From Tubulanus polymorphus (lineage: Eukaryota > Animalia > Nemertea): a stretch of DNA of 64,000 bases. The stretch is taken from contig NC_134031.1 of NCBI RefSeq assembly GCF_964204645.1, positions 2,542,001 through 2,606,000 on the forward strand. Reading direction: 5' to 3'. Positions 1-64,000 of this stretch are shown here, one piece after another. Numbering within the stretch: the first letter of the stretch is position 1; each line of letters starts with the position of its first letter. The position numbers and the translations under genes are program-made. Under the pieces are notes generated by a model. That model was not told the origin of the DNA. It did not search any database and saw nothing but the letters and a program-made list of their open reading frames with translations.

Positions 1-916
1 TACTGGATGATCTAAGCTACAGTTCACCACTAAACTTAAAATACGAGCCGTCCCTATATGCTGCAGCCATAATTTAGATTTAGACGTCTTATTAAAAGTT
101 TTCACCATTTCGTGTGGAAGTGGTTCTATCCACTGGGCTCCACGACGCTATACGATCCTAGTACATCCATCTGTGGTGGTAACATCATACTGAAGGTTCC
201 CGGTGAAGTTAAGAGTCAATTCTATCTCATAACTTTAAGGCTTAATCGCTAGTTCAAAAGCAAGCGATTTACACAGCAGCTGTCAGTCTTGAATCAAACT
301 TGGCAACATGATATATGACCAAATCCCGATGGAACAAAGATCTCGAACGGGTAATCTTTCATCATTCTGGAATACACTTTCGAAACCTTTCTATCGAATT
401 ATTTCATAAGACGGAATCACGTGACCACGATATACTACGACTCGTTCGTGTGTTGAACGAGATGTGTGACGTCACGTGAAACGACGGAGTGAGGGGAGGG
501 GATATTAGACGCCACCGGTGATATTTAATTGACTAATACGTTTTGATGATAGAAAGCCGACGTTACAGACAAACGTGGCGTCTCACCGGATTAAATCGTA
601 CTGATACACACGGATAATCGGTTTACTGTCATCGCCGTGATCAGACGACATTTACTATAGAACGCGACGATTTCGGAATAGATAGAAAACCTTTTGGGTA
701 ATTTGCCAAATTGCATCAGCCGCACTACTCTTGAAGGTAAGCGAGAGATCTTTTCTGTTCGTGTGTTCTTTTCGAAAAATTGGAAAATTGGAAAAAATGC
801 TTAGAAATACTTTGTTTGGGATTGTTAGCTAGCTTTTCGAGTAACCCGCAATATCAATTTAAAACAACTGTTATGGTTTTTTTCTGACGTTTCGGCTGGA
901 ATCCTTCCACGTACGT

Positions 917-973
917 ACCTTAAGTTAAGGAATTCACCTTAAGTTAAGGATTCCACCTTAAGTTGAGGAATTC
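917..973. repeat. Short tandem repeat, ~3 x 19 bp (ACCTTAAGTTAAGGAATTC)
   Basis: Unit read directly three times with 1-2 substitutions. The first two units contain the inverted repeat CCTTAA-G-TTAAGG. Confidence 0.75.
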
Positions 974-1547
974 GCGAAACGTAAGAAAAAAACAAAAGCA
1001 GTTGTTTAATGATATTCGTCAAGACTGGAAATTGTCTGAACTATTTACAAATCATAGGCGTTCTCAAAATATGTTGAAAAGTGTCCCAAATCTAACAAAA
1101 ACAAAGAAGCGTATTAAATTCTTCAAAACCTACTTCGGAAATATGTGTTTATTTATCTCGAAATGTCTAAGAGATTTTATTCATATATGACATCGCTTGT
1201 CAGATAGTCCTCAAATTCGTCTGTATGATTTCTTTTTTTACCTTTGCGATATACACGTATTTTAGTTAATCTGGTTTATCTCTTTTTGAACTGTTACGCA
1301 AATGAAGCATCAGGAAGCTGTATAGCCGCACTAGCCAAGGGGAATAGTTTTAATCAGGTTCATTTTCATTTTATTGTAGTACAAAGTACAAATTTCGTTC
1401 ATACAGTACAAACAAGAAGATGGCAACTCACGCATATCAATGAATAGTAATAATATAGTGATTTAGGGAGGGGCAGGGTGTGGAGGTTCAAACGTGCTTT
1501 CAGGAATTGACATAATTTGACCCGATTATTGCTTAAAGAATCTAAAA

Positions 1548-1603
1548 CTGGTTAGCACTCTTTCTTTTTGAGTTTACGAGACCCGGGTTCGAACCCCGGA
1601 TCC
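1548..1603 (+). mobile_element. Degenerate tRNA-derived SINE head or tRNA pseudogene fragment
   Basis: A-box-like TGGTTAGCAC (~1549) and a T-arm CCGGG-TTCGAAC-CCCGG with B box GGTTCGAACCC (~1586-1596). No complete cloverleaf could be drawn. Confidence 0.45.
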
Positions 1604-3047
1604 ACGGACTTTCACAGTCACTTCTTAATCATTTCGATCGCTTCATTCTCGACGCGTCTCTTTGAAATGAAACTCGTTCTGTCGCACATCGAAGATAATC
1701 CATAAGATGGCGAGTCGGTGAAACGGTGTCGATATCTGGATCGCTGGATTTGCTCCGTGACACAGGAACGACCATGCCCCTCCCTAGTCGGCGCAAAGTA
1801 CCGCAATTCATTCTCAGCACGAAATGGGCAGCTTTACTACCAACGACATTCTAAACAAATATAAATGATCGCATTTTGACATCGGGATCTATGTTCGAAT
1901 GGGGAACGTACTTGAAATGATACGTATTTAAGTTAGATACCAACTTTTAAAATTTAATACTATTTTTTCTGGATTCGGATCATCTTTCATTATATGAAAA
2001 CACATCGATAAAGTTTGATAATTCGAAGAAGAAAAAATATTGTTTATGGGGAAAAAAACGACGTTCACAGTCTCGCAAACGTTTTCTCTCGCAATTTTCT
2101 CTGGTACGTGAGTACGTAAATAGATTTGTCTCCATTGCCTCTGTTTATTCCGTATTCTATTTTATAACCGCTCATGATTTGCATTTTCGATGCTCCTCGT
2201 GTTTTGAGCTATCCTTAGTCTCTCTGTACCATTCAGAGTAGTTTCAGAATTTGATAACATAACTTTCATATCGTCAGTATAATAGCATATATTTAGCATG
2301 TATGAATTTAAAATACATTTTTGTCGGTTCTAATGATTTATCTGACTTATTAAAGTGAGGTTCCAGGATATTTCCTCGAAATTTCTAAATCTTTGGTTAC
2401 GTCGATGCATATTTTTTCAACGATTTTTGTATTCGACTTCAGGAAGACGCAAGTTCCGTTAGATACAAAACTGCCATTGAACTTCTAAACTACTTTATAT
2501 TTTCATGGTCACCGTATCTCATCTTTTCAATGGCCTTTCCATCTTTTTTTCGATGTCAGGCTCTGCGTACTAGATACTAGACGACGTGACGTAGTTAACA
2601 GTGATCCTGAAAATGACAAGTCGTTGAAGAAACCGCCCGTGATTGATTCGACTTGCATTTGTTTACGCACGACAAGTGACAATTAAGACTTCAATTCTCG
2701 CTTCCAGTAAAATATTCCCGTTGCCAGGAATAGATTCTGAAAATTGTACAATTGGAATACTATCATACCAAGTTACGTTTTTAGTCTGTTGATATCAGAA
2801 AGGACTCTTATCTGGTCAACACGCGGGACAATCAACTTAGAGGATTTCTGAGAAAAAATAACAGAAAGGACAAACTAGTTACCTTAATGTTCATGAAGTA
2901 AGGATGAATTTTCGGAAAATTTATATGTACACGTAATACTATGTCTATCTGACAGGTCATTAATGATATAGCCTTTAAAGATTTTATTACCAATTAGGAG
3001 ATCGGCATCCGTCGCATTGCTGGCTTGTCATTCGAACTGTTGATGCG

Positions 3048-4109
3048 ATGCAAAACATATCGATGTCTTCAAACGGCAGTTATCTCGCTAGAACGACGAC
3101 CGCTGCGGGGGTTTTCAGGGCTCATCCGAGATGCAAATACATCCACTATTCGGACTACAAACCGTTTCATTTGAACATGTTTTACCAAGTCATCAATTAC
3201 GCCATATTCAGCACCGGATTTCTCGGCGTCTGTTTCAATGCGCTGTCCTTCATTTTACTGAGTAAAGAAAACTCGAAAAATACCAGCATATTTTACCTGA
3301 GATGTCTGGCGATAACTGATATGTTTTCATGCGCCGCGTATTTGTTATTCGACTTCCAAAGAGAACTCTACGCTCACACTCTATTGCTGGATATGACCGC
3401 CAAGATAAACCAGGATATGAAACGTATTTATTCATATACGCAACGTGTGAAAACAGTATTTTCAGTTTTTGGTAACTATATCATATTATTGATTGCCGTC
3501 GATAGGTATATTGTAGTAACTTTACCGCTGAGGGCTCAAACTCTTATAACGTTGAAGAGAGGGTACATGAGCATCGCGTGCGGTCTACCGCTGGTCGTCG
3601 CTTCTCAGTTCGGGTTGTTCCTCAAATACACCACTCGCCGTACGATCAATCCGTGCACTGGACACGTGCGATACGCGCAGAAACTTTCTCCGATCGGTAA
3701 AAGCCGCTATATACGATACTACCAGCTGTTCGGTTATTCCGTATTCATAACGATTCTTCCGACGTTGATCGTCGTTTTCGTAACTATTCGACTCATGTTA
3801 TCTCTGCGATCAGCGAGAGCGGCGAGGAAGAATATGTCTGCCGAACAATCATCTCGTTCGGACCGGAGTTTGACTCTAACTTTGGTTCTGATTTGCTGTC
3901 TGTATGTAATAAAGCACGCATTTTCCTTTAGATCTACCGTAGTGAATTTTATATTTTTTTTATCTGGTCGTAAATTGTCGTCGAGTCCGTACTATATCGG
4001 TTCTCAAAAACTTTGCAGAATGATCATTTCGACCGCGAATTTTTTCTTATACTGCGCATCGAGGCGGCGATTTCGAAATCGTTTGCGTACAATATGTCAG
4101 AAATGTTAA
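3048..4109 (+). CDS. Intronless rhodopsin-family (class A) GPCR, FMRFamide/peptide-receptor-like, 353 aa
   Basis: Seven hydrophobic segments. TM1 Asn (GVCFNALS), TM2 LAITD, TM3 IAVDRY, basic ICL3 (RAARKNMS..DRSLT), TM7 ANFFLYC and helix 8 (SRRRFRNRL). These resemble FMRFamide/sex-peptide-receptor-like invertebrate GPCRs. The ligand cannot be assigned. Confidence 0.88.
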   Translation: MQNISMSSNGSYLARTTTAAGVFRAHPRCKYIHYSDYKPFHLNMFYQVINYAIFSTGFLGVCFNALSFILLSKENSKNTSIFYLRCLAITDMFSCAAYLLFDFQRELYAHTLLLDMTAKINQDMKRIYSYTQRVKTVFSVFGNYIILLIAVDRYIVVTLPLRAQTLITLKRGYMSIACGLPLVVASQFGLFLKYTTRRTINPCTGHVRYAQKLSPIGKSRYIRYYQLFGYSVFITILPTLIVVFVTIRLMLSLRSARAARKNMSAEQSSRSDRSLTLTLVLICCLYVIKHAFSFRSTVVNFIFFLSGRKLSSSPYYIGSQKLCRMIISTANFFLYCASRRRFRNRLRTICQKC

Positions 4110-7100
4110 TGATTCTTTATAACATAATCAATTTCCTTGAAAGTAACAAGAGTAAGGCGAAAAAAAACCAGAAAGATTACTACATAACTATAGCACAAGA
4201 CGTGGCACATAGTTCCTGACAAATAATCTTGAAAAAGAAGCAAGTTACCACAGTTGCCAGGGACGAAGAGATTTTAGCTGAAAAATTATTTTCACTCACG
4301 TATTTTCAAGTATATAAAACAACCTGCGTTATTACTATCATAATCATCGTCATCATTATTATCGGCTTATCTCTTCACTAAAAGTACAATAAAAAAAAAC
4401 ACTATCACATCACTTTTACACAAATGTAATATATCAAATCCATGTGACTGAAATCCACTATGCACATCTAAAAGTAGAATTCATTTAGTAAAAAAAATTA
4501 AAATTAAAGATTAAAATCAAAAGGGTTTCCAACTCTCTGAAGTGATCATTATCACGCGTCAGAGAGAGCTCGAAACAACTTATCCTACGTTTCTAATTGT
4601 TTATTTTTTGATCGATAAATACTGCTTTTAATCTTTTAAATTTGATTGTGTGCGGGCTATTTTACTATTACATGTCTGTATTTCTACGTAACAAAATGTT
4701 ATAAAGAAAAAAGACAAACGGGACCCCGAGGGGTATACTTTGAACAGAACAGCCTTATATACGCTCTGTTGGAATTTAGACGGGAAATCACTAAACATGG
4801 GTCTTTTCTCGTCACATTTCTCCAAACCACACAGACATTGTTCCGATTTGTATAGCGAGGTTCAGTTATTTCGTCGTTAATCTCATTTCGGACGCCGCTG
4901 TCCCATCATCGAGATGAGACGGGAAAAAAGTTTTGATGTAGATAGATGCGAGCCCGTAACACTTAATCGTTACAATCGGCTCTACGGCCAAAATTCACAG
5001 TTCAATAATCAACCCTATGTCTTTAACACCCGCTACAAGTTGTTAGATTGGTTATAAGGAATGGTCTTAGCATAAACCTCGACTGGGCGCCCGACCCTTT
5101 CAAACTTCTATCAGATCTATAAAAAGAGATGAATAGAACATTCCGAAATGTCGAAACGTATATTCACATTGAGATCTGAAAACGGTTTCCATTGTGTAAA
5201 TGTAAGAAGTCGAAATTTTTATAATGCAAATAAATGCCATAAAAAGTAATGATTCTTATTGAATTGCTTGAGATATCGTAAACAGCAATTCAATTTCTAG
5301 ATTTCATTTATTTTGAACGTTGTGAACATTAAGATCGCGCGTGCATTTTATATACAGCCATTGAACGAGCAGCCATTGTACGTCTTGATGTAGTTTCGAA
5401 TATAGTTTTCCCTTTAAACCCCACACCCGCCGCACCTACTGCATTCCTACACAATATTTTCAATTCTTGACCGCAAACGTTTCACCGACGTTTCCTAAAG
5501 GTGTATATTCTATCCATTTTCCAGCTGTTGTTTTCGATGAATTCTCAATGAGGATTTTTCTCGCAATGCCCGAGCGACCAGGCACGAGAAAACGAGTCGT
5601 ACTGGTTATAGAGTCGAATTGAGCGATTAATCCAATGGTTAATACCCCCGGTTTATTGCTTTTAATCATTAGTGACATAAACGAAAGAATTTCACGGCCG
5701 CAAAGAGCTGATACTGATCTGCTAGAAAACTCCCGACTGCTTGTTAGAAAAGCGAGAAAACATTTGTTTTACGGTCCATATTTAGAATACGTTACCGCGA
5801 TAACTATTAAAATCTTAAGGTTGAATAGGTCACAGTTGGATTTGGATTGGAGCACTCGACGGTTTCACAATTTTGTCCACGCTACGGGTCCGGTCAACTC
5901 ATTGCAAATGAACTAATTTAAACTCAGAGCTAACTCTCAACTCTCAACTCTGGAACTAGCTCCTTGATTAGCGAAATATCAATACATGTTCTGTACTGAC
6001 TCTAAGGAGTCTGACTTATTTGGCCGCGCCGACAATATTGAACAGATTCTCCCCACGTATAGACGCCGGAAGTAGGCCTACTCGGTAAAACATTCAAATC
6101 TCGTGGCGGTTATTTCTAGTTGCAGGCGAATATGGTAAAACTCATCCATACATGACGTAACTTTCGGTCTAATGGAATTTCTGAGAAGACTTAATCTTCG
6201 AAATTCATTGAAACATTTCACCGAGTCCATTAGCCAGGTCGACAGTCGGTTGTCGGTCGATATTAGTGTTAAATCAAGATTATTCCAAATGCATTTTCTC
6301 CCAACTCAAATGCTTTGAATCCGATTTCACAGTTTGGCTCGCCCATTAAAAACTTGGAAATCAACTAGTTTTGACAACGGAGTCGAACTGGATTCGATAC
6401 TGCGAAATTAGCTCCTGGGACTGTTTGCACATTCCTGACTGAAGTACAAAATTGGTCTAAATCTTAGACTAGTAGAATCTAGACTTAAGTTGTTAGATTG
6501 GCTATAGAAGAAAGTTGGTTTTAGACTTGGCTTAAATCTTATCCATGACTGGAGAACTGATCCATGGTTGATTCGAAATGGATCCCGTGCCAGTGAAAAC
6601 TGACCAAATGAAATTTTTTTCCTGACGACGGCGACAACTGCGCAATATTTCATTCTTTCCACGATTCGCCGCTGCCCCTGATCTCTTCATTCGCCATAAC
6701 AGTGACTGAAGTAAACTGCGACGACATATTTGCTTGTGCAAAGCGCAGGAAGTCTTTGTTCAGTGACAAATGACTGAAACCACTAAACATCGCGTGTTTA
6801 TTCAGAATCGACTATCGAAAACGTTTCGGTTACAAACTGCCATCAGCTGTCAGTAACACCCGCAGTAAGATGCAATTCCGTCATTTCGGAAGCCCCCATT
6901 TCTATTTGCGTCGTCCCGATTGAGAGCGATTTCCGAAATCTTCAAAACAACATAATTTTTCAGAAAGATACCCGATCGCGATCGCGTTGCGCGGAAGAAA
7001 TTGTTACTGATTTAGCGGCGATAAGGTATTTTGTAAAAAGGAGTCGGATTTTATCCGTTACAAACTTCGCAGATTGGGCTGCATTCATCGTGCATACGAA

Positions 7101-7946
7101 TCTAGTGAAGGGAAACTATGATAATATTTCGTCCCGTCGACGTTGATATTACTTAAATCGGACGTTTATACCATTTATACCAGAAGCGTTTGAGTAGGAA
7201 CAATATTGTCGACATCAAGATCGTCCCGAGAAGAACCTCGGTCGATTTCTCGCGTTCTAACTGGTGAAGAATCGGGGAACTGCTCGGTTGAAGGAGAATT
7301 ATGATTGCAGTTTCTGCGTTCGGTCCTGACTAATCAAAGAGATTATTGTGTTGTTACAGCGGGATTCTATTCTCAATAGAGAACGAATGGATTCCAGATT
7401 TTGATCGTCGTTTTTAAAATCCCACCCGTCTTTTGAATCCCGAATCCACACGTGTTTAACAACGTTATCTGTTTTTCTTCTGAAGTCATCGGTACCGATA
7501 TAGATCTGAATGAGACGCCACCGAGTCGTTCTGGCGAAATGGGATTTAAACCGCTTGTAAAAAACGTGCGTGACTGTTTATAAATGTGTATGTATGTCTG
7601 ATATGGCATAAAGAGGAAGGCGAAATGTAGCTTATTGATGGATAGACAAGATGCTTGTTTCTTCGATCAAGTATAGTTGAATTGTTTGATTGGTTAGGTG
7701 GTTCTCATCGAGAACGGGAAAGCTCTCACTCGATTCGAACGTAAGGCAGCGCGACTGGACAGGAGTTCAACCGATCGGGGGGAGTGTGTTACAACAAACT
7801 GTGTGTGGTTGCGATAGTCAGAGAGTGTTGAGGAGTGAAATTTAAATGTAGTCGCTAGAACTACTAAAGGACAGAGATAGAATACTCAGGGATAACTCGA
7901 TATATTTTCATCGTTGATATATTTCTCAAAACCATTTTCTGTAACC

Positions 7947-7995
7947 ATGGCTAAGCGCAAATATACTGCTAAATATGACAGAGTACATTTCGAAG
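7947..7995 (+). CDS. Candidate distant first coding exon of TMEM26 (MAKRKYTAKYDRVHFE)
   Basis: Perfect Kozak ACCATGG, 49 nt open, ending in a strong donor GAAG|GTAAGA (phase 1). Joins in frame to the acceptor TTTCAG|AC GAT ATG at 31126. Confidence 0.5.
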
Positions 7996-8140
7996 GTAAG
8001 ACTAATGTAAACATGAGCTCATAAAACGATATATTCTTCTGTCGTTCTGTCTTGAAATTATCTATCTTTGAAATCTTTTACATCAATGATTATATCTTTC
8101 GACGAAAAGAACTTTACCGAAAATTGCGAGAATGTTTCGA

Positions 8141-8374
8141 GGCGGATCCAAGCTATCTGTATTCTGTATTCTGTTTACTGTATTCCAGAATATGGTCAGA
8201 AAAAGTGACTATAGACCTTATCAATCAGGTCTAGAAAGCCTAAGATAAAAGGAAAACGAGTCGTGTTCCAAAATTTTCTTGCGAAAGACCCCTAAATCCC
8301 CCTTTAGTGATGGGCTTTGCTGTCGACAGCAATCTTTTCTAGGAATATATTCAAATTTACACGCTGGATCCGCC
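8141..8374. mobile_element. Putative MITE with GGCGGATCCA terminal inverted repeats
   Basis: GGCGGATCCA at 8141-8150 and its reverse complement TGGATCCGCC at 8365-8374 bracket 234 bp with no recognisable coding content. Confidence 0.4.
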
Positions 8375-10977
8375 GATGTAACTAGGACCATGATTTAACA
8401 TAACATATAATATAATGTTCTTATAAACCGTGGCCGTTTTCTTACGACCATTTCACAAAAAAAGATGTTATAATTAGTTCGTTAGAATTTAGATTCAATG
8501 TGTACATAGCAAATAATTAGGTTTTGCAAATTATGTAGCAGCAGTCAGTGATAGTTTCAATATTGCGTAAACCGCCACCAAATCGAATTCGTAAGTAGTT
8601 GGAAAAAAATAACGAAATTATCGCTGCGGAGTCTTAAGATTTGAACATAATGCAGCGGCATTCACCCGAACGTTGAAGTGATTCTAACAACATCAATTAT
8701 TCACGATGTTGATTCTTTCATCTGAAAAGAAATGTCTTCAGAAACAAACTCTCGAGTTTGCTCCAGCTTCCGTCGTCTGCGAACACCCAAAACCGATGGA
8801 AAGGCTGAGACTCCTTTTCGATCGTAAATTTTGAGAAATGCGGTACAGGGCCGAATCGCTACCTAAATTATCCTAATACGTTGACATCTCAGCGGTTTCG
8901 CATCAATGTTTTCAGATAGTTCTTTATAATTTTCAAAACTCATACAGGAAACGAAAGTACACGTTAAAGTTGATCTTGTTTTTATGCGCGATGAAACAAC
9001 GTGCGTATCACATGTTTATATATATTCATACATTTTCTAATATATTGGCACGGTTTAGATTTTGCTTCGTAAGGAGAAAAATAGAAAGGTTTCGAGGGAT
9101 AGATAACATTTGATGTACTAACGCTGACACTGCTAGATCTTCTTAGATCGTCTCAGTCAAATTACGACAAAACCAAAATAAGGCGAAAGAGTGACATTTG
9201 ATTCGCGCTGTGTAAAGTGGAAAGTCGCGTGTTGATGAAATCAAGTGATAGAATCCAGAATCAAACAAAAATATCGGAAATTCTGCTCCATGCCTGGTAT
9301 CTATATCGGATGGTTTATCCTAATTCGAGTTGAGCTGGTGGTAAGTCCCTTGTGTGTTTTTGCCCGCGAATTGACCATTTTTTACCGCTTTCGTCTGGGA
9401 CGTGACGTCACGCCTGGTAAAATGGAATAAGATGTGACGTGTCGTTAAGATGCCCGAATCAGCGAAGTCGGTTCCGTTCTGCGTTCGGTGAAAGATATTG
9501 ATAAATTTTCAGCACTTTTATTGGCTTATATTGAAAAATCCGATGCTCGTATATTCTATGGATGCGCAATTCGAAGCGAGTTCACCCACCGAAAAGGAAC
9601 AAATTCGGATTATCCTTTAGACGATTTAGATGTGAATTATGGGACTGATCGTTCGTGTTCGGGGTAGAGAATGAAGAGCTTCCATATATCAGAGAGATTG
9701 CGGTCAGCGCTGAGATCTTGGTGGTAATTGTGTCTCTAGATCCCATCAAGGGCCGGATATGGACTCCCCAAACTGTATATATAGACTTTTAGGTAAGCGA
9801 AAAGCCTGCTCGATAAAGAAGTTATCCGTCATCCGCAGTTATCCCTACTGAATTCGAATATATGCTCGTGGTTCCTTTTTAAAGTATAGCCCGACCTTTG
9901 TCAAACGTGTTGAATATCGATCGTCGCGCGTTGGAAAACGAAATTTCTGAGTCATCTCATATAACGTCGTGGGACCTATCGATCACAAATCGAGAACTGG
10001 TTCCCGGTGGTCAAACTCACATAAAATCACGACTCTAATTTCTAGATACGACTCTTAATCCGATAATAAAGCGCTGACAATGTTCATTTTAGAAATCCCA
10101 TTTCGCTGGTTTATACCAGTTATGGACTTGACCATGGTCAATTATATTGATAATTTCCCGATAGAATGACTCAATTAATTTTTCGTCAGAGCAAGTCACT
10201 CGACGCATGCCGGCGATATGTTAGAAATGGCGGAAAGGTCCAGATAGGCACAGGTTCCATTTTAGTGCAATCAGCTATAGTAAACATTGCAATAGAGCAA
10301 CCGCTTATATGTTGGTTATGAGGTTAAACGGTTTAAAGCCCGTGAAAGTTGGGACAATGATGACCTTTGAATCGTTGTTTGGTTCGGATCACGAGTAAAA
10401 TCCATCTCCACCGACTCCGTCTGCGAGTGTTTTCATACGTACACTTCTTATATTCGATTTTATGCAATCTTTTTGCAATTTGTCGAGTGTCGCGTACGGT
10501 TTCGAGTTGTCGTAGATTATCCCTTTTCGAACTGCTGTTGAAAGGCGACAGAACTTGATATCCGGCTACTGAGCATTACAACTGCTGTGGTTCTATAGCA
10601 TTAACAACTGAACACTTCATTTTAGAGATCATGATATACATATTGATAAGTACTTCTTCCATTCACATGTACCACTGAAGGATCTCGAGGTTTCTGCTAA
10701 TATTTTGCTGTATTACAGAGAGTCGGAATTTACAACTCTCGGTGCAAATAGCATTTCCGTTGTATGGAGGTTATTTTTTACTCTAAAGCCAAGACAAGTC
10801 CAAAATAGATGTTTTCATAAGTGCTTTATCAATTTAATAACGCTTATTGGTTGTTAGGCTTATGAAGACTTGTCTTATTTAGTCCGCAAGCTGGACGGTC
10901 CAAAAATATTGTTTGATTGGTTATAGGACCAATATGGTCGTTGATTAAAGCCAATAGTACCCTCAGGCAAACACGAG

Positions 10978-11086
10978 GGGCCAGTTTTATAGCCTAGTAT
11001 TTACTTCAACCCGGGGACTAACTCAATTCATTTTCAACTGGATTAGCCCCAGTGTTAAAGGTAATACCAGTCTATAAAACCGGCTC
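10978..11086. mobile_element. ~110-bp MITE with 24-bp imperfect TIRs
   Basis: Left GGGCCAGTTTTATAGCCTAGTATT vs reverse complement of right end GAGCCGGTTTTATAGACTGGTATT (20/24). Inner GGGGACTAA/TTAGCCCC also pair. A related end occurs at ~59007. Confidence 0.65.
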
Positions 11087-14000
11087 ATGGTACTGGGTTT
11101 TTAGATTAGTTATAGGACCATTGATTTCAGCCAATGCTCCTAGACGAACGCAAATCTTATACTAGGTTGTGAGATACATTATAGGACGAAGATAGCCATC
11201 ACTTATGCCAAGGATTTCGTCAGGCTTAGGCTGATGTATGTGGAAGGAAAAGATCTATAACCTTAAAAATCAACATCTTCTTTTGAAAGTTACGGCCTGA
11301 TTCCTTGGCAACACATCGACGGGGAAAAGAATCTACAACCGGTTAGGAATTCAAATATAACTTCTCTATATCGCAATACGTGTTGATTAATATTCAATTT
11401 AAATTTTCATCGATCAATTTCTTTTGATCGTTGTTGATGATGAAATGCTACTCGAAGCGATACCTAACGGTCGTGCGACGGATTGTTTGAAATTTACGCC
11501 GAGATATTTTATCTTAACGTATTTCGTTTCGCGCGTTTGTTTGATCGTAATCAATCAAGCAATTCGGAAAAAGAGAGATTGAACAAGTGTTTATGTAAAT
11601 CAGATCGGAATACGACGTATTTTACACGTCATGTATGAATTAGATTTCGTTATCGTAAATTCATACAATTTCAGGTTTTAGAAATAATGTCGATGTGATA
11701 TTGCTTTCAACTTCGGTGCAATATTGGTTCAAGTTTGCAGTTGACTTTCCTCGAACGTGAGATCGATACAAACGAACCTAAGTGTAATCTAGATACATAA
11801 AAACTTGAAGTGTTACAACAAGGAAGTGTGCAATTTCTGAACCACTTTTTCCCGAAGGTTTTGAGTCTTTTGACTCATTTAGCGAGCAGTATTGACGACT
11901 TCTACAAGAGGTGACATATTCCGGGGAAGCAGGCATTTCTCTTTGAAATGTGGTAACAAGCTTAAGTTTCATACATATTTATATATTTGAAATCATGTCA
12001 AATTGGCCTGTATCAATAATCCAGAATACCTGCACTTAAATCACGTAATTTTTTATATATGGACCTACATATTCAAGATTATAGATATAATGTTTTTTAA
12101 AGCAATGAATAGCTTTTATTTCATAATTAAAGATGGCTGCCATATGCCTCGTACTTTTACACGTATATGATTTTCGGTAAAGCATCGCTTAAAAGTATCG
12201 TATATACATGTTAAATGTAGAATAATTTTTTCTAAATCGGTAACTTTACTTATGAAAGATGGCTACCATACGATTCATATGCGTCATGGCCACAAAATCG
12301 AGAAGATTTTCTATTCTCCTCTAAAAAAAAGTTTTTGTTACTTTCATATATAGGAGACGTTTTGCGAGGCCAACTGATCTGTTTCAAATAACGTAATTTA
12401 AACGCCTGATTTTCATAAACGTGTGTTTTTATAATAAAATACCTACAGATGATATCGGCTCGTCTGTGTTCGCCAGATGACTAAGCAGTTGGAAATCACG
12501 GTTTCTCTACGTGTGGGTGCGGATTAAACAAATTCCTATTACACAGACCTCGCTGCCTCCGGTGGACCGAGGTCTTTAACACGCTCGATATACATCGGGT
12601 TCAAACGCCACAAATCCACACGAAGCGTGTCCACATGTTTAAGGTTTTAGCCTCAGTGCAAGGTTCAGGCTTTATAAATCCCTTTCGAGAAAAGTAAATA
12701 TTATTTTTTTTTCTTTCTCGTACGTAATCTTATTGGGGTTACTTGGATACATTCGACGAATTTGCTAATAGCAGAATATTGTCGCAATGATACAAAAACT
12801 TGGACGGGAATTCCGACGGTGTAAGGGTCATTCTGATTGGTCGAGTACGAGATTTTTTTAAGCAAACTGACCAATAAGAATTGAGAACACTTAGATTAAT
12901 TCAACAACCTCTGGAATATGAAATATTCAGATCGTCGGCTACTTTGAATTGAACTAATGCGTTTGGGGACTGCGCGCGATTCGAGTTTTCGCTCGATCAC
13001 GTTTCGTAGCTATTTGCGAAGATGAATGAGGTCAATACAATTTAAACACATGATGCAATCCACACCTCGTTAGAGCGTCATCGATTTCTTCAGAAATTAC
13101 ACAGCCCGATTGGACTGTTTGATTAAACGTAAACGGCATTGATGATTTATAAACATTGGACAAATCCTGCGCTTTAAGCTTCCCAATTTGTTGACAATTT
13201 ACACATTTCTCAATTATTCATAAGATTGGATTTCATGTGACTTAATAATCTGTTAGCCCGGTCTACAGAATATAGTATGCGATGCAAGTTATGCACAGTG
13301 TTGTTGTAGTCGTGAAAACCTTCAACCTCGCTTACTAACACGGTTTAAGGATAATCATTCCACGGCCTATTTGTTTCTGAAGATATAAATATATTTGTAT
13401 ATATTTCTTAGGCTCTTCAAAACAACTAGTTGCGACGCTAACGAGGTTGAGGTAAGCAACGATTGTTTACTCATCCGGTGAAAATGGCCGGTGAGCGAAA
13501 CGTGATTTTGGACGTCGAGGCGAGACGCGAATACGATAATCAAAAAGACTCGTTGTATTCAGGCGTGATGATCGACTGACTGAAATCTATATTTCTACCC
13601 GCCGGCTGCATGCGAAAATACGCCATTTCTAAGATTAGTTTCACCGCAGGAATTGTCTTCAGCTTTCGCGGTTTCGAACCGCAAGAATTCGTTAGAAAAG
13701 CTATACTTATATATACCTAATCGACAGACATTCCGATTGCAGAGCAAATCCGTGTTTGAACGCCGCTGAATTTAGGGATGATGTTTCTATGTCTGGATTC
13801 GTTTTTTAAAGTAACAATTTCCTCGTCATTTGATAAAGTGCACCGACCACCTGTGTAGTACATAATTGTCTTCGTTTATTCTGCGTATAGGCTTATCATC
13901 GGTTTTCTGGTCGTCGCAGTCGGAGATTGGCGGAGAACGCCTCGAGATATCCACGTTCAACAAACGATTTTTGTCCGTGATAAGACTTACACACTCGTCT

Positions 14001-15499
14001 CCGAATCTGGAAAAATAAGAATGACCTACGTGAAAATAAATACCCTTCTTTCACAGACCCGTATGGACCACGGGGGAGAGTGAGCCAGTTATCATATTAT
14101 TTTGGGAAGCGTCTACCGTAGAAAAAAGCGGAAAGCCTGCATCTCTATTCATGGTTCTACTAACTTCTATACTAAAAGAGTTTTTTGCTGATCAGAACTT
14201 CTTTACTCAGTCCAATAATTGTTCTTGTTTTAGTTCGTATGTTAATATTCATCGGGAGATATTATCATCAAACTTGGGCGATCACTCGCTTCACTCGTTG
14301 CGCGGCTCCATACTGATCGACCCCTATATCATCACGGATTCCAACTATGCTTATTGCCCACTAACCTTCGCATGAAAACGCTTTATTTCTGCTAATTTAC
14401 GAGCAGTAACTGGTAATTTACTAATTAACGAGGCCTGCGCTGTTGAATGTATTCGAATAACTGCCAATGGAAAATCATACATCTATTCCGGCGAAAATTT
14501 TCGCATTGCCGCCAAAGAATATTTCTTTGATCTAGAGGAATTTTCCTCAGTGTTTCAATGTCAGTGAATGGTAATTAGAACACCATTATAGAGACCTTGA
14601 TGAAGGTAGATGATCCTATTACTCTAACCTTGTAGTGCGTAAGGTTGCCACGTGTGCTATAGAAATTGGACTTTAATTTGTAAGATATTCGATTATGGTC
14701 AATTCATCATTGGAATAACATTTCAATATGGAACAGCTACAGACATTTTAATAATGCTTTGTTCGCCACCCAAAGATTATGCCCGATTTGTTATCCTTAC
14801 AGCTTTCAGTCTAACGAGAGCTCGCACTCAACAGTTATTAGAATCACGTTCGCTGTTTTTGCAATAAGACGGGCATTTATCCGGTAAGCGATCAAGACGC
14901 TTCGTCGCCGTCAAGATACCACTCGAGTCGTGTTTGAGTGACCGTCTTAATCAATGTATGATAAAATACATACACCTTTTCTTTTTCTATCCTAAGTAAG
15001 TCGTTAACTTCTGATAAAGACGAATACTTCAGACATCTTTGAATAATAATTGACAAATCAGATGAAATTAAAGTTAATTGCATTTTAGTCATTGTCCTTG
15101 AACCTCGGCTGTGACCTTGCTCCCATAATTAGTCATTATCTTGTAAATTTGATAAACAACGAATATTCAGAATATTCATGAATTAAAAGGTTCATTTATT
15201 CCGAGCCTAGAATTCCCTTTCCCTTACCCGGAAACACGACACGGGCACGTCGTACTGATCACTTCCGGTATCGTTCCGAAAATGATTATCGATCGTATTG
15301 ATGACGTATATTTTTATGCGGGGCACGTTCAGATCGCGCCTTCAAAAAAATACACGATCTTTTATTTTTATATTCGATACCATTTCTCATCTGGCATGCG
15401 CGATTATTATAAAAACATTGACCCCGGGATCCAGGTGGGATAGATAACCAGTGAGACGCGTGCGAGAGTGGCGTGAAGAAAAAACAGAACGTGAGTAAA

Positions 15500-15614
15500 G
15501 ATTGAGGAGAGAGTCGAGCGAGGAAGAGGAAAGGGAGAGAGAGAGAGTGAGAGAGAGAGAGAGGCGCTCTGTGGAGTGGATTAATAATTCAAGGGTATCG
15601 CGTCGCATATATAG
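15500..15614 (+). promoter_or_regulatory. GA-rich microsatellite followed by a TATA-like element; possible alternative promoter
   Basis: (GA)n run ~15535-15562, TATATAG at ~15608, downstream donor-like sites (CGG|GTAAGA ~15637, AAG|GTAAAT ~15717). Confidence 0.3.
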
Positions 15615-16210
15615 CGAGTGAGTCGAATCGTAAACGGGTAAGACGATCAATAGCAAACATGATATCGAAAATGAATAATTTATTGCTCTACGGCGACTGA
15701 ACGTACGAGGTTTTAAGGTAAATCAAATCATACGGTTAACAAACCGTGTATTACTTGTGACGACGTTAAGGGTGGTCCCGATTTGTTGTTTATCAAACGA
15801 TGCGATATGTATGATGAACAAATAAAATCATTTTCCGTGATGGAAATTCTATTTACCTCATATTTACTTAAACATCTTAGCGCGTTACGTGAATAAGAAA
15901 TCCGTAGACGTAGAGACAAATTGTACTTTAAAGGTTAACTTGATTTTATTCAAAGTAAACCTTCAAAGAACTATGATTCGATACCGGGTTAACAACATAG
16001 CATATATATTACAAGCGTGAGAGATGAATGTAACATCTTTCGTAGGTTTTGGCTCCGAATCATTAAAGATCTTTGTCTAATTTCTAGTTCGATAATTTAA
16101 GCATAGAATTTCACTTTGTAGTCAAACCATATAAGAAACGAAAAAAAATCATTTGAGTTCACTAAGATTAGATAACTAACTAACTAACTAATATAGATAA
16201 CATTGGAAAC

Positions 16211-16257
16211 AAATCTAACGTTTCGTTCAAATCTAACGTTTCGTCTAACGTTTCGTC
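16211..16257. repeat. Local tandem repeat TCTAACGTTTCG x3
   Basis: Read directly. A short (TAAC)n run lies just upstream at ~16173-16190. Confidence 0.7.
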
Positions 16258-19200
16258 GAAATAGTTCATTTCCAATCATTTCATCACTGAAAGATTAAAA
16301 CTCGACGGTGTCAACTGGATCATAGTTTCTTTAAATCTATAATTACTTCAAAGACGTTGACATATGAATCCATATTAAAATAATGCGTATGAAGATTGAT
16401 ATGAAAGAACATACGACTGAGATTAATTCGAGTTACAATTTCGATCCCTCCCGCACTAGACAGAACGCTTACTCTACTAAAGATTGAAAAAAAGTATATT
16501 CTAAAAAGTCGTAAGTGATTCATCACTTATTATCGTCTGTTTTATCATCGAATACATCAGAAACATCGAGATACGTCTTATCGATCGAGGCGAAATTTCT
16601 AACAATTTTTGAGCCGTTTAATACTTAAATGGATCTGTACGCGGTGGCTTTCGGCGTATACAATCCATCAAATGCGTTATGCTTTATCTTCGCTGCATTG
16701 AAATCGACGCCGGGAAGATGGCAAGTGAAGAATGAAGCGCGTTTCCTTTAAAGTAATTGCAAATTCTCCATCAGCAACAGGCGGTGACGTAATATGAACT
16801 CAGTATTAAAGAAGCTTAGCTTCGAGTAAAATTAAAACGATGCCCAACTGTCATTTCGTAAGATAATGTTATCGGTACATTTTATGCCGGGAACGGAGAA
16901 AAATTTGCTTTCAAGATTTTCAGTGAAATGAACTACGGACAAATGAAGATGGACGCTTTTCAATACGCGTTTATTAAGCTACATCTGTGATCAGCACTAT
17001 ATCGGAATAAATTTAATTAGTTTTTTGCTCTCGTCCGGAGTTGGTCGTCTGCGCGGGCCGTTTTCATTTTTTCTGCCTGTGTGCAGAGTCGCAGCACTCT
17101 CCGGCCGTCGCGCATTCGCTCGTAGTAATTGGTCCGGAAATTGCATGAGAATCAAACGGTCTTTGCTCGCCGCATCCCAGTTCTGAAGAAAGAACGATTG
17201 TACTCGATTCAATGCCAGTGTCACGTATTTGCTCGACGATCAAAGATTGTTTTCCATCTCTCTGACGAATGGAACTATAATTGAGATTAATAAATGCTCT
17301 CGCGTGAAAAAATTCGCCTCGTAATTTAAGCAGTTGAAGCCTTTTTTCATCTAGAACCACTCGGCGGTGGTGAGAACAGCATTTGATATCTGTATACCGC
17401 TCGGCAGATATTGTCGGCACTGCGGTGAAATTTATGGAAGCTTGTACAATTGACTTATAGCCATTTCTTGCCTATATCGCGTTTAAAATCGACGAAAACC
17501 ATAAAGATTGATATCGAGTTTACGAATGACGACTCGAGTTGGCTCGAGCGCGGAGACACGTTCTTAACTTGCCAAAATGTCAATAAAACGCAACCAGTAA
17601 GAATTCGGTTTGATTTATCAGTCAATATCGGGCGATAACCTGATGGCAGTGACAGATGGCCTATACGTATCCCATCCCTACAAATATGAAGCCCCTTTTG
17701 TAAAAAAAGGGGTGGCACAGCTTGCATTCTGATAAGAATAAAATCACTGCCTATCCCAATTCCCATTTATTTCCTGCGTGTTAATTTTCTTTCGTGATAG
17801 TGTAGCTAGACTCTGCGACAAACTAAAAGATCATTCGGCACAAAATTGAGTTATTAACTACGAATTTTTCTTTGTTTCTTACGCAACGCCTCTGTGGAGA
17901 AGAAAAACGCGACCAATCAGAAATAATCAATTTCCAAATAGCTCTTAATTAGATGGAGATGTAATTTTGCTCGGATTGCGCAACAAGTCGAACGACTGTA
18001 AGACATTGTCGTATTGATGTATCTCGTGTATAGCGTGATCTAACTGATGCTCGCTACGCTCAACACATCAATAACTTTTCTTATCGGTAGCGAAGAAACA
18101 GAGTAGATATCTCCTGTGCTTTATCGCGCGTTAACCAATAAAACACCAAACTTTCCAACACGGCTACATCCCTTCGCCTGACTATTATAAAGTTGTCCGT
18201 ATACGAAACGGCAACGGATTTTGCACCGTATAACCCGGTGGGGTCGGGTTTGCCTGATAACTAACTATTCAAAAGTCATTACAGCTTGTCTATCTCTCTC
18301 TACGGTATATGAAATTACCCCCAATGAAAATATTCTTCTTCGAGCCATAGTTGTAGGTAGTGTTGTAATCTGTCACTCGATGATTTGTCGCAGACGGATT
18401 TAATTGAACGGAATAAAAGAAGTATCAGATTACTCCGAATTCTGCGCGGAGCAGCGTCGTGTAAGATTCTCGGTGATTCATATTGATAGAAATGACAACT
18501 ACAAAACGTGGCTCGCGTAGCTAAAGCCAAACGAACACACGACGCTGGGAAACACAGAAACACGGAATCAGACATGTTTGATCTGGGAAACATTGTTTCG
18601 CGAAACTTATGTTTTTTTCGTTTCTCGTAAACGCACACGAAACAGTAAATAAGTAAGTTTGTAATTTGTCAGGGAAACGCTCCGAAACATGTTTCTGCCT
18701 CCTCAAGCCTTTATTCCCTTCATTTCGACTGCAATCTAGACGCTTATGGCTTCATTTTTACCATTTTTCAATTTCTCGAAATATCATCTATCCGGTTTAG
18801 TCACTTGTCGGACTGGTTTTACTATAGTCATCAACCTCTTTATCAGTACAAGTAAATCTCAGCGTTAACAGTAACAAAAATCTAGTTCTTCAGAAATAAA
18901 ATATATTTAACTACGCTTTCTTCTTATTACCGCATATAATCTAGATTTCTTACTATAAGACAATGCGGGTGGCTGCACCTTCCTATATCCGGTATAGTAG
19001 CCGGCCCCCGACTGACGGAGAGTTTCCAATCCTTCCTGTTTTTTCCACGTCATGATTTTATTTCAACACCTGAATCGTGTGGTCTTATTAAGCCTCGGAA
19101 TTCTCAGCCGCTGTAGAGGTCTCTGAAAATCTCAATCGTTCTAACTCGTCGAACTCCTGGGGAGGATTTTACACGGGAATCTCGCTTTACGAAAGACGCA

Positions 19201-22200
19201 CGGGAATGAAAATATTTCAGAAAGTTGATTTTCCAAAGAAAGGTTAGTTACATGTTTTAACAATTGATAACATAAAGATTAGTGATTGATAAATAGATTG
19301 ATAAATTCCAATCAAATATCAATTGGTTTAGAAAGGGATTGGTTTAACAGATTAGATACGAATAGAGGATTCTATATTTTGGGAAATGTTAGTGTGACTG
19401 ATTTAGATAAATATGGATAAAAAGAGGTGAAAACCATATAGAATATGGTTGAATAAAATTTATTTGTATATCCACATTTCGGAAATTCCAGCGGCGGTAA
19501 TCCAAGCTTTTCTAAAAAATGGCTTAAGATTGAAAGTCGAAATTGTCTGATTGTGGAAAATATTTCCTTATCTACATCTACCCGTTCTGTTGACCGTTTA
19601 ACTTTATCGCGAGATATTCGTTTAGACTTATTTGATTTATCTAAACGATACGTGGTTCTCGTGTAGGAGGTGTACGCATGAATGAATCAACACTTCCACG
19701 CATTTTCTCCGCAGACACCCAGCGATTTTTATTTCGATTCCGCTCTTGAGTTCTGAGAATCTCTGGAATTACGGAACATGAGTCAAGAATCCGACTGGAA
19801 TATTTTCGTGTTATGTCTAGTAGTCTCCATATGTGCTACGTATATCGTCACCGTTTCAGAGAGTTCTTGTATTTTCCACTTCAAAGCGGGTATAATTGCA
19901 CCTTGTTTTGAGCTTTGAAAATTTCTCAAAAACTATTGTCGAGATTGAAGTTGTGAATGTTTCGTGGTTCAGAGACACCGAATATTTTCCGGTTCTCGTG
20001 AAAGGTTCGGTATGACTTCCGAACTAGAAAGGAACGCAGCATTTTGTGAAATGAACGAGTTTTCTGGCGTCGGGATGGTTTGTCGATGACGTCATGTTGG
20101 ATCTCATAATAGCAGAGATTGAATCAAAAACGACATTTTACCATATTAACACCAGTAGGAAAATGAAGGTTCTTTGGTGCGCCACAGGCGTCTTTTTATC
20201 GCGTTAAGATGAAAAGAGCCGATATTTCGAAGGTGTTTTTACGCACACAAAATAAATATTTAGAGAGAATTGCAAACTCCTTGTAATACAAGGTACATAC
20301 GAAAGAATAAGCTAAGCAATTTTATGAGTCAGACGTCTTGAAATCCCATATAGTAAAAAGCCGAGACGCTTGCTATGATGAAAACTTTAATTCTATACTA
20401 GTATATAGCGTATCTAAAAGGGCTGGGGTATGGTTTCATAGAAAATAGTTAATAACGATTTCAAACATTGCGAGACTCTTGATAGGCTTTGAATCATTTT
20501 AGCGGTCGATTATCGATTCCAGGTGGAGCTTTTATATTCAAATCACTGCAGTAGCGATATTATACACTTCTGCGAGTCATCTTTATAAGTTAATCGGCCG
20601 GTAAGCTAGCACACTAATATACACACCTTCCGAGTTCGTTAGTTAGCTCGTTTTGAGAGGATTATCTCGTCTGGACGACCGAATATTTATCTATCGCGGG
20701 CGGCGCTGGAGTCTAACGCCGCCGTCGCCACCGCTGCAGACGATAGTTTCCCGATATGATTTAAAATGGAAATTGCAGAGAACCAACCCCTGAGTACGCA
20801 CTCATTCGCGCCATTCCAATAAAACATGAGATTATACATCTGACATAAGTGATCTTTAAGTAGTTTTATGAGCTTCTTCTAAGTGTCAATATCGTTGGAT
20901 GAATCCGTTTTTATTCATGCATAACATGTTGCTTCCGTTGCGAGGCGTGATCAGTCAACGAGGTCATTAGATTCACACAGCCAGCGGACAGCCAGCCTGC
21001 TCTCTTTCTCTCCATGGAGACTGAAACGGAACGCCGTGAACCGCCGGACCATGAGGCAAAAAGTGAGTTAGTCACATTTTCAAAAATGATAATCCTCTTC
21101 AAGCCTAGAATCTATCAGTATATGGTGGTTTTTCTGATCATTTCATTGCAAAAATCTTCAAAATCTTCTTTTCTATCAAGATGATTTTTATTGTATCATA
21201 TACATTAATTGTTTAAAACAAATTCTGTTTAACGGAAAAAAAAGACAAATTAGTTCCCTGATTAGTGTCTATGAATACGCCGGAAAGGTTTGTGGCATCC
21301 TTTCCCTGGTTCAGTACGTTTAAAAATCCATCGGTCCAAATTATCAATGCATTAATCATTCAAAGTTTCCCTCAAACATCAGTGCGAAATATCATCTGTT
21401 TTTTGGGTTCGATACGATTAGTAAATGGAATTCACTGGTGGATCTAAGGATTACCTTTGAAGTTATCATGACATGTTATTAAAGTGTAGTGTATACGCGA
21501 TTAAGGCATTTGTGGATGGGTTAGATGCATTCTACATCCTTTTCATCTTTATCCTACCAATCATGCAATACGTGCTTGTAAATTTCGCTATATTCAGGCA
21601 GTAAAAAATTCAGAAAAAGGCAGCTTAAAACATTTTAGGGTCTCGTACGAGGCCCACAAAATCCACACCTTTAATCACGTAGCGTATGATATTTTCTACT
21701 TGGAGAACCGTGGAAAAACTAAAACCGAAATAAGTATTGAAAATTCTGTGGAACAATGGACGTTCATCGATGAAAACTAAATACGCTAGCATAAAGAGTG
21801 CAGCTGCATCCTCCGTTTTGTCTCAGAGAGACATTCGAAACGATTCCAATCCAATTTGTTGGTCAGGCTAGTGGCAGGTGCCAATCCGTATCCATACATA
21901 TCATAATTAGGCCTACTGTAATATATTTTTCGCTCCATAACAATTATGATACACTTTTGAAGGAAAAAACTATATATGGATGAAATGACTAACAAACGCC
22001 TACTCAGTTATAGTAAATATGAATATTAGAAGGAGCATTTTATTTTTCATAATTTCATCGTTATCCATTAATAGGTTGTTGAATATACAACATAATTCAA
22101 GATGTATACGTAGCTCAGCTCGTGTGTGAACAGGCAAGAATAAATAGTTGATGGGGGTGAACGAATTGTCGAAAAGATAACTCAGTTTGATGCAACTCGT

Positions 22201-25200
22201 AGAAAGCGAGGGGGTGTATTGTATAACATGAACGGTTTACTGTTTAGTAAACACGCCGAGACGAGATACCCCTGTGATACTTTACAAACTACAAATTAAA
22301 TCCGATTTATGGCCAGACATCTCTTCGTGCGTACGGAATTTCTTTTTACCCATCGGCGGTTTGTGTACGAGTGAAACAAAGATAGTGTTTATTCCGCCAT
22401 ATTGATTATACTATAGTATCTTATGTTCGTCAGACTAGTGAAGTTTTGACTGAACCTACGTGACGTGTCAAACAGGTGACTGAAGCTTAGCTAACAACCT
22501 TAGCTTTCAAGGCTTTTTCTCCGACATACTCGGAGCTTTGTTTGACGTTAAGGCGTAAAATAGTGCCTAATTTATGACGACAAGTATGTAGTCAAGTAAA
22601 AAATGTTGTACTTTCTTTGGCGCACGTTCAACGCCCTGAATGCGAATCGGATGCTTTCAATTGCATCGGGATACGTAGACGAAGGATTTCATTCCATCGA
22701 AAACATTTTAATTCGCCGCGTTTCTATCAGTTTTTTTGCGCATTTTATCTGAAGAATTCTTGATTTAGATAAACCACACCTGAGCCCAATAAAACTCTCT
22801 CGCGATAAACAGCGAAGGAATCACACGAGTCGTTACTTTACAATGCGTTACGTTAACAAACACGAAATCCTATACGTGTATATACTTCACAAACACTAAG
22901 GCCCAAGATCGAATTTTCTTTATCAAAAAACCTTAAAGTTCCAGAATAACTGCAGTTATGGCCGATCAACTCAATAGATATAAGAAAATAACGCCAAAAT
23001 CGATGTAAACACAGATTTGAAAAGTAATTTGTTATAAATCCGACGATATGCTCCTTTGAACCGTGGTTTATGTTATGTCCCGACGCTTAGATCTAAAATA
23101 TGACCCATGATTGTGATGATATACGATACACGCGTTTAATGATATCTTATACGATTAATTTGGCGATCCAAGGAATGTATTTCTATCAATTCAATGAAGG
23201 CTCGTCTTTGATCGTAAAACTCATACGATATCTTCTGTTAGAACTGACCGAACGCGAAATATTGATTTGTTTATGATGATCGGATTGATAATGCGTTTCT
23301 ATGAGAGTATGGGACGAGATCAATGTATTCCAATGATTAAGTCTGCACTAAGATAGCGTCCGTCCTGTCTCTATCGGGTCGACCACTTCCGCTTTAACTT
23401 ACCCTCAAGAACCGCACGAACCCGAAGATTAGCCATTAGTTCCTTAAAAGGACGTCGCATTATCATCGTTTTCAAACGTACATCTAACGATTTTTGTGTT
23501 TCAAATTCTGTATCCATCCATTATGGATATTTCGCACTTTGTATTCAAGTGTCGTGACCGAGTGATGAAATATAGCCACATCCGTTATTTTGAAAAATGA
23601 CTATCAATCCGCGCTCATAATGACTACGGGTTTTTTTCTACCGCTCATGTTTTCATACCGGGTAACTTTTTAGATAGAATTGATATTCAGCTCGGTATTG
23701 TCCGGTGTTTAAAAAAAAAACGCTCGTCGTTCGGGGCCTTTTTTCGTTTCGCTTTGATATTACGTGCGCTGAGTGATACCGGAAGTGACGTAAACGAACA
23801 TACCGTGTTCCATCACACTCATGACTCGTTGACGTATTGCGAAAGATACAACGAGTCATTTTCAATCGGGATTGTATTTTCTATTTACCCAATATTTCAA
23901 TCGGAATAAATATTCCGAATAAAAGCTTTGATAGGCGATTAGAGAGAATTTGTTTCAGCGTATTATGAATGATTCAATTCGGTTCAATATTCATTTCACA
24001 GAAAGGAGAATAAATCTGGGAAATCAACAGTTTGAGACGACAGAAAAAAATTACAAAAATGGTATAGAGCACTTTTTCGTGCAAGCCAAGCAGTGCCGTA
24101 GGGACCGTAGGTTGATGAAACACTATTCAGTGTTGTGACGATATATAAAGAATGCCACACCAATAAAACGGAAGATTAAGTCCGAAAAGTTTTTCTTTCA
24201 GCAATAAATTTATTCATTCGACATTTCGTCTATATCCTAATAGTCATCTTCACGTTTTATCAGTGTGGGATTCTCTATATACCCAAATACAATGCTACAA
24301 TGATGGTTACAATGTAGAGCATGGTCCCATGAATCACGCCACTTTCACACATGGGGCCGATTCAATATTGACTTGGTCTTGAATCTAAAAACTGGTCTGT
24401 AACTGTTAGATTGGCTGTAGAACCAAGATGGTCCTACACTAAACTAATCTTGAATGTAAGCCATAATGACCGGCCATTGGATTAAGTTTCACAAAATGTT
24501 TAATACTAAATTTAATTGCTATAATATTGGCAACTTCGCTTTTTATGAAACAATTCAACTGTTCTCATGAAACTGGAATCAGGATGAATCTATAGGGTGT
24601 AAAATGTGTTATGTGAGCGTCATTTTTAACCAGACGATCATCCAGAATCATTACTCTAACATTAATGGAATGATACGTACGTGCCACCGACCAGTGAAAG
24701 CTTAATGGAAAATCTTTTCAGCCGTGATTGCAGGGTGTGGGATCGACAGTCACAGCAAAACACGATACACATTATTTATACCATCAATAAGACGCCGGAC
24801 CAGTCAGCATCCTGACGCTAGTCATTCAAGTGGTCCATGGCTAGTGATCGAACTATGTGCCGTGCGTAATCGGCCATTCAAGACTGGGCAAATATTTGAA
24901 TAGACCTTGTTTTATTGCATAATGCCAGTTGATATTTGTAAAGTGTTCGAATTAACGATTCACCATTCGTTGGAGTACTGCTGGGCGATGAATTATTTCC
25001 TGAACCGGGAATACAGCTCTGGTCGCAATGAATTATTGCTCGTATTTTTTTTTTAGATATTCATCAGCTTTTTCATACATATTTATTCGCAGACACATCA
25101 CCAGTCGCAGTCATTGAGAGTAAAAAAACATGGTTCGTTTTGAATAGATGGACTTAAGTACATTTGGTGCGTTAAAAACTGGTTATTAACCCCGTAAATA

Positions 25201-28200
25201 TTGTCGTATCCGGGATGAGTAAATGATAAATGGATGAAAACATGGGAGCTAATTTCATTTATATGAAAAATTGCACCATGTAAAAATTGACGAACTTCTT
25301 CGGAAAAAAATTCCTTAATCTTTTGGATCTATTTTTATAAGGTGTCTCCCAGGTTTTTATATATGGTATTGAAGACTGGCAAAATGTTTCGTTCTTTTTA
25401 ATACTGATTCAATGCTCTTCGTATTATAGCAATGCGTATTTTTCAGCAAGCAATAAAACTGAAAAATGATAATGAATGCGCTATATGGTGTTTATTGGTA
25501 ATTACATACGTGTCAGGGTTGGCTTCGTCTAAGTAGCAACTTAGTATTAGCAAACATTATGATGCGAGTTGATGAAGTAGAACTTATTATCAATTAATGC
25601 GTGTTATTCAACCGAGAACCGAGTATAGAAGGAATTAATGAAAAACATTCTTGAAATTTTCCCAGCGCGAAAAAATGAATACCGAATAAATATTACATCC
25701 GTCCATAAACTAACAGCCGAACGAAGACAATAGAGTTTTGTTGAGATGCAGCTTTTCAACGTAAAAAAGGCAGTATTTATTGTTTTATTGCTTTCAAAAG
25801 AATTTTCCTGTTCGTAACTAATGATTGGGCGTTGAAGTACTCGACAAATCAGTGGCATTCATCAAAGCATAACCAGTATGACGGAATGCTGGTGCTTAAA
25901 AACCCGATTTCAAATTGTTGCCAATCGTTCGCCAGTTGCCAACGAAAATCCAATATCGCATATACATGTATGATTTTACATTAAAAAGTAAACAACAGCG
26001 GTTACGGCGTATCTATTTTCATAGGTGTCAGAAATATTCCAGTAGTCGGCTAGAAACGGTGTCATTGAACGTCATTATATCGGGAAATATCAACGTGCAG
26101 TTGTTCTAAGCTAAAGTTAGCTTTACCGTTCTTAAAAATGACACTCACAACACTCCTTATACAGCACCAGTTAACGGCATCAATCGGATACACGCGCTCG
26201 ATGGCTTTCTATTTACCGGATTAACTCCTTGAAAACTCCATCGAGAAGCGGTCCAAATAGAGACCTAGTTGAAACGAAAAATAGCTTCGTAACAACGACA
26301 TATGAAATGAAAAAATGAACGATGTTAAATGGTTCCTGGACTGAGTGAAATAGAACTACGTTATAAAACCACATTATAACCCCGTTCACGACTGTTCTAT
26401 CCGTTCACATCGCGTTACGTAGAACGTTCTAATCCCGTTCCTATCAGGAACGAACGAAGCGTTCATTCTAGTAAAAAGTTTGATCCTCCTTGGTCCATGC
26501 AATTTAAGATTGGACCAGGCAAAACCGGAACGACAAAAATACCGATCCAGGTCTATTCTGAATTTTAGAACGGTCCACTTAGTGTGTGAATAGAAACTTT
26601 GTTTTAATTTTGTGTTTTGTGTTTGTAACTGGACCACTGATTACAGCAGATTTAAAAGCATGTGTTTTGAACGCGCAGCCATGATTTCGTCTGATCCAAG
26701 TACAAGCCAAATTAGAATTCTCTAACTAATCGTCAACGCGGATTATGTCAACTCTTGACAGTTAAATATCGTAAGACTGTAAAACTGGGTCCTGAGTGAC
26801 GTTATCGCTGCAGTTCTAGCGGCACACGTTGATCACGTGTTACTGTCAGTGACCGACAGCGCGTTGTTACACAATCATTATTCGATCGGTCGCACCGGCA
26901 ATAGAGCTCCATATTTAGTACTTCCCGTTCCGTAAAACTTCCTCGCCGAAGTTTTTTCCACTCCAATCTTCACTAAACACGCACAATATTCACGCCGAAT
27001 CCGCTGAACGTTATTACGATTTACATCATTTATTGTGCTGCTGTCGTTTGAGTTATGAACCAGTGCGTTGATGGAGTACACGAAGTCGATGAAATATTCA
27101 AAGGACAAATGACCTTGTATGTGGATTTATCTAAAGGCTCCGGCGAGACCTGGTGTATCTATAGGTGGTTGTAAATATAGATTTTTAATTTTTTAGGCGT
27201 CAAACTACAATTCTGAGGTATGTTATGTTTCCAAAGTGATCATGAAATGATGAATATATACAAAGCTTTAAAATTGTCAAATTTCTAGATTTTATAGAAT
27301 CAACTAATCGAAAACTAAATGATTTTTGAAAGCTAAATCTAGCGAATACTATTACTGATATTTATCTTTCATTTTGACAGCAGGAGAACATTTAGAGAAT
27401 CACTTATTTCATTGTTTAAGAAAATTCACCTCGAACCTTATGTAATTTTTTACGCGTAAAAAGGCGACGTCAAACATGAAGAAATTGCGTAAATAATCCA
27501 TTTCGTTGGCAATTACAATTACGCTATAATTTTCTGGGAGAAATTGATTACGTTTAATAAGGATGACGCTTGAAGTTGATTGTTTGCTTCGGGTAACAAT
27601 TTTTAACGTGTTTTCGACGTTGAAATCACGTCAGAAATGACCTATCTTTTCTTAATATTCTGTCTCATCTTCTCTATCTGCCTCGAGACTCTCGACATCT
27701 TGTCGTCACTCACAAATGTTCGCCATATTTCGCACTGTTTTCGGTCATGACGACGTGGCAATTCAAGTTCATCGCGGTCGGACAAGAACCTGCCGGCTTC
27801 AGTATGGATGCAAATCACAAGGATTTACATTCATCATAACTTAACCGATTCTTCTATCAAACCGAATAGATGAGCTGGTCATTTTGTATAAGTCCTAATT
27901 TCTTAAACTGGCTTTTTCATAAGGACCAATTCGAAAGCGGCCCAAATTGGAAACATATCTCCATATTAGGGATCAAAATAGTTATAATAGTTATAAATAA
28001 GTTATAATCTTTTAGAACCGCTGAACAGAGCACCGTGTAACAGGTGAACGACTTCGTTTTATATGTAAATGCTAAAAGAATATCCGTCGGAAAGAAGTGT
28101 CGAACAACGTTTGTCTAATATCTATTGACGATTATCCAAATAAGACAACAGACACTAGGATCAATAGCAATTAGACTTGCGAACACTCCAATTAATAGAT

Positions 28201-30030
28201 CCTATACTTGTCACGTTATATATTTATCTAAGCTTTTAAGTTCCTTTCACTCGAGACAAAACCTCTACCATATATTTCTCCATCGACTACCGATGAAATA
28301 ACAATTTTTTGTTTCGACAATTGAAAGCTTTGCCTTTTATAATTAGTACTTCGAAATCATACGTTCCGGTGACTCGATAATAGCAGATAGGATCGGCCGA
28401 CGTGCCGAAGCAGGTGAATGGACTATTTTGACGTGACGTTAGACAGAATCAGCTTAGTTTTATCGCTTTGACAAATATGGCAAATATAGCTAACAGGGTT
28501 TCTAAGTAATTTGAAGATGCGCGGCCATGTACCGCATATAAATTGCTCGGATATCGCTGTCGGCGACCGTGTAAAGAATCATCGGCAGATTAAGTTGATA
28601 GCAATAACACGACGGTCAGACGGCCGAAAGCCGACTGATCGTCAGACGTATGAGGCCATTCGGGTGACTCTGACCTCACAAATCACCGGATAAATGTTTC
28701 CGCGAGGATTCCCTATTATTAGAATTACTTCAGCTTATTCTATGGACCTCAGTCGCCGAGGAACTGTTGTTATTATCAAAACGGGTCTTCTAAGCCATAT
28801 CATTGAAAGAAATTTTGAATTGATTATCTGAATCATCATATTTCCCTCGAAGTTTGATTGTCTTTGTAAATTTCAAAATGATCCATAAAACCAGCTACAG
28901 AGGTCAAGGTTGCATGGCTTATTACGTTACGTTAAGTTTTCTACGGCGCTCTCAAGAAGCATATTAGATGGGAAATATTCCTGGTCTCGGCCCTTACACC
29001 ACCATCTGGTGTGTTGACTAACTGTAAAAACCAATCAATCGCTCAAACGATGTATTTATTTCCCGAATTATCAATACTTTAGAAATTTCAAAACAATAAG
29101 AATAACAAATATAGATTATATGAATCTTCATCTTGTATTCGAAAAATCGTTCGAAAGCAGATCGACCTGCTGCCGGAAATTCCTCTTTTCAGCCGATGCG
29201 TCTACTCCGCGCACGCGCAGTTGTATCGGTGATTTTTACCGTTACATTCGTAAGTGTAAAAAAGTGCAAGCGTAAAATGGAGGATGAATATCTTTTCAAG
29301 CATGTCACAACGGGACATATTGTCTGACAAAAACGAGTGTTAATACTTCTGTCTAGTCGGTACATTATCAATTCGTGTTTTTGACACGTATTCAGATAAA
29401 TAGAATAGATTTGCGACAAGACGACCAACAGAATTGTGTCAACGAGCGTGCATGTCTTTTGACTACTTGGTCGCTTTTAACATCTAGATTTTGAAATATC
29501 GACAATATAACGAGAAATGCTGCTAGTCGTCTGATATATTGGCTACGTATACATATGGTTTCCCGGGCTTGTGTGTCGAAAGACTGAAATTGTCCATCGA
29601 TATATCAAACAGAAAATTGCCCGAGGCAATGAGTCTAAAATACTATCTTGCGATGTTTGCCTAGCTCTATTACGTCTATTACTTCCAATTAAGAGTTACT
29701 TCAATTCGCGAGTTTCTTTCCAAGCGACAAAATCGTAATAAACGCGTTCAATTGGCGTCGATATTTTTGAATCTTTTCGCAATGAAATTGCATCAGTCCT
29801 CTTTTGTCTAACAAAGCATGGATTTAGATGTATTTTTACGACACCCCAGACGGCTTACGCGAGCGTTTCGTTTCATGCGTATTTGACAGTTAAACAGCTC
29901 TTTAACGCTCGTTGTTGATGTGATTTGAGAGAGAGAGGACCGATTCGCTCCAGGATCTTGATGTTCTAAAAAAATGAACGCATATGAAATGTGTTCATAT
30001 GCATAATAAACAGGAATTGCGGCGATTTTA

Positions 30031-30205
30031 CAGTCAAAGTTCGTTATAGCGACCTCCTTTTTAACGCCAACATTTTTACAGAGAAAAATTCTGCTCAATC
30101 TAACTCAAATTCAATGAAAACGCCATTCTTTATAACGCCGAATTCTTTATAACGCCATATTATCGTTTTCATCGGTCCCAACGGCGTTATAAAGGACTTG
30201 AACTG
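30031..30205. mobile_element. Tc1/mariner (pogo/Tigger-like) MITE, 175 bp
   Basis: TA on both sides (30029-30030, 30206-30207). Ends are CAGT..ACTG. TIRs CAGTCAAAGTTCGTTATAGCGAC vs CAGTTCAAGTCCTTTATAACGCC (17/23). Internal TTATAACGCC sub-repeats. Confidence 0.7.
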
Positions 30206-31130
30206 TATACAAACGAACATATTTTTCCGAAAAATATGTAGAACGTCCTTCGTAGTGTCAACGATAAAAGTACCAAGATCCAGGATGAAATATCGGATCG
30301 GTTTCACACAACGTAAAGAATCGATGTTTGCAATAATAACTTGTGCAAAAATGTCAAGTTATATCGTAAGTCCCGCGAGTGCGCTGAAAAACAAATAAAA
30401 CAGTAGCAATCAACTCTCATTCTCTCGATACAAGCTTGTGTTGAAGTGTTTCGTTAGCTTTACGATGGACTTATCCTCAAATTATGACGATGCGACCTTG
30501 GTTTTATATTCTCAAATAATCATTATATTACGTCAAAAGCGTGTTGTCTCGCGTTGAACAAGTGTTAAGCGATCGGAAATAAATATGGTTTACATGTCCG
30601 AGACGTTTTTGGTTGTGCTTAAAAGTTTCAGATGCTTCCAAACTCTTGAGACGTACTTGCTGACGATCGTGAAACTGATAACCATTGCGGGGCCGGAAAA
30701 CTGGAAGGCCGGGGTTCGGATGAAGCTGCCTTGCAAATGCCTCTATCGAGGTCCGTGTGGTTCCATTTTCAGTTAAAGATGTTTCTAAAGAAATACATTC
30801 TTAAGTTGGCAATTTCCGAGAGGATGATTGTCAAATTAACAGGTTTAAACGATTTTTGTCTTGATAAAAAGGGCCACCCGTACCCCAGAGACCATCCCCT
30901 AAATCCGCCCCGTGCATTCATGCAAAGTGTTAAATTAAGGAAACAGGACTACTGTTTATAAGGACGAGACAAGTTATAAACGACTATAGCTAAAGGAAAA
31001 CATTTAGGACTTTATTTTTCATTTTTATGGATTTTTGTATATTCACCGTCGACGCCACAATGATGTAGGTGATGATGTAAGGTATATTTTAATATAATTA
31101 AAAAAGTGTTATTTTATAATTTCAGACGAT

Positions 31131-33636
31131 ATGCCGCAATGTCCTCGCTGTTGGTATCAACTGCTGACTATAATAGCTATGATAAAAGCTGTCATTGCCA
31201 GGCTCATCTTCGCCATTCATTCTTTCATAGCGGTTTGGCGTTTGGCTGATGTTAAAAACAACCCCGTCTATTGGTGCTTGGCTTTGACTTTGTTTCTACT
31301 TGCGGCTGAATGCGCTTTCACTTTATGGAAGAAACAGGGCGCCGAGTGGAAATGGTAAGCTGTCTGATAAATTCAAGCATACGCCACTCAGTTCCAGTGA
31401 GTTGAGAGTCCGAGTTAAAATTGAATTAGTTCATTTTCAAATACATATTTTTATACCATCAAATGCGGAGTATATTGCTAATTCCTGATTTGACTTCGCT
31501 ATCATCTACATTAGACGTTCATAACGGATTCTAACGGCTAAGTTATATATGCGGCCCATTGAGACTGATTGACTGTTCTTCAGATGACACTAAATCCCCA
31601 CTAGAACTGTTTACTAAATGTGTAGGAGATACTTCTCATATTGCTCTCATTTAATCCGGCACCAATTGTAGCATATTCTCAGTCCATTGACAGCGACGAA
31701 TATCCATATTTTGTCCGTTACTACTAACTACGTATATCACGCCGATATTTTCCAACTGTCGGTAATTCGTGTCTTAAAGTCAAATGTTATTCTAGTCTTG
31801 TTTCCAATACACCTAGGCATCGATCGAACCTTTACCACCCCGTCTTATAGGGTTATTTAATTTCGTGAGAAATGTTCATCAATTACCGCCATATCCCCGC
31901 AACAAAAACATCCGCCGAGTACTTCCGGCGTTATATGTGACGTCATTGCAGAGCAAAGTGGTAAACGGTGTTCCGAATGCCAGCGTCACTAGTGAGTGAA
32001 ACATCATAACATCTTATAGAGGAGGTTGGCCGATGGTTTAAGTAGACTGGTTATGAATAATTGCTTATTAAGTGCTTTGACAATCCTTATTCTCCTACTC
32101 AGTTTTTCCTATTCTTTTCATTGCAGGTTTTCGCCAGTGGTATTTTTCTATTTATGCAGTGTGGTACCGGCTATTTGGTTTCTAGAGCTGGACCTACTGT
32201 TCAAACGGCTGGAAAAGATTAAATTAGCCAAAGAAGGCATCGTCTTCAACTTCACAGAAAACACCGCCGAAGCATTGTCCATGATCCGAGGATTTGGCGG
32301 AGTAAGTTGCTCGAAATATGCGGAATGACTCTATTGGCCCAACACAGGAAAGATTTGTGTATATGTCTAGACCAAACGATCGGACACTCGTGATACGGTC
32401 AAACCATTTGAACACATCACCGACGATGTTTACTGTCGGAGCAATGGTCACCCTTGATATGTTTTAGACCATGGACGCATAAACTTGCATTCTCAAGTTC
32501 ATACGTCCATGTTCTGAGCAATAGTGCGTCTTCACTATCGGACTCATTGCCTTCCACTCATGACAATGGGAACAGGGCAATCGTCGGGCAACTGGTCAAC
32601 TATCAGCAATTATAGCTCAATTTTTCTTGTTCTCTAATGCATTTTCTCTTTGTAGGTTTATATTCCAATTATGATGACCGCTGATGAGTGGGCGAAAATT
32701 CTTGAACAACTCTTACTTCTATTTCTCATTATCGGTCGCTGGCTTTTACCGAAAGGCGACATAACACGTGACCAATTATCCCAGCTCCTACTGGTCAACA
32801 TAGGAATGGCGGCGGATATAATCGAGTTGTTCGAAGCGTTCAGAGAGGATCAAGTAAAATATAATTACACATTGACGGTAGCGATCTTGTCGTTATGGAC
32901 GGGAAGTTTGTGCCAGTTTACGTTAGTCGTAACGGCGACGAAAGCTCGTAAACCACGCGTAGCCATCGCGCAGAAGAAGGACCTAACGGTGACCTGCTTC
33001 TGTTGCGAAACAGAAATCTGGGCGATCATGACCAGTATAATGTTACAGGACGGACCGTTCCTCGTGTTGCGAATGTTATTGATTTTCCGTTACGAGGTAG
33101 TTAGTTATATGAACGTGTTCTTCACGTGCAAGAACACGTTGGTGATGTTGTTACAGTTGTACCGCATCGCTGTCGTCATTCTCGAACGACAGGTGGCGCG
33201 GAAAAAAGACGACGAGACGGAAACGATTAGCATGAGCATGTCACGATCTCAAAGCGGAATTTCTCGTATATCACGTTTCTCCAACAACAGACCGGATAGA
33301 ATTACGAAATCGCGCTCGTTCGGCGGTTTAGTGCAGAATAAGTCGCAAAACAATATAGACCATTCGTCGTATCCATGTCTAAATAGCAAATCTGCCGGTG
33401 ATCTGACGGTCATGCATGACAACTACTACCCTAGACCCACGCTAAAACCCAAATACCCGAAACACAAACGCTTGCTTTCAAATTCCAGCCATTTGCGCAC
33501 AACCGGTGGGAGTAATTCCAGTGTGAATACGACGAAACAAACTAATGATACCGATATGAAAAATGATGACAGCGATAGGTTGCCATTAGCCCGACACGAG
33601 ACATTCGAGCAGTCACTTGAAGATAGTATTGTATGA
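31131..33636 (+). CDS. TMEM26: Transmembrane protein 26, 459 aa (477 aa with the candidate 7947 exon)
   Basis: Exons 31131(31126)-31354, 32127-32301 and 32656-33636 join in frame via GT-AG sites. Family motifs: ARLIFAIHS, EWKWFSP, VPAIWFLEL, LIIGRWLLPKGDITRDQLSQLLLVNIGMAADIIE, QDGPFL..R, FFTCKN. Ser-rich C-terminal tail. AATAAA at 33643 and 34023. Confidence 0.93.
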
Positions 33637-34270
33637 TTGAAGAATAAAAGCCTGGAAGAACATACACATAGAATATAGATGGACTGGAGCTCGAAGCTTT
33701 TAGCTGAAAGCAATTCATCTAACATGAGAAAGATTGAATGATAATCCATAGCAATGAACGTTATACGAAAAGGCATTAGAATTAGAACGTAATTAATTGC
33801 CTTCAATGAGTGACAACATAGCATGGCCAGAGACATTAGGAAACCTCAATGAAAACTCACTGGCTTACTTAATTCATCTAGTTCTACTTATAAAGACGCA
33901 AAGCATACACTTTTAATTGTACACCCAATAGTTTAGGTACAGAGCTGTGGCTCAGATTTTTGAGAGGCTTTCAAAGCAGTCTTTCATCGATAGTTACTTG
34001 CCAATGATTTAACTCGATTCGAAATAAAACGTAAACAGTTTTGTTCATCTATTTTCATTTCCTTTATTTCATTCTTACGATGTCCTACATCAGATAATCG
34101 TCTACTAACTTCAAACTACAATGATAACGGAGCAGCTGGGGTGGGGTTTCAACACGTATGACTTATCAATCACACTGCTGCACTTTCCCTTTATACCTCA
34201 TGTTATGGATTAAAATAATTCATCGCAAGAAATAACATTTTCATACGGTCACTTTTCTGACTCCGGTCCA

Positions 34271-37200
34271 TTATTTTTTGATATTGTCATTACTGGAGAC
34301 ACTGTCATGAGTTTCATTATTTTTTTCCTGTACATTTCCATCATTGGGTTGATTGTCGTGTTCTGACTCGAATCCTGGTAAGCCGGCATGTACTATCGAA
34401 TCTGTATCGCTTGCAGGGTCGTTCTTGTCGGCGTCTGCCGCCAATACGTCGTCAAGAATTTCGGAGCTATCATCGGTTGTAACAAAACCCGGTTGTATAA
34501 CCAGGCTTGCAGGTTTCTCATCAGAGGACTGTGGACTATCTGTGGACTGTGCCTTTACATCGTCATATATAATTTTCTTTATATCGTCATTTGTGACAAT
34601 CAGTTTTGGTTTAAACATAGAGCTGTGGCTTGATTGTTGACTTTCAGCATCTCCAATGGATGTACCTAAAACTTCGGGCAAACTATCAACGTCTATTTCA
34701 AACGTATCATTGGTTGAATCATTTAATGTCTGGTTATTGTTATCTTGTTTTGGATATTCCAGAATAGCATTTTCCGATAGAGCTTCGATGACTGAAGGAA
34801 CCGAATCAGCATTGATCGAACGAACATCTGTATTTTGCAAAGCAGTGTTCCGTGATTCTGAAGTATCTTCTGGATGGTGTTTCTTTATCCCAGCAGTAAC
34901 ATCAGACAATTCATTTTCATCGTCCATAACTATAGTAAATGTTTGAGGGCCGTTGTCATCGATTTCATCAATCGAATTTATGGTATTAGTTATGTTTTCT
35001 ACCTTGCCATCAAGAACGTCAGAATTGTCACCATCCCGTACACCATTAAGAATGTTTTCGAGATCTTTAATGGGAGAAACAGTTATGACCTTGTGATTTT
35101 GTCCATTGTCAATTTCATTGCCCCTATTTTCACTAGTGGGACTATGTGACGATGTGGCGGTTGTGACCTCGTCACTTAGTGTAGTTGTGGGAAACTGTGA
35201 CGTCGTAGGGTTTGTTGTAGATGACTGACGCGTAGTAGAAGGACTCTCTTTGGTATGCACTGTACTAGAAAGAGGCTTTGTGGATTTAGTGCTACTTGCA
35301 TCCATATTAGTGGTTAGGTTTTCCAACTTTCCAACAATAACTTCAGAATCACCATCTTGAAAGCCATTTAAGATGTTTTCGAGCTCTTCTATTGGAGAAG
35401 CAGTTGTGACATCGTCATTTTGTCCATCAGTGTTCACCGCGGGTTTACCTGCTTTTATTTCATTGTCTTTGTTTTCGAAACCAACCATCTGTACAGTAGT
35501 GAGGCTATTTGAAGATGTGGTGGTAGTAACCTCGTGATTTGATGTAGTTGTAGGAATCTGTGAAGTTGTAGGGTTTGTTGTAGATGACTGATGCGTAGTA
35601 GAAGGACTCTCATTGGTATGTGTTGTACTAGAAGGAGGCTTTGTGGATTTAGTAGTTGTTGGTTTAGTGCTACTTGCATCCGTAATAGTAGTTAGGTTTT
35701 CCAACTTTCCATCAATTACCTCAGCACTACCATCTTGAAAGCCATTTAAGATATTTTCGAGCTCTTCTATCGGAGAAGCAGTTGTGACATTGTTATTTTG
35801 TTCTTCAGTGTTCATTGCTGGTTTACCCGGTTTAATTTCATTGTCCTTGTTTTCAAAACCAGCTATCTGTACGGTAGTGAGGCTATTTGAAGATGTGGTT
35901 GTAGTAACCTCATGATTTGATGTAGTTGTAGAAATCTGTGAAGTTGTAGGGTTTGTTGTAGATGACCGATGCGTAGTAGAAGGGCTCTTATTGGCATGTG
36001 TTGTACTTGGAGGGAGCTTTACAGGTTCAGTAGTTGTTGATTTCGTGCTACTTGGGCCCGTAAGCTGTCCTTTCGTAGTGTGACGAATAAATTGTGTAGT
36101 TAGTAGTCTATTTCTGCGTGGAGATTCAGTTTGGTAGTTTTCTAGCAAATTTAAATCATTTTCAAACGAACTGCTTTTGCTCTCGTCTTCAGTAGTAGTT
36201 GGGTGTATATCTGAATTGTATTTTAATGAATCTGAATCATGTGAATCGGTAGACTTTTTAGGTGCAACAGTAATACCAGTTCCTAAACCGTTTTCATCAT
36301 CTATTACGATCGTGAATGTGTTCACACCAGTATTGTTGTTATCGATCGAATGAATGCGGTCGTTTCTTAAATCAGGTTTTGCAGCATTATCGTCAGGATT
36401 TCCATCTAAACCATTTAAGATATTTTCCAGTTCTTCTTCAGGTGATACGGTTGGGAGAAGTGCATTTTGTTCACCATTGTTCAATGTTGGTTCGGCCTTT
36501 TCTGTATCGTTGTGTACGTTAATGGAATCATCGATTTGATCATTGAAGAAATCGTGGGATGATTCAGTAGTACGATTGGCAGTAGGTGTAATGGTAGGAA
36601 CCTGGGTGGAATAGTTAGTCACAGGTTTACTAGTAGATGACTGATGTGTGGCAGAGGTCTTTTCATTTGTCGCAGTGGAAGTACGTAGTGAAGTAGTCAC
36701 CGGTTTAGTTGTAGACGACTGATGCGTGGCAGAGGTCTTCTCATCTGTCGCAGTGGAAGTACGAATTGAAGTAGTCACAGGTTTAGTTGTAGACGACTGA
36801 TGCGTGGCAGAGGGCTTCTCATCTGCCGCAGTGGAAGTACGAAGTGAAGTAGTCACAGGTTTAGTTGTAGACGACTGATGCGTGGCAGAGGTCTTCTCAT
36901 CTGTCGCAGTGGAAGTACGAATTGAAGTAGTCACAGGTTTAGTTGTAGACGACTGATGCGTGGCAGAGGTCTTCTCATCTGTCGCAGTGGAAATACGAAG
37001 TGAAGTAGTCACAGGTTTAGTTGTAGACGACTGATTATGAAGAGTGTGAGTATTGTTTAGTGGAACGTATTGGCGTGTCTTTTCTGTAGCAGTAAGATGT
37101 TCATCTGTATTGTGTATCGCTGTTGCTGAGGGATCAGAAATATCTGGGCCTATGTTGGGTCTTTCCTTTTGGTCATTTATATCAAATGTGAATGATGCAG

Positions 37201-40200
37201 GAATATCGGTAGAATTCCTTGTATTCATGACGTTCGCCAAATTTTTGTCGACGATTTCATGATTGTTTTCATCGGTTAAACCATTTAAGATGTTCTCTAG
37301 GTCTCTAGGAGAAACTGTCGAATGCGACTCATCTTGTTCAGCACGCGTGGTTCCTGTAATAACTTCGGGCCTCTCCTTTTCATCGTCTATCACAATGGTA
37401 AAGGTTTCAGGGGTATTGTAATCGATTAAAGAAATGTGTCCACTTTCAGGACTATCTTCGGTTTCCGAATTGTGTACGATATCATCATCCCCGTAATAAT
37501 TTAGTTTATTTACAAGTTCTTGTTTCGGAGAGCTGGATTGGAGATCATCAATGTAATCATCTGCTTTTGTTTCCGAAACATTTGATGATGTTTTGGAATT
37601 ACTTTTGTTGTCACTTGTTCCAGTAGGTTTAGTGGAAGTGAAAGTGGTTTGAGTTGGTTGATGCGTAGTTTGTCTAATGTCAATTGACTGAGGCGGTAGT
37701 ACTTCCATATTATCGACGGCATCTGGAAATTCAGTCCAGAGTATTCCTTGGCTAAGATTAATATCCTCAACAGTTTGCGAAACGGTAGCAGGAACATCTA
37801 GATTGTACGTTATTGAATAATATGAGTCATCTAATGAATTTACGGCCAAGTTAACCTTTGGAGACTCATCACCCTTGATGGTAAAAATCTCGCCACCAGA
37901 ACCAGAATGTGAATTTGTCGGTGTGTTGATATTGGGATAGCTTATTTCTTCTTCCAAATCATTGCGACTTTCAGTATGTGACACTAAAAAGAAAATACCA
38001 TATCTTATTCAATCATTCACCTATTTACAAAGAGTCTTTGATTCCATGGAAACTTTCAAGTGTTACCCCATTCACACGACGGACCATCGTAACCATCAGA
38101 GCACTGGCAGACAGGTCCTCCTTTCTCATCGACGTAGCACTCTCCGCCGTTTTCACAATGGACGGTCAAACAAACATCTGTATTTACATATGTAGAGTTA
38201 GCGACAGAACGAATACAACATCTAGGAATGTTACGAAAACGTTTATATATTTTCATGTAAAGAGGACTATTATTTGCACATATACCACATTCGGATAATG
38301 CTCGACAAGCATTCGCTTTGAAGATAAACCCGCGGTTACATTCACAACCAGGTGTTGACGGTAAATCACACTCCTTTTTGTTAACTGCACGCTCCGTGCA
38401 AGATGGCTGACATCCTGACATCCTTTTGTTAAACGTGCTATTTTCTGGACACTGCATTCCTGTAAGGACCACGTACATTAAAATAAACACTTAACAGTAT
38501 GTTGTATCTCACTAGGATCTATTACACGTACCACATCGCCGAGAAGTTCTCCACAGACCTATTTCGTAGCCGGCTGCTTCACATTTAGACTCTGCCCCTT
38601 CTAAAGCCCCGCATACCATTTGCATGTCCCCGTTCGTTACAGCTGCATCGAAAAGACAGTCGTCGTAATTTCCCTTGATTAATGAGGTAGAAATACAAGA
38701 AGCGAATGGACCAGTCGAGTTCGTTAATAAGCCGCAGAATTCATCTGATTTGTAACTGACATCATTTATCGAGCCCATTTGAATTAGATCGGCGGCATAA
38801 CTGAAAGGTGTGTAAAGTAGTTCATGTACCATAGTGAATATTGTCAAAGAGTATTGACGCTACCTCATTCCACACTTACTAAGTTATCTCGTGGGTATCA
38901 CGCCTTTTTCTAGTTTTAGATTCAACGTTTGTGCATCTGAAAATGTTCGCCATACATACATAAAATGCTAATTTTTAACGAATAAAGAATGAAGCAAATG
39001 TATATTCTGGATTGCTGTTGAATTCTTCGACTTACGATCCTCTTTCGTGACACTTCCCTTCATCAAGACATTGTAGGAAATTGTCATCATATGCGTTATT
39101 GTTACAATTCCCACATAAACCAGTTAGACTTCCATTGTAACTATTGGTCTGAGAATGATTATCTATAATGACTAAAATGCGATAGTTAGTCTGAATGGAA
39201 ACTGTGACTCCACAGCTGACGATTCTTGCATGCACCACTGAACCACTAGTAACTACTGAGATTCCTCCAGCCGTTAGAGGGGCAGTCCACCTTACGCCAT
39301 TTACCTGTAAATATTTGAATTGGAGATTTCAGCTATTAGATCAGCGTTGTGAGAATGCCAAGAAGGATCAAGTAGACTCTACAATAGTGGGAATTACCAG
39401 AATATGTCTTTTCTCATCAATGGCAACGACATAGCCGTCTAATTCGATTTGTACTTCAGAAATATATGATCCAGCGATTCCACTTTTTACGGGCGAGTGA
39501 ATACTTGTGATACGAAATGCACACGATCCGTACGTATTGCCAGCATATTCAGTCAGTATATATCGGCATAAGCTGCCTTGAAAGTCGAACCTCTTTCCAT
39601 CAAAACTTGTGAAATGGGGGTCACCATTTATAAGGCATTGGCCCGAACACGAATTGGCTGCAATTCACATCAAATGGAAATTGAAGATACAAAATATGAA
39701 AGGGAAAATATTGATAAGTTCATCAATTACGCATCTTACCCAAACTATCAGAAATAGGATCAATTCCAGTGACATTAGTTCTTGTAGTAACAGAATCCAT
39801 ATCATTTGAGTGGTTTGTCGAAATCGTAAGAGTTAAGGCAACACTGCTTGTGCTATTCGCGACATTCCGTCCAGACCCTTCCGGTCCTGCGTCGGTTGAG
39901 TTAGAATTATTTGAGATCGTATTCGAGCCATAATCATACGTGGTGTGGCTGTTTTCATCCTCCAAAATGAGAGTTGTTATCTGGTCCATATTTTTGTAAG
40001 TATCATCCAGGGCCAAATAGGTTTCCTGGTCTGAAACTTCATAATCAGTAGAGGAATGATTATCCTGATATTCCATTTCATACTCGCCGGAGTTTGGTAG
40101 TGGTTTTGTATCTTGCTTTGAAAACCCACTAAAATCGCCATAACCAGTTGAGCTTGATGTCGGTTTCTGTGGTTCTTCTAATTCAATATTCGTAGGCTTT

Positions 40201-42481
40201 CTATCAGAATCACCAGAGTTTGGTTCTTCTAATTCAATATTCGCAGGCTTTTTATCAGAATCACCAGAGTTTGGTTCTTCTAATTCAATATCCGTAGGCT
40301 TTCTATCAGAATCACCAGAGTTTGGTTCTTCTAATTCAATATTCGCAGGCTTTTTATCAGAATCACCAGAGTTTGGTTCTTCTAATTCAATATCCGTAGG
40401 CTTTCTATCAGAATCACCAGAGTTTGGTTCTTCTATTTTAATATTTGTTGGATTTCCATCAGAATCACCAGAGTTTGGTTCTTCTACTTCAATATTCGCA
40501 GGCTCTCTATCAGAATCACCAGAGTTTTGTTCTTCTAATTCAATATTCGTAGGCTCTCTATCAGAATTACCAGAGTTTGGTTCTTCTAATTCGATATTCG
40601 TAGGCGCTCTATCAGAATCACCAGAGTTTGGTTCTTCTATTTTAATATTTGTTGGATTTCCATCAGAATCACCAGAGTTTGGTTCTTCTACTTCAATATT
40701 CGCAGGCTCTCTATCAGAATCACCAGAGTTTTGTTCTTCTAATTCAATATTCGTAGGCTCTCTATCAGAATTACCAGAGTTTGGTTCTTCTAATTCGATA
40801 TTCGTAGGCGCTCTATCAGAATCACCAGAGTTTGGTCGTTCTAATTCGATATTCGTAGGCGCTCTATCAGAATCACCAGAGTTTGGTTCTTCTAATTCAA
40901 TATTCGTAGGCGCTCTATCAGAATCACCAGAGTTTGGTCGTTCTAATGCGATATTCGTAGGCTCTCTATCAGAATCACCAGAGTTTGGTCGTTCTAATTC
41001 GATATTCGTAGGCGCTCTATCAGAATCACCATAGTTTGGTCGTTCTAATTCAATATCCGTAGGCTTTCTATCAGAATCACCAGAGTTTGGTTCGCCTAAT
41101 TCAATATCCGTTGGATTTCTATCAGAATCATCATAGTTTGGCTGCGTTTTAGCATTGGCCTTGGTTTGCTTTGAATCATTAGTTGAAGTTTCTAAATCAC
41201 CACCCCCACCGATTATCTGGGCTGTACTAAAATCATAAACATCAGTAGCGATATGAACGTTTTTATCAGAAAAAAAACCTGGGGTAGTTGGATTATGGTT
41301 TTTGCTAGATTTCATGGTTGGAACTGCTTCTCCGATGCTTTCATCACTACGAAATAGACTGGCAGTTGTAACCGTTTTTGGGATTGAATTATCATTATCA
41401 TTGTATTTTCGGTGCAAAGTTCCCACGTTCAATTGTGTTGGTAATTCAGCAGAAATATCAGTTGGATTACCATTTCCCGGTTCATCATCATTAAAAGTGT
41501 CTTCGTAAACAGGCGATGATTCTGATTTCCCATTTACTAACGTCTGTAACATTCTGATAATCGAAGCGGAGTCACTGCGATCAACATCCTTTTCTTCCTT
41601 GTTCTTAGGATTATCCTCTTTTTTTGTTAAATACTCGCCAAATCCATCGTCAAGATATTCTGATAAAAGTTTTTCCAATAGCTGTAAAAGTCGACTATTA
41701 TTCACGCAGTTCTGATCATGTGCATTAGTATCCGGGTGATTGTTTCTTAAATGCTTAGAAATTGACAGCTTCGTCATGGCTGCTTTTGAGGCCAGGTCAT
41801 AACTACCTGACGTCCGCGGGAATGTTGGTTCTTCTTCGTATGTGACATCTGAACCAAGTCCACGTAGGACCATATTTGATCTGTCGTCGTCAATGCCGAG
41901 TCCACTTGAACCCGAGGCATGAGTGGTATCAATCGACATGTCGCTGTTCGCATTGAGACCGCTGAACATCTGGACATTACCACCCTCACTACTTTCCTTC
42001 GTGATTTGATGGATCGGGTTGGCTACAGAGGTGTAATATATCGAACTCTGTTTACCTACGCGCGGGTTGTAATCAATATGCGAAACACCGTCAGTCAAAG
42101 GGGGCGCAGCATCATCAGTGTCAGTTTGTAAATTGACATCATTCAAGTCACCAGAACCAATAGTTATCTTAGTGAAATCATCTTGTCCTTTTAACACTTT
42201 GTCTTTCGCATTAATTCCAATTTCAATTTCCCGATTGATATCACCAGAAGTAACGTCATCTGCAGGAATTTCATCATTTGTATCAAATTTCTGTATCCAA
42301 AATTTTGTATCGCCACTGCCACTCCCATCGTTATTCAAATTAAAGTCATCAATAGCTCCATGTTTCACTATTTTTTGCGGCGAAATCGATTCATTATCGG
42401 TTCCAGGATCAAACACTGTTCGTTTGAAATCGTCTATTTCAGTATCATCGCTGCCATCGCCGGAGAATTCTAACCAAACGT
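34271..42481 (-). CDS. Mucin/zonadhesin-like module: acidic Ser-Gly repeat region, VWD-C8-TIL-EGF, Thr/Ser-rich tail (C-terminal part of the large secreted locus)
   Basis: Exons (minus) 42481-39740, 39657-39398, 39304-39036, 38936-38880, 38800-38532, 38459-38286, 38177-38067 and 37983-34271 join with consistent phases. VWD: CLINGDPHFTSFDGKRFDFQG..GLCGNCNNN. C8: CGLL..GPFASC..YDDCLFD. TIL: CPENSTF..CQPSC..GCEC. EGF: CENGGEC..CQCSDGYDGPSCE. The first exon starts at a phase-1 acceptor and has no signal peptide. Confidence 0.82.
36615..37036 (-). repeat. Coding tandem repeat, 78 bp (26 aa HQSSTTKPVTTSLRTSTATDEKTSAT), ~5.4 copies
   Basis: Seen in DNA and in the 1237-aa ORF translation. PTS mucin-type composition. 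Confidence 0.9.
40171..41143 (-). repeat. Coding minisatellite, 51 bp (17 aa EPNSGDSDRxPTNIELE), 19 copies
   Basis: Period of 51 nt read directly (TCAGAATCACC at 40204, 40255 and onward). Nineteen units counted in the translation. Confidence 0.95.
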
Positions 42482-43351
42482 CTAGAAAATAAATCCACCG
42501 CAGAAGGTATTTGCATTAGGCACGATAATCATTATGTTTATTTAGTATAGGGGTTATAGATGTAAGCCCAGTGGTAACATAGCATTCATTATGTATTCTG
42601 TATAGATGGATAGGCTAAAGTATAGACAAGAAGATAAGAATTTAGGTTTGTTGAGTTAGAAGTTTTCAATTTGGCTGTTACCTTTATTCGGAATAGAGTG
42701 ACGCCCATTTCTCAAGGATTTTGAAGCAAAAATCGCTATAGTCATTCGTTGAAAAAGTAATCGGTATCAATTTTGAACGGTGATACCACAATGAAACGAA
42801 AGGCAGCTAATTTCCTCTATCATACAAATATTTTTCTCGGTTTGCCTGAAGTCTATATGTAAATCTGTAGTGAACAAGCGTTCGTTCTTCTGTGTCGAAA
42901 ATAATCAGAATTCAGAAAAAATGCGATATACAAGCAACAATAAAACCAACATAAGCGATGGTATACTCCAACAAAAACAACAAAAATAACTTAACATAAA
43001 TTTCTAAAACCATTTCTCTATCTATTTAGGATACTCTTCCACATATAAACGCATCAATGTTGATTATGATGGATTTTCCAGGAAAAGAAGATAAATGTGT
43101 GATGTACGGAGATCATACAGCAGGGAATTTGAAAATTTCATGTTTAAAGTTTCACAAATGGTTAATTGGCAATGCCAACTGAAGCTAGATTGAAATGTAG
43201 TTGGAATTAGTCAATCTCTGCAGTTCCTAGGTAATCCTTGCCCAAATATTCTTAATGCATATACATATATAACACTGGGATTGCAAAAGGTGATTAACAC
43301 TCCAAGTTATCAAAATGGAATGTTTACTACGTGTGTTTGCTATATCGCGTT

Positions 43352-46300
43352 TTAAGTTTTCTTATCATGCTTCGCCTTTGCCCCTCTGCTGTCCAACACT
43401 GGCTCGTTGCTATCAGTAGATGACCGAGTGATTGTACCGTTCTGTGCATCCGATTCATTACTTATCTCAGTGTCGCTATCGTGTATGATTTTCTCTTTGA
43501 AAAATTCAACATTCGTAGGCTCACCACCATTGATCCTGTCGACTTTGATGGCAAATATATCCGTTTCGTTCAGTTGAACATCGGCAATCTGTCCACTATA
43601 ATTCAGTTCATCGTTTTCAGAATCGTTTTTGCCACTGTGAACTGCGAATGCAGTAGTTGTAACAATCTGCTTCATGGTCGCGTTGTCATTTTCCACCTCA
43701 TTTACTTCGACAAACGTACTTGCATCTGTGAGTTGGTCACTTTCTTCTTCCGTGACCTGGATGGATTTTGAATGAACGGCTTCATTTGTTGCTTTGGCCA
43801 GTTTTTTAGGATCTTTCTGCTTTTTGTGATTTCTGCTTCCACTTTTCTTCTTCTTTCCGGGGTTCTTCTGTCTTTTGTTATGATTTTTAGCAACCTTATG
43901 TGGTTTCACTTTCTTACCAGAAAAACTAGCGTTCTCGATCTCTTGATCATGTACTGTATCATTTACAATCACTGAGTCAGATACCTCTAGCTCTTTGTCC
44001 TTAACTTCATCTAACGTTGTGGTATTATGGTTACCAGTTATATGATCACCACTGTTCGGAGCATTATCAAAACCAGCCGGCGGTACACAAGTACATGTCT
44101 CACAACTTAAGCTGTCCATCATGTGCCCATATTCGCAATGTTCATCGCAGTCAAGTTCTTCAATGCTTTTACAGGCAACTTCAACGAGTTCTTTGCATAT
44201 ACAAGAATCGCACCCGTGTTTGTCCTTAAATGAACCGTTTGGACAGGGGCCGCTGTCGCAATGAAGATCAGCGCATGGAACAGGTGGCAACTTAGGTCTT
44301 AAGCATTCGCAAGTCTCACATCCGTTTTCATCTCTTTCAGAACCGTGAAGGCAAGGTCCATCCCAACAGTTCAGGTCTAATTTACAACCTTTACAAAAAC
44401 ATGTGGGACAACCGTCCGAGTCAAGTTCATAGTCGTTTTGACAAGCATATTGGCAGTTATATTTCGGACAAAAACCGCTATTTTTATTAACTGGTGGCGG
44501 TACTATAATTCCATCAATGACAGGTGGCTGCAACACATCTGAGCACTGACAAATCACGCAGCCGTATTGATTATGTTCAAACCCTGTATCGCAGTCCAGT
44601 TTACAGGTGTCAATCGATTCACAAATGAATTCTGGAGGTGACCTACATCTGCAGGTTTCACAGCCAGATCTGTCAAGGAACGATCCATGAATACACGGTC
44701 CCTGGTCACAATGCAAGCTAGGACAAAGATCACTAGGAATCTCTGGTCGTTTACATTCGCACGTTTCGCAACCATTTTCATCTTGTATCGAACCATAAAG
44801 ACAGGGGCCATCCCAACATTTGTAGTCAGTACATGCACACTCGCAAGTAAGACAATAATTATTATCGTGTGCGTATCCATTGGTACATGTTCTGTTACAC
44901 TTTAGCATGGGACATTCATTGATACAATTACACGTTTCACAACCATTTCCATCGCTTTGGTAGCCGTTTTTACAAACACTCGGGCATGTATGCTTTTGGC
45001 AAATCTTCTCTACCACTCCCGTGCAGTTACAAGTTTCACAGCCATATTCATCTTTAACGCGCTCAAGAGGGCAGCTATTTCCACATTGTAGATCTGCGCA
45101 TTTGTGTTCTTCTGCGTTACATTCGCATTTACTACATCCAAAACGATCGACGACATAACCACGAAGACATGCACGAATACATTGAAGAGCGGGGCATTCG
45201 TGGTTCCCACTCGAGATTTTGCAAGCACACATTGGACAACCTGCGCTGTCAGTAGTGAAACCATAAGGGCATCTTTTGTTGCAGTCCTTTGTTGGTGGAC
45301 AGTTACTACCAGGTGCTCTAAGGCACGAACATGTCTCACAGCCGTTTACGTCCAAATTTGAACCGTGCAAGCAAGGGCCATCTGGACAGTGAACTGTTGG
45401 GCAAATGCACTCGCATGTTTTACAGCCCTCATTGTCAACCTGATTTCCTAATTCACACTTCTTTGTACATTCTGGTAATGTTGGACAACTCACGGACGTT
45501 GCGTTTCGACAGAGGCATATTTCACATCCGTACATGTCAACCTGATAACCAGTACTACAGGATTTGTAGCATTTGTTGATTTTCGATGTATCACAGATGA
45601 CCTCAGGTGGTTGCTGACATTCACACGTAGGACAACCTCGTTTGTCGTGTTTTGAGCCGTATTTGCACGGCTCCTTCTGGTAGCACCGATGGCTTGGACA
45701 TGTTTCCATCTCACCTGAAAAAGAAAAAAAGGGAAAAAATAACATCATGCATGACATTGTTCACGTTTTCCATTAATTTTTCCACTTCAATCTTTTCCCA
45801 GTGTTTTTAGCTAAGTAATCAGAATTTTTCACCTTTAACAATTGTTTGATTATTTTCTGTAAGTTCTGCTAGTTTGCTACTATTGTTGTTTTCTTGTGAA
45901 AATATCGCATGCGATTCAACGTGAAGATGTGCTTTTGTAGACAAAGCATCGTTGTGTTTAGAACTCTTGGACTTTTTAGCGTTATGGTGCCGCCGTCTTC
46001 TTATTTTTCTTCGCCGTCTTCGGGGCCGTTTTCTAGGTCTTCGATGGTAGCTTCGGCGGCGATGTCGCTTTTGTTTTGTATGACGACCATCGTTTTTCTT
46101 GCTAAGTTTGTTTTTGTTATTGTGGAGGTTAGCGTTAGTACTGTTTGAAATATTGATAGCAATTTCTGAAAAATGGATTTTCAAAACGTGTGAAATAAAA
46201 TTCCTTTCTAAAGACTTCTAGAGTTTCTTTGAGTATTTTTCATATTACCGTGGATTCAATGGTTTTGCCAAAATATCAGATAATTTATCAATAAGAAAAG

Positions 46301-49300
46301 GTAGATATGGCATATGTGATGTATTTTCATGAAAAACAGTACTTTTTTGAAAAAGCTTATTTACCGCTTTGCTCGATACATGCACAAACTGGGCAACCGA
46401 ATTCGCTGCGAAACCCACTATCACATCCCAAGTCACAATCCTGAATCGATGGACACGTTCTGTGGCATCCTGATTGATGTTTTTGTTTTTAAGAAAAAGA
46501 TAAGTACTGGCTATCAAAATTACAACGTTTCTGATCATCCAGAATAAACATTTATGGCTTGTGGTCATATGTACGTAGGTTTTAAGTTTGGCTTTTCGTA
46601 TAACTTGTTGGAATGTGCGGAATGAATGTTTGTGATTAGTACATACCTTCGTTTAGTCCGTAATCGGGCATTAGACAAGTGCAGGTCATGCAGCCGGTGA
46701 ATGCGGAGAATGCAAAACCAAGCGGGCAGTAATTCGGACAACGATACCGGCATTCATCATCTAATGTAAATATGTCATGCAGGTCATAACTACATGCGGT
46801 TAACAAGCTAAACAATTACATCAAACCTTGGAATATATAAAACGATTGATGGTCCATTGTCAAACTAAACTACATGAACTGGTATTGGATTAATGTTGCG
46901 TCTATCATGAACAAGCCCCACTCACTCTGCCTCTCTACTCCTTCAAACTCGATACCGATTAAGTCGATAAAACGCTTGCCTAGGTTAATGTTTTCTGTTC
47001 ATTGGCATTCCTCGGCCTTTTTTAGTCTAGATCCGAAAAAGTTTGATGGAATGCTACCCTGTCAGTTTTCTGACAAGGTAGTAAAAAAGCACTATCACTA
47101 TTCAATCTTGTCCTAAAGTCGTGGGCTACATTTTATATATCGGAAATGGTCTACTTTGAGTAAAAGGAATCCAGATGATGACAGAAGAAAGGTGAAATCC
47201 AGAGGAAATGAAAATAAGATTAAGACGTCAGTTTCCCGAGTGTGTGCATGAGTTTATTGAAGTGCACGGGGTGCATGCAGTACATTAGAATCAATAACAC
47301 AAGGCATTGATAAGGATAGAAAGGTTTCATATCATACAATAAATAATCGTCTTTAAAGTAAAAACAAGTTCATTTAATCACAGTTATATCACAACAGATA
47401 CGATATCTTTAAAAGTATCAAATCACATGCCAACTGAAGAAGTGACAGTCCTACTTCAGAATTGTCGTCTGCCAAAGTTCACCATGCAAACTCATGCGTT
47501 TCGATTATAAACTGTTAAGTAATTACCGTTGGTCTGTCTTGCTATTCCTGGCCAATTACATTCACAGATAGCGCAACCTCGCTCGTCCAGTCGGTTTCCG
47601 TAAGGGCAGTACATATAACACACCGGACCACATGGTTTACCTGAATAACGATGATATTTCATTTGATTGCAATAAATAGAGGGGTAACGTCCCGAGAATT
47701 GTGCAATCCGTACTAACCGTCGCTGCCAATGATTGGCGGAGAGAATTGCGCTAATTCTTTTGGCTGCAAAATGAAGAAATTCAAATAATGCCCTAGCCAA
47801 ATAAAGGGTTTAAACATTCAGAAATTAACTTTGATATATTTCTTTACGTTTACTTAGTAAAATTCACAAATGAAATAGATGCGAATGATAAGATTTCCTA
47901 ATATTGTTTATTAGTTTGTTTTATTAAGTATGGAATAAGTTAAGTTACCGTTCGTTTTTTCCTTTTGGAGTTGATTACGCTCAGACAGCTGCGATCGTGT
48001 GGAATGTCCACCAATTCCGTAGGATTCACGCAGTAATCGCCAGTCATTTTAGCCTTCATCTCGTTCATCTTGGTCGCGTCGATTGTTTTGTCTCGGCACA
48101 TGAGAACGACAAGTTCACCTCCTCGGGCACAAACACCCGCACTTATACTCGAATAACACTCGTAAGTGATAATGCAATCAAAATCCGCATACACTATCTT
48201 TAAATCGCCTGAAATTACGAAAAGAAAAAAGTTTTAAAAAGTATAAATTGGCCTAATCATATAAATCTTCCTCAAAGCTATGTTGTTAAGCAATGCAATT
48301 GTAATTTGGTTGAATATGCATTCCAATCTGTGCTGAATGAAAAGTCCCACACCAAAATCTACGAATAACAGTTTTCATTCAACCAGCAGCTGTTGGCTAA
48401 AAGCCACCATCAAGGGAAATGTTCATCGCTAGTTTTCCAGATCCAGATTTCCTGCGCAAAAACTCACCTCGAGTTGGAGTGCCACGCATAACGACAGTCA
48501 TGTGACCTGGAGCGTCACCTACCGGGTTCAAGTGTAATGACAGGGGTCCCAAACACTTCCCTTTCCTGAAACGATACAAGTCATTTCTCGATACTCATAA
48601 CTTTGAAAACTAACCTTCTTTTAATCATTTGGTTAACAATGAGTGACAATAGCGGGTTCGAGTCCTGCTGCCTGCTTACAGCGTACGGACAAGAACGTTG
48701 TCATAGATGACGTTAGGGGAGGTGTCTCATTCTATGACACCGTCTCCTCGTGAAGTTAGTCTTGGAAAACCAACATCCGAACCTCGTAAAGCAAGATATT
48801 TAAACAAATATATATATTTTGTAAACGAATACTTTGAATATGTAATACCTGATGAAGCTGTAAGAAACTTGAATGGAGCCATCGCGACGCATTGCCAGAT
48901 TTGATACACTGGCATCCCATGTAAGTCCACGCCACAGACCGTGAGTTCGACTAATCACGTACCAAGTTCCCATAAGCTGAAAGATATATATATAAATATG
49001 GCTATGATAGTTAAACACTTCGATTTGAATTCCCACCATACTGAAAATATTGCTCTGGATACGAGAACGATATCAAAACTAATACGAATTCATTATTAGA
49101 AATATGATTTATGGCCCCCGTGTGCCGCAATAGGTGGCAGGGTTCATAGCAAGTTGAGTTCATTTTTTTGCAGAAGACGCTTAAGCTCGGAACGCGAGGT
49201 TCAGATAAAAGTAACGCTCTTTTTACGCTCTTCATCCGCGCGATTATTGAGATGTACAGGTGGTTCGAGGTATTCTGACGTCATCATTGTGCGAACACCG

Positions 49301-50782
49301 CAAGCAGCTGGAAACGAGCCCCGACTTCACGCAAAAGCTAGAGCTAATAAACGTACCGTACCCACAATTATTAGATTACCTAGCGAAAGGAGATTCGTGG
49401 TGAAAATCGTACCCTGCGATGGCCACAAAAACAGACACTTTGTGGCAAATAGAAAACTATTTTCATTGGAATTAGATCTTTTTATTGTATCGCAGTATAT
49501 TCGAAAAGAGGACCCCCCCTTCCACCTCCAAATTCTCTGGTATACAAATTGCTTAAAACGAAAATGAATTTATACACTATATTCTCTATTTGTGAAAAAG
49601 AGAGAATAATACAGAATCTAATCATACAGTGATTATCTCAGTTCTGTAGGGTATCAATCAATATCAGTGTCATTCACTAAAAAGGCTAGTCATCCGATAA
49701 ATGCCTATCTTCAGGTCGTCCTCACACCACAGTTCATATTGCCGGTCAATCGATAAGTTTTGTTCAGCCATTTCGTAAAAGGTCGAGTGAAATGACCGGA
49801 TACAAAAGGCCTAGGGTTGATAAGCCAGCCAGAAACACCCCCGCAATATTAGCCCCCCATTGTTGAATCTTGGAGTAATCCGAATGATTGACGACGAATA
49901 TATGAAGATTGAATATATGAAGCAAATCAACAATGATATTCATATTATCTTATTGTTTGCAGTTGCGCGAGCGTCGGATGGGTTCAAGTTTGGCGAAGTT
50001 CGTTATCCATTCTGGTAAAAATTGAAAAATCGGTGATTTCATTCATGTGAGAAAATACTGTTAAAACATACTCCAATATATTCAATACAAATATTATGCA
50101 CCAATATTGATACCTTTATCATCATAATGTCGAACTATAAGCTATTAATGATGATGACTCCTTCATTGAGAAAATTGATTGCAACATTGATTGCAATGTA
50201 AGTAAATATGTAGTTATTCCTGACCTGAAAGTTTATAGTTTCTGCGGGAGTTTGGAGTGACGTAATGAGCCTAATAGCATAGCAGCGTGGTATTTACTGT
50301 TTTGGGGCTCAAACGTGACTTACTGGTCACGTATCCCGACGTTCGAACAATGGTAAATCATGACCAAATTCCCTTTTAACTCAATTCGCTATTATTTTTA
50401 AAAATGAAAAACTCATTCCAGTATCTATTAGATCATCATAATATGAGATCAAGAACTTATCATTTTGACCATCGCTTCATTCAAATTCCTGATTTCTTAG
50501 AATACCTTTTTCAAATTGACCAATGCGAAGAGGTACTAATTTCGGATATAATAAGTTGAGCCAAATTTTATCATTGGACAGAAAATCTTTTCTGAAATGT
50601 TTTTGTAAGATTCGATTAGGAAATAAAGTAATACAAACCGATTCCGTGTTGATTTCACGTTGCGGAACAACATCTCTCGGTGGACAGTCGGTAGATCTCT
50701 TGTGTAACGGATGCGCCCGAATCACCGATTCGCTGATAAGTCCAACGAAAACAAACATAAAAACATATCTAATAGTAGCCAT
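43352..50782 (-). CDS. Secreted lipocalin + 19 antistasin-like repeat protein, 1234 aa (N-terminal part or short isoform of the large locus)
   Basis: Exons (minus) 50782-50639, 48976-48849, 48565-48468, 48208-47949, 47763-47718, 47640-47527, 46760-46647, 46469-46365, 46165-45833 and 45714-43352 join in frame (3705 nt). Signal peptide MATIRYVFMFVFVGLISESVIRA. Lipocalin motifs INTESLMGTWYVISR, IVYADFD, VLMCRD. Six-Cys C..C...C..G...D..GC..C.C repeats (antistasin). TATATA at 50830-50835. Confidence 0.82.
48629..48670 (+). mobile_element. tRNA-derived SINE remnant in an intron
   Basis: TGGTTAA A-box-like sequence and AGCGG-GTTCGAGT-CCTGCT T-arm/B box. The rest is not tRNA-like. Confidence 0.3.
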
Positions 50783-53440
50783 ATCGCTCGTGGTGACGAG
50801 CACCGCCCGGCTCAGTCGCGTTTCAATCCTATATAGACAAGACCAATACGTGAATCGATATAGCCAGCAGCTACAAGTCCAGTTAGCCGTATGATTCGTG
50901 GCTTTGTTTCGAAATAACAAGATGACACCCGAACGACGAGTTCATTACATTCGCGCCGATTAGTTTTGACCTACGAACCGAGGTGGTTACTGTTATCAAA
51001 CGAGCAGCGAATTTCACCACTAGAACTAATCACGCCAAAACTATAAGCACTCTGCGCGTTTAGATATTCTCAATCCGAATTCTCCACTTAGAAATATGCA
51101 ATGTTTTTGCCGATTCAATAAATTCCTGTGAACTTCTGCGCGCGTTGAACTACTTCTGGAAACGACGACTCAAAACAAGCGGTCGTTCTCGGATCTGCTG
51201 CATTATTGTTTGTGGTTCGTTGCACCAGGATGCATTTCGTACACAAACGAATAGCTAATCACCTTCTCCTTGAATTCTTGGAACCTCGATGAAATTGATC
51301 AGGCATTTTCCCAGGTGTGCATGAGTTTTACCTGTGTTTATCAGTACACATGCTAGAGTACAAATTAGACGCGCAGATTGCCGTAATGCGCTCGATCTCA
51401 CGGCTCAATTCTATATATCTTAATTAAATTTCAAAGTCAGTGGTTCTGTAAATACTAAGATAACAGAACGAACATAGAAAGAAAGTAGTATTAGGCAGAG
51501 GTATGAAATAGTATATAGAATGCAATAAACTGTTAAAATGTTGGTTCGGTCCTAAAAGAATGAGAATTTTTTTCGGAATTGGGGAAAGAATGTGTGCGAA
51601 CAATATCCAAATATGTGCAAGGCAAATGTGATATTTAAATCTTACAAGGAATGGTAAGAAATTTCACTAAAAAGTAACTACCCGGTACAAGTAAGGACTT
51701 CAGAGAAAATGCAGGATGTTAAATTCAAGTAGACGTTTTCATTGTGATAACTTTTTACAATGAGAACATCATGCAAGGACACTGATTTAGCATGATAAAT
51801 ATCTTAGGCAGAGAACTCTAGGCTATCGGCGAAAGGTCTAACAAGGCTACAACGCTGTTATATACTACTATCATTATAAATAACAGATTAAAGCACACCC
51901 ATATATGACAGAAATTGGTGGTAAAAATTAACAAAAGATTGACAATAATGATGTATATTTATCATGATGAATAGATTTAAAGCATCATCTACTGTATTTC
52001 ATTTCGGTCCCGGTTCATTTAAACAATCTTCCAACCAACCTGAACCGGAAAGCAACTGATTGGCGCGAGATTTTGGAAATAATTATAATACAAGGTTGTA
52101 GATCAACATTTACATTTTTGGTCGTTTTCCACGAGTAAATATTCCAGAAGTTTAAGTTTTCTCGTTAGTAAGTAGTATGTCTTACAGTCGTCCGTTTGCA
52201 GTCCGCCAGTCGAGCACGTGAATAATCGGCGTACGCGTCCTTCCAGCAATTCCCAACAAATTAACACGTCAATTAAGACAGATTACGTTTGAATCAGAAT
52301 CATCAACGTACGCGATAATTGGTCCATTAAGTGGTTTATGACAACATGAATTATACAGTTTACAGTTTATTTGACAAACTCAAGGTCTACAAATTAGACA
52401 ATATGAGTGAAAAATAGAACATTATTACAAAATAACATAGCGGCGAATGCCGTGTTTACACAAATATTTTAGCAATTTTACTTATAAAGATACATAAATT
52501 ATAAAGTGTTCTGATGTTCTTTGTCTGCATAAGGGAGGAGAATTTATACTGGTTTGGATAAATTGAAAATTTTCTGTCAATGTACTTGGTCTTAAAACAT
52601 CAAGGGTTGGACAACAATATATGTCTTCAGGTATCCGCCATACAGTATTATTATGTGTACTTTTGTTGGTATCATAAAAAATGTACTTTTTGATCTAATA
52701 AACTAATAATAATTTTTATACTAATAACAACCTTTGAATTCTATTCATCTCCGACTGATCGATTACAAAATTGCGCGAACTGATAATTGGATAATATCGA
52801 GTCCCCGTTGATAGAAATGAATAATGAATCAACGCAATAAGCAATAAGTTTTATGCGCACTCCGGATTTGTTGGTTGTAAGAGCTGGCCAATTTTTATAT
52901 GCAATACATATATTGTATATTCATTATAGCAATAATTTGAAGCTATTAAGAGAATAATTTTCTTTGCAATGTATGAAAAACATAAAGCTCAAAGTTTTGG
53001 AATTTTGACTAAACCCCGTCATCAGAGGAACCGAAAATGATTTGGTGAAACTGTCAGAAACAAGATGGTCCAATCATCAATTGTGGGTTATTACTTATGG
53101 ATAGTGTACTAAAGTTTCACTTGAAAATGATAAGCAAATAGTGATAAGATATTGCCATTATATATACGAAATGATTGCATAAACATCATTATATATCATA
53201 TAGGCCTACGTGTAGTTTGGACGAATTCCATATTTTTCAATCGAACGCTTTATTTTTACATACCTATTATGGTTATGCACTTTAATTTTCTATATCCATA
53301 ATTTTTTGCACAGGAAATTCAATTTTGTAATATAGCACAAAGGCGTTGAAGGATAAACACTACAATTCGATGCATTATTATTAGAAATCATCTCACAGGG
53401 GGGCAGGTTGCAACACGGTAGATATCGTCACTATTCAGCC

Positions 53441-53494
53441 TACGAGCAATTATCTTAACTGTTAAGATAATTGCTCTTAAGATAATTGCTCGTA
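53441..53494. repeat. Perfect palindrome with a duplicated arm (MITE-like remnant)
   Basis: GAGCAATTATCTTAAC-T-GTTAAGATAATTGCTC followed by a second TTAAGATAATTGCTCGTA. Confidence 0.75.
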
Positions 53495-53939
53495 AATTCA
53501 ACCTTGGAGTTATCATCTAACAAAATTTATAATTCAATCAACAGATCAGAGCCGTGCAATAACATACACTGATTTGCACATTAAACAGCAGTCAAGAGAT
53601 CTAAACAAAATAATGAAATACGCGTTAGATGAAAAACTTTATTCCTGAAATAAAAAAGATTATTTATAAGTTTACAAAATACCAATTGAATCCATCCTCA
53701 CGGCAGAAAATATTCAGAAATTCAACAGAACACTAAATTTTATAAGATCTTTCATAACACCTTTCCATTTCAATACTCTTTACGTAAGATATCGAAAACG
53801 CGATATGACGCGCATGAGATCATGCGTCATAGGATTCTTTCGAGAACAGTCTGATGTACTTTAGAATGCGGATATATAATCGATATCTATCTGACATATA
53901 TATCCCGATTAGTCATTCAAATTCACCCTTTATCTCTTT

Positions 53940-54175
53940 TGCACACGTACGTAGTTCTGTCGCGTGATAACCTGTTTCACATTTTTGCGCTGAGTGAAAG
54001 TAATCGGTTTCACATTGCGCGAACTTTATTAAGTATAGCGTTAGGGTGATTCACATTTTCGTGAAGTTGTGCCAAAAACCGCTTCACGTTGCAACGGGAA
54101 GCATTGTTATTGCACACGAACCTACTTCGATAACCGAATAAATAGGGCCGCTTCGAACGTAACAGATCATTGTGA
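53940..54175 (+). promoter_or_regulatory. Metallothionein promoter: two MRE cores, TATA-like box, Inr-like site
   Basis: TGCACAC (MRE core TGCRCNC, the MTF-1 site) at 53940-53946 and 54111-54117. TAAATAG at ~54139. TCATT at 54167-54171, ~30 nt after the TATA-like box. A distal TGCGCAC lies at 52854-52860. Confidence 0.65.
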
Positions 54176-54239
54176 ATGAGGTTACTACGAGTTTCCAGTA
54201 AATATCATACGATTTCATACTTGAAAACAACAGAAAGAA

Positions 54240-56682
54240 ATGGCATCAACTAAGACAGGTAATAGACTTGAATATTCAATTCGGTTGAATCTAACTGTAA
54301 CATTATTCTCAGTTCTGGTAGGCCTACCAGGAAGTTAGCACATATACTGTGGTAGATTAATTGTTTGAACATTTCTTGTAGAAACGCTCCTCTGTAAATG
54401 CGGAGACAAGTGTCAATGTTGCGACGGATGTAAGGGTGGAAAATGTGGCTGCGGTGATGATTGTAAATGTTGTGACAGATGTAAAGATAGCAGTAAATGT
54501 TGCTGCGACGAAGGATGCAAGGGCTGCGTTGATGGATGTAAATGTTGCGACGGCTGCAAAGGAGGAAAATGTGGTTGCGGAGACGATTGTAAATGTTGCT
54601 GCGGTTGCTGCAAATCCGAAGGTAAATAAATATTTCTTTTATGTAAATTCATTTTTCATTACAATGAACGTAGACTTCATTCGTTTGAATATTATCCGAA
54701 AATGGAATCATAGGTTTAGAAATACCAGGGAGACATTTTGCTTTGGAAAATGATTTCCATCAATTCTATATATGCATTAGTGGTGTATAACATTTTTTTT
54801 TCGAAGGTGCCGCAGCAAAATCGTCCTGCAAGTGCGGAGACAAGTGTCAATGTTGCGACGGATGTAAGGGTGGAAAATGTGGCTGCGGTGACGATTGCAA
54901 ATGTTGTGACAGATGTAAAGATAGCAGTAAATGTTGCTGCGACGAAGGATGCAAGGGCTGCGTTGATGGATGTAAATGTTGCGACGGCTGCAAAGGAGGA
55001 AAATGTGGTTGCGGAGACGATTGTAAATGCTGTTGCGGTTGCTGCAAATCCGAAGGTAAATTTCTTCTATTTTTTGAATATACATTTTTTAATTTTGGAT
55101 TTAATGAACGTTGACTACATCCGTATTCGTTTGAATGTCATTCGAGGTAAACTGAATAATATGTGTTGTATTTTTTCAGGTGCCACCGCAAAAACGGCCT
55201 GTAAATGCGGAGACAAGTGTCAATGTTGCGACGGTTGTAAGGGTGGAAAATGTGGCTGCGGTGATGATTGTAAATGCTGTGATAGATGTAAAGTAGATGG
55301 CAGTAAATGTTGCTGCGACGAAGGATGCAAGGGCTGCGTTGATGGATGTAAATGTTGCGACGGCTGCAAAGGAGGAAAATGTGGTTGCGGAGACGATTGC
55401 AAATGCTGTTGTGGTTGCTGCAAATCCGAAGGTAGAATTTGCTTTACTCGAACTTATGTTGTTTTTTTTAAATTAACTTTCGCTCAATTCAGTTCAATGT
55501 ATATTCAATATATGAGAATCAGTTTTCAAAATGACTTTGGGTATGAATAACTAAACCAACAAACTTTTTTCTCCCGATTAAGTTTGGTCTTAAACACATA
55601 AAACATACTCTTATAATGAGACATACTGAATAATACATTTTGTTTTGTTTTTCAGGTGCCGCAGCAAAATCGTCCTGCAAGTGCGGAGACAAGTGTCAAT
55701 GTTGCGACGGATGTAAGGGTGGAAAATGTGGCTGCGGTGATGATTGTAAATGTTGTGACAGATGTAAAGTAGATGGCAGTAAATGTTGCTGCGACGAAGG
55801 ATGCAAGGGCTGCGTTGATGGATGTAAATGTTGCGACGGCTGCAAAGGAGGAAAATGTGATTGCGGAGACGATTGTAAATGCTGTTGTGGTTGCTGCAAA
55901 TCCGAAGGTAAATTTCTTCTATTTTTTAAATATACATTTTTTTCATTTTGGATTTAAAGAACGTTGACTACATCTGTATTCGTTTGAATGTCATTCGAGG
56001 TAAACTGAATAATATGTGTTGTGTTTTTTCAGGTGCCACCGCAAAAACGGCCTGTAAATGCGGAGACAAGTGTCAATGTTGCGACGGATGTAAGGGTGGA
56101 AAATGTGGCTGCGGTGATGATTGTAAATGCTGTGACAGATGCAAAGATAGCAGTAAATGTTGCTGCGACGAAGGATGCAAGGGCTGCGTTGATGGATGTA
56201 AATGTTGCGACGGCTGCAAAGGAGGGAAATGTGGTTGCGGAGACTATTGCAAATGCTGTTGTGGTTGCTGCAAATCCGAAGGTAGAGTTTGCTTTACTCG
56301 AACTTATGTTTTTTTTTTTTTAAATTAACTTTCGCTCAATTCATTTCAATGTATATTCAATATACGAGAATCAGTTTTCAAAATGACTTTGTATCAATTA
56401 CTAATCCAACAAACTTTTTTCTCCCGATTAAGTTTGGTCTTAAACACATAAAACATACTCTTATAATGAGACATACTGAATAATACATTTTGTTTTTGTT
56501 TTTCAGGTGCCGCAGCAAAATCATCCTGCAAGTGCGGAGACAAGTGTCAATGTTGCGACGGATGTAAGGGTGGAAAATGTGGCTGCGGTGAGGATTGTAA
56601 ATGCTGTGACAGATGTAAAGGAGATGGCAGTAAATGTTGCTGTACTGACGGAAGCAAAGGCTGTGGCAGCAAGTGTTGCTGA
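54240..56682 (+). CDS. Giant multi-module metallothionein-like protein, 478 aa, 163 Cys (34%)
   Basis: Exons 54240-54258, 54382-54621, 54807-55055, 55180-55431, 55656-55907, 56033-56281 and 56507-56682, all GT-AG and phase 1, total 1437 nt ending in TGA. CxC/CC/CCC motifs, rich in Lys/Gly/Asp. No His, Phe or Trp, one Tyr, no signal peptide. MREs upstream and AATAAA at 56860-56865. Confidence 0.88.
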
Positions 56683-57302
56683 CTAACCGATGAACCGCTT
56701 CGAAAAAACAAATCAAAGCTTTAATATTCTCTGCAAAAATTCCGTTTACACGATATCATACTGATCAATGTTATAAACCCGCTTTTGGAATTAAGAATAA
56801 TTGCAAATTTGTACTGTATATTTGATACTATTCTATTCATGTTTGTAGCGAAAATGCCAAATAAATATGATCGACTATACGTCTTGTAATTCCCTTTAAA
56901 TGAATGGTTTTCAAAAACTGTTTTTTTTTACTCCCGCATAAGTATCATCATGAGGCGGACATGGAAATAGGGATGGGCCGACGCGCATAACGATTCACCA
57001 GCCTTCCTGTTTGAATCCAGTTTCGGATTAGATTACTTACCCATGGGAAGGTAAATATTTCACGACGTTAAGACATCTTAAGACCAGCAATGTATCGTGT
57101 GAACTTACCGTTCGATAGATGGAACTTACCGTTCTTCATCTGCTCGCATATGACACGTATCGTTGGACCAACAAACATACATACGTATAAAGTTTTGGGG
57201 TTGGATGTAACCCCACTATCAGATGATATTCAGATTCGACAAGATTCACATCAGATAATGATTGGTATATCATCTTAAGAAAGCGAATCTAGGAAGTTTT
57301 AC

Positions 57303-59271
57303 CTGAACAAAGTGGAATGTCGCAGAATTCGTGAACTTTCGATTGATCCGTTGTAAAACACCAGGGGGCGGTACTGTGATTAGGGTTACGACAGTGGTTA
57401 GCGGCTGCTAGTAGATCTCCGTCCGGTAGATCGTTCGCGTCAGTGTTATGATGGTGAGGGCTTTGACTAGCCCAATTTTGACATCGTCGTCCGGAACGCG
57501 TCACCGATGTGTGTCCGCTGTAGTCTGATCCCTTTGTCGTTATCGTACATTCCAAAACGTTAGCTTTTTTTGTTTGCAAGAAAAAAAATTGTAGAAATCG
57601 GAAATTCTCTCAATGACTTTCTATATGTTCAAATCGGTTAGGATTTATTTACTCACTAAGGTTGCACATATTGACGTCGCAGTAGTCATATCTCATATCG
57701 GGATCGGTCGTGTAACACCATGGCCCTGCATCGTGGTCAGGATTACGACAGTAATTTTCTGCTAACGTTAAATCCTGTTCGGGAAATGCATTCGCACGTT
57801 TGTAGTGGACGTGCGGATATTGTCTATCCCATCGTTGACAGGAGTGTCCGAGTAATGTGACGTTTAGATACCCCGAGTAATCAGCCCCTTCTGGTGCAAT
57901 TTTACAGTCCAACAGATGCTCCGGGATTCCTAATTATGAGTAAAGAATCTCACAATGTGTGAACGAATCGAAAACGTTTATTCAAAAATTAGAAATATTT
58001 CGGGTAGTTGCTTCAGTCTAAAATGACTTGCAAATAATTGCGAATACGATTCCTAATTATTTCAAACACGACACACATCTCACTTCGATTTACATCTACT
58101 CAATTCGGCTCTAAGAATTTCTTTCAAATCAAAGCAAATCGAGCAAAGGAGCAAAACATATCAACTCGAAAAATGAACGATTAAACTACGGCTTGAATCG
58201 TAAGCGCGTTGTGATACGATATAAGTGACTGGTTGCCTGTCCCGAAGAAAGAGACCGGTAACCAGTCTTCGATACCAAAATATGAAGGCCACTTTCTAAA
58301 AAGGGGCGTTCGAACGGACGAGCCCCCTGGCTACGGCTTGCTGAGATTAAAGTTCGATTTAAGAATTCACTCATAGTCAACTACGACACTGCGAAACTGG
58401 GTTCAATTACACTTCCTGAGTTTGACTACAAAGTTATTTTTTCATAAACTAATTTCCAGTTAACTGCCGATTCGGGCACTTCTAGAAATTTTTCTGTGCG
58501 GCTAGAAGCACGATAAACAGATTTTTGCATTGGCTCATTTTTGTACTCTAGCGCTAGAATTCATAACGTTATGTTTTCTCGCGTATGGACAAAAAAATGG
58601 ACCGATGTAAAAAAATGTTTTATTCTGCATCTAGCCGTACAAAATTGTTTTATTTGGCCTGAATCGGCCCCCATACTTTCGCCGTACAGTATATATATAT
58701 ATATATATAATGAGAATTCTCCAATTTGTTTTCAATACATGGAACATTATTCCGGTTTCCGTTTACAACTAGTTGGATTAGTTCATTTCACCAATATTCG
58801 AGCACTCGATTTCATACGAAAAACCAATTGAACTTTTATTTTCATTACCCACAAAGTGGATGAATCTAAAGCAGTACCAATTGAAAGAAATGAACTTCTA
58901 GTTTCACATTTCAGAGTTTATAAGCCTACCTATAGAATAAAGCATTCAAAATGCGTGCTTGATTTCAGCAAATTCGCAAGAAATGCGGCGTAAACTGTAG
59001 CGCCTTGAGCCCGGTTTTATAGATGGATTTTAACTTTAACTAAAAAAATCCTACGGTTTATTAAACCATACATCTCTAACAGTAATATATATAAAGATGT
59101 CTAACAGTAATAGTTCTGATTAAACCCACTCTCATATCCTCACAAAGAGATCGGAGTAATTATACTAGGTTATAGTTTTTTTTTTTTATCGGACTTACCT
59201 TTGTCCAGTGAAAATGTCGGAGAAACCATCACGTTCAGAATAATCATCACCAAGTTCCAGTGGCGACGCAT
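57303..59271 (-). CDS. Secreted two-kringle protein (plasminogen/apo(a)-type kringles); last exon uncertain
   Basis: Signal-peptide exon 59271-59199 (MRRHWNLVMIILNVMVSPTFSLDK, AG|GTAAGT). Kringle exons 57929-57657 (ENYCRNPDHDAGPWCYTTDPDMRYDYC) and 57563-57303 (NHCRNPNHSTAPWCFTT), all phase 1. A possible terminal exon starts at 57006. Confidence 0.82.
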
Positions 59272-60919
59272 ATTATAATCAAAGTTATATTTACGACAGC
59301 CCTCAGCAGTGTTGGTTGAATTATTTCGATGCAGATTTCAATCTAGAAAAGATTTCTGATCTTTTGAAATGTAAACGTCTAACCTATTGTTAGATCATTC
59401 CAATGGATAAACTATCGCAGCAATAAGTAAAACTACCTTCCTTCGTAGCCTTGATTACGAATAATTGGGTATTCGTGCGTAAATATTCCTCCAAAATAAT
59501 GAAACGATAGACAATCAATTTTTTCCAATCTCTTGCAATTGTTTTTCTCTGAACAGCCTTTTCGATCCTCTCACCAAACTGAGTGAATCGCGTAGGTCTA
59601 GTTTATTGGAATGCGAAGTGACGCGATGTGGTTATAAAAATTGAATGGATAAATATCGGTTTTTAATCGTGTGCCGTGTACAAGCCATATTAGGCCTATA
59701 AAAATATCGAGCTGCAAAATGTACTTGTTGTAGGAAAATCTTTGAAAGAGGTGTAACAGTTTTACCCTTGAGGGATCGAAAACGCAAAATCAAGCTACTC
59801 ATGAATATGTACTTTTTAATGTTGGCTTACGGTTCGATAATAGTTTTATTTGATAAGATATTACAGAAGGTAACTTAGAAAAAAGGATACAAGCCGGCAG
59901 ATGGCGCATTGTACTCACTCTCGGAATCGTAAACGATGCGTTTCTCGGCCATCTCACAAACTAATATATTTTTTTAGGATTGATTTACGTAGTCTCGTCG
60001 ATTGAAAAAAATACTCCCAGTTAATTCTCCCAAAATTCAGAAAAAAATCTTGCTCAGTTTTCTCCCTCTTGGGTCGGATTGCAACTAACCTCCATTTGCT
60101 CAAAAACTGGTTAAGTTAAACGGCATAGAACCTTGCAACTCATAGGATAGAAAAATTCGAAATATGTTTCATTGATTTATTTCATTACTTGTGTATTCGC
60201 AGGAAAAAGAAAAAAAAACAAAACAATTATTCATTTGGTGGTTTGCCAAAATATTCTGAAATTATTTCTTTCGGAATACAGGATGCTGAACCTTCCTGAT
60301 TTAAAGATAAGATTTCGAATATTTTCCGCATTATCGTCCGTAATATGGGGTTCGATTCTACGGGTGACGAGAAAAAGCGTCTGCTATCCGTAATTTATCC
60401 AAATAGATTTAGAAAGGTGAAAAAAGAAAGATGAAATCTGGATATATTAAAATCATGATTCGGGTTGTTTTAGGCTATTCACAATTCCAAAAAAAAATCG
60501 AATGCATAAAATCGTGAAAATGAGATTTCAGATATATTCGACGTCATCGGGGTCAAGCAAATTGTTAGTTACATCGTATACGGGCAGATGGCGACACTAG
60601 TTAGTTGTCAATATGATAATTAGTAGATGATGTGAAGTGCGCGTGCGCGTGTATTGATGAGATAGATCTACGGGGCTCTGGTGTAGTGAACGCAAGGGAG
60701 CCGCACCCTTCTGTAAGAATCCAGTCTCTATACATACATACGCGCTAAACATCGTCGAAATTCTACGATTTATGGTGAATAAAACGGAATAAAAGTGCTT
60801 TCGGCGTAATTTAGGGTAAGTCCGGATCGAGTGCGTCGGTTTTTCGGGCCTGTTGCCTGGTAGGGTGGCCCGTGCGAGCCCATTTAGGCGACTAAGAGCT
60901 GTTTAGATTTACAATCCCA

Positions 60920-61036
60920 ACCCGGAAGAGAAGTGTCAAAATGGCCGATTTTACTGTTTGGTTTTGTTGTTGATTGAAATTCGAACGAAGTTTTCTCTGT
61001 TCTGGATCGTGTTTTCTGTGATTATTGCCGTGCACG
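60920..61036 (+). promoter_or_regulatory. Probable promoter and non-coding first exon of the G-beta gene
   Basis: ETS-like CCGGAAG (60922), YY1-like CAAAATGGCCG (60937-60947), donor ACG|GTACGT after 61036. Matching acceptor TTTCAG ends at 62910, 18 nt before the ATG. Confidence 0.45.
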
Positions 61037-62928
61037 GTACGTTGTTATCTTTCGTTAAAACGTTTTTGATATTTTAAAACTCTGGTATTCGCTGATTTCT
61101 GAAATATAGCGTTGAAAGTCGGGGTCAGTTTGGGAGTTCCGTCATCGGCTTGGAAGTGAAGTGAATAGCAGTATGAATGGTAGTCGAGCATTTTAATTTC
61201 GTAGCACGAACCTGTAAAGTAGTAAATATAATTTCATGTTGAAGACGTACTAAGGAATTTTTCTTTGAAATAATTGTAGTGCAGTTAGCATCCATCACTA
61301 GACCCCGAGAACATGGATTTACCCATGCATAGCTAGGAACAGCTAGGAATATGGGTTACAAATATCGTCATGATTGGATCTACGATGAAGGGCTGTGTCC
61401 GGGTTTTAAGATTCGAGCCAAGAAACCCCAGCTGCTGGTTAACTGTCATCCTGAAATAAAAAGATTGATTACAAGACTATGTTTCCATTGTTACGTCAAT
61501 GTGATAGAATCAGAATTGTCATAGGCTAATATTTTGAGGGTATCTTCCATATGAGGAGTTGGTGCAGATGGTTCTTGTGCCATATTAGACTATTTTCTGT
61601 CAATGAACATCAGTTGATACTGTGCGTGCTTGTTAATTCTTGCTGAATGAATCTGGCATGATTATCCGGTGTTTTGGGTGTGACACTATCGTGGGTGGTA
61701 ACTAACTAAGCGTTGCATTGATGATGTAAAATAGCTATCAGATCCGAGTTCTCTCGATTATAATGCATGGTCTCTATGAATCTTGATTTCTTAAGAAACT
61801 ATAAAAAAAAACGGAAAATGTTTGTAAATGTGCTTGGAACTTATTTGACTGGAGTAAAATGCTTGAAACTTTTTAGAACTCTTTCAATTTTGAGAAAAAG
61901 GTAATTTATGATTTTGCCTATTTTGTAGTTGTACGGTAGGCTAGGCTAAACTTTGCTAAATTGGTTCAGTTGGGACCAGGATTTGATTTTACCCAGTTAG
62001 GTGCTTAACGAATTAGAAATCGAGTTTGGATAAAAAAATTTGCTTACAAAACCACCAAATTAAATAATTGTTTAAGGCGATAAACAGGACCGGTTTAGGA
62101 AGAGTCTGTAGTAATTGTGGTGCGAAAAAGTGATGCAGATGTTCCTTCAAAATATGACATTTTCTCCTTGAGATCTCCCTGCAACGACCTAGTTTAAAAC
62201 ATTTGCTCAATTTTATTGCACGGTTATTTATGAAAATATCCAGGTGTTTGTCGTACATTCGAGATGGATTTGATCAACTTGAAGATTATCTTGTAAAACT
62301 CAGTAATAGTCGATATGTTTTTAAAACCCCGCCTCAAATTTGAAATATACTAAGAAACTTTGGGAGGGTCGGTCGAGGGAGCGTCGAAGCCACTTATTGG
62401 ATCATCGATTCAAAATAAATTTCAGTCCGGGATTTTTTGACTCATATAACATAATTTTAGATGAATATTGTATATGCGAGTTAATTCACGCTGCAGGGCT
62501 ACCCACAGTAGAGTGCTGTATCGAGAGCATGAATTGATCAATGATTATTGAAAGCGTTGCCATGTAGACCGGCGGTATATAGACTAGTTAGTGTGTGCAG
62601 ATGGTGGCGAGGTATTATAATGGCCGCTCAGCGAGTCTGCACTGGCAAATCTATAAATATTGTATTAGCCACTGTGGAACTAGGATTTAAGCATTATTTC
62701 TTTAACGCCGACTATTTTGGCTGCTAAATGATGAAGTGTGTTCTATTCTATGCAGTATCGGCTACATTAAAAGAAGCGCTTTTAAGTTGAATGTTAGACG
62801 AATATTAGATCTCGGTATTTTTGGAGTTAAAAATCCACGGTTAACAGTTAATTCTGACAGTTTCAGAGTTTTCACTTCGTTACGTTATTTTCGATCGTTC
62901 TATGTTTCAGATTTTATAATTTTTCACG

Positions 62929-63235
62929 ATGAGTGAGTTAGATCAACTACGACAAGAATGTGAACAGCTCAAAAATCAAATTAGGGTGAGTTTTCCGTCG
63001 ATTCGCGACGAAAATCGATTTCGCCGAAATTTCGTCGAATTCCATAAGTACTAATTTTGTCGCTGTTCGATCGGTTTTTTTTTTTGTAGGAAGCCAGAAA
63101 AGCAGCTGCTGATACTACTTTAGGACAAGCCACCCAAAATGTGGAACCCGTCGGTAGAATACAGATGCGCACAAGGCGCACCCTCAGGGGTCATCTTGCC
63201 AAAATATACGCCATGCATTGGGCGACGGATTCTAG
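62929..63235 (+). CDS. GNB1: Heterotrimeric G-protein beta subunit (GNB1-4 class), first two coding exons; the gene continues beyond the window
   Basis: Exons 62929-62985 ([19 protein letters not shown]) and 63090-63235 ([49 protein letters not shown]). Closely matches the canonical G-beta N-terminus. Absent from the ORF track because it is spliced. Confidence 0.97.
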
Positions 63236-64000
63236 GTATGTATTTTGAGTATATTTACAGAAAATATTTTCTTCAGATAATACAGTGTCCCGCTTCATCA
63301 AACGTTTGGCTTCGATAAATTAAAAATTTACTAATCAAGAGAAAACACGGGAAAGTTTTGAATTGAACTTCTGTCGAAATCGAAAATGTCTTCTATCCTG
63401 TCGGGATAATTTATTTAACGTTTTAGTACGTGAACAGTAAATCTATTACTGGTGGTACCTTCAATACGACGGGGATACTGCCGAAATTAAGCTCTGATTA
63501 TTGGTCACTGCACTGTAATACCTGGATACGGTGACAATCATCTTATAGCGAGTCTCCCGGGGCAACGCGAGTCATAGTATTTATTCATTGCGCTAGTCAC
63601 GGATTGTTCGCCGATGACTAATTTCGCTACGGTTTTTAAAACCGGAGTAAAATTGAGATTACGTAGTATTTGCAGCGGTAGCACCTGTGAAACGAGGCTT
63701 TCGTTTCAATCGGTTTTAACGGCAAAAAAACAAGTGATAGAATCGCTCGACGCCGTGCACTGCCGACTACTACGCCGAAGAAAATTCATAATCAGTTCCA
63801 AGAGATATAGATTTTCTGTCGGGAGTGCGGTGGCTTCGGTGAGCTAGCTGTGAGCCGATGACTCACCCCCAGCCTCTCAGCCTGCTGCTACCGCTCGGCT
63901 GCTGCTTCACGTATCTTTAGCATCCGCTGTTACTAAATATAGCATTGATCAGCATTTGAGCATATTGGTGTATATTATAAGAGAAGAGCTCGCAGTGTCA

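Follow-up and report, generated by a model that had tools for sequence, protein, structure and literature searches.

The window analysed here, a stretch of 64,000 nucleotides of Tubulanus polymorphus (contig NC_134031.1), carries on its minus strand a predicted gene composed of a signal peptide, a four-exon lipocalin, three antistasin units with an exon each and a further exon that holds another 16 (Table 1); every element that an earlier note, made from the letters alone, had described was recovered in the same place. All introns are GT-AG, and the reading frame stays open across them, with phases 0, 2, 1, 0, and then 1-1 in each module exon. By coordinate arithmetic only, the spliced coding sequence amounts to 3372 nt (1123 aa) without the candidate exon at 46165-45833, and to 3705 nt (1234 aa) with it. 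The earlier note had not listed this candidate; it is an extremely basic open frame lying between a canonical acceptor and donor, no Pfam family was matched in it, and the chances of its being a genuine exon seem to us evenly balanced.

Table 1. Features of the lipocalin-antistasin locus; positions are those of the window.
Feature	Position	Strand	Description
Exon 1	50782-50639	minus	ATG, signal peptide and first mature residues including STDCPPRDVVPQREINTES; residues 1-48 of XP_074655452.1
Exon 2	48976-48849	minus	LMGTWYVISR...; lipocalin from strand A, G-x-W motif (MGTWY)
Exon 3	48565-48468	minus	Middle barrel strands, conserved Cys (KGKC)
Exon 4	48208-47949	minus	Strands F-H of the lipocalin, then helix and final strand; IVYADFDCIITYEC...VLMCRD...KRKKRT
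Intron 4, start	47948-47907	minus	Unspliced frame stops after two codons (TAA 47942-47940); AATAAA at 47925 and 47912
Exon 5	47763-47718	minus	15-aa Cys-free linker PKELAQFSPPIIGSD; included in XP_074655452.1
Exon 6	47640-47527	minus	Antistasin unit 1, phase 1-1; PF02822 1.4e-6 (ORF), 4.7e-6 (within XP_074655452.1)
Exon 7	46760-46647	minus	Antistasin unit 2, phase 1-1; PF02822 E 0.015 (under cut-off alone), six-Cys pattern, splice sites
Exon 8	46469-46365	minus	Antistasin unit 3, phase 1-1, seven Cys; six-Cys pattern and splice sites
Candidate cassette exon	46165-45833	minus	111 codons, phase 1-1, Cys-free, Arg/Lys-rich, many R-x-R-R sites
Exon 9	45714-43352	minus	2.4-kb exon: 16 antistasin units and 244-aa Cys-free tail
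Exon 9, first part	45714-44087	minus	Single open frame encoding antistasin units 4-19
Exon 9, second part	44086-43352	minus	Cys-free 244-aa tail rich in K, N, D, S, E, then stop codon
Exon 9 tail, phase-1 donor candidates	43918, 43525	minus	Phase-compatible with acceptor 42481
Phase-1 acceptor candidate	42481	minus	Opens next same-strand frame, with acidic 17-aa repeats

In the public annotation, the lipocalin and antistasin unit 1 are already joined. RefSeq XP_074655452.1 (P0032) corresponds to exons 1 to 6 spliced exactly as in our exon model, with junctions 47949->47763->47640 identical to those proposed in the earlier note; it reads into intron 6 and stops there after 274 aa, thus lipocalin and antistasin unit 1 form part of one predicted protein. 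A second database model (727 aa) consists of exon 9 only, ends at the exon 9 stop and has no signal peptide; it cannot have a natural N-terminus, because its first residue falls inside a disulfide unit. Exons 7 and 8 and the basic candidate exon lie outside both models, and the RefSeq annotation seems to break this locus up and to cut it short. Among database proteins none spanning exons 6 to 9 was found, and a word search for transcript-derived fragments returned only XP_074655452.1 itself when this protein was the query and no candidates with exon 4. We infer the joins from exon 6 through exons 7 and 8 to exon 9, and with them a single transcript carrying all 19 units, from the splice phases and from exon 1 having the only signal peptide in the region: between exons 4 and 9, no other exon that combines a Met, a hydrophobic stretch and a phase-1 donor was detected. 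The reading that we slightly favor is that of one secreted modular gene, encoding a lipocalin, a furin-type site, 19 antistasin-like units and a charged Cys-free tail.

From its sequence a lipocalin-only mRNA is plausible, because the exon 4 donor directly precedes a stop codon, two codons away, and two AATAAA motifs within 40 nt (the window-wide density being ~0.93 per kb per strand); retention of intron 4 would then yield a short product with the lipocalin alone. It could even be that short products dominate, either this stand-alone lipocalin (its frame closing at 47940 and its mRNA polyadenylated near 47900) and/or the RefSeq product of 274 aa, the 16-unit exon being then part of another transcript whose first exon went unrecognised, and the two separate database models with nothing bridging them agree with such an arrangement. 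We consider it quite unlikely: the 727-aa model starts halfway through a disulfide unit and is devoid of a signal peptide, the interval between exons 4 and 9 offers no other signal-peptide exon with a fitting donor, exons 7 and 8 are intact six-Cys units whose canonical phase 1-1 splice sites fit both neighbors, and relatives in other animals hold both types of domain in one ORF (see below).

Exons 1 to 4 encode an RBP4/ApoD-like lipocalin with three RBP-type disulfide positions. Exons were searched individually, while the fold and family tests were run on XP_074655452.1, i.e. the product of exons 1 to 6. The signal peptide has the hydrophobic core YVFMFVFVGLI and is likely cleaved after SVIRA; the first conserved lipocalin Cys (STDC) is also found in exon 1 and falls in C10, one of the invariant columns of the family alignment (A1) together with G28, C72, C118, C127 and C160, whereas W30 (>=90%) and D109 are nearly invariant. 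The signature motifs MGTWY (G-x-W of strand A), YADFD (the T-D-Y-like motif) and LMCRD (with the strand H Arg) are present in the Tubulanus protein (A1 consensus KVxYTDY...LSR), and along exon 4 the landmarks are YADFD...YEC...LMCRD...DYC...RSC, followed by the furin-type KRKKR and T. The profile built from this family matches RBP4 (5.9e-23), ApoD (7e-18) and AMBP (3.7e-9), and in a search of the genome it hits the locus at exon 2 (1.9e-5) and exon 4 (3.8e-17).

Moreover, the AF2 model of residues 24-215 (pLDDT 85.1, pTM 0.82) displays an eight-strand barrel, with strands at 28-138, plus a helix at 145-158, which is the barrel expected in the earlier note; the top PDB matches by Foldseek were all lipocalins (L-PGDS, RBP, ApoD; TM 0.67-0.81) and the ESM Atlas fold search likewise returned only lipocalins. 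Family profile, structure model and Foldseek agree therefore with the ApoD/RBP-like assignment given in that note. Taken alone, XP_074655452.1 stays under the Pfam lipocalin cut-off (Lipocalin_2, 16.5 vs 24 bits, E 0.008), exon 2 is the only exon matched singly (Lipocalin_2, E 0.028), and a genome search with PF08212 did not flag the locus. When the exons were compared with PDB by phmmer, exon 4 matched nothing and the best hit of exon 2 was a lipocalin family protein (E 1.3). Exon 4 alone, compared by phmmer with 1.8 billion representatives, retrieved sea-urchin, mollusc and annelid multi-lipocalin proteins (1.7e-11 to 1.5e-5), the best being the sea-urchin protein P0033 (1.7e-11), itself a Lipocalin_2 member with 3.4e-53; no paralogue of exon 4 exists in the T. 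polymorphus genome. By analogy, the likeness to RBP and ApoD only suggests ligands of the retinoid, carotenoid, bilin or lipid type.

A scan for the six-Cys motif counted 3 + 16 = 19 antistasin units, exon 9 having 16 motifs and 96 Cys. Pfam Antistasin (PF02822) matched exon 9 with 8.8e-65 (215 bits, 15 stretches), exon 6 with 29 bits and exon 7 with 16.3 bits (cut-off 21.2), while the ORF of exon 8 gave no Pfam match; the array also aligns to PDB antistasin 1SKZ (2.6e-4). The units are of the Hydra-antistasin type, consisting of the reactive-loop subdomain only. A chance ORF or a pseudogene was rejected, as all 114 expected Cys (19 x 6) are kept, six in each unit, at a unit-to-unit identity of 25-75%. 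In the identity matrix units 9-12 and 13-16 stand out as a duplicated four-unit block, and many further antistasin arrays are found in the T. polymorphus genome.

The 1SKZ alignment served to locate P1, which reads, for the units in order, Y, P, D, Y, Y, T, P, N, I, G, P, N, W, D, K, Q, W, D, D. Because the basic P1 of antistasin and hirustasin occurs in only one of 19 units (one Lys, no Arg), inhibition of the classic trypsin type is doubtful. The earlier note had called the repeats antistasins and hence serine-protease inhibitors: Pfam, the six-Cys scan and the 1SKZ alignment bear out the family, while the inhibitor role is uncertain, with that single Lys and five odd loops (four C-x4-C, one C-x5-C), and the sequence does not support a place in the functional trypsin/factor-Xa inhibitor group. 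A tentative but real possibility is that the chain is no inhibitor but a structural scaffold of mucus, tube or matrix, a rigid beads-on-a-string spacer that resists proteases, with the lipocalin as functional or anchoring head; Pro at P1 in three units, the altered loops, the abundance of other arrays in the genome, and the occurrence of antistasin-like units in non-inhibitor contexts, such as proteins annotated CRIM1-like, are all consistent with it. However, canonical inhibitors accept a wide range of residues at P1, Tyr, Trp, Ile and Thr suit chymotrypsin- or elastase-type targets, and a sea-urchin relative has an antistasin unit with Lys at P1. Moreover, antistasin-like proteins from nemertean mucus and proboscis proteomes have been interpreted as inhibitors (PMC10674772, PMC12846013).

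The earlier note did not recognise a lipocalin joined to antistasins as a described architecture. The fusion is not unique, since sea-urchin and rotifer proteins with this combination occur in databases; it is nevertheless rare, and our literature search found no paper describing the lipocalin-antistasin proteins of sea urchin, rotifers or Tubulanus. The sea-urchin gene LOC584238 (XP_030853517 and isoforms) encodes six lipocalins together with a single antistasin and a single thyroglobulin-1 domain, with Lipocalin, Antistasin and Thyroglobulin_1 all Pfam-significant in the isoforms, and the sea-urchin protein P0045 has the same lipocalin plus antistasin combination as Tubulanus. In the rotifer proteins one lipocalin, cryptic but recognised by hhalign (probability 97.6%, E 4e-12), precedes three to six antistasin units and three thyroglobulin-1 domains, and a mucin-like linker is also present; the structure model of their N-terminal part is of low confidence (pLDDT 51) with weak lipocalin matches. 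In a rotifer-like contig (L001) a lipocalin half and six antistasin units are read in one uninterrupted ORF, upstream of which the same two intron positions and phases as in the Tubulanus gene were observed.

Like the Tubulanus gene, the sea-urchin and rotifer relatives have a homologous RBP-like lipocalin in the same polypeptide as a Pfam-significant antistasin, and the antistasin unit behaves as a symmetric cassette exon. Tubulanus differs from them in its 19 antistasin units, its furin site and the absence of a thyroglobulin-1 domain within the window: a six-frame scan gave one CWC[VIL] match, at 25887 of the plus strand, in a stop-interrupted frame and out of any thyroglobulin-1 context, and none was detected by Pfam in the downstream ORFs. 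In a tree of 36 lipocalin domains, built to ask whether the fusion arose once or several times, that of Tubulanus forms a long branch whose position lacks support.

The region beyond exon 9 has also to be considered, as a longer isoform is possible because the candidate acceptor at 42481 is compatible with both donors of the exon 9 tail. The lipocalin-antistasin part might thus be the head of a giant mucus protein, in which donor 43918 or 43525 joins acceptor 42481 and the chain continues through the acidic 17-aa repeats and a C8-TIL-EGF part and a Thr/Ser-rich mucin exon, down to 34271. The downstream same-strand ORFs do contain C8 (1.7e-12), TIL (2.5e-6), EGF and long repeat exons, no AATAAA is found within 360 nt past the exon 9 stop, and the rotifer relative likewise combines mucin-like and antistasin regions. 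We find this reading doubtful, since these splice sites are only candidates from sequence, the database model of exon 9 ends at the stop, a mucin gene of its own could account for the downstream part, and the relatives from sea urchin and rotifers terminate with thyroglobulin-1 instead of VWD-type modules.

Lipocalins are usually stand-alone carriers of ~170 aa for small hydrophobic ligands; an exception is vertebrate AMBP, a lipocalin plus Kunitz precursor separated by furin. In Tubulanus, KRKKR stands at the exact end of the lipocalin exon 4 and was the sole R-x-K/R-R in a motif scan of XP_074655452.1; AF2 confidence drops to 50-68 at this stretch, which the model leaves flexible. The AMBP analogy drawn in the earlier note is apt because of this furin-type site, a predicted cleavage site at the domain border. 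The R-x-K/R-R scan found no furin site in the sea-urchin and rotifer relatives, so that cleavage is not a conserved feature.

Under the single modular gene, the precursor would in all likelihood enter the secretory pathway. By analogy with AMBP, there is about an even chance that a proprotein convertase cuts after KRKKR, which would release equal amounts of a ~20-kDa ligand carrier and of a disulfide-knotted antistasin chain. In mucus or matrix the latter might act, and here our confidence lies slightly under even, as a multi-headed protease inhibitor or decoy of mainly non-trypsin specificities (Tyr, Trp, Ile or Thr at P1), several of its units being probably inert spacers.

AMBP has long been seen as an oddity, and to our knowledge nobody knows the reason for having a lipocalin and an inhibitor in one precursor. 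The Tubulanus gene follows the AMBP plan with an unrelated inhibitor fold and provides an independent invertebrate test case, and the unnamed sea-urchin and rotifer relatives, with both module types in one chain, provide further ones; together they allow asking if co-secretion or tethering of both activities is functional. In addition, a family of RBP-like lipocalins is exposed in marine invertebrates, with proteins of up to ~25 domains, which the searched literature did not cover. A far-reaching view, which we offer as a speculation more likely wrong than right, is that RBP/ApoD-like lipocalins were covalently coupled to inhibitor-type modules in several animal lineages, the partners being antistasin and thyroglobulin-1 for echinoderms and rotifers, antistasin for nemerteans and Kunitz for vertebrates, which would reflect an old functional partnership of carrier and protease control; Tubulanus would have arrived independently at all that AMBP has, namely a polyprotein cut by furin, and its inhibitor array would be the largest known among precursors of this kind.

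Regarding known systems, the gene shares with AMBP the signal peptide, the N-terminal lipocalin, an R-x-K/R-R site at the domain border and tandem inhibitor-type modules in one precursor. It differs in having 19 antistasin-like modules where AMBP has 2 Kunitz, and in a lipocalin nearer to RBP4 and ApoD than to alpha-1-microglobulin by the family profile. Pfam detected only Antistasin in the array and no Kunitz (bikunin) domain, hence the gene is an analogue of AMBP and not a member; as the inhibitor folds differ, the fusion arose independently of AMBP, in line with what the earlier note had inferred. With the antistasins of Hydra and leech and with hirustasin (MEROPS I15) the array shares the Cys spacing of the reactive loop, and multiple internal repeats, of 25-36 aa, are also found in Hydra antistasin (PMC7851590). 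In contrast, the ten-Cys full domains of leech antistasins are absent from the array, the Arg or Lys at P1 of characterised antistasin-type inhibitors is found there once only, and the array is far longer and fused to a lipocalin. As for polycalins, the nearest lipocalin relatives are the multi-lipocalin giants of Owenia, Haliotis, Nucella, Batillaria and sea urchin, while the Tubulanus gene has one lipocalin domain; the polycalin literature that we searched covered only midgut proteins of moths (Lepidoptera). The carrier-plus-inhibitor design is AMBP-like and known; its nemertean antistasin version with 19 units is new.

Splice-site anchoring on the minus strand laid out the lipocalin-antistasin gene in nine exons (e1 to e9), with GT-AG at every intron; GC content in the window is about 38%, and its genes are intron-bearing. 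Phases run 0, 2, 1, 0 across the lipocalin exons and 1-1 in each later exon, the latter as expected for shuffled modules. The exons, domains and phases thus confirmed the earlier observation of a gene joining a lipocalin to an antistasin array. Coordinate arithmetic gives a coding sequence of 3372 nt (1123 aa), which a Cys-free, Arg/Lys-dense candidate exon between e8 and e9, not listed in the earlier note, would extend to 3705 nt; the chances of this being a genuine, perhaps alternative, exon are about even.

Features of the lipocalin-antistasin gene and its surroundings (window positions)
Feature	Position	Strand	Content
e1	50782-50639	minus	signal peptide and first mature residues
e2	48976-48849	minus	lipocalin part with G-x-W motif
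e3	48565-48468	minus	lipocalin middle strands
e4	48208-47949	minus	C-terminal half of lipocalin, ending KRKKRT
e5	47763-47718	minus	linker, 15 aa
e6	47640-47527	minus	antistasin unit 1
e7	46760-46647	minus	antistasin unit 2
e8	46469-46365	minus	antistasin unit 3
Candidate extra exon	46165-45833	minus	open frame, phase 1-1, 111 codons
e9	45714-43352	minus	antistasin units 4-19, tail and stop
Acidic repeat	40170-41141, within ORF 39723-42416	minus	51 bp x 19
C8, TIL and EGF exons, then mucin-like exon	34271-38847	minus	C8 1.7e-12; TIL 2.5e-6
TMEM26-family gene	31131-33636	plus	Pfam Tmem26 7e-64 on last exon
Metallothionein-like gene	54393-56527	plus	Cys-rich

Searches were done exon by exon, the RefSeq protein XP_074655452.1 (P0032) standing in as the spliced e1-e6 product. 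Single-exon searches of the lipocalin exons gave hints only; e4, compared with 1.8 billion representatives, retrieved P0032 together with multi-lipocalin proteins of sea urchin, Owenia, Haliotis, Nucella, Batillaria and Gigantopelta (1.7e-11 to 1.5e-5), the sea-urchin match reaching 3.4e-53 on Pfam Lipocalin_2. On that profile P0032 alone scored 16.5 bits over 130 of the 146 positions, below the 24-bit cut-off. We then aligned residues 24-215 of P0032 with 39 related lipocalin domains; in this alignment (A1) columns C10, G28, C72, C118, C127 and C160 are invariant and W30 nearly so (at least 90%), and as a profile it matched RBP4 (5.9e-23), ApoD (7.2e-18) and AMBP (3.7e-9), with the RBP disulfide positions lining up. 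AlphaFold2, given A1 as alignment, modeled eight strands, a helix and a final strand (pLDDT 85.1, pTM 0.82), the eight-stranded barrel which had been predicted for this region. All Foldseek matches were lipocalins (L-PGDS, RBP, ApoD and C8-gamma, TM 0.67-0.81), and ESM Atlas searches were concordant. The initial assignment to an ApoD/RBP-like lipocalin is therefore borne out by the e4 relatives, the profile matches, the fold model and Foldseek. Lipocalins of the A1 type are essentially confined to this locus in the 268-Mb genome of Tubulanus, a palaeonemertean ribbon worm. Giant proteins were seen in annelids and molluscs, P0035 (Owenia fusiformis, 5687 aa), P0053 (Haliotis asinina, 3267 aa), P0036 and P0034 among them; these marine giants carry up to ~25 RBP-like lipocalin domains, to which the molluscs add VWA and Ig domains. 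The papers on polycalins that we found deal with Lepidoptera (moths) only.

Pfam Antistasin was matched by e9 (8.8e-65 over 15 stretches) and e6 (1.4e-6), while e7 scored 0.015, under the cut-off when taken alone, and e8 had no Pfam match. A Cys-pattern scan found one unit each in e6, e7 and e8 and 16 in e9, giving 19 units of six Cys, followed in e9 by a charged, Cys-free tail of 244 aa. The same scan also gave false positives in the metallothionein-like gene. Pairwise identity between units is merely 25-75%, and the array is therefore old, with its cysteines conserved; a four-unit block is duplicated, units 9-12 resembling units 13-16 (unit 10 is 75% identical to unit 14).

The array matched leech antistasin (1SKZ, E 2.6e-4), and the C-x3-C loop of the units, spaced as C-x4-C in four of them and C-x5-C in one, aligns with its C-R-V-H-C loop. 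Taking Arg34 to be the reactive-site (P1) residue of antistasin, the alignment places Y, P, D, Y, Y, T, P, N, I, G, P, N, W, D, K, Q, W, D and D at P1 of units 1-19. With Lys in a single unit of the 19 and Arg in none, this spectrum speaks for the array being a scaffold rather than an inhibitor, a serious rival to the reading in which it would be a mixture of inhibitor and spacer with non-trypsin specificities. In nemertean mucus and proboscis proteomes, small antistasin-like proteins have been interpreted as inhibitors possibly blocking the digestion of predators (PMC10674772, PMC12846013). In Hydra antistasin, internal repeats of 25-26 aa are the counterpart of the Tubulanus units (PMC7851590); the ten-Cys domains of leech antistasin are of a different type.

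Antistasin units occur in several further arrays of the Tubulanus genome, notably on contig C1 at 23.675-23.696 Mb. There, two facing arrays with ~13 and ~17 matches (G000:C1:23675800-23696350) are made of short exons of one unit each, spaced ~300 bp apart, in contrast to the 16 units merged in e9.

Exons e1 to e6 match XP_074655452.1 ("uncharacterized protein LOC141909023") exactly, the RefSeq model splicing e4 to e5 to e6 at precisely the predicted sites; this 274-aa protein then continues past the e6 donor and terminates inside intron 6. For e9, the 727-aa database model (P0001) starts at an internal Met within an antistasin disulfide unit. Both models lack e7, e8 and the basic candidate exon, and e7 and e8 are intact units with phases compatible with both neighbours. 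Moreover, e1 is the sole signal peptide upstream of the array on the minus strand, and between e4 and e9 there is no other exon with a Met and hydrophobic stretch and a phase-1 donor; related proteins of sea urchins and rotifers also have the two domain types in a single chain. Against one continuous protein, a search found the e6-e9 span in no database protein, and reading through the e4 donor meets a TAA after two codons and two AATAAA within 40 nt. We consider it probable that at least one isoform comprises the lipocalin and the entire array; short isoforms of the gene are quite possible. In public annotation the region 43352-50782 looks both split and truncated.

Splice phases would also allow the e9 tail to be joined to the next minus-strand frame: the tail has two candidate phase-1 donors (43918 and 43525), and a candidate phase-1 acceptor at 42481 opens that frame; no AATAAA lies within 360 nt past the e9 stop. 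The 51-bp repeat encodes acidic 17-aa units, PNSGDSDRxPTNIELEE, whose Ser-Gly dipeptides are possible glycosaminoglycan attachment sites. The C8-TIL-EGF-mucin region beyond may be either an adjacent mucin gene or the distal portion of the lipocalin-antistasin gene; its mucin-like exon, faced by the TMEM26-family gene, encodes 1237 Thr/Ser-rich aa and contains 78-bp x 5.4 and 378-bp x 2.1 repeats.

What the analysis shows for Tubulanus is a signal for secretion, a barrel-fold lipocalin whose Cys positions are of the RBP type, a flexible linker containing a dibasic site, and a long array knotted by disulfides. By analogy with AMBP, the vertebrate lipocalin-Kunitz precursor, a convertase would cut the chain after KRKKR; the lipocalin would carry a hydrophobic ligand.

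This architecture, which the earlier note did not recognise as described, is not unique, as database proteins of sea urchins and rotifers show. Isoforms X1-X3 of sea-urchin LOC584238 (P0045) carry six lipocalin domains (Lipocalin_2 6.4e-53), Antistasin (8.3e-8) and Thyroglobulin_1 (8.2e-13), the single antistasin unit, with Lys at P1, being flanked by the lipocalin array on one side and the thyroglobulin-1 domain on the other. Isoform X4 of Strongylocentrotus purpuratus lacks exactly this 33-aa unit (P0045 compared with P0033), which points to a cassette exon. Rotifer proteins of ~885 aa (Brachionus, Rotaria, Adineta, Didymodactylos) scored for Antistasin and Thyroglobulin_1; their Pfam-blank N-terminal 200 residues matched A1 by hhalign (probability 97.6%, E 4.2e-12), and a low-confidence model of one such N-terminus matched lipocalins only. 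A JGI contig from a Brachionus-like organism (L001, E 8e-13 to the rotifer protein P0024) has a signal-peptide exon, a G-x-W exon and then one ORF in which the lipocalin is completed and a mucin-like stretch and six antistasin units are encoded. The two introns of this contig share positions and phases with introns 1 and 2 of the Tubulanus gene. A tree of 36 lipocalin domains left Tubulanus without placement, and the fusion may have arisen once, long ago, or repeatedly. A literature search found no paper on lipocalin and antistasin joined in one protein.

The Tubulanus gene thus belongs to a small, database-visible lipocalin-antistasin group without a published description, which makes it less singular than thought. 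The earlier interpretation is partly supported: it holds for the lipocalin and the antistasin units, and the convertase-type site at the lipocalin border makes the comparison with AMBP apt. Among the proteins compared, R-x-K/R-R at this border is found only in that of Tubulanus, and the gene is a variant, not previously described, of the lipocalin-plus-inhibitor precursor design.

Follow-up and report, generated by a model that had tools for sequence, protein, structure and literature searches.

Does the Cys-rich stretch at positions 54240-56682 of the 64,000-nucleotide window of Tubulanus polymorphus DNA analysed here encode one giant metallothionein (MT), and if so, by what steps did it reach its size? 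The evidence below suggests that it probably does: the product is best explained as a multimodular zinc/cadmium MT of a palaeonemertean ribbon worm, its gene having grown by exon duplication and its metal binding being predicted. The gene model and the growth of the array are considered first, followed by the modules, the predicted function with its rivals, and the place of the gene among multimodular MTs.

Gene structure and growth of the array

Reading of the sequence and splicing at GT..AG sites gave a gene of seven coding exons on the + strand (54240-56682), in which all introns were bounded by GT..AG. The coding part of exon 1 (54240-54258; six codons plus one base) provides the predicted start, with a good ATG context and a GT donor. 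Exons 2-6 (240-252 nt, 80-84 codons) each encode one module with 29 Cys. Exon 2 (module 1; 54382-54621) was partially covered by RNA-like contigs of run X5. Exon 3 (module 2; 54807-55055) carries a type A linker and exon 4 (module 3; 55180-55431) a type B linker, the donor of exon 4 being used in spliced contigs of runs X5 and X6. Exon 5 (module 4; 55656-55907; type A) is joined to exon 4 in X6, and exon 6 (module 5; 56033-56281; type B) has a private Asp-to-Tyr change. The coding part of exon 7 (56507-56682), whose acceptor is used in an X5 spliced contig, holds a terminal 18-Cys module and the TGA stop codon (56680-56682); a polyadenylation signal, AATAAA, lies 178 bp 3' of the stop (56860-56865). 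All six introns (123-225 nt) are in phase 1, and that between exons 2 and 3 ends in the rarer AAG acceptor after a T run. Bacterial-code ORFs over the region were rejected, since they shadow the exons in another frame or on the opposite strand.

The spliced product comprised 478 aa with 163 Cys (47.8 kDa) and contained no internal stops. The original prediction, which had described a product of this size built one module per exon, with five 80-84 aa modules of 29 Cys and a truncated sixth of 18 Cys, was thus reproduced by the seven-exon model and its exon counts. Cys made up 34 % of the chain (163/478), arranged in 44 CxC, 23 CC and 11 CCC motifs. The overall composition (C163 G92 K80 D61 S23 A16 E12) included a single Tyr and no Asn, His, Pro, Phe, Trp or Ile, and there were 86 basic and 73 acidic residues. 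No hydrophobic N-terminus was found in the product (best 9-residue hydropathy 0.38, with exon 1 predicted), nor was a hydrophobic alternative first exon found in the 3.4 kb upstream. The predicted product, including its predicted exon 1, would accordingly be one without a signal peptide; this and the MT-like composition agree with what had been proposed.

Exons 2-6 were 94-98 % identical to each other. Within their 74 shared codons there were 15 variable columns, 13 of which were synonymous and two replacement; all 29 Cys were invariant across the modules, and the only length change in the core was of one codon. The modules are under purifying selection, and a chance origin of the spliced frame is ruled out by the identity of the exons and by the preponderance of synonymous over replacement columns. 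Module-to-module splice joints at GT..AG were present in the two public contig sets mentioned above, X5 and X6. In run X5 coverage was confined to exon bins, which makes it RNA-like, whilst run X6 carries another organism label and is 99 % alike in sequence. In one X5 contig the end of an exon of type 4 was immediately followed, across a GT..AG joint, by the start of one of type 7, and in an X6 contig exon 4 was spliced to exon 5, extending 216 letters into the latter. Exon 1 and junctions 1-2, 2-3, 3-4 and 5-6 were absent from the X5 and X6 contigs and are predicted only; no public contig spanned the array, the short contigs showing only two junction types. The gene is live, transcribed and selected, and its full-length transcript is predicted.

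Comparison of the copies indicated how the array may have grown. Introns 3 and 5 matched at 119 of 124 positions and introns 4 and 6 at 215 of 222, the linkers alternated between types A and B, and units were spaced 850-852 bp apart. Because the introns pair in this way, the linkers alternate and the spacing is about 850 bp, the last growth step was the copying of a two-exon unit consisting of exon A, a short intron, exon B and a long intron, two copies of which occupy 54807-56506 on the + strand. A one-codon indel was out of step with the linker types, being short in exons 2, 3 and 6 and long in exons 4, 5 and 7, and would therefore reflect gene conversion or unequal crossing-over. Exons 1 and 7 alone encode 64 aa with 18 Cys, matching an ordinary two-domain snail MT in both length and Cys number (PMC7826182). 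The ancestor was probably such an ordinary-sized gene, composed of exon 1 and exon 7, that grew by symmetric phase-1 exon duplication, last as the 850-bp unit. As all introns share the same phase, any module can drop out in frame; modules may be gained, lost or skipped in this manner, and the repeat number probably varies between alleles.

The long-intron type (55432-55655 and 56282-56506) was found at several times single-copy depth in runs X7 and X1, with variants at 40-60 % of reads in both. At the low depth of these runs, this hints that some animals have extra module copies or that a paralogue exists elsewhere.

Module anatomy and published metallothionein domains

The 6-Cys unit [CxC]x3[CxC]Cx2C occurred 17 times, three times in each full module and twice in exon 7. 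The first two units of a module form a 12-Cys block, and the remaining 17 Cys form a back part that holds the spacing CCx3Cx2Cx3[CxC] once per full module. This spacing is the core of the vertebrate MT alpha domain (PMC8476144 Table 1); it appeared in 0.3 % of shuffled modules, although the pattern was picked after looking, so that this is not a strict test. Each full module thus has the core spacing in common with the vertebrate alpha domain, whereas the full 11-Cys alpha pattern was unmatched, and convergence is as likely as homology to account for the likeness. The view that the repeat is not a vertebrate alpha/beta domain consequently stands for the full alpha pattern and needs qualification for its core, which is embedded in every module. 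The end of the module resembles the tail of the amphioxus 9-Cys pattern.

None of the 12 published chordate, echinoderm, mollusc and chelicerate domain patterns (PMC8476144 Table 1, PMC13168519) matched in full, and the Cys spacings of the mollusc alpha, beta1-3, gamma and delta domains (PMC7826182 Table 1) were found in neither exon 4 nor exon 7. Since none of these 12 animal patterns matches in full, a new Cys skeleton is plausible, and by its Cys spacing the gene belongs to no published MT domain class.

Single exons were used as queries in the homology searches, the joined spliced protein being used for counting. A search of one module against MT families, as suggested with the original prediction, returned nothing: Pfam gave no family for exons 2, 4 or 7 or for the 12-Cys units, and phmmer gave zero matches for exon 4 among 1.84 billion representatives. 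Because MTs are polyphyletic, the Pfam result excludes only modelled families. In a local phmmer control, proteins with the whole Cys skeleton scored E values below 1e-8 even when 80 % of the other residues had been randomised; the phmmer result therefore makes it unlikely that the collection contains a protein with the full 29-Cys skeleton, while leaving room for relatives that share part of it. A word-index homologue search with exons 4 and 7 found nothing among proteins of 0.55-1.75 times the query length, and PDB sequence searches gave no relevant solved-structure match. Among the weak neighbours in the Atlas were three metallothionein families (0.76), which serve only as a lead. The AlphaFold model of one module had a pLDDT of 45, a value that is expected for a chain folding around metal but is uninformative.

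The 12-Cys block was encountered again in a JGI metagenome contig, Ga0315857_102933 (L002), in which an ORF at 184-1434 (416 aa, 117 Cys) contains seven copies of the 12-Cys double unit, in which the 12 Cys all align and which are 55-68 % identical to it. In contrast to the ribbon-worm module, this ORF has longer, variable linkers, is without the 17-Cys back part and is intronless on its contig. It had no Pfam or Atlas match and is a candidate for a second giant MT. On the strength of the alignment, the 12-Cys block is a recurring unit, whether by descent or convergence, and its recurrence in L002 supports treating it as a folding domain; tunicate 12-Cys domains bind four ions each (PMC8476144). 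The suggestion of a new MT domain type is thus favoured by the lack of any full match among the 12 patterns and tempered by the recurrence of the 12-Cys front, which means that it is not without precedent.

Predicted function and rival explanations

Placement in the MT superfamily is by sequence: the product is rich in Gly (92) and Lys (80) and has nearly no aromatic or bulky hydrophobic residues. At over 100 aa, with tandem Cys-motif repeats (five 29-Cys modules and an 18-Cys end), it has the make-up of a multimodular MT. The MT reading fits the composition, the predicted lack of a signal peptide, the transcription, the strict Cys conservation and the presence of putative metal-response element (MRE) cores; on the other side is the absence of a Pfam MT family, of a sequence relative, of a solved-structure match and of a full match to any published domain pattern. 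The two MRE cores (TGCRCNC), a distal one at 53940-53946 and a proximal one at 54111-54117, 129 bp 5' of the ATG, are both on the + strand within 300 bp upstream of the ATG and have the same 8-mer, which occurs three times in the 64 kb. Two cores in 320 bp correspond to a Poisson P of ~0.006, and two of 199 windows of 320 bp in the 64 kb held two cores; the core is short and was not enriched window-wide. MTF-1-type factors at these two elements would turn the gene on under metal load.

The cytosolic chain would bind Zn(II)/Cd(II) through its Cys thiolates, forming a series of small clusters that are independent of one another, and each module would hold ~10 ions (~4 in the 12-Cys front domain and ~6 in the 17-Cys back part). 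At 2.9-3 Cys per ion, the 163 Cys would accommodate 54-57 divalent ions, so that the earlier estimate of roughly 50-60 Zn/Cd ions at the canonical ratio was arithmetically correct as a predicted capacity. The 80 Lys and zero Asn follow the pattern of snail Cd-thioneins and, by analogy with the snail rule, suggest a Cd/Zn preference; the Lys/Asn rule fails in tunicates (PMC8476144).

Rivals to this reading concern either the chemistry of the chain or the integrity of the array. A structural high-sulfur protein of the keratin-associated kind, which would form disulfide cross-links inside cells or granules rather than bind metal, could also account for the very high Cys content, the tandem repeats, the apparent lack of a signal peptide and the lack of an MT family match. 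Keratin-associated repeats are Pro/Ser/Gln-rich pentapeptides of the Cys-Cys-x-Pro type. No Pro was present in the 478 aa, Ser and Gln were scarce and there was no Pfam match; the strict CxC spacing and the upstream MRE cores also speak against such a protein. A structural role of keratin-associated type is unlikely because the highly charged chain has no Pro, and we consider the structural explanation as a whole distinctly improbable. Secreted nemertean Cys-rich toxins have a signal peptide and a short disulfide-bonded mature peptide; a secreted toxin was rejected, being unlikely for a product with no predicted signal peptide, and the chain here is a long series of repeats. The dense CC and CCC clusters would also suit a thiol store of another preference, either a Cu(I)-thionein or a redox/sulfide buffer rather than a Zn/Cd sink. 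Long fungal Cys-repeat MTs bind Cu (PMC7084494), and metal preference is poorly predicted by sequence rules outside snails. However, the product is Lys-rich, Asn-free and devoid of His, and the described animal multidomain MTs favour Cd or Zn, which leaves this alternative unlikely.

With regard to the array, repeats this similar are easily misassembled, and the lack of a public contig across them is compatible with an assembly expansion, with separate short genes or with dead copies. In raw DNA reads from another animal (X7), however, mean depth was 12.0 over the array compared with 5.9 upstream and 11.0 downstream, i.e. 1.1-2.0 times the flanks. As depth over the array was not below that of the flanks, the array has not been inflated by assembly, and the expansion named beforehand as a possible refutation did not materialize. 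Private synonymous changes in each copy, distinct intron types, internal exons without a start or stop of their own and the module-to-module splice joints point the same way, making this explanation very hard to sustain. A further alternative, compatible with the multimodular Zn/Cd MT favoured here, is that the 478-aa chain represents one allele or a minor isoform, most animals making smaller in-frame products (for instance, 311 aa and 105 Cys from exons 1-4 plus 7) or having other repeat numbers. The X5 contig with the joint between exon types 4 and 7 carries neither of the private changes of exon 6; its source may be a shorter allele, exon skipping or an allele that lacks these changes. The uniform intron phase, a depth of the long-intron type in X7 and X1 greater than two copies would give, its many variants, and the precedents of Oikopleura alleles with three to seven repeats (PMC8283569) and of exon 2 skipping in amphioxus MT2 (PMC8476144) all favour shorter or variable forms. 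Conversely, exons cannot be phased with short-word contigs when the repeats are nearly identical, the exon 6 changes may just be absent from the X5 animal, and the X6 joint of exon 4 to exon 5 together with the X7 array depth indicates that long alleles exist. We regard this alternative as a serious possibility, albeit not the leading one.

Comparison with known multimodular metallothioneins and neighbouring genes

Measured stoichiometries are available for tandem-domain MTs of tunicates and snails. OdiMT2 of Oikopleura dioica (399 aa, 123 Cys) consists of six repeat units, is encoded by an intron-containing gene and has alleles of 3-7 repeats, which differ between populations and arose by internal duplication (PMC8283569). 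It is similar to the ribbon-worm product in being a giant tandem-repeat MT with a composite repeat and introns, but has 20 Cys per unit rather than 29 and an appendicularian 12C pattern that was unmatched here; moreover, its metal binding has been measured, whereas that of the ribbon-worm product is predicted. By arithmetic from OdiMT2, a seven-repeat Oikopleura allele would encode ~465 aa with 143 Cys, so that the ribbon-worm gene leads by ~3 % in length and ~14 % in Cys. The expectation that it would be among the largest MTs therefore held against the 399 aa of OdiMT2, by a margin that is small when the seven-repeat allele is considered; this ranking covers the cases compared here from the open literature.

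BscMT1 of Botryllus schlosseri (365 aa, 105 Cys) has nine tandem 12-Cys domains, the last of them partial, and binds up to 36 divalent ions (PMC8476144). Its four ions per 12-Cys domain served as the model for the ribbon-worm ion estimate; it differs in being shorter, in repeating one simple domain, in its K/N ratio of 1:1 and in the ascidian pattern, which was unmatched. The 9md/10md MTs of Alinda biplicata (up to 319 aa and 85 Cys) are Cd-inducible and intronless (PMC7084494, PMC11645667, PMC7826182). Like the ribbon-worm product they are lophotrochozoan multidomain proteins with repeated front domains and a distinct terminal one, but their genes lack introns and they are built of beta3 and beta1 domains, neither of which was matched in the ribbon-worm module. 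In amphioxus MT2S/MT2L, the number of domains depends on whether a domain-coding exon is skipped in frame (PMC8476144); these proteins have only two or three domains and a full 9-Cys pattern that was unmatched, and skipping in the ribbon worm is putative. Spider MT3L is a further multimodular MT (PMC13168519).

Giant MTs have evolved time and again, in tunicates, snails, spiders and fungi, and nothing is overturned by the ribbon-worm gene; because they are a known, recurrent class, its size record is marginal. What is new here are the phylum (no study of nemertean MTs was found in the open literature), the Cys skeleton and the in-frame layout of one module per exon. If the product is an MT, multimodular MTs extend to Nemertea and a Cys skeleton is added outside the published domain tables. 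The gene would also be a clear example of how repeats expand through duplication of symmetric exons, and since each module is a single in-frame exon, the question of why some animals evolve giant MTs becomes testable. It is a tentative and somewhat doubtful proposition that this is the longest and most Cys-rich MT and the first from Nemertea, with an undescribed 12-Cys domain that is also present in another eukaryote and a capacity ranging from 6 to ~56 ions by exon skipping or allele copy number.

Several other features were noted in the window. Upstream of the MT-like gene, the - strand (34271-47800) carries a gene of very large size. It contains 15 or more antistasin repeats (43352-45757), tandem repeats of mucin-like Thr/Ser and of acidic type (periods 378, 78 and 51 nt), and Cys-rich exons (38056-38847) that resemble, by eye only, TIL, EGF and VWF-type parts. 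Downstream, two kringle-domain exons on the - strand (57289-57912) are part of a gene that converges with the MT-like gene and lies ~400 bp from the poly(A) signal of the latter. An ORF on the - strand at 50477-50920, possibly a secreted-peptide exon, has an apparent signal peptide, a Lys-Arg site and a Cys-containing stretch, and gave no Pfam match. A long exon of a TMEM26 gene was located at 32671-33636, and a single-exon FMRFamide-receptor-like GPCR at 3048-4109, a member of a family that is expanded in Tubulanus polymorphus; the eight matches to this ORF (43-51 %) were all from that species. Depth spikes in the DNA runs, together with loose ends and joints between opposite strands, marked short dispersed high-copy elements at 57930-58020 and 53439-53476.
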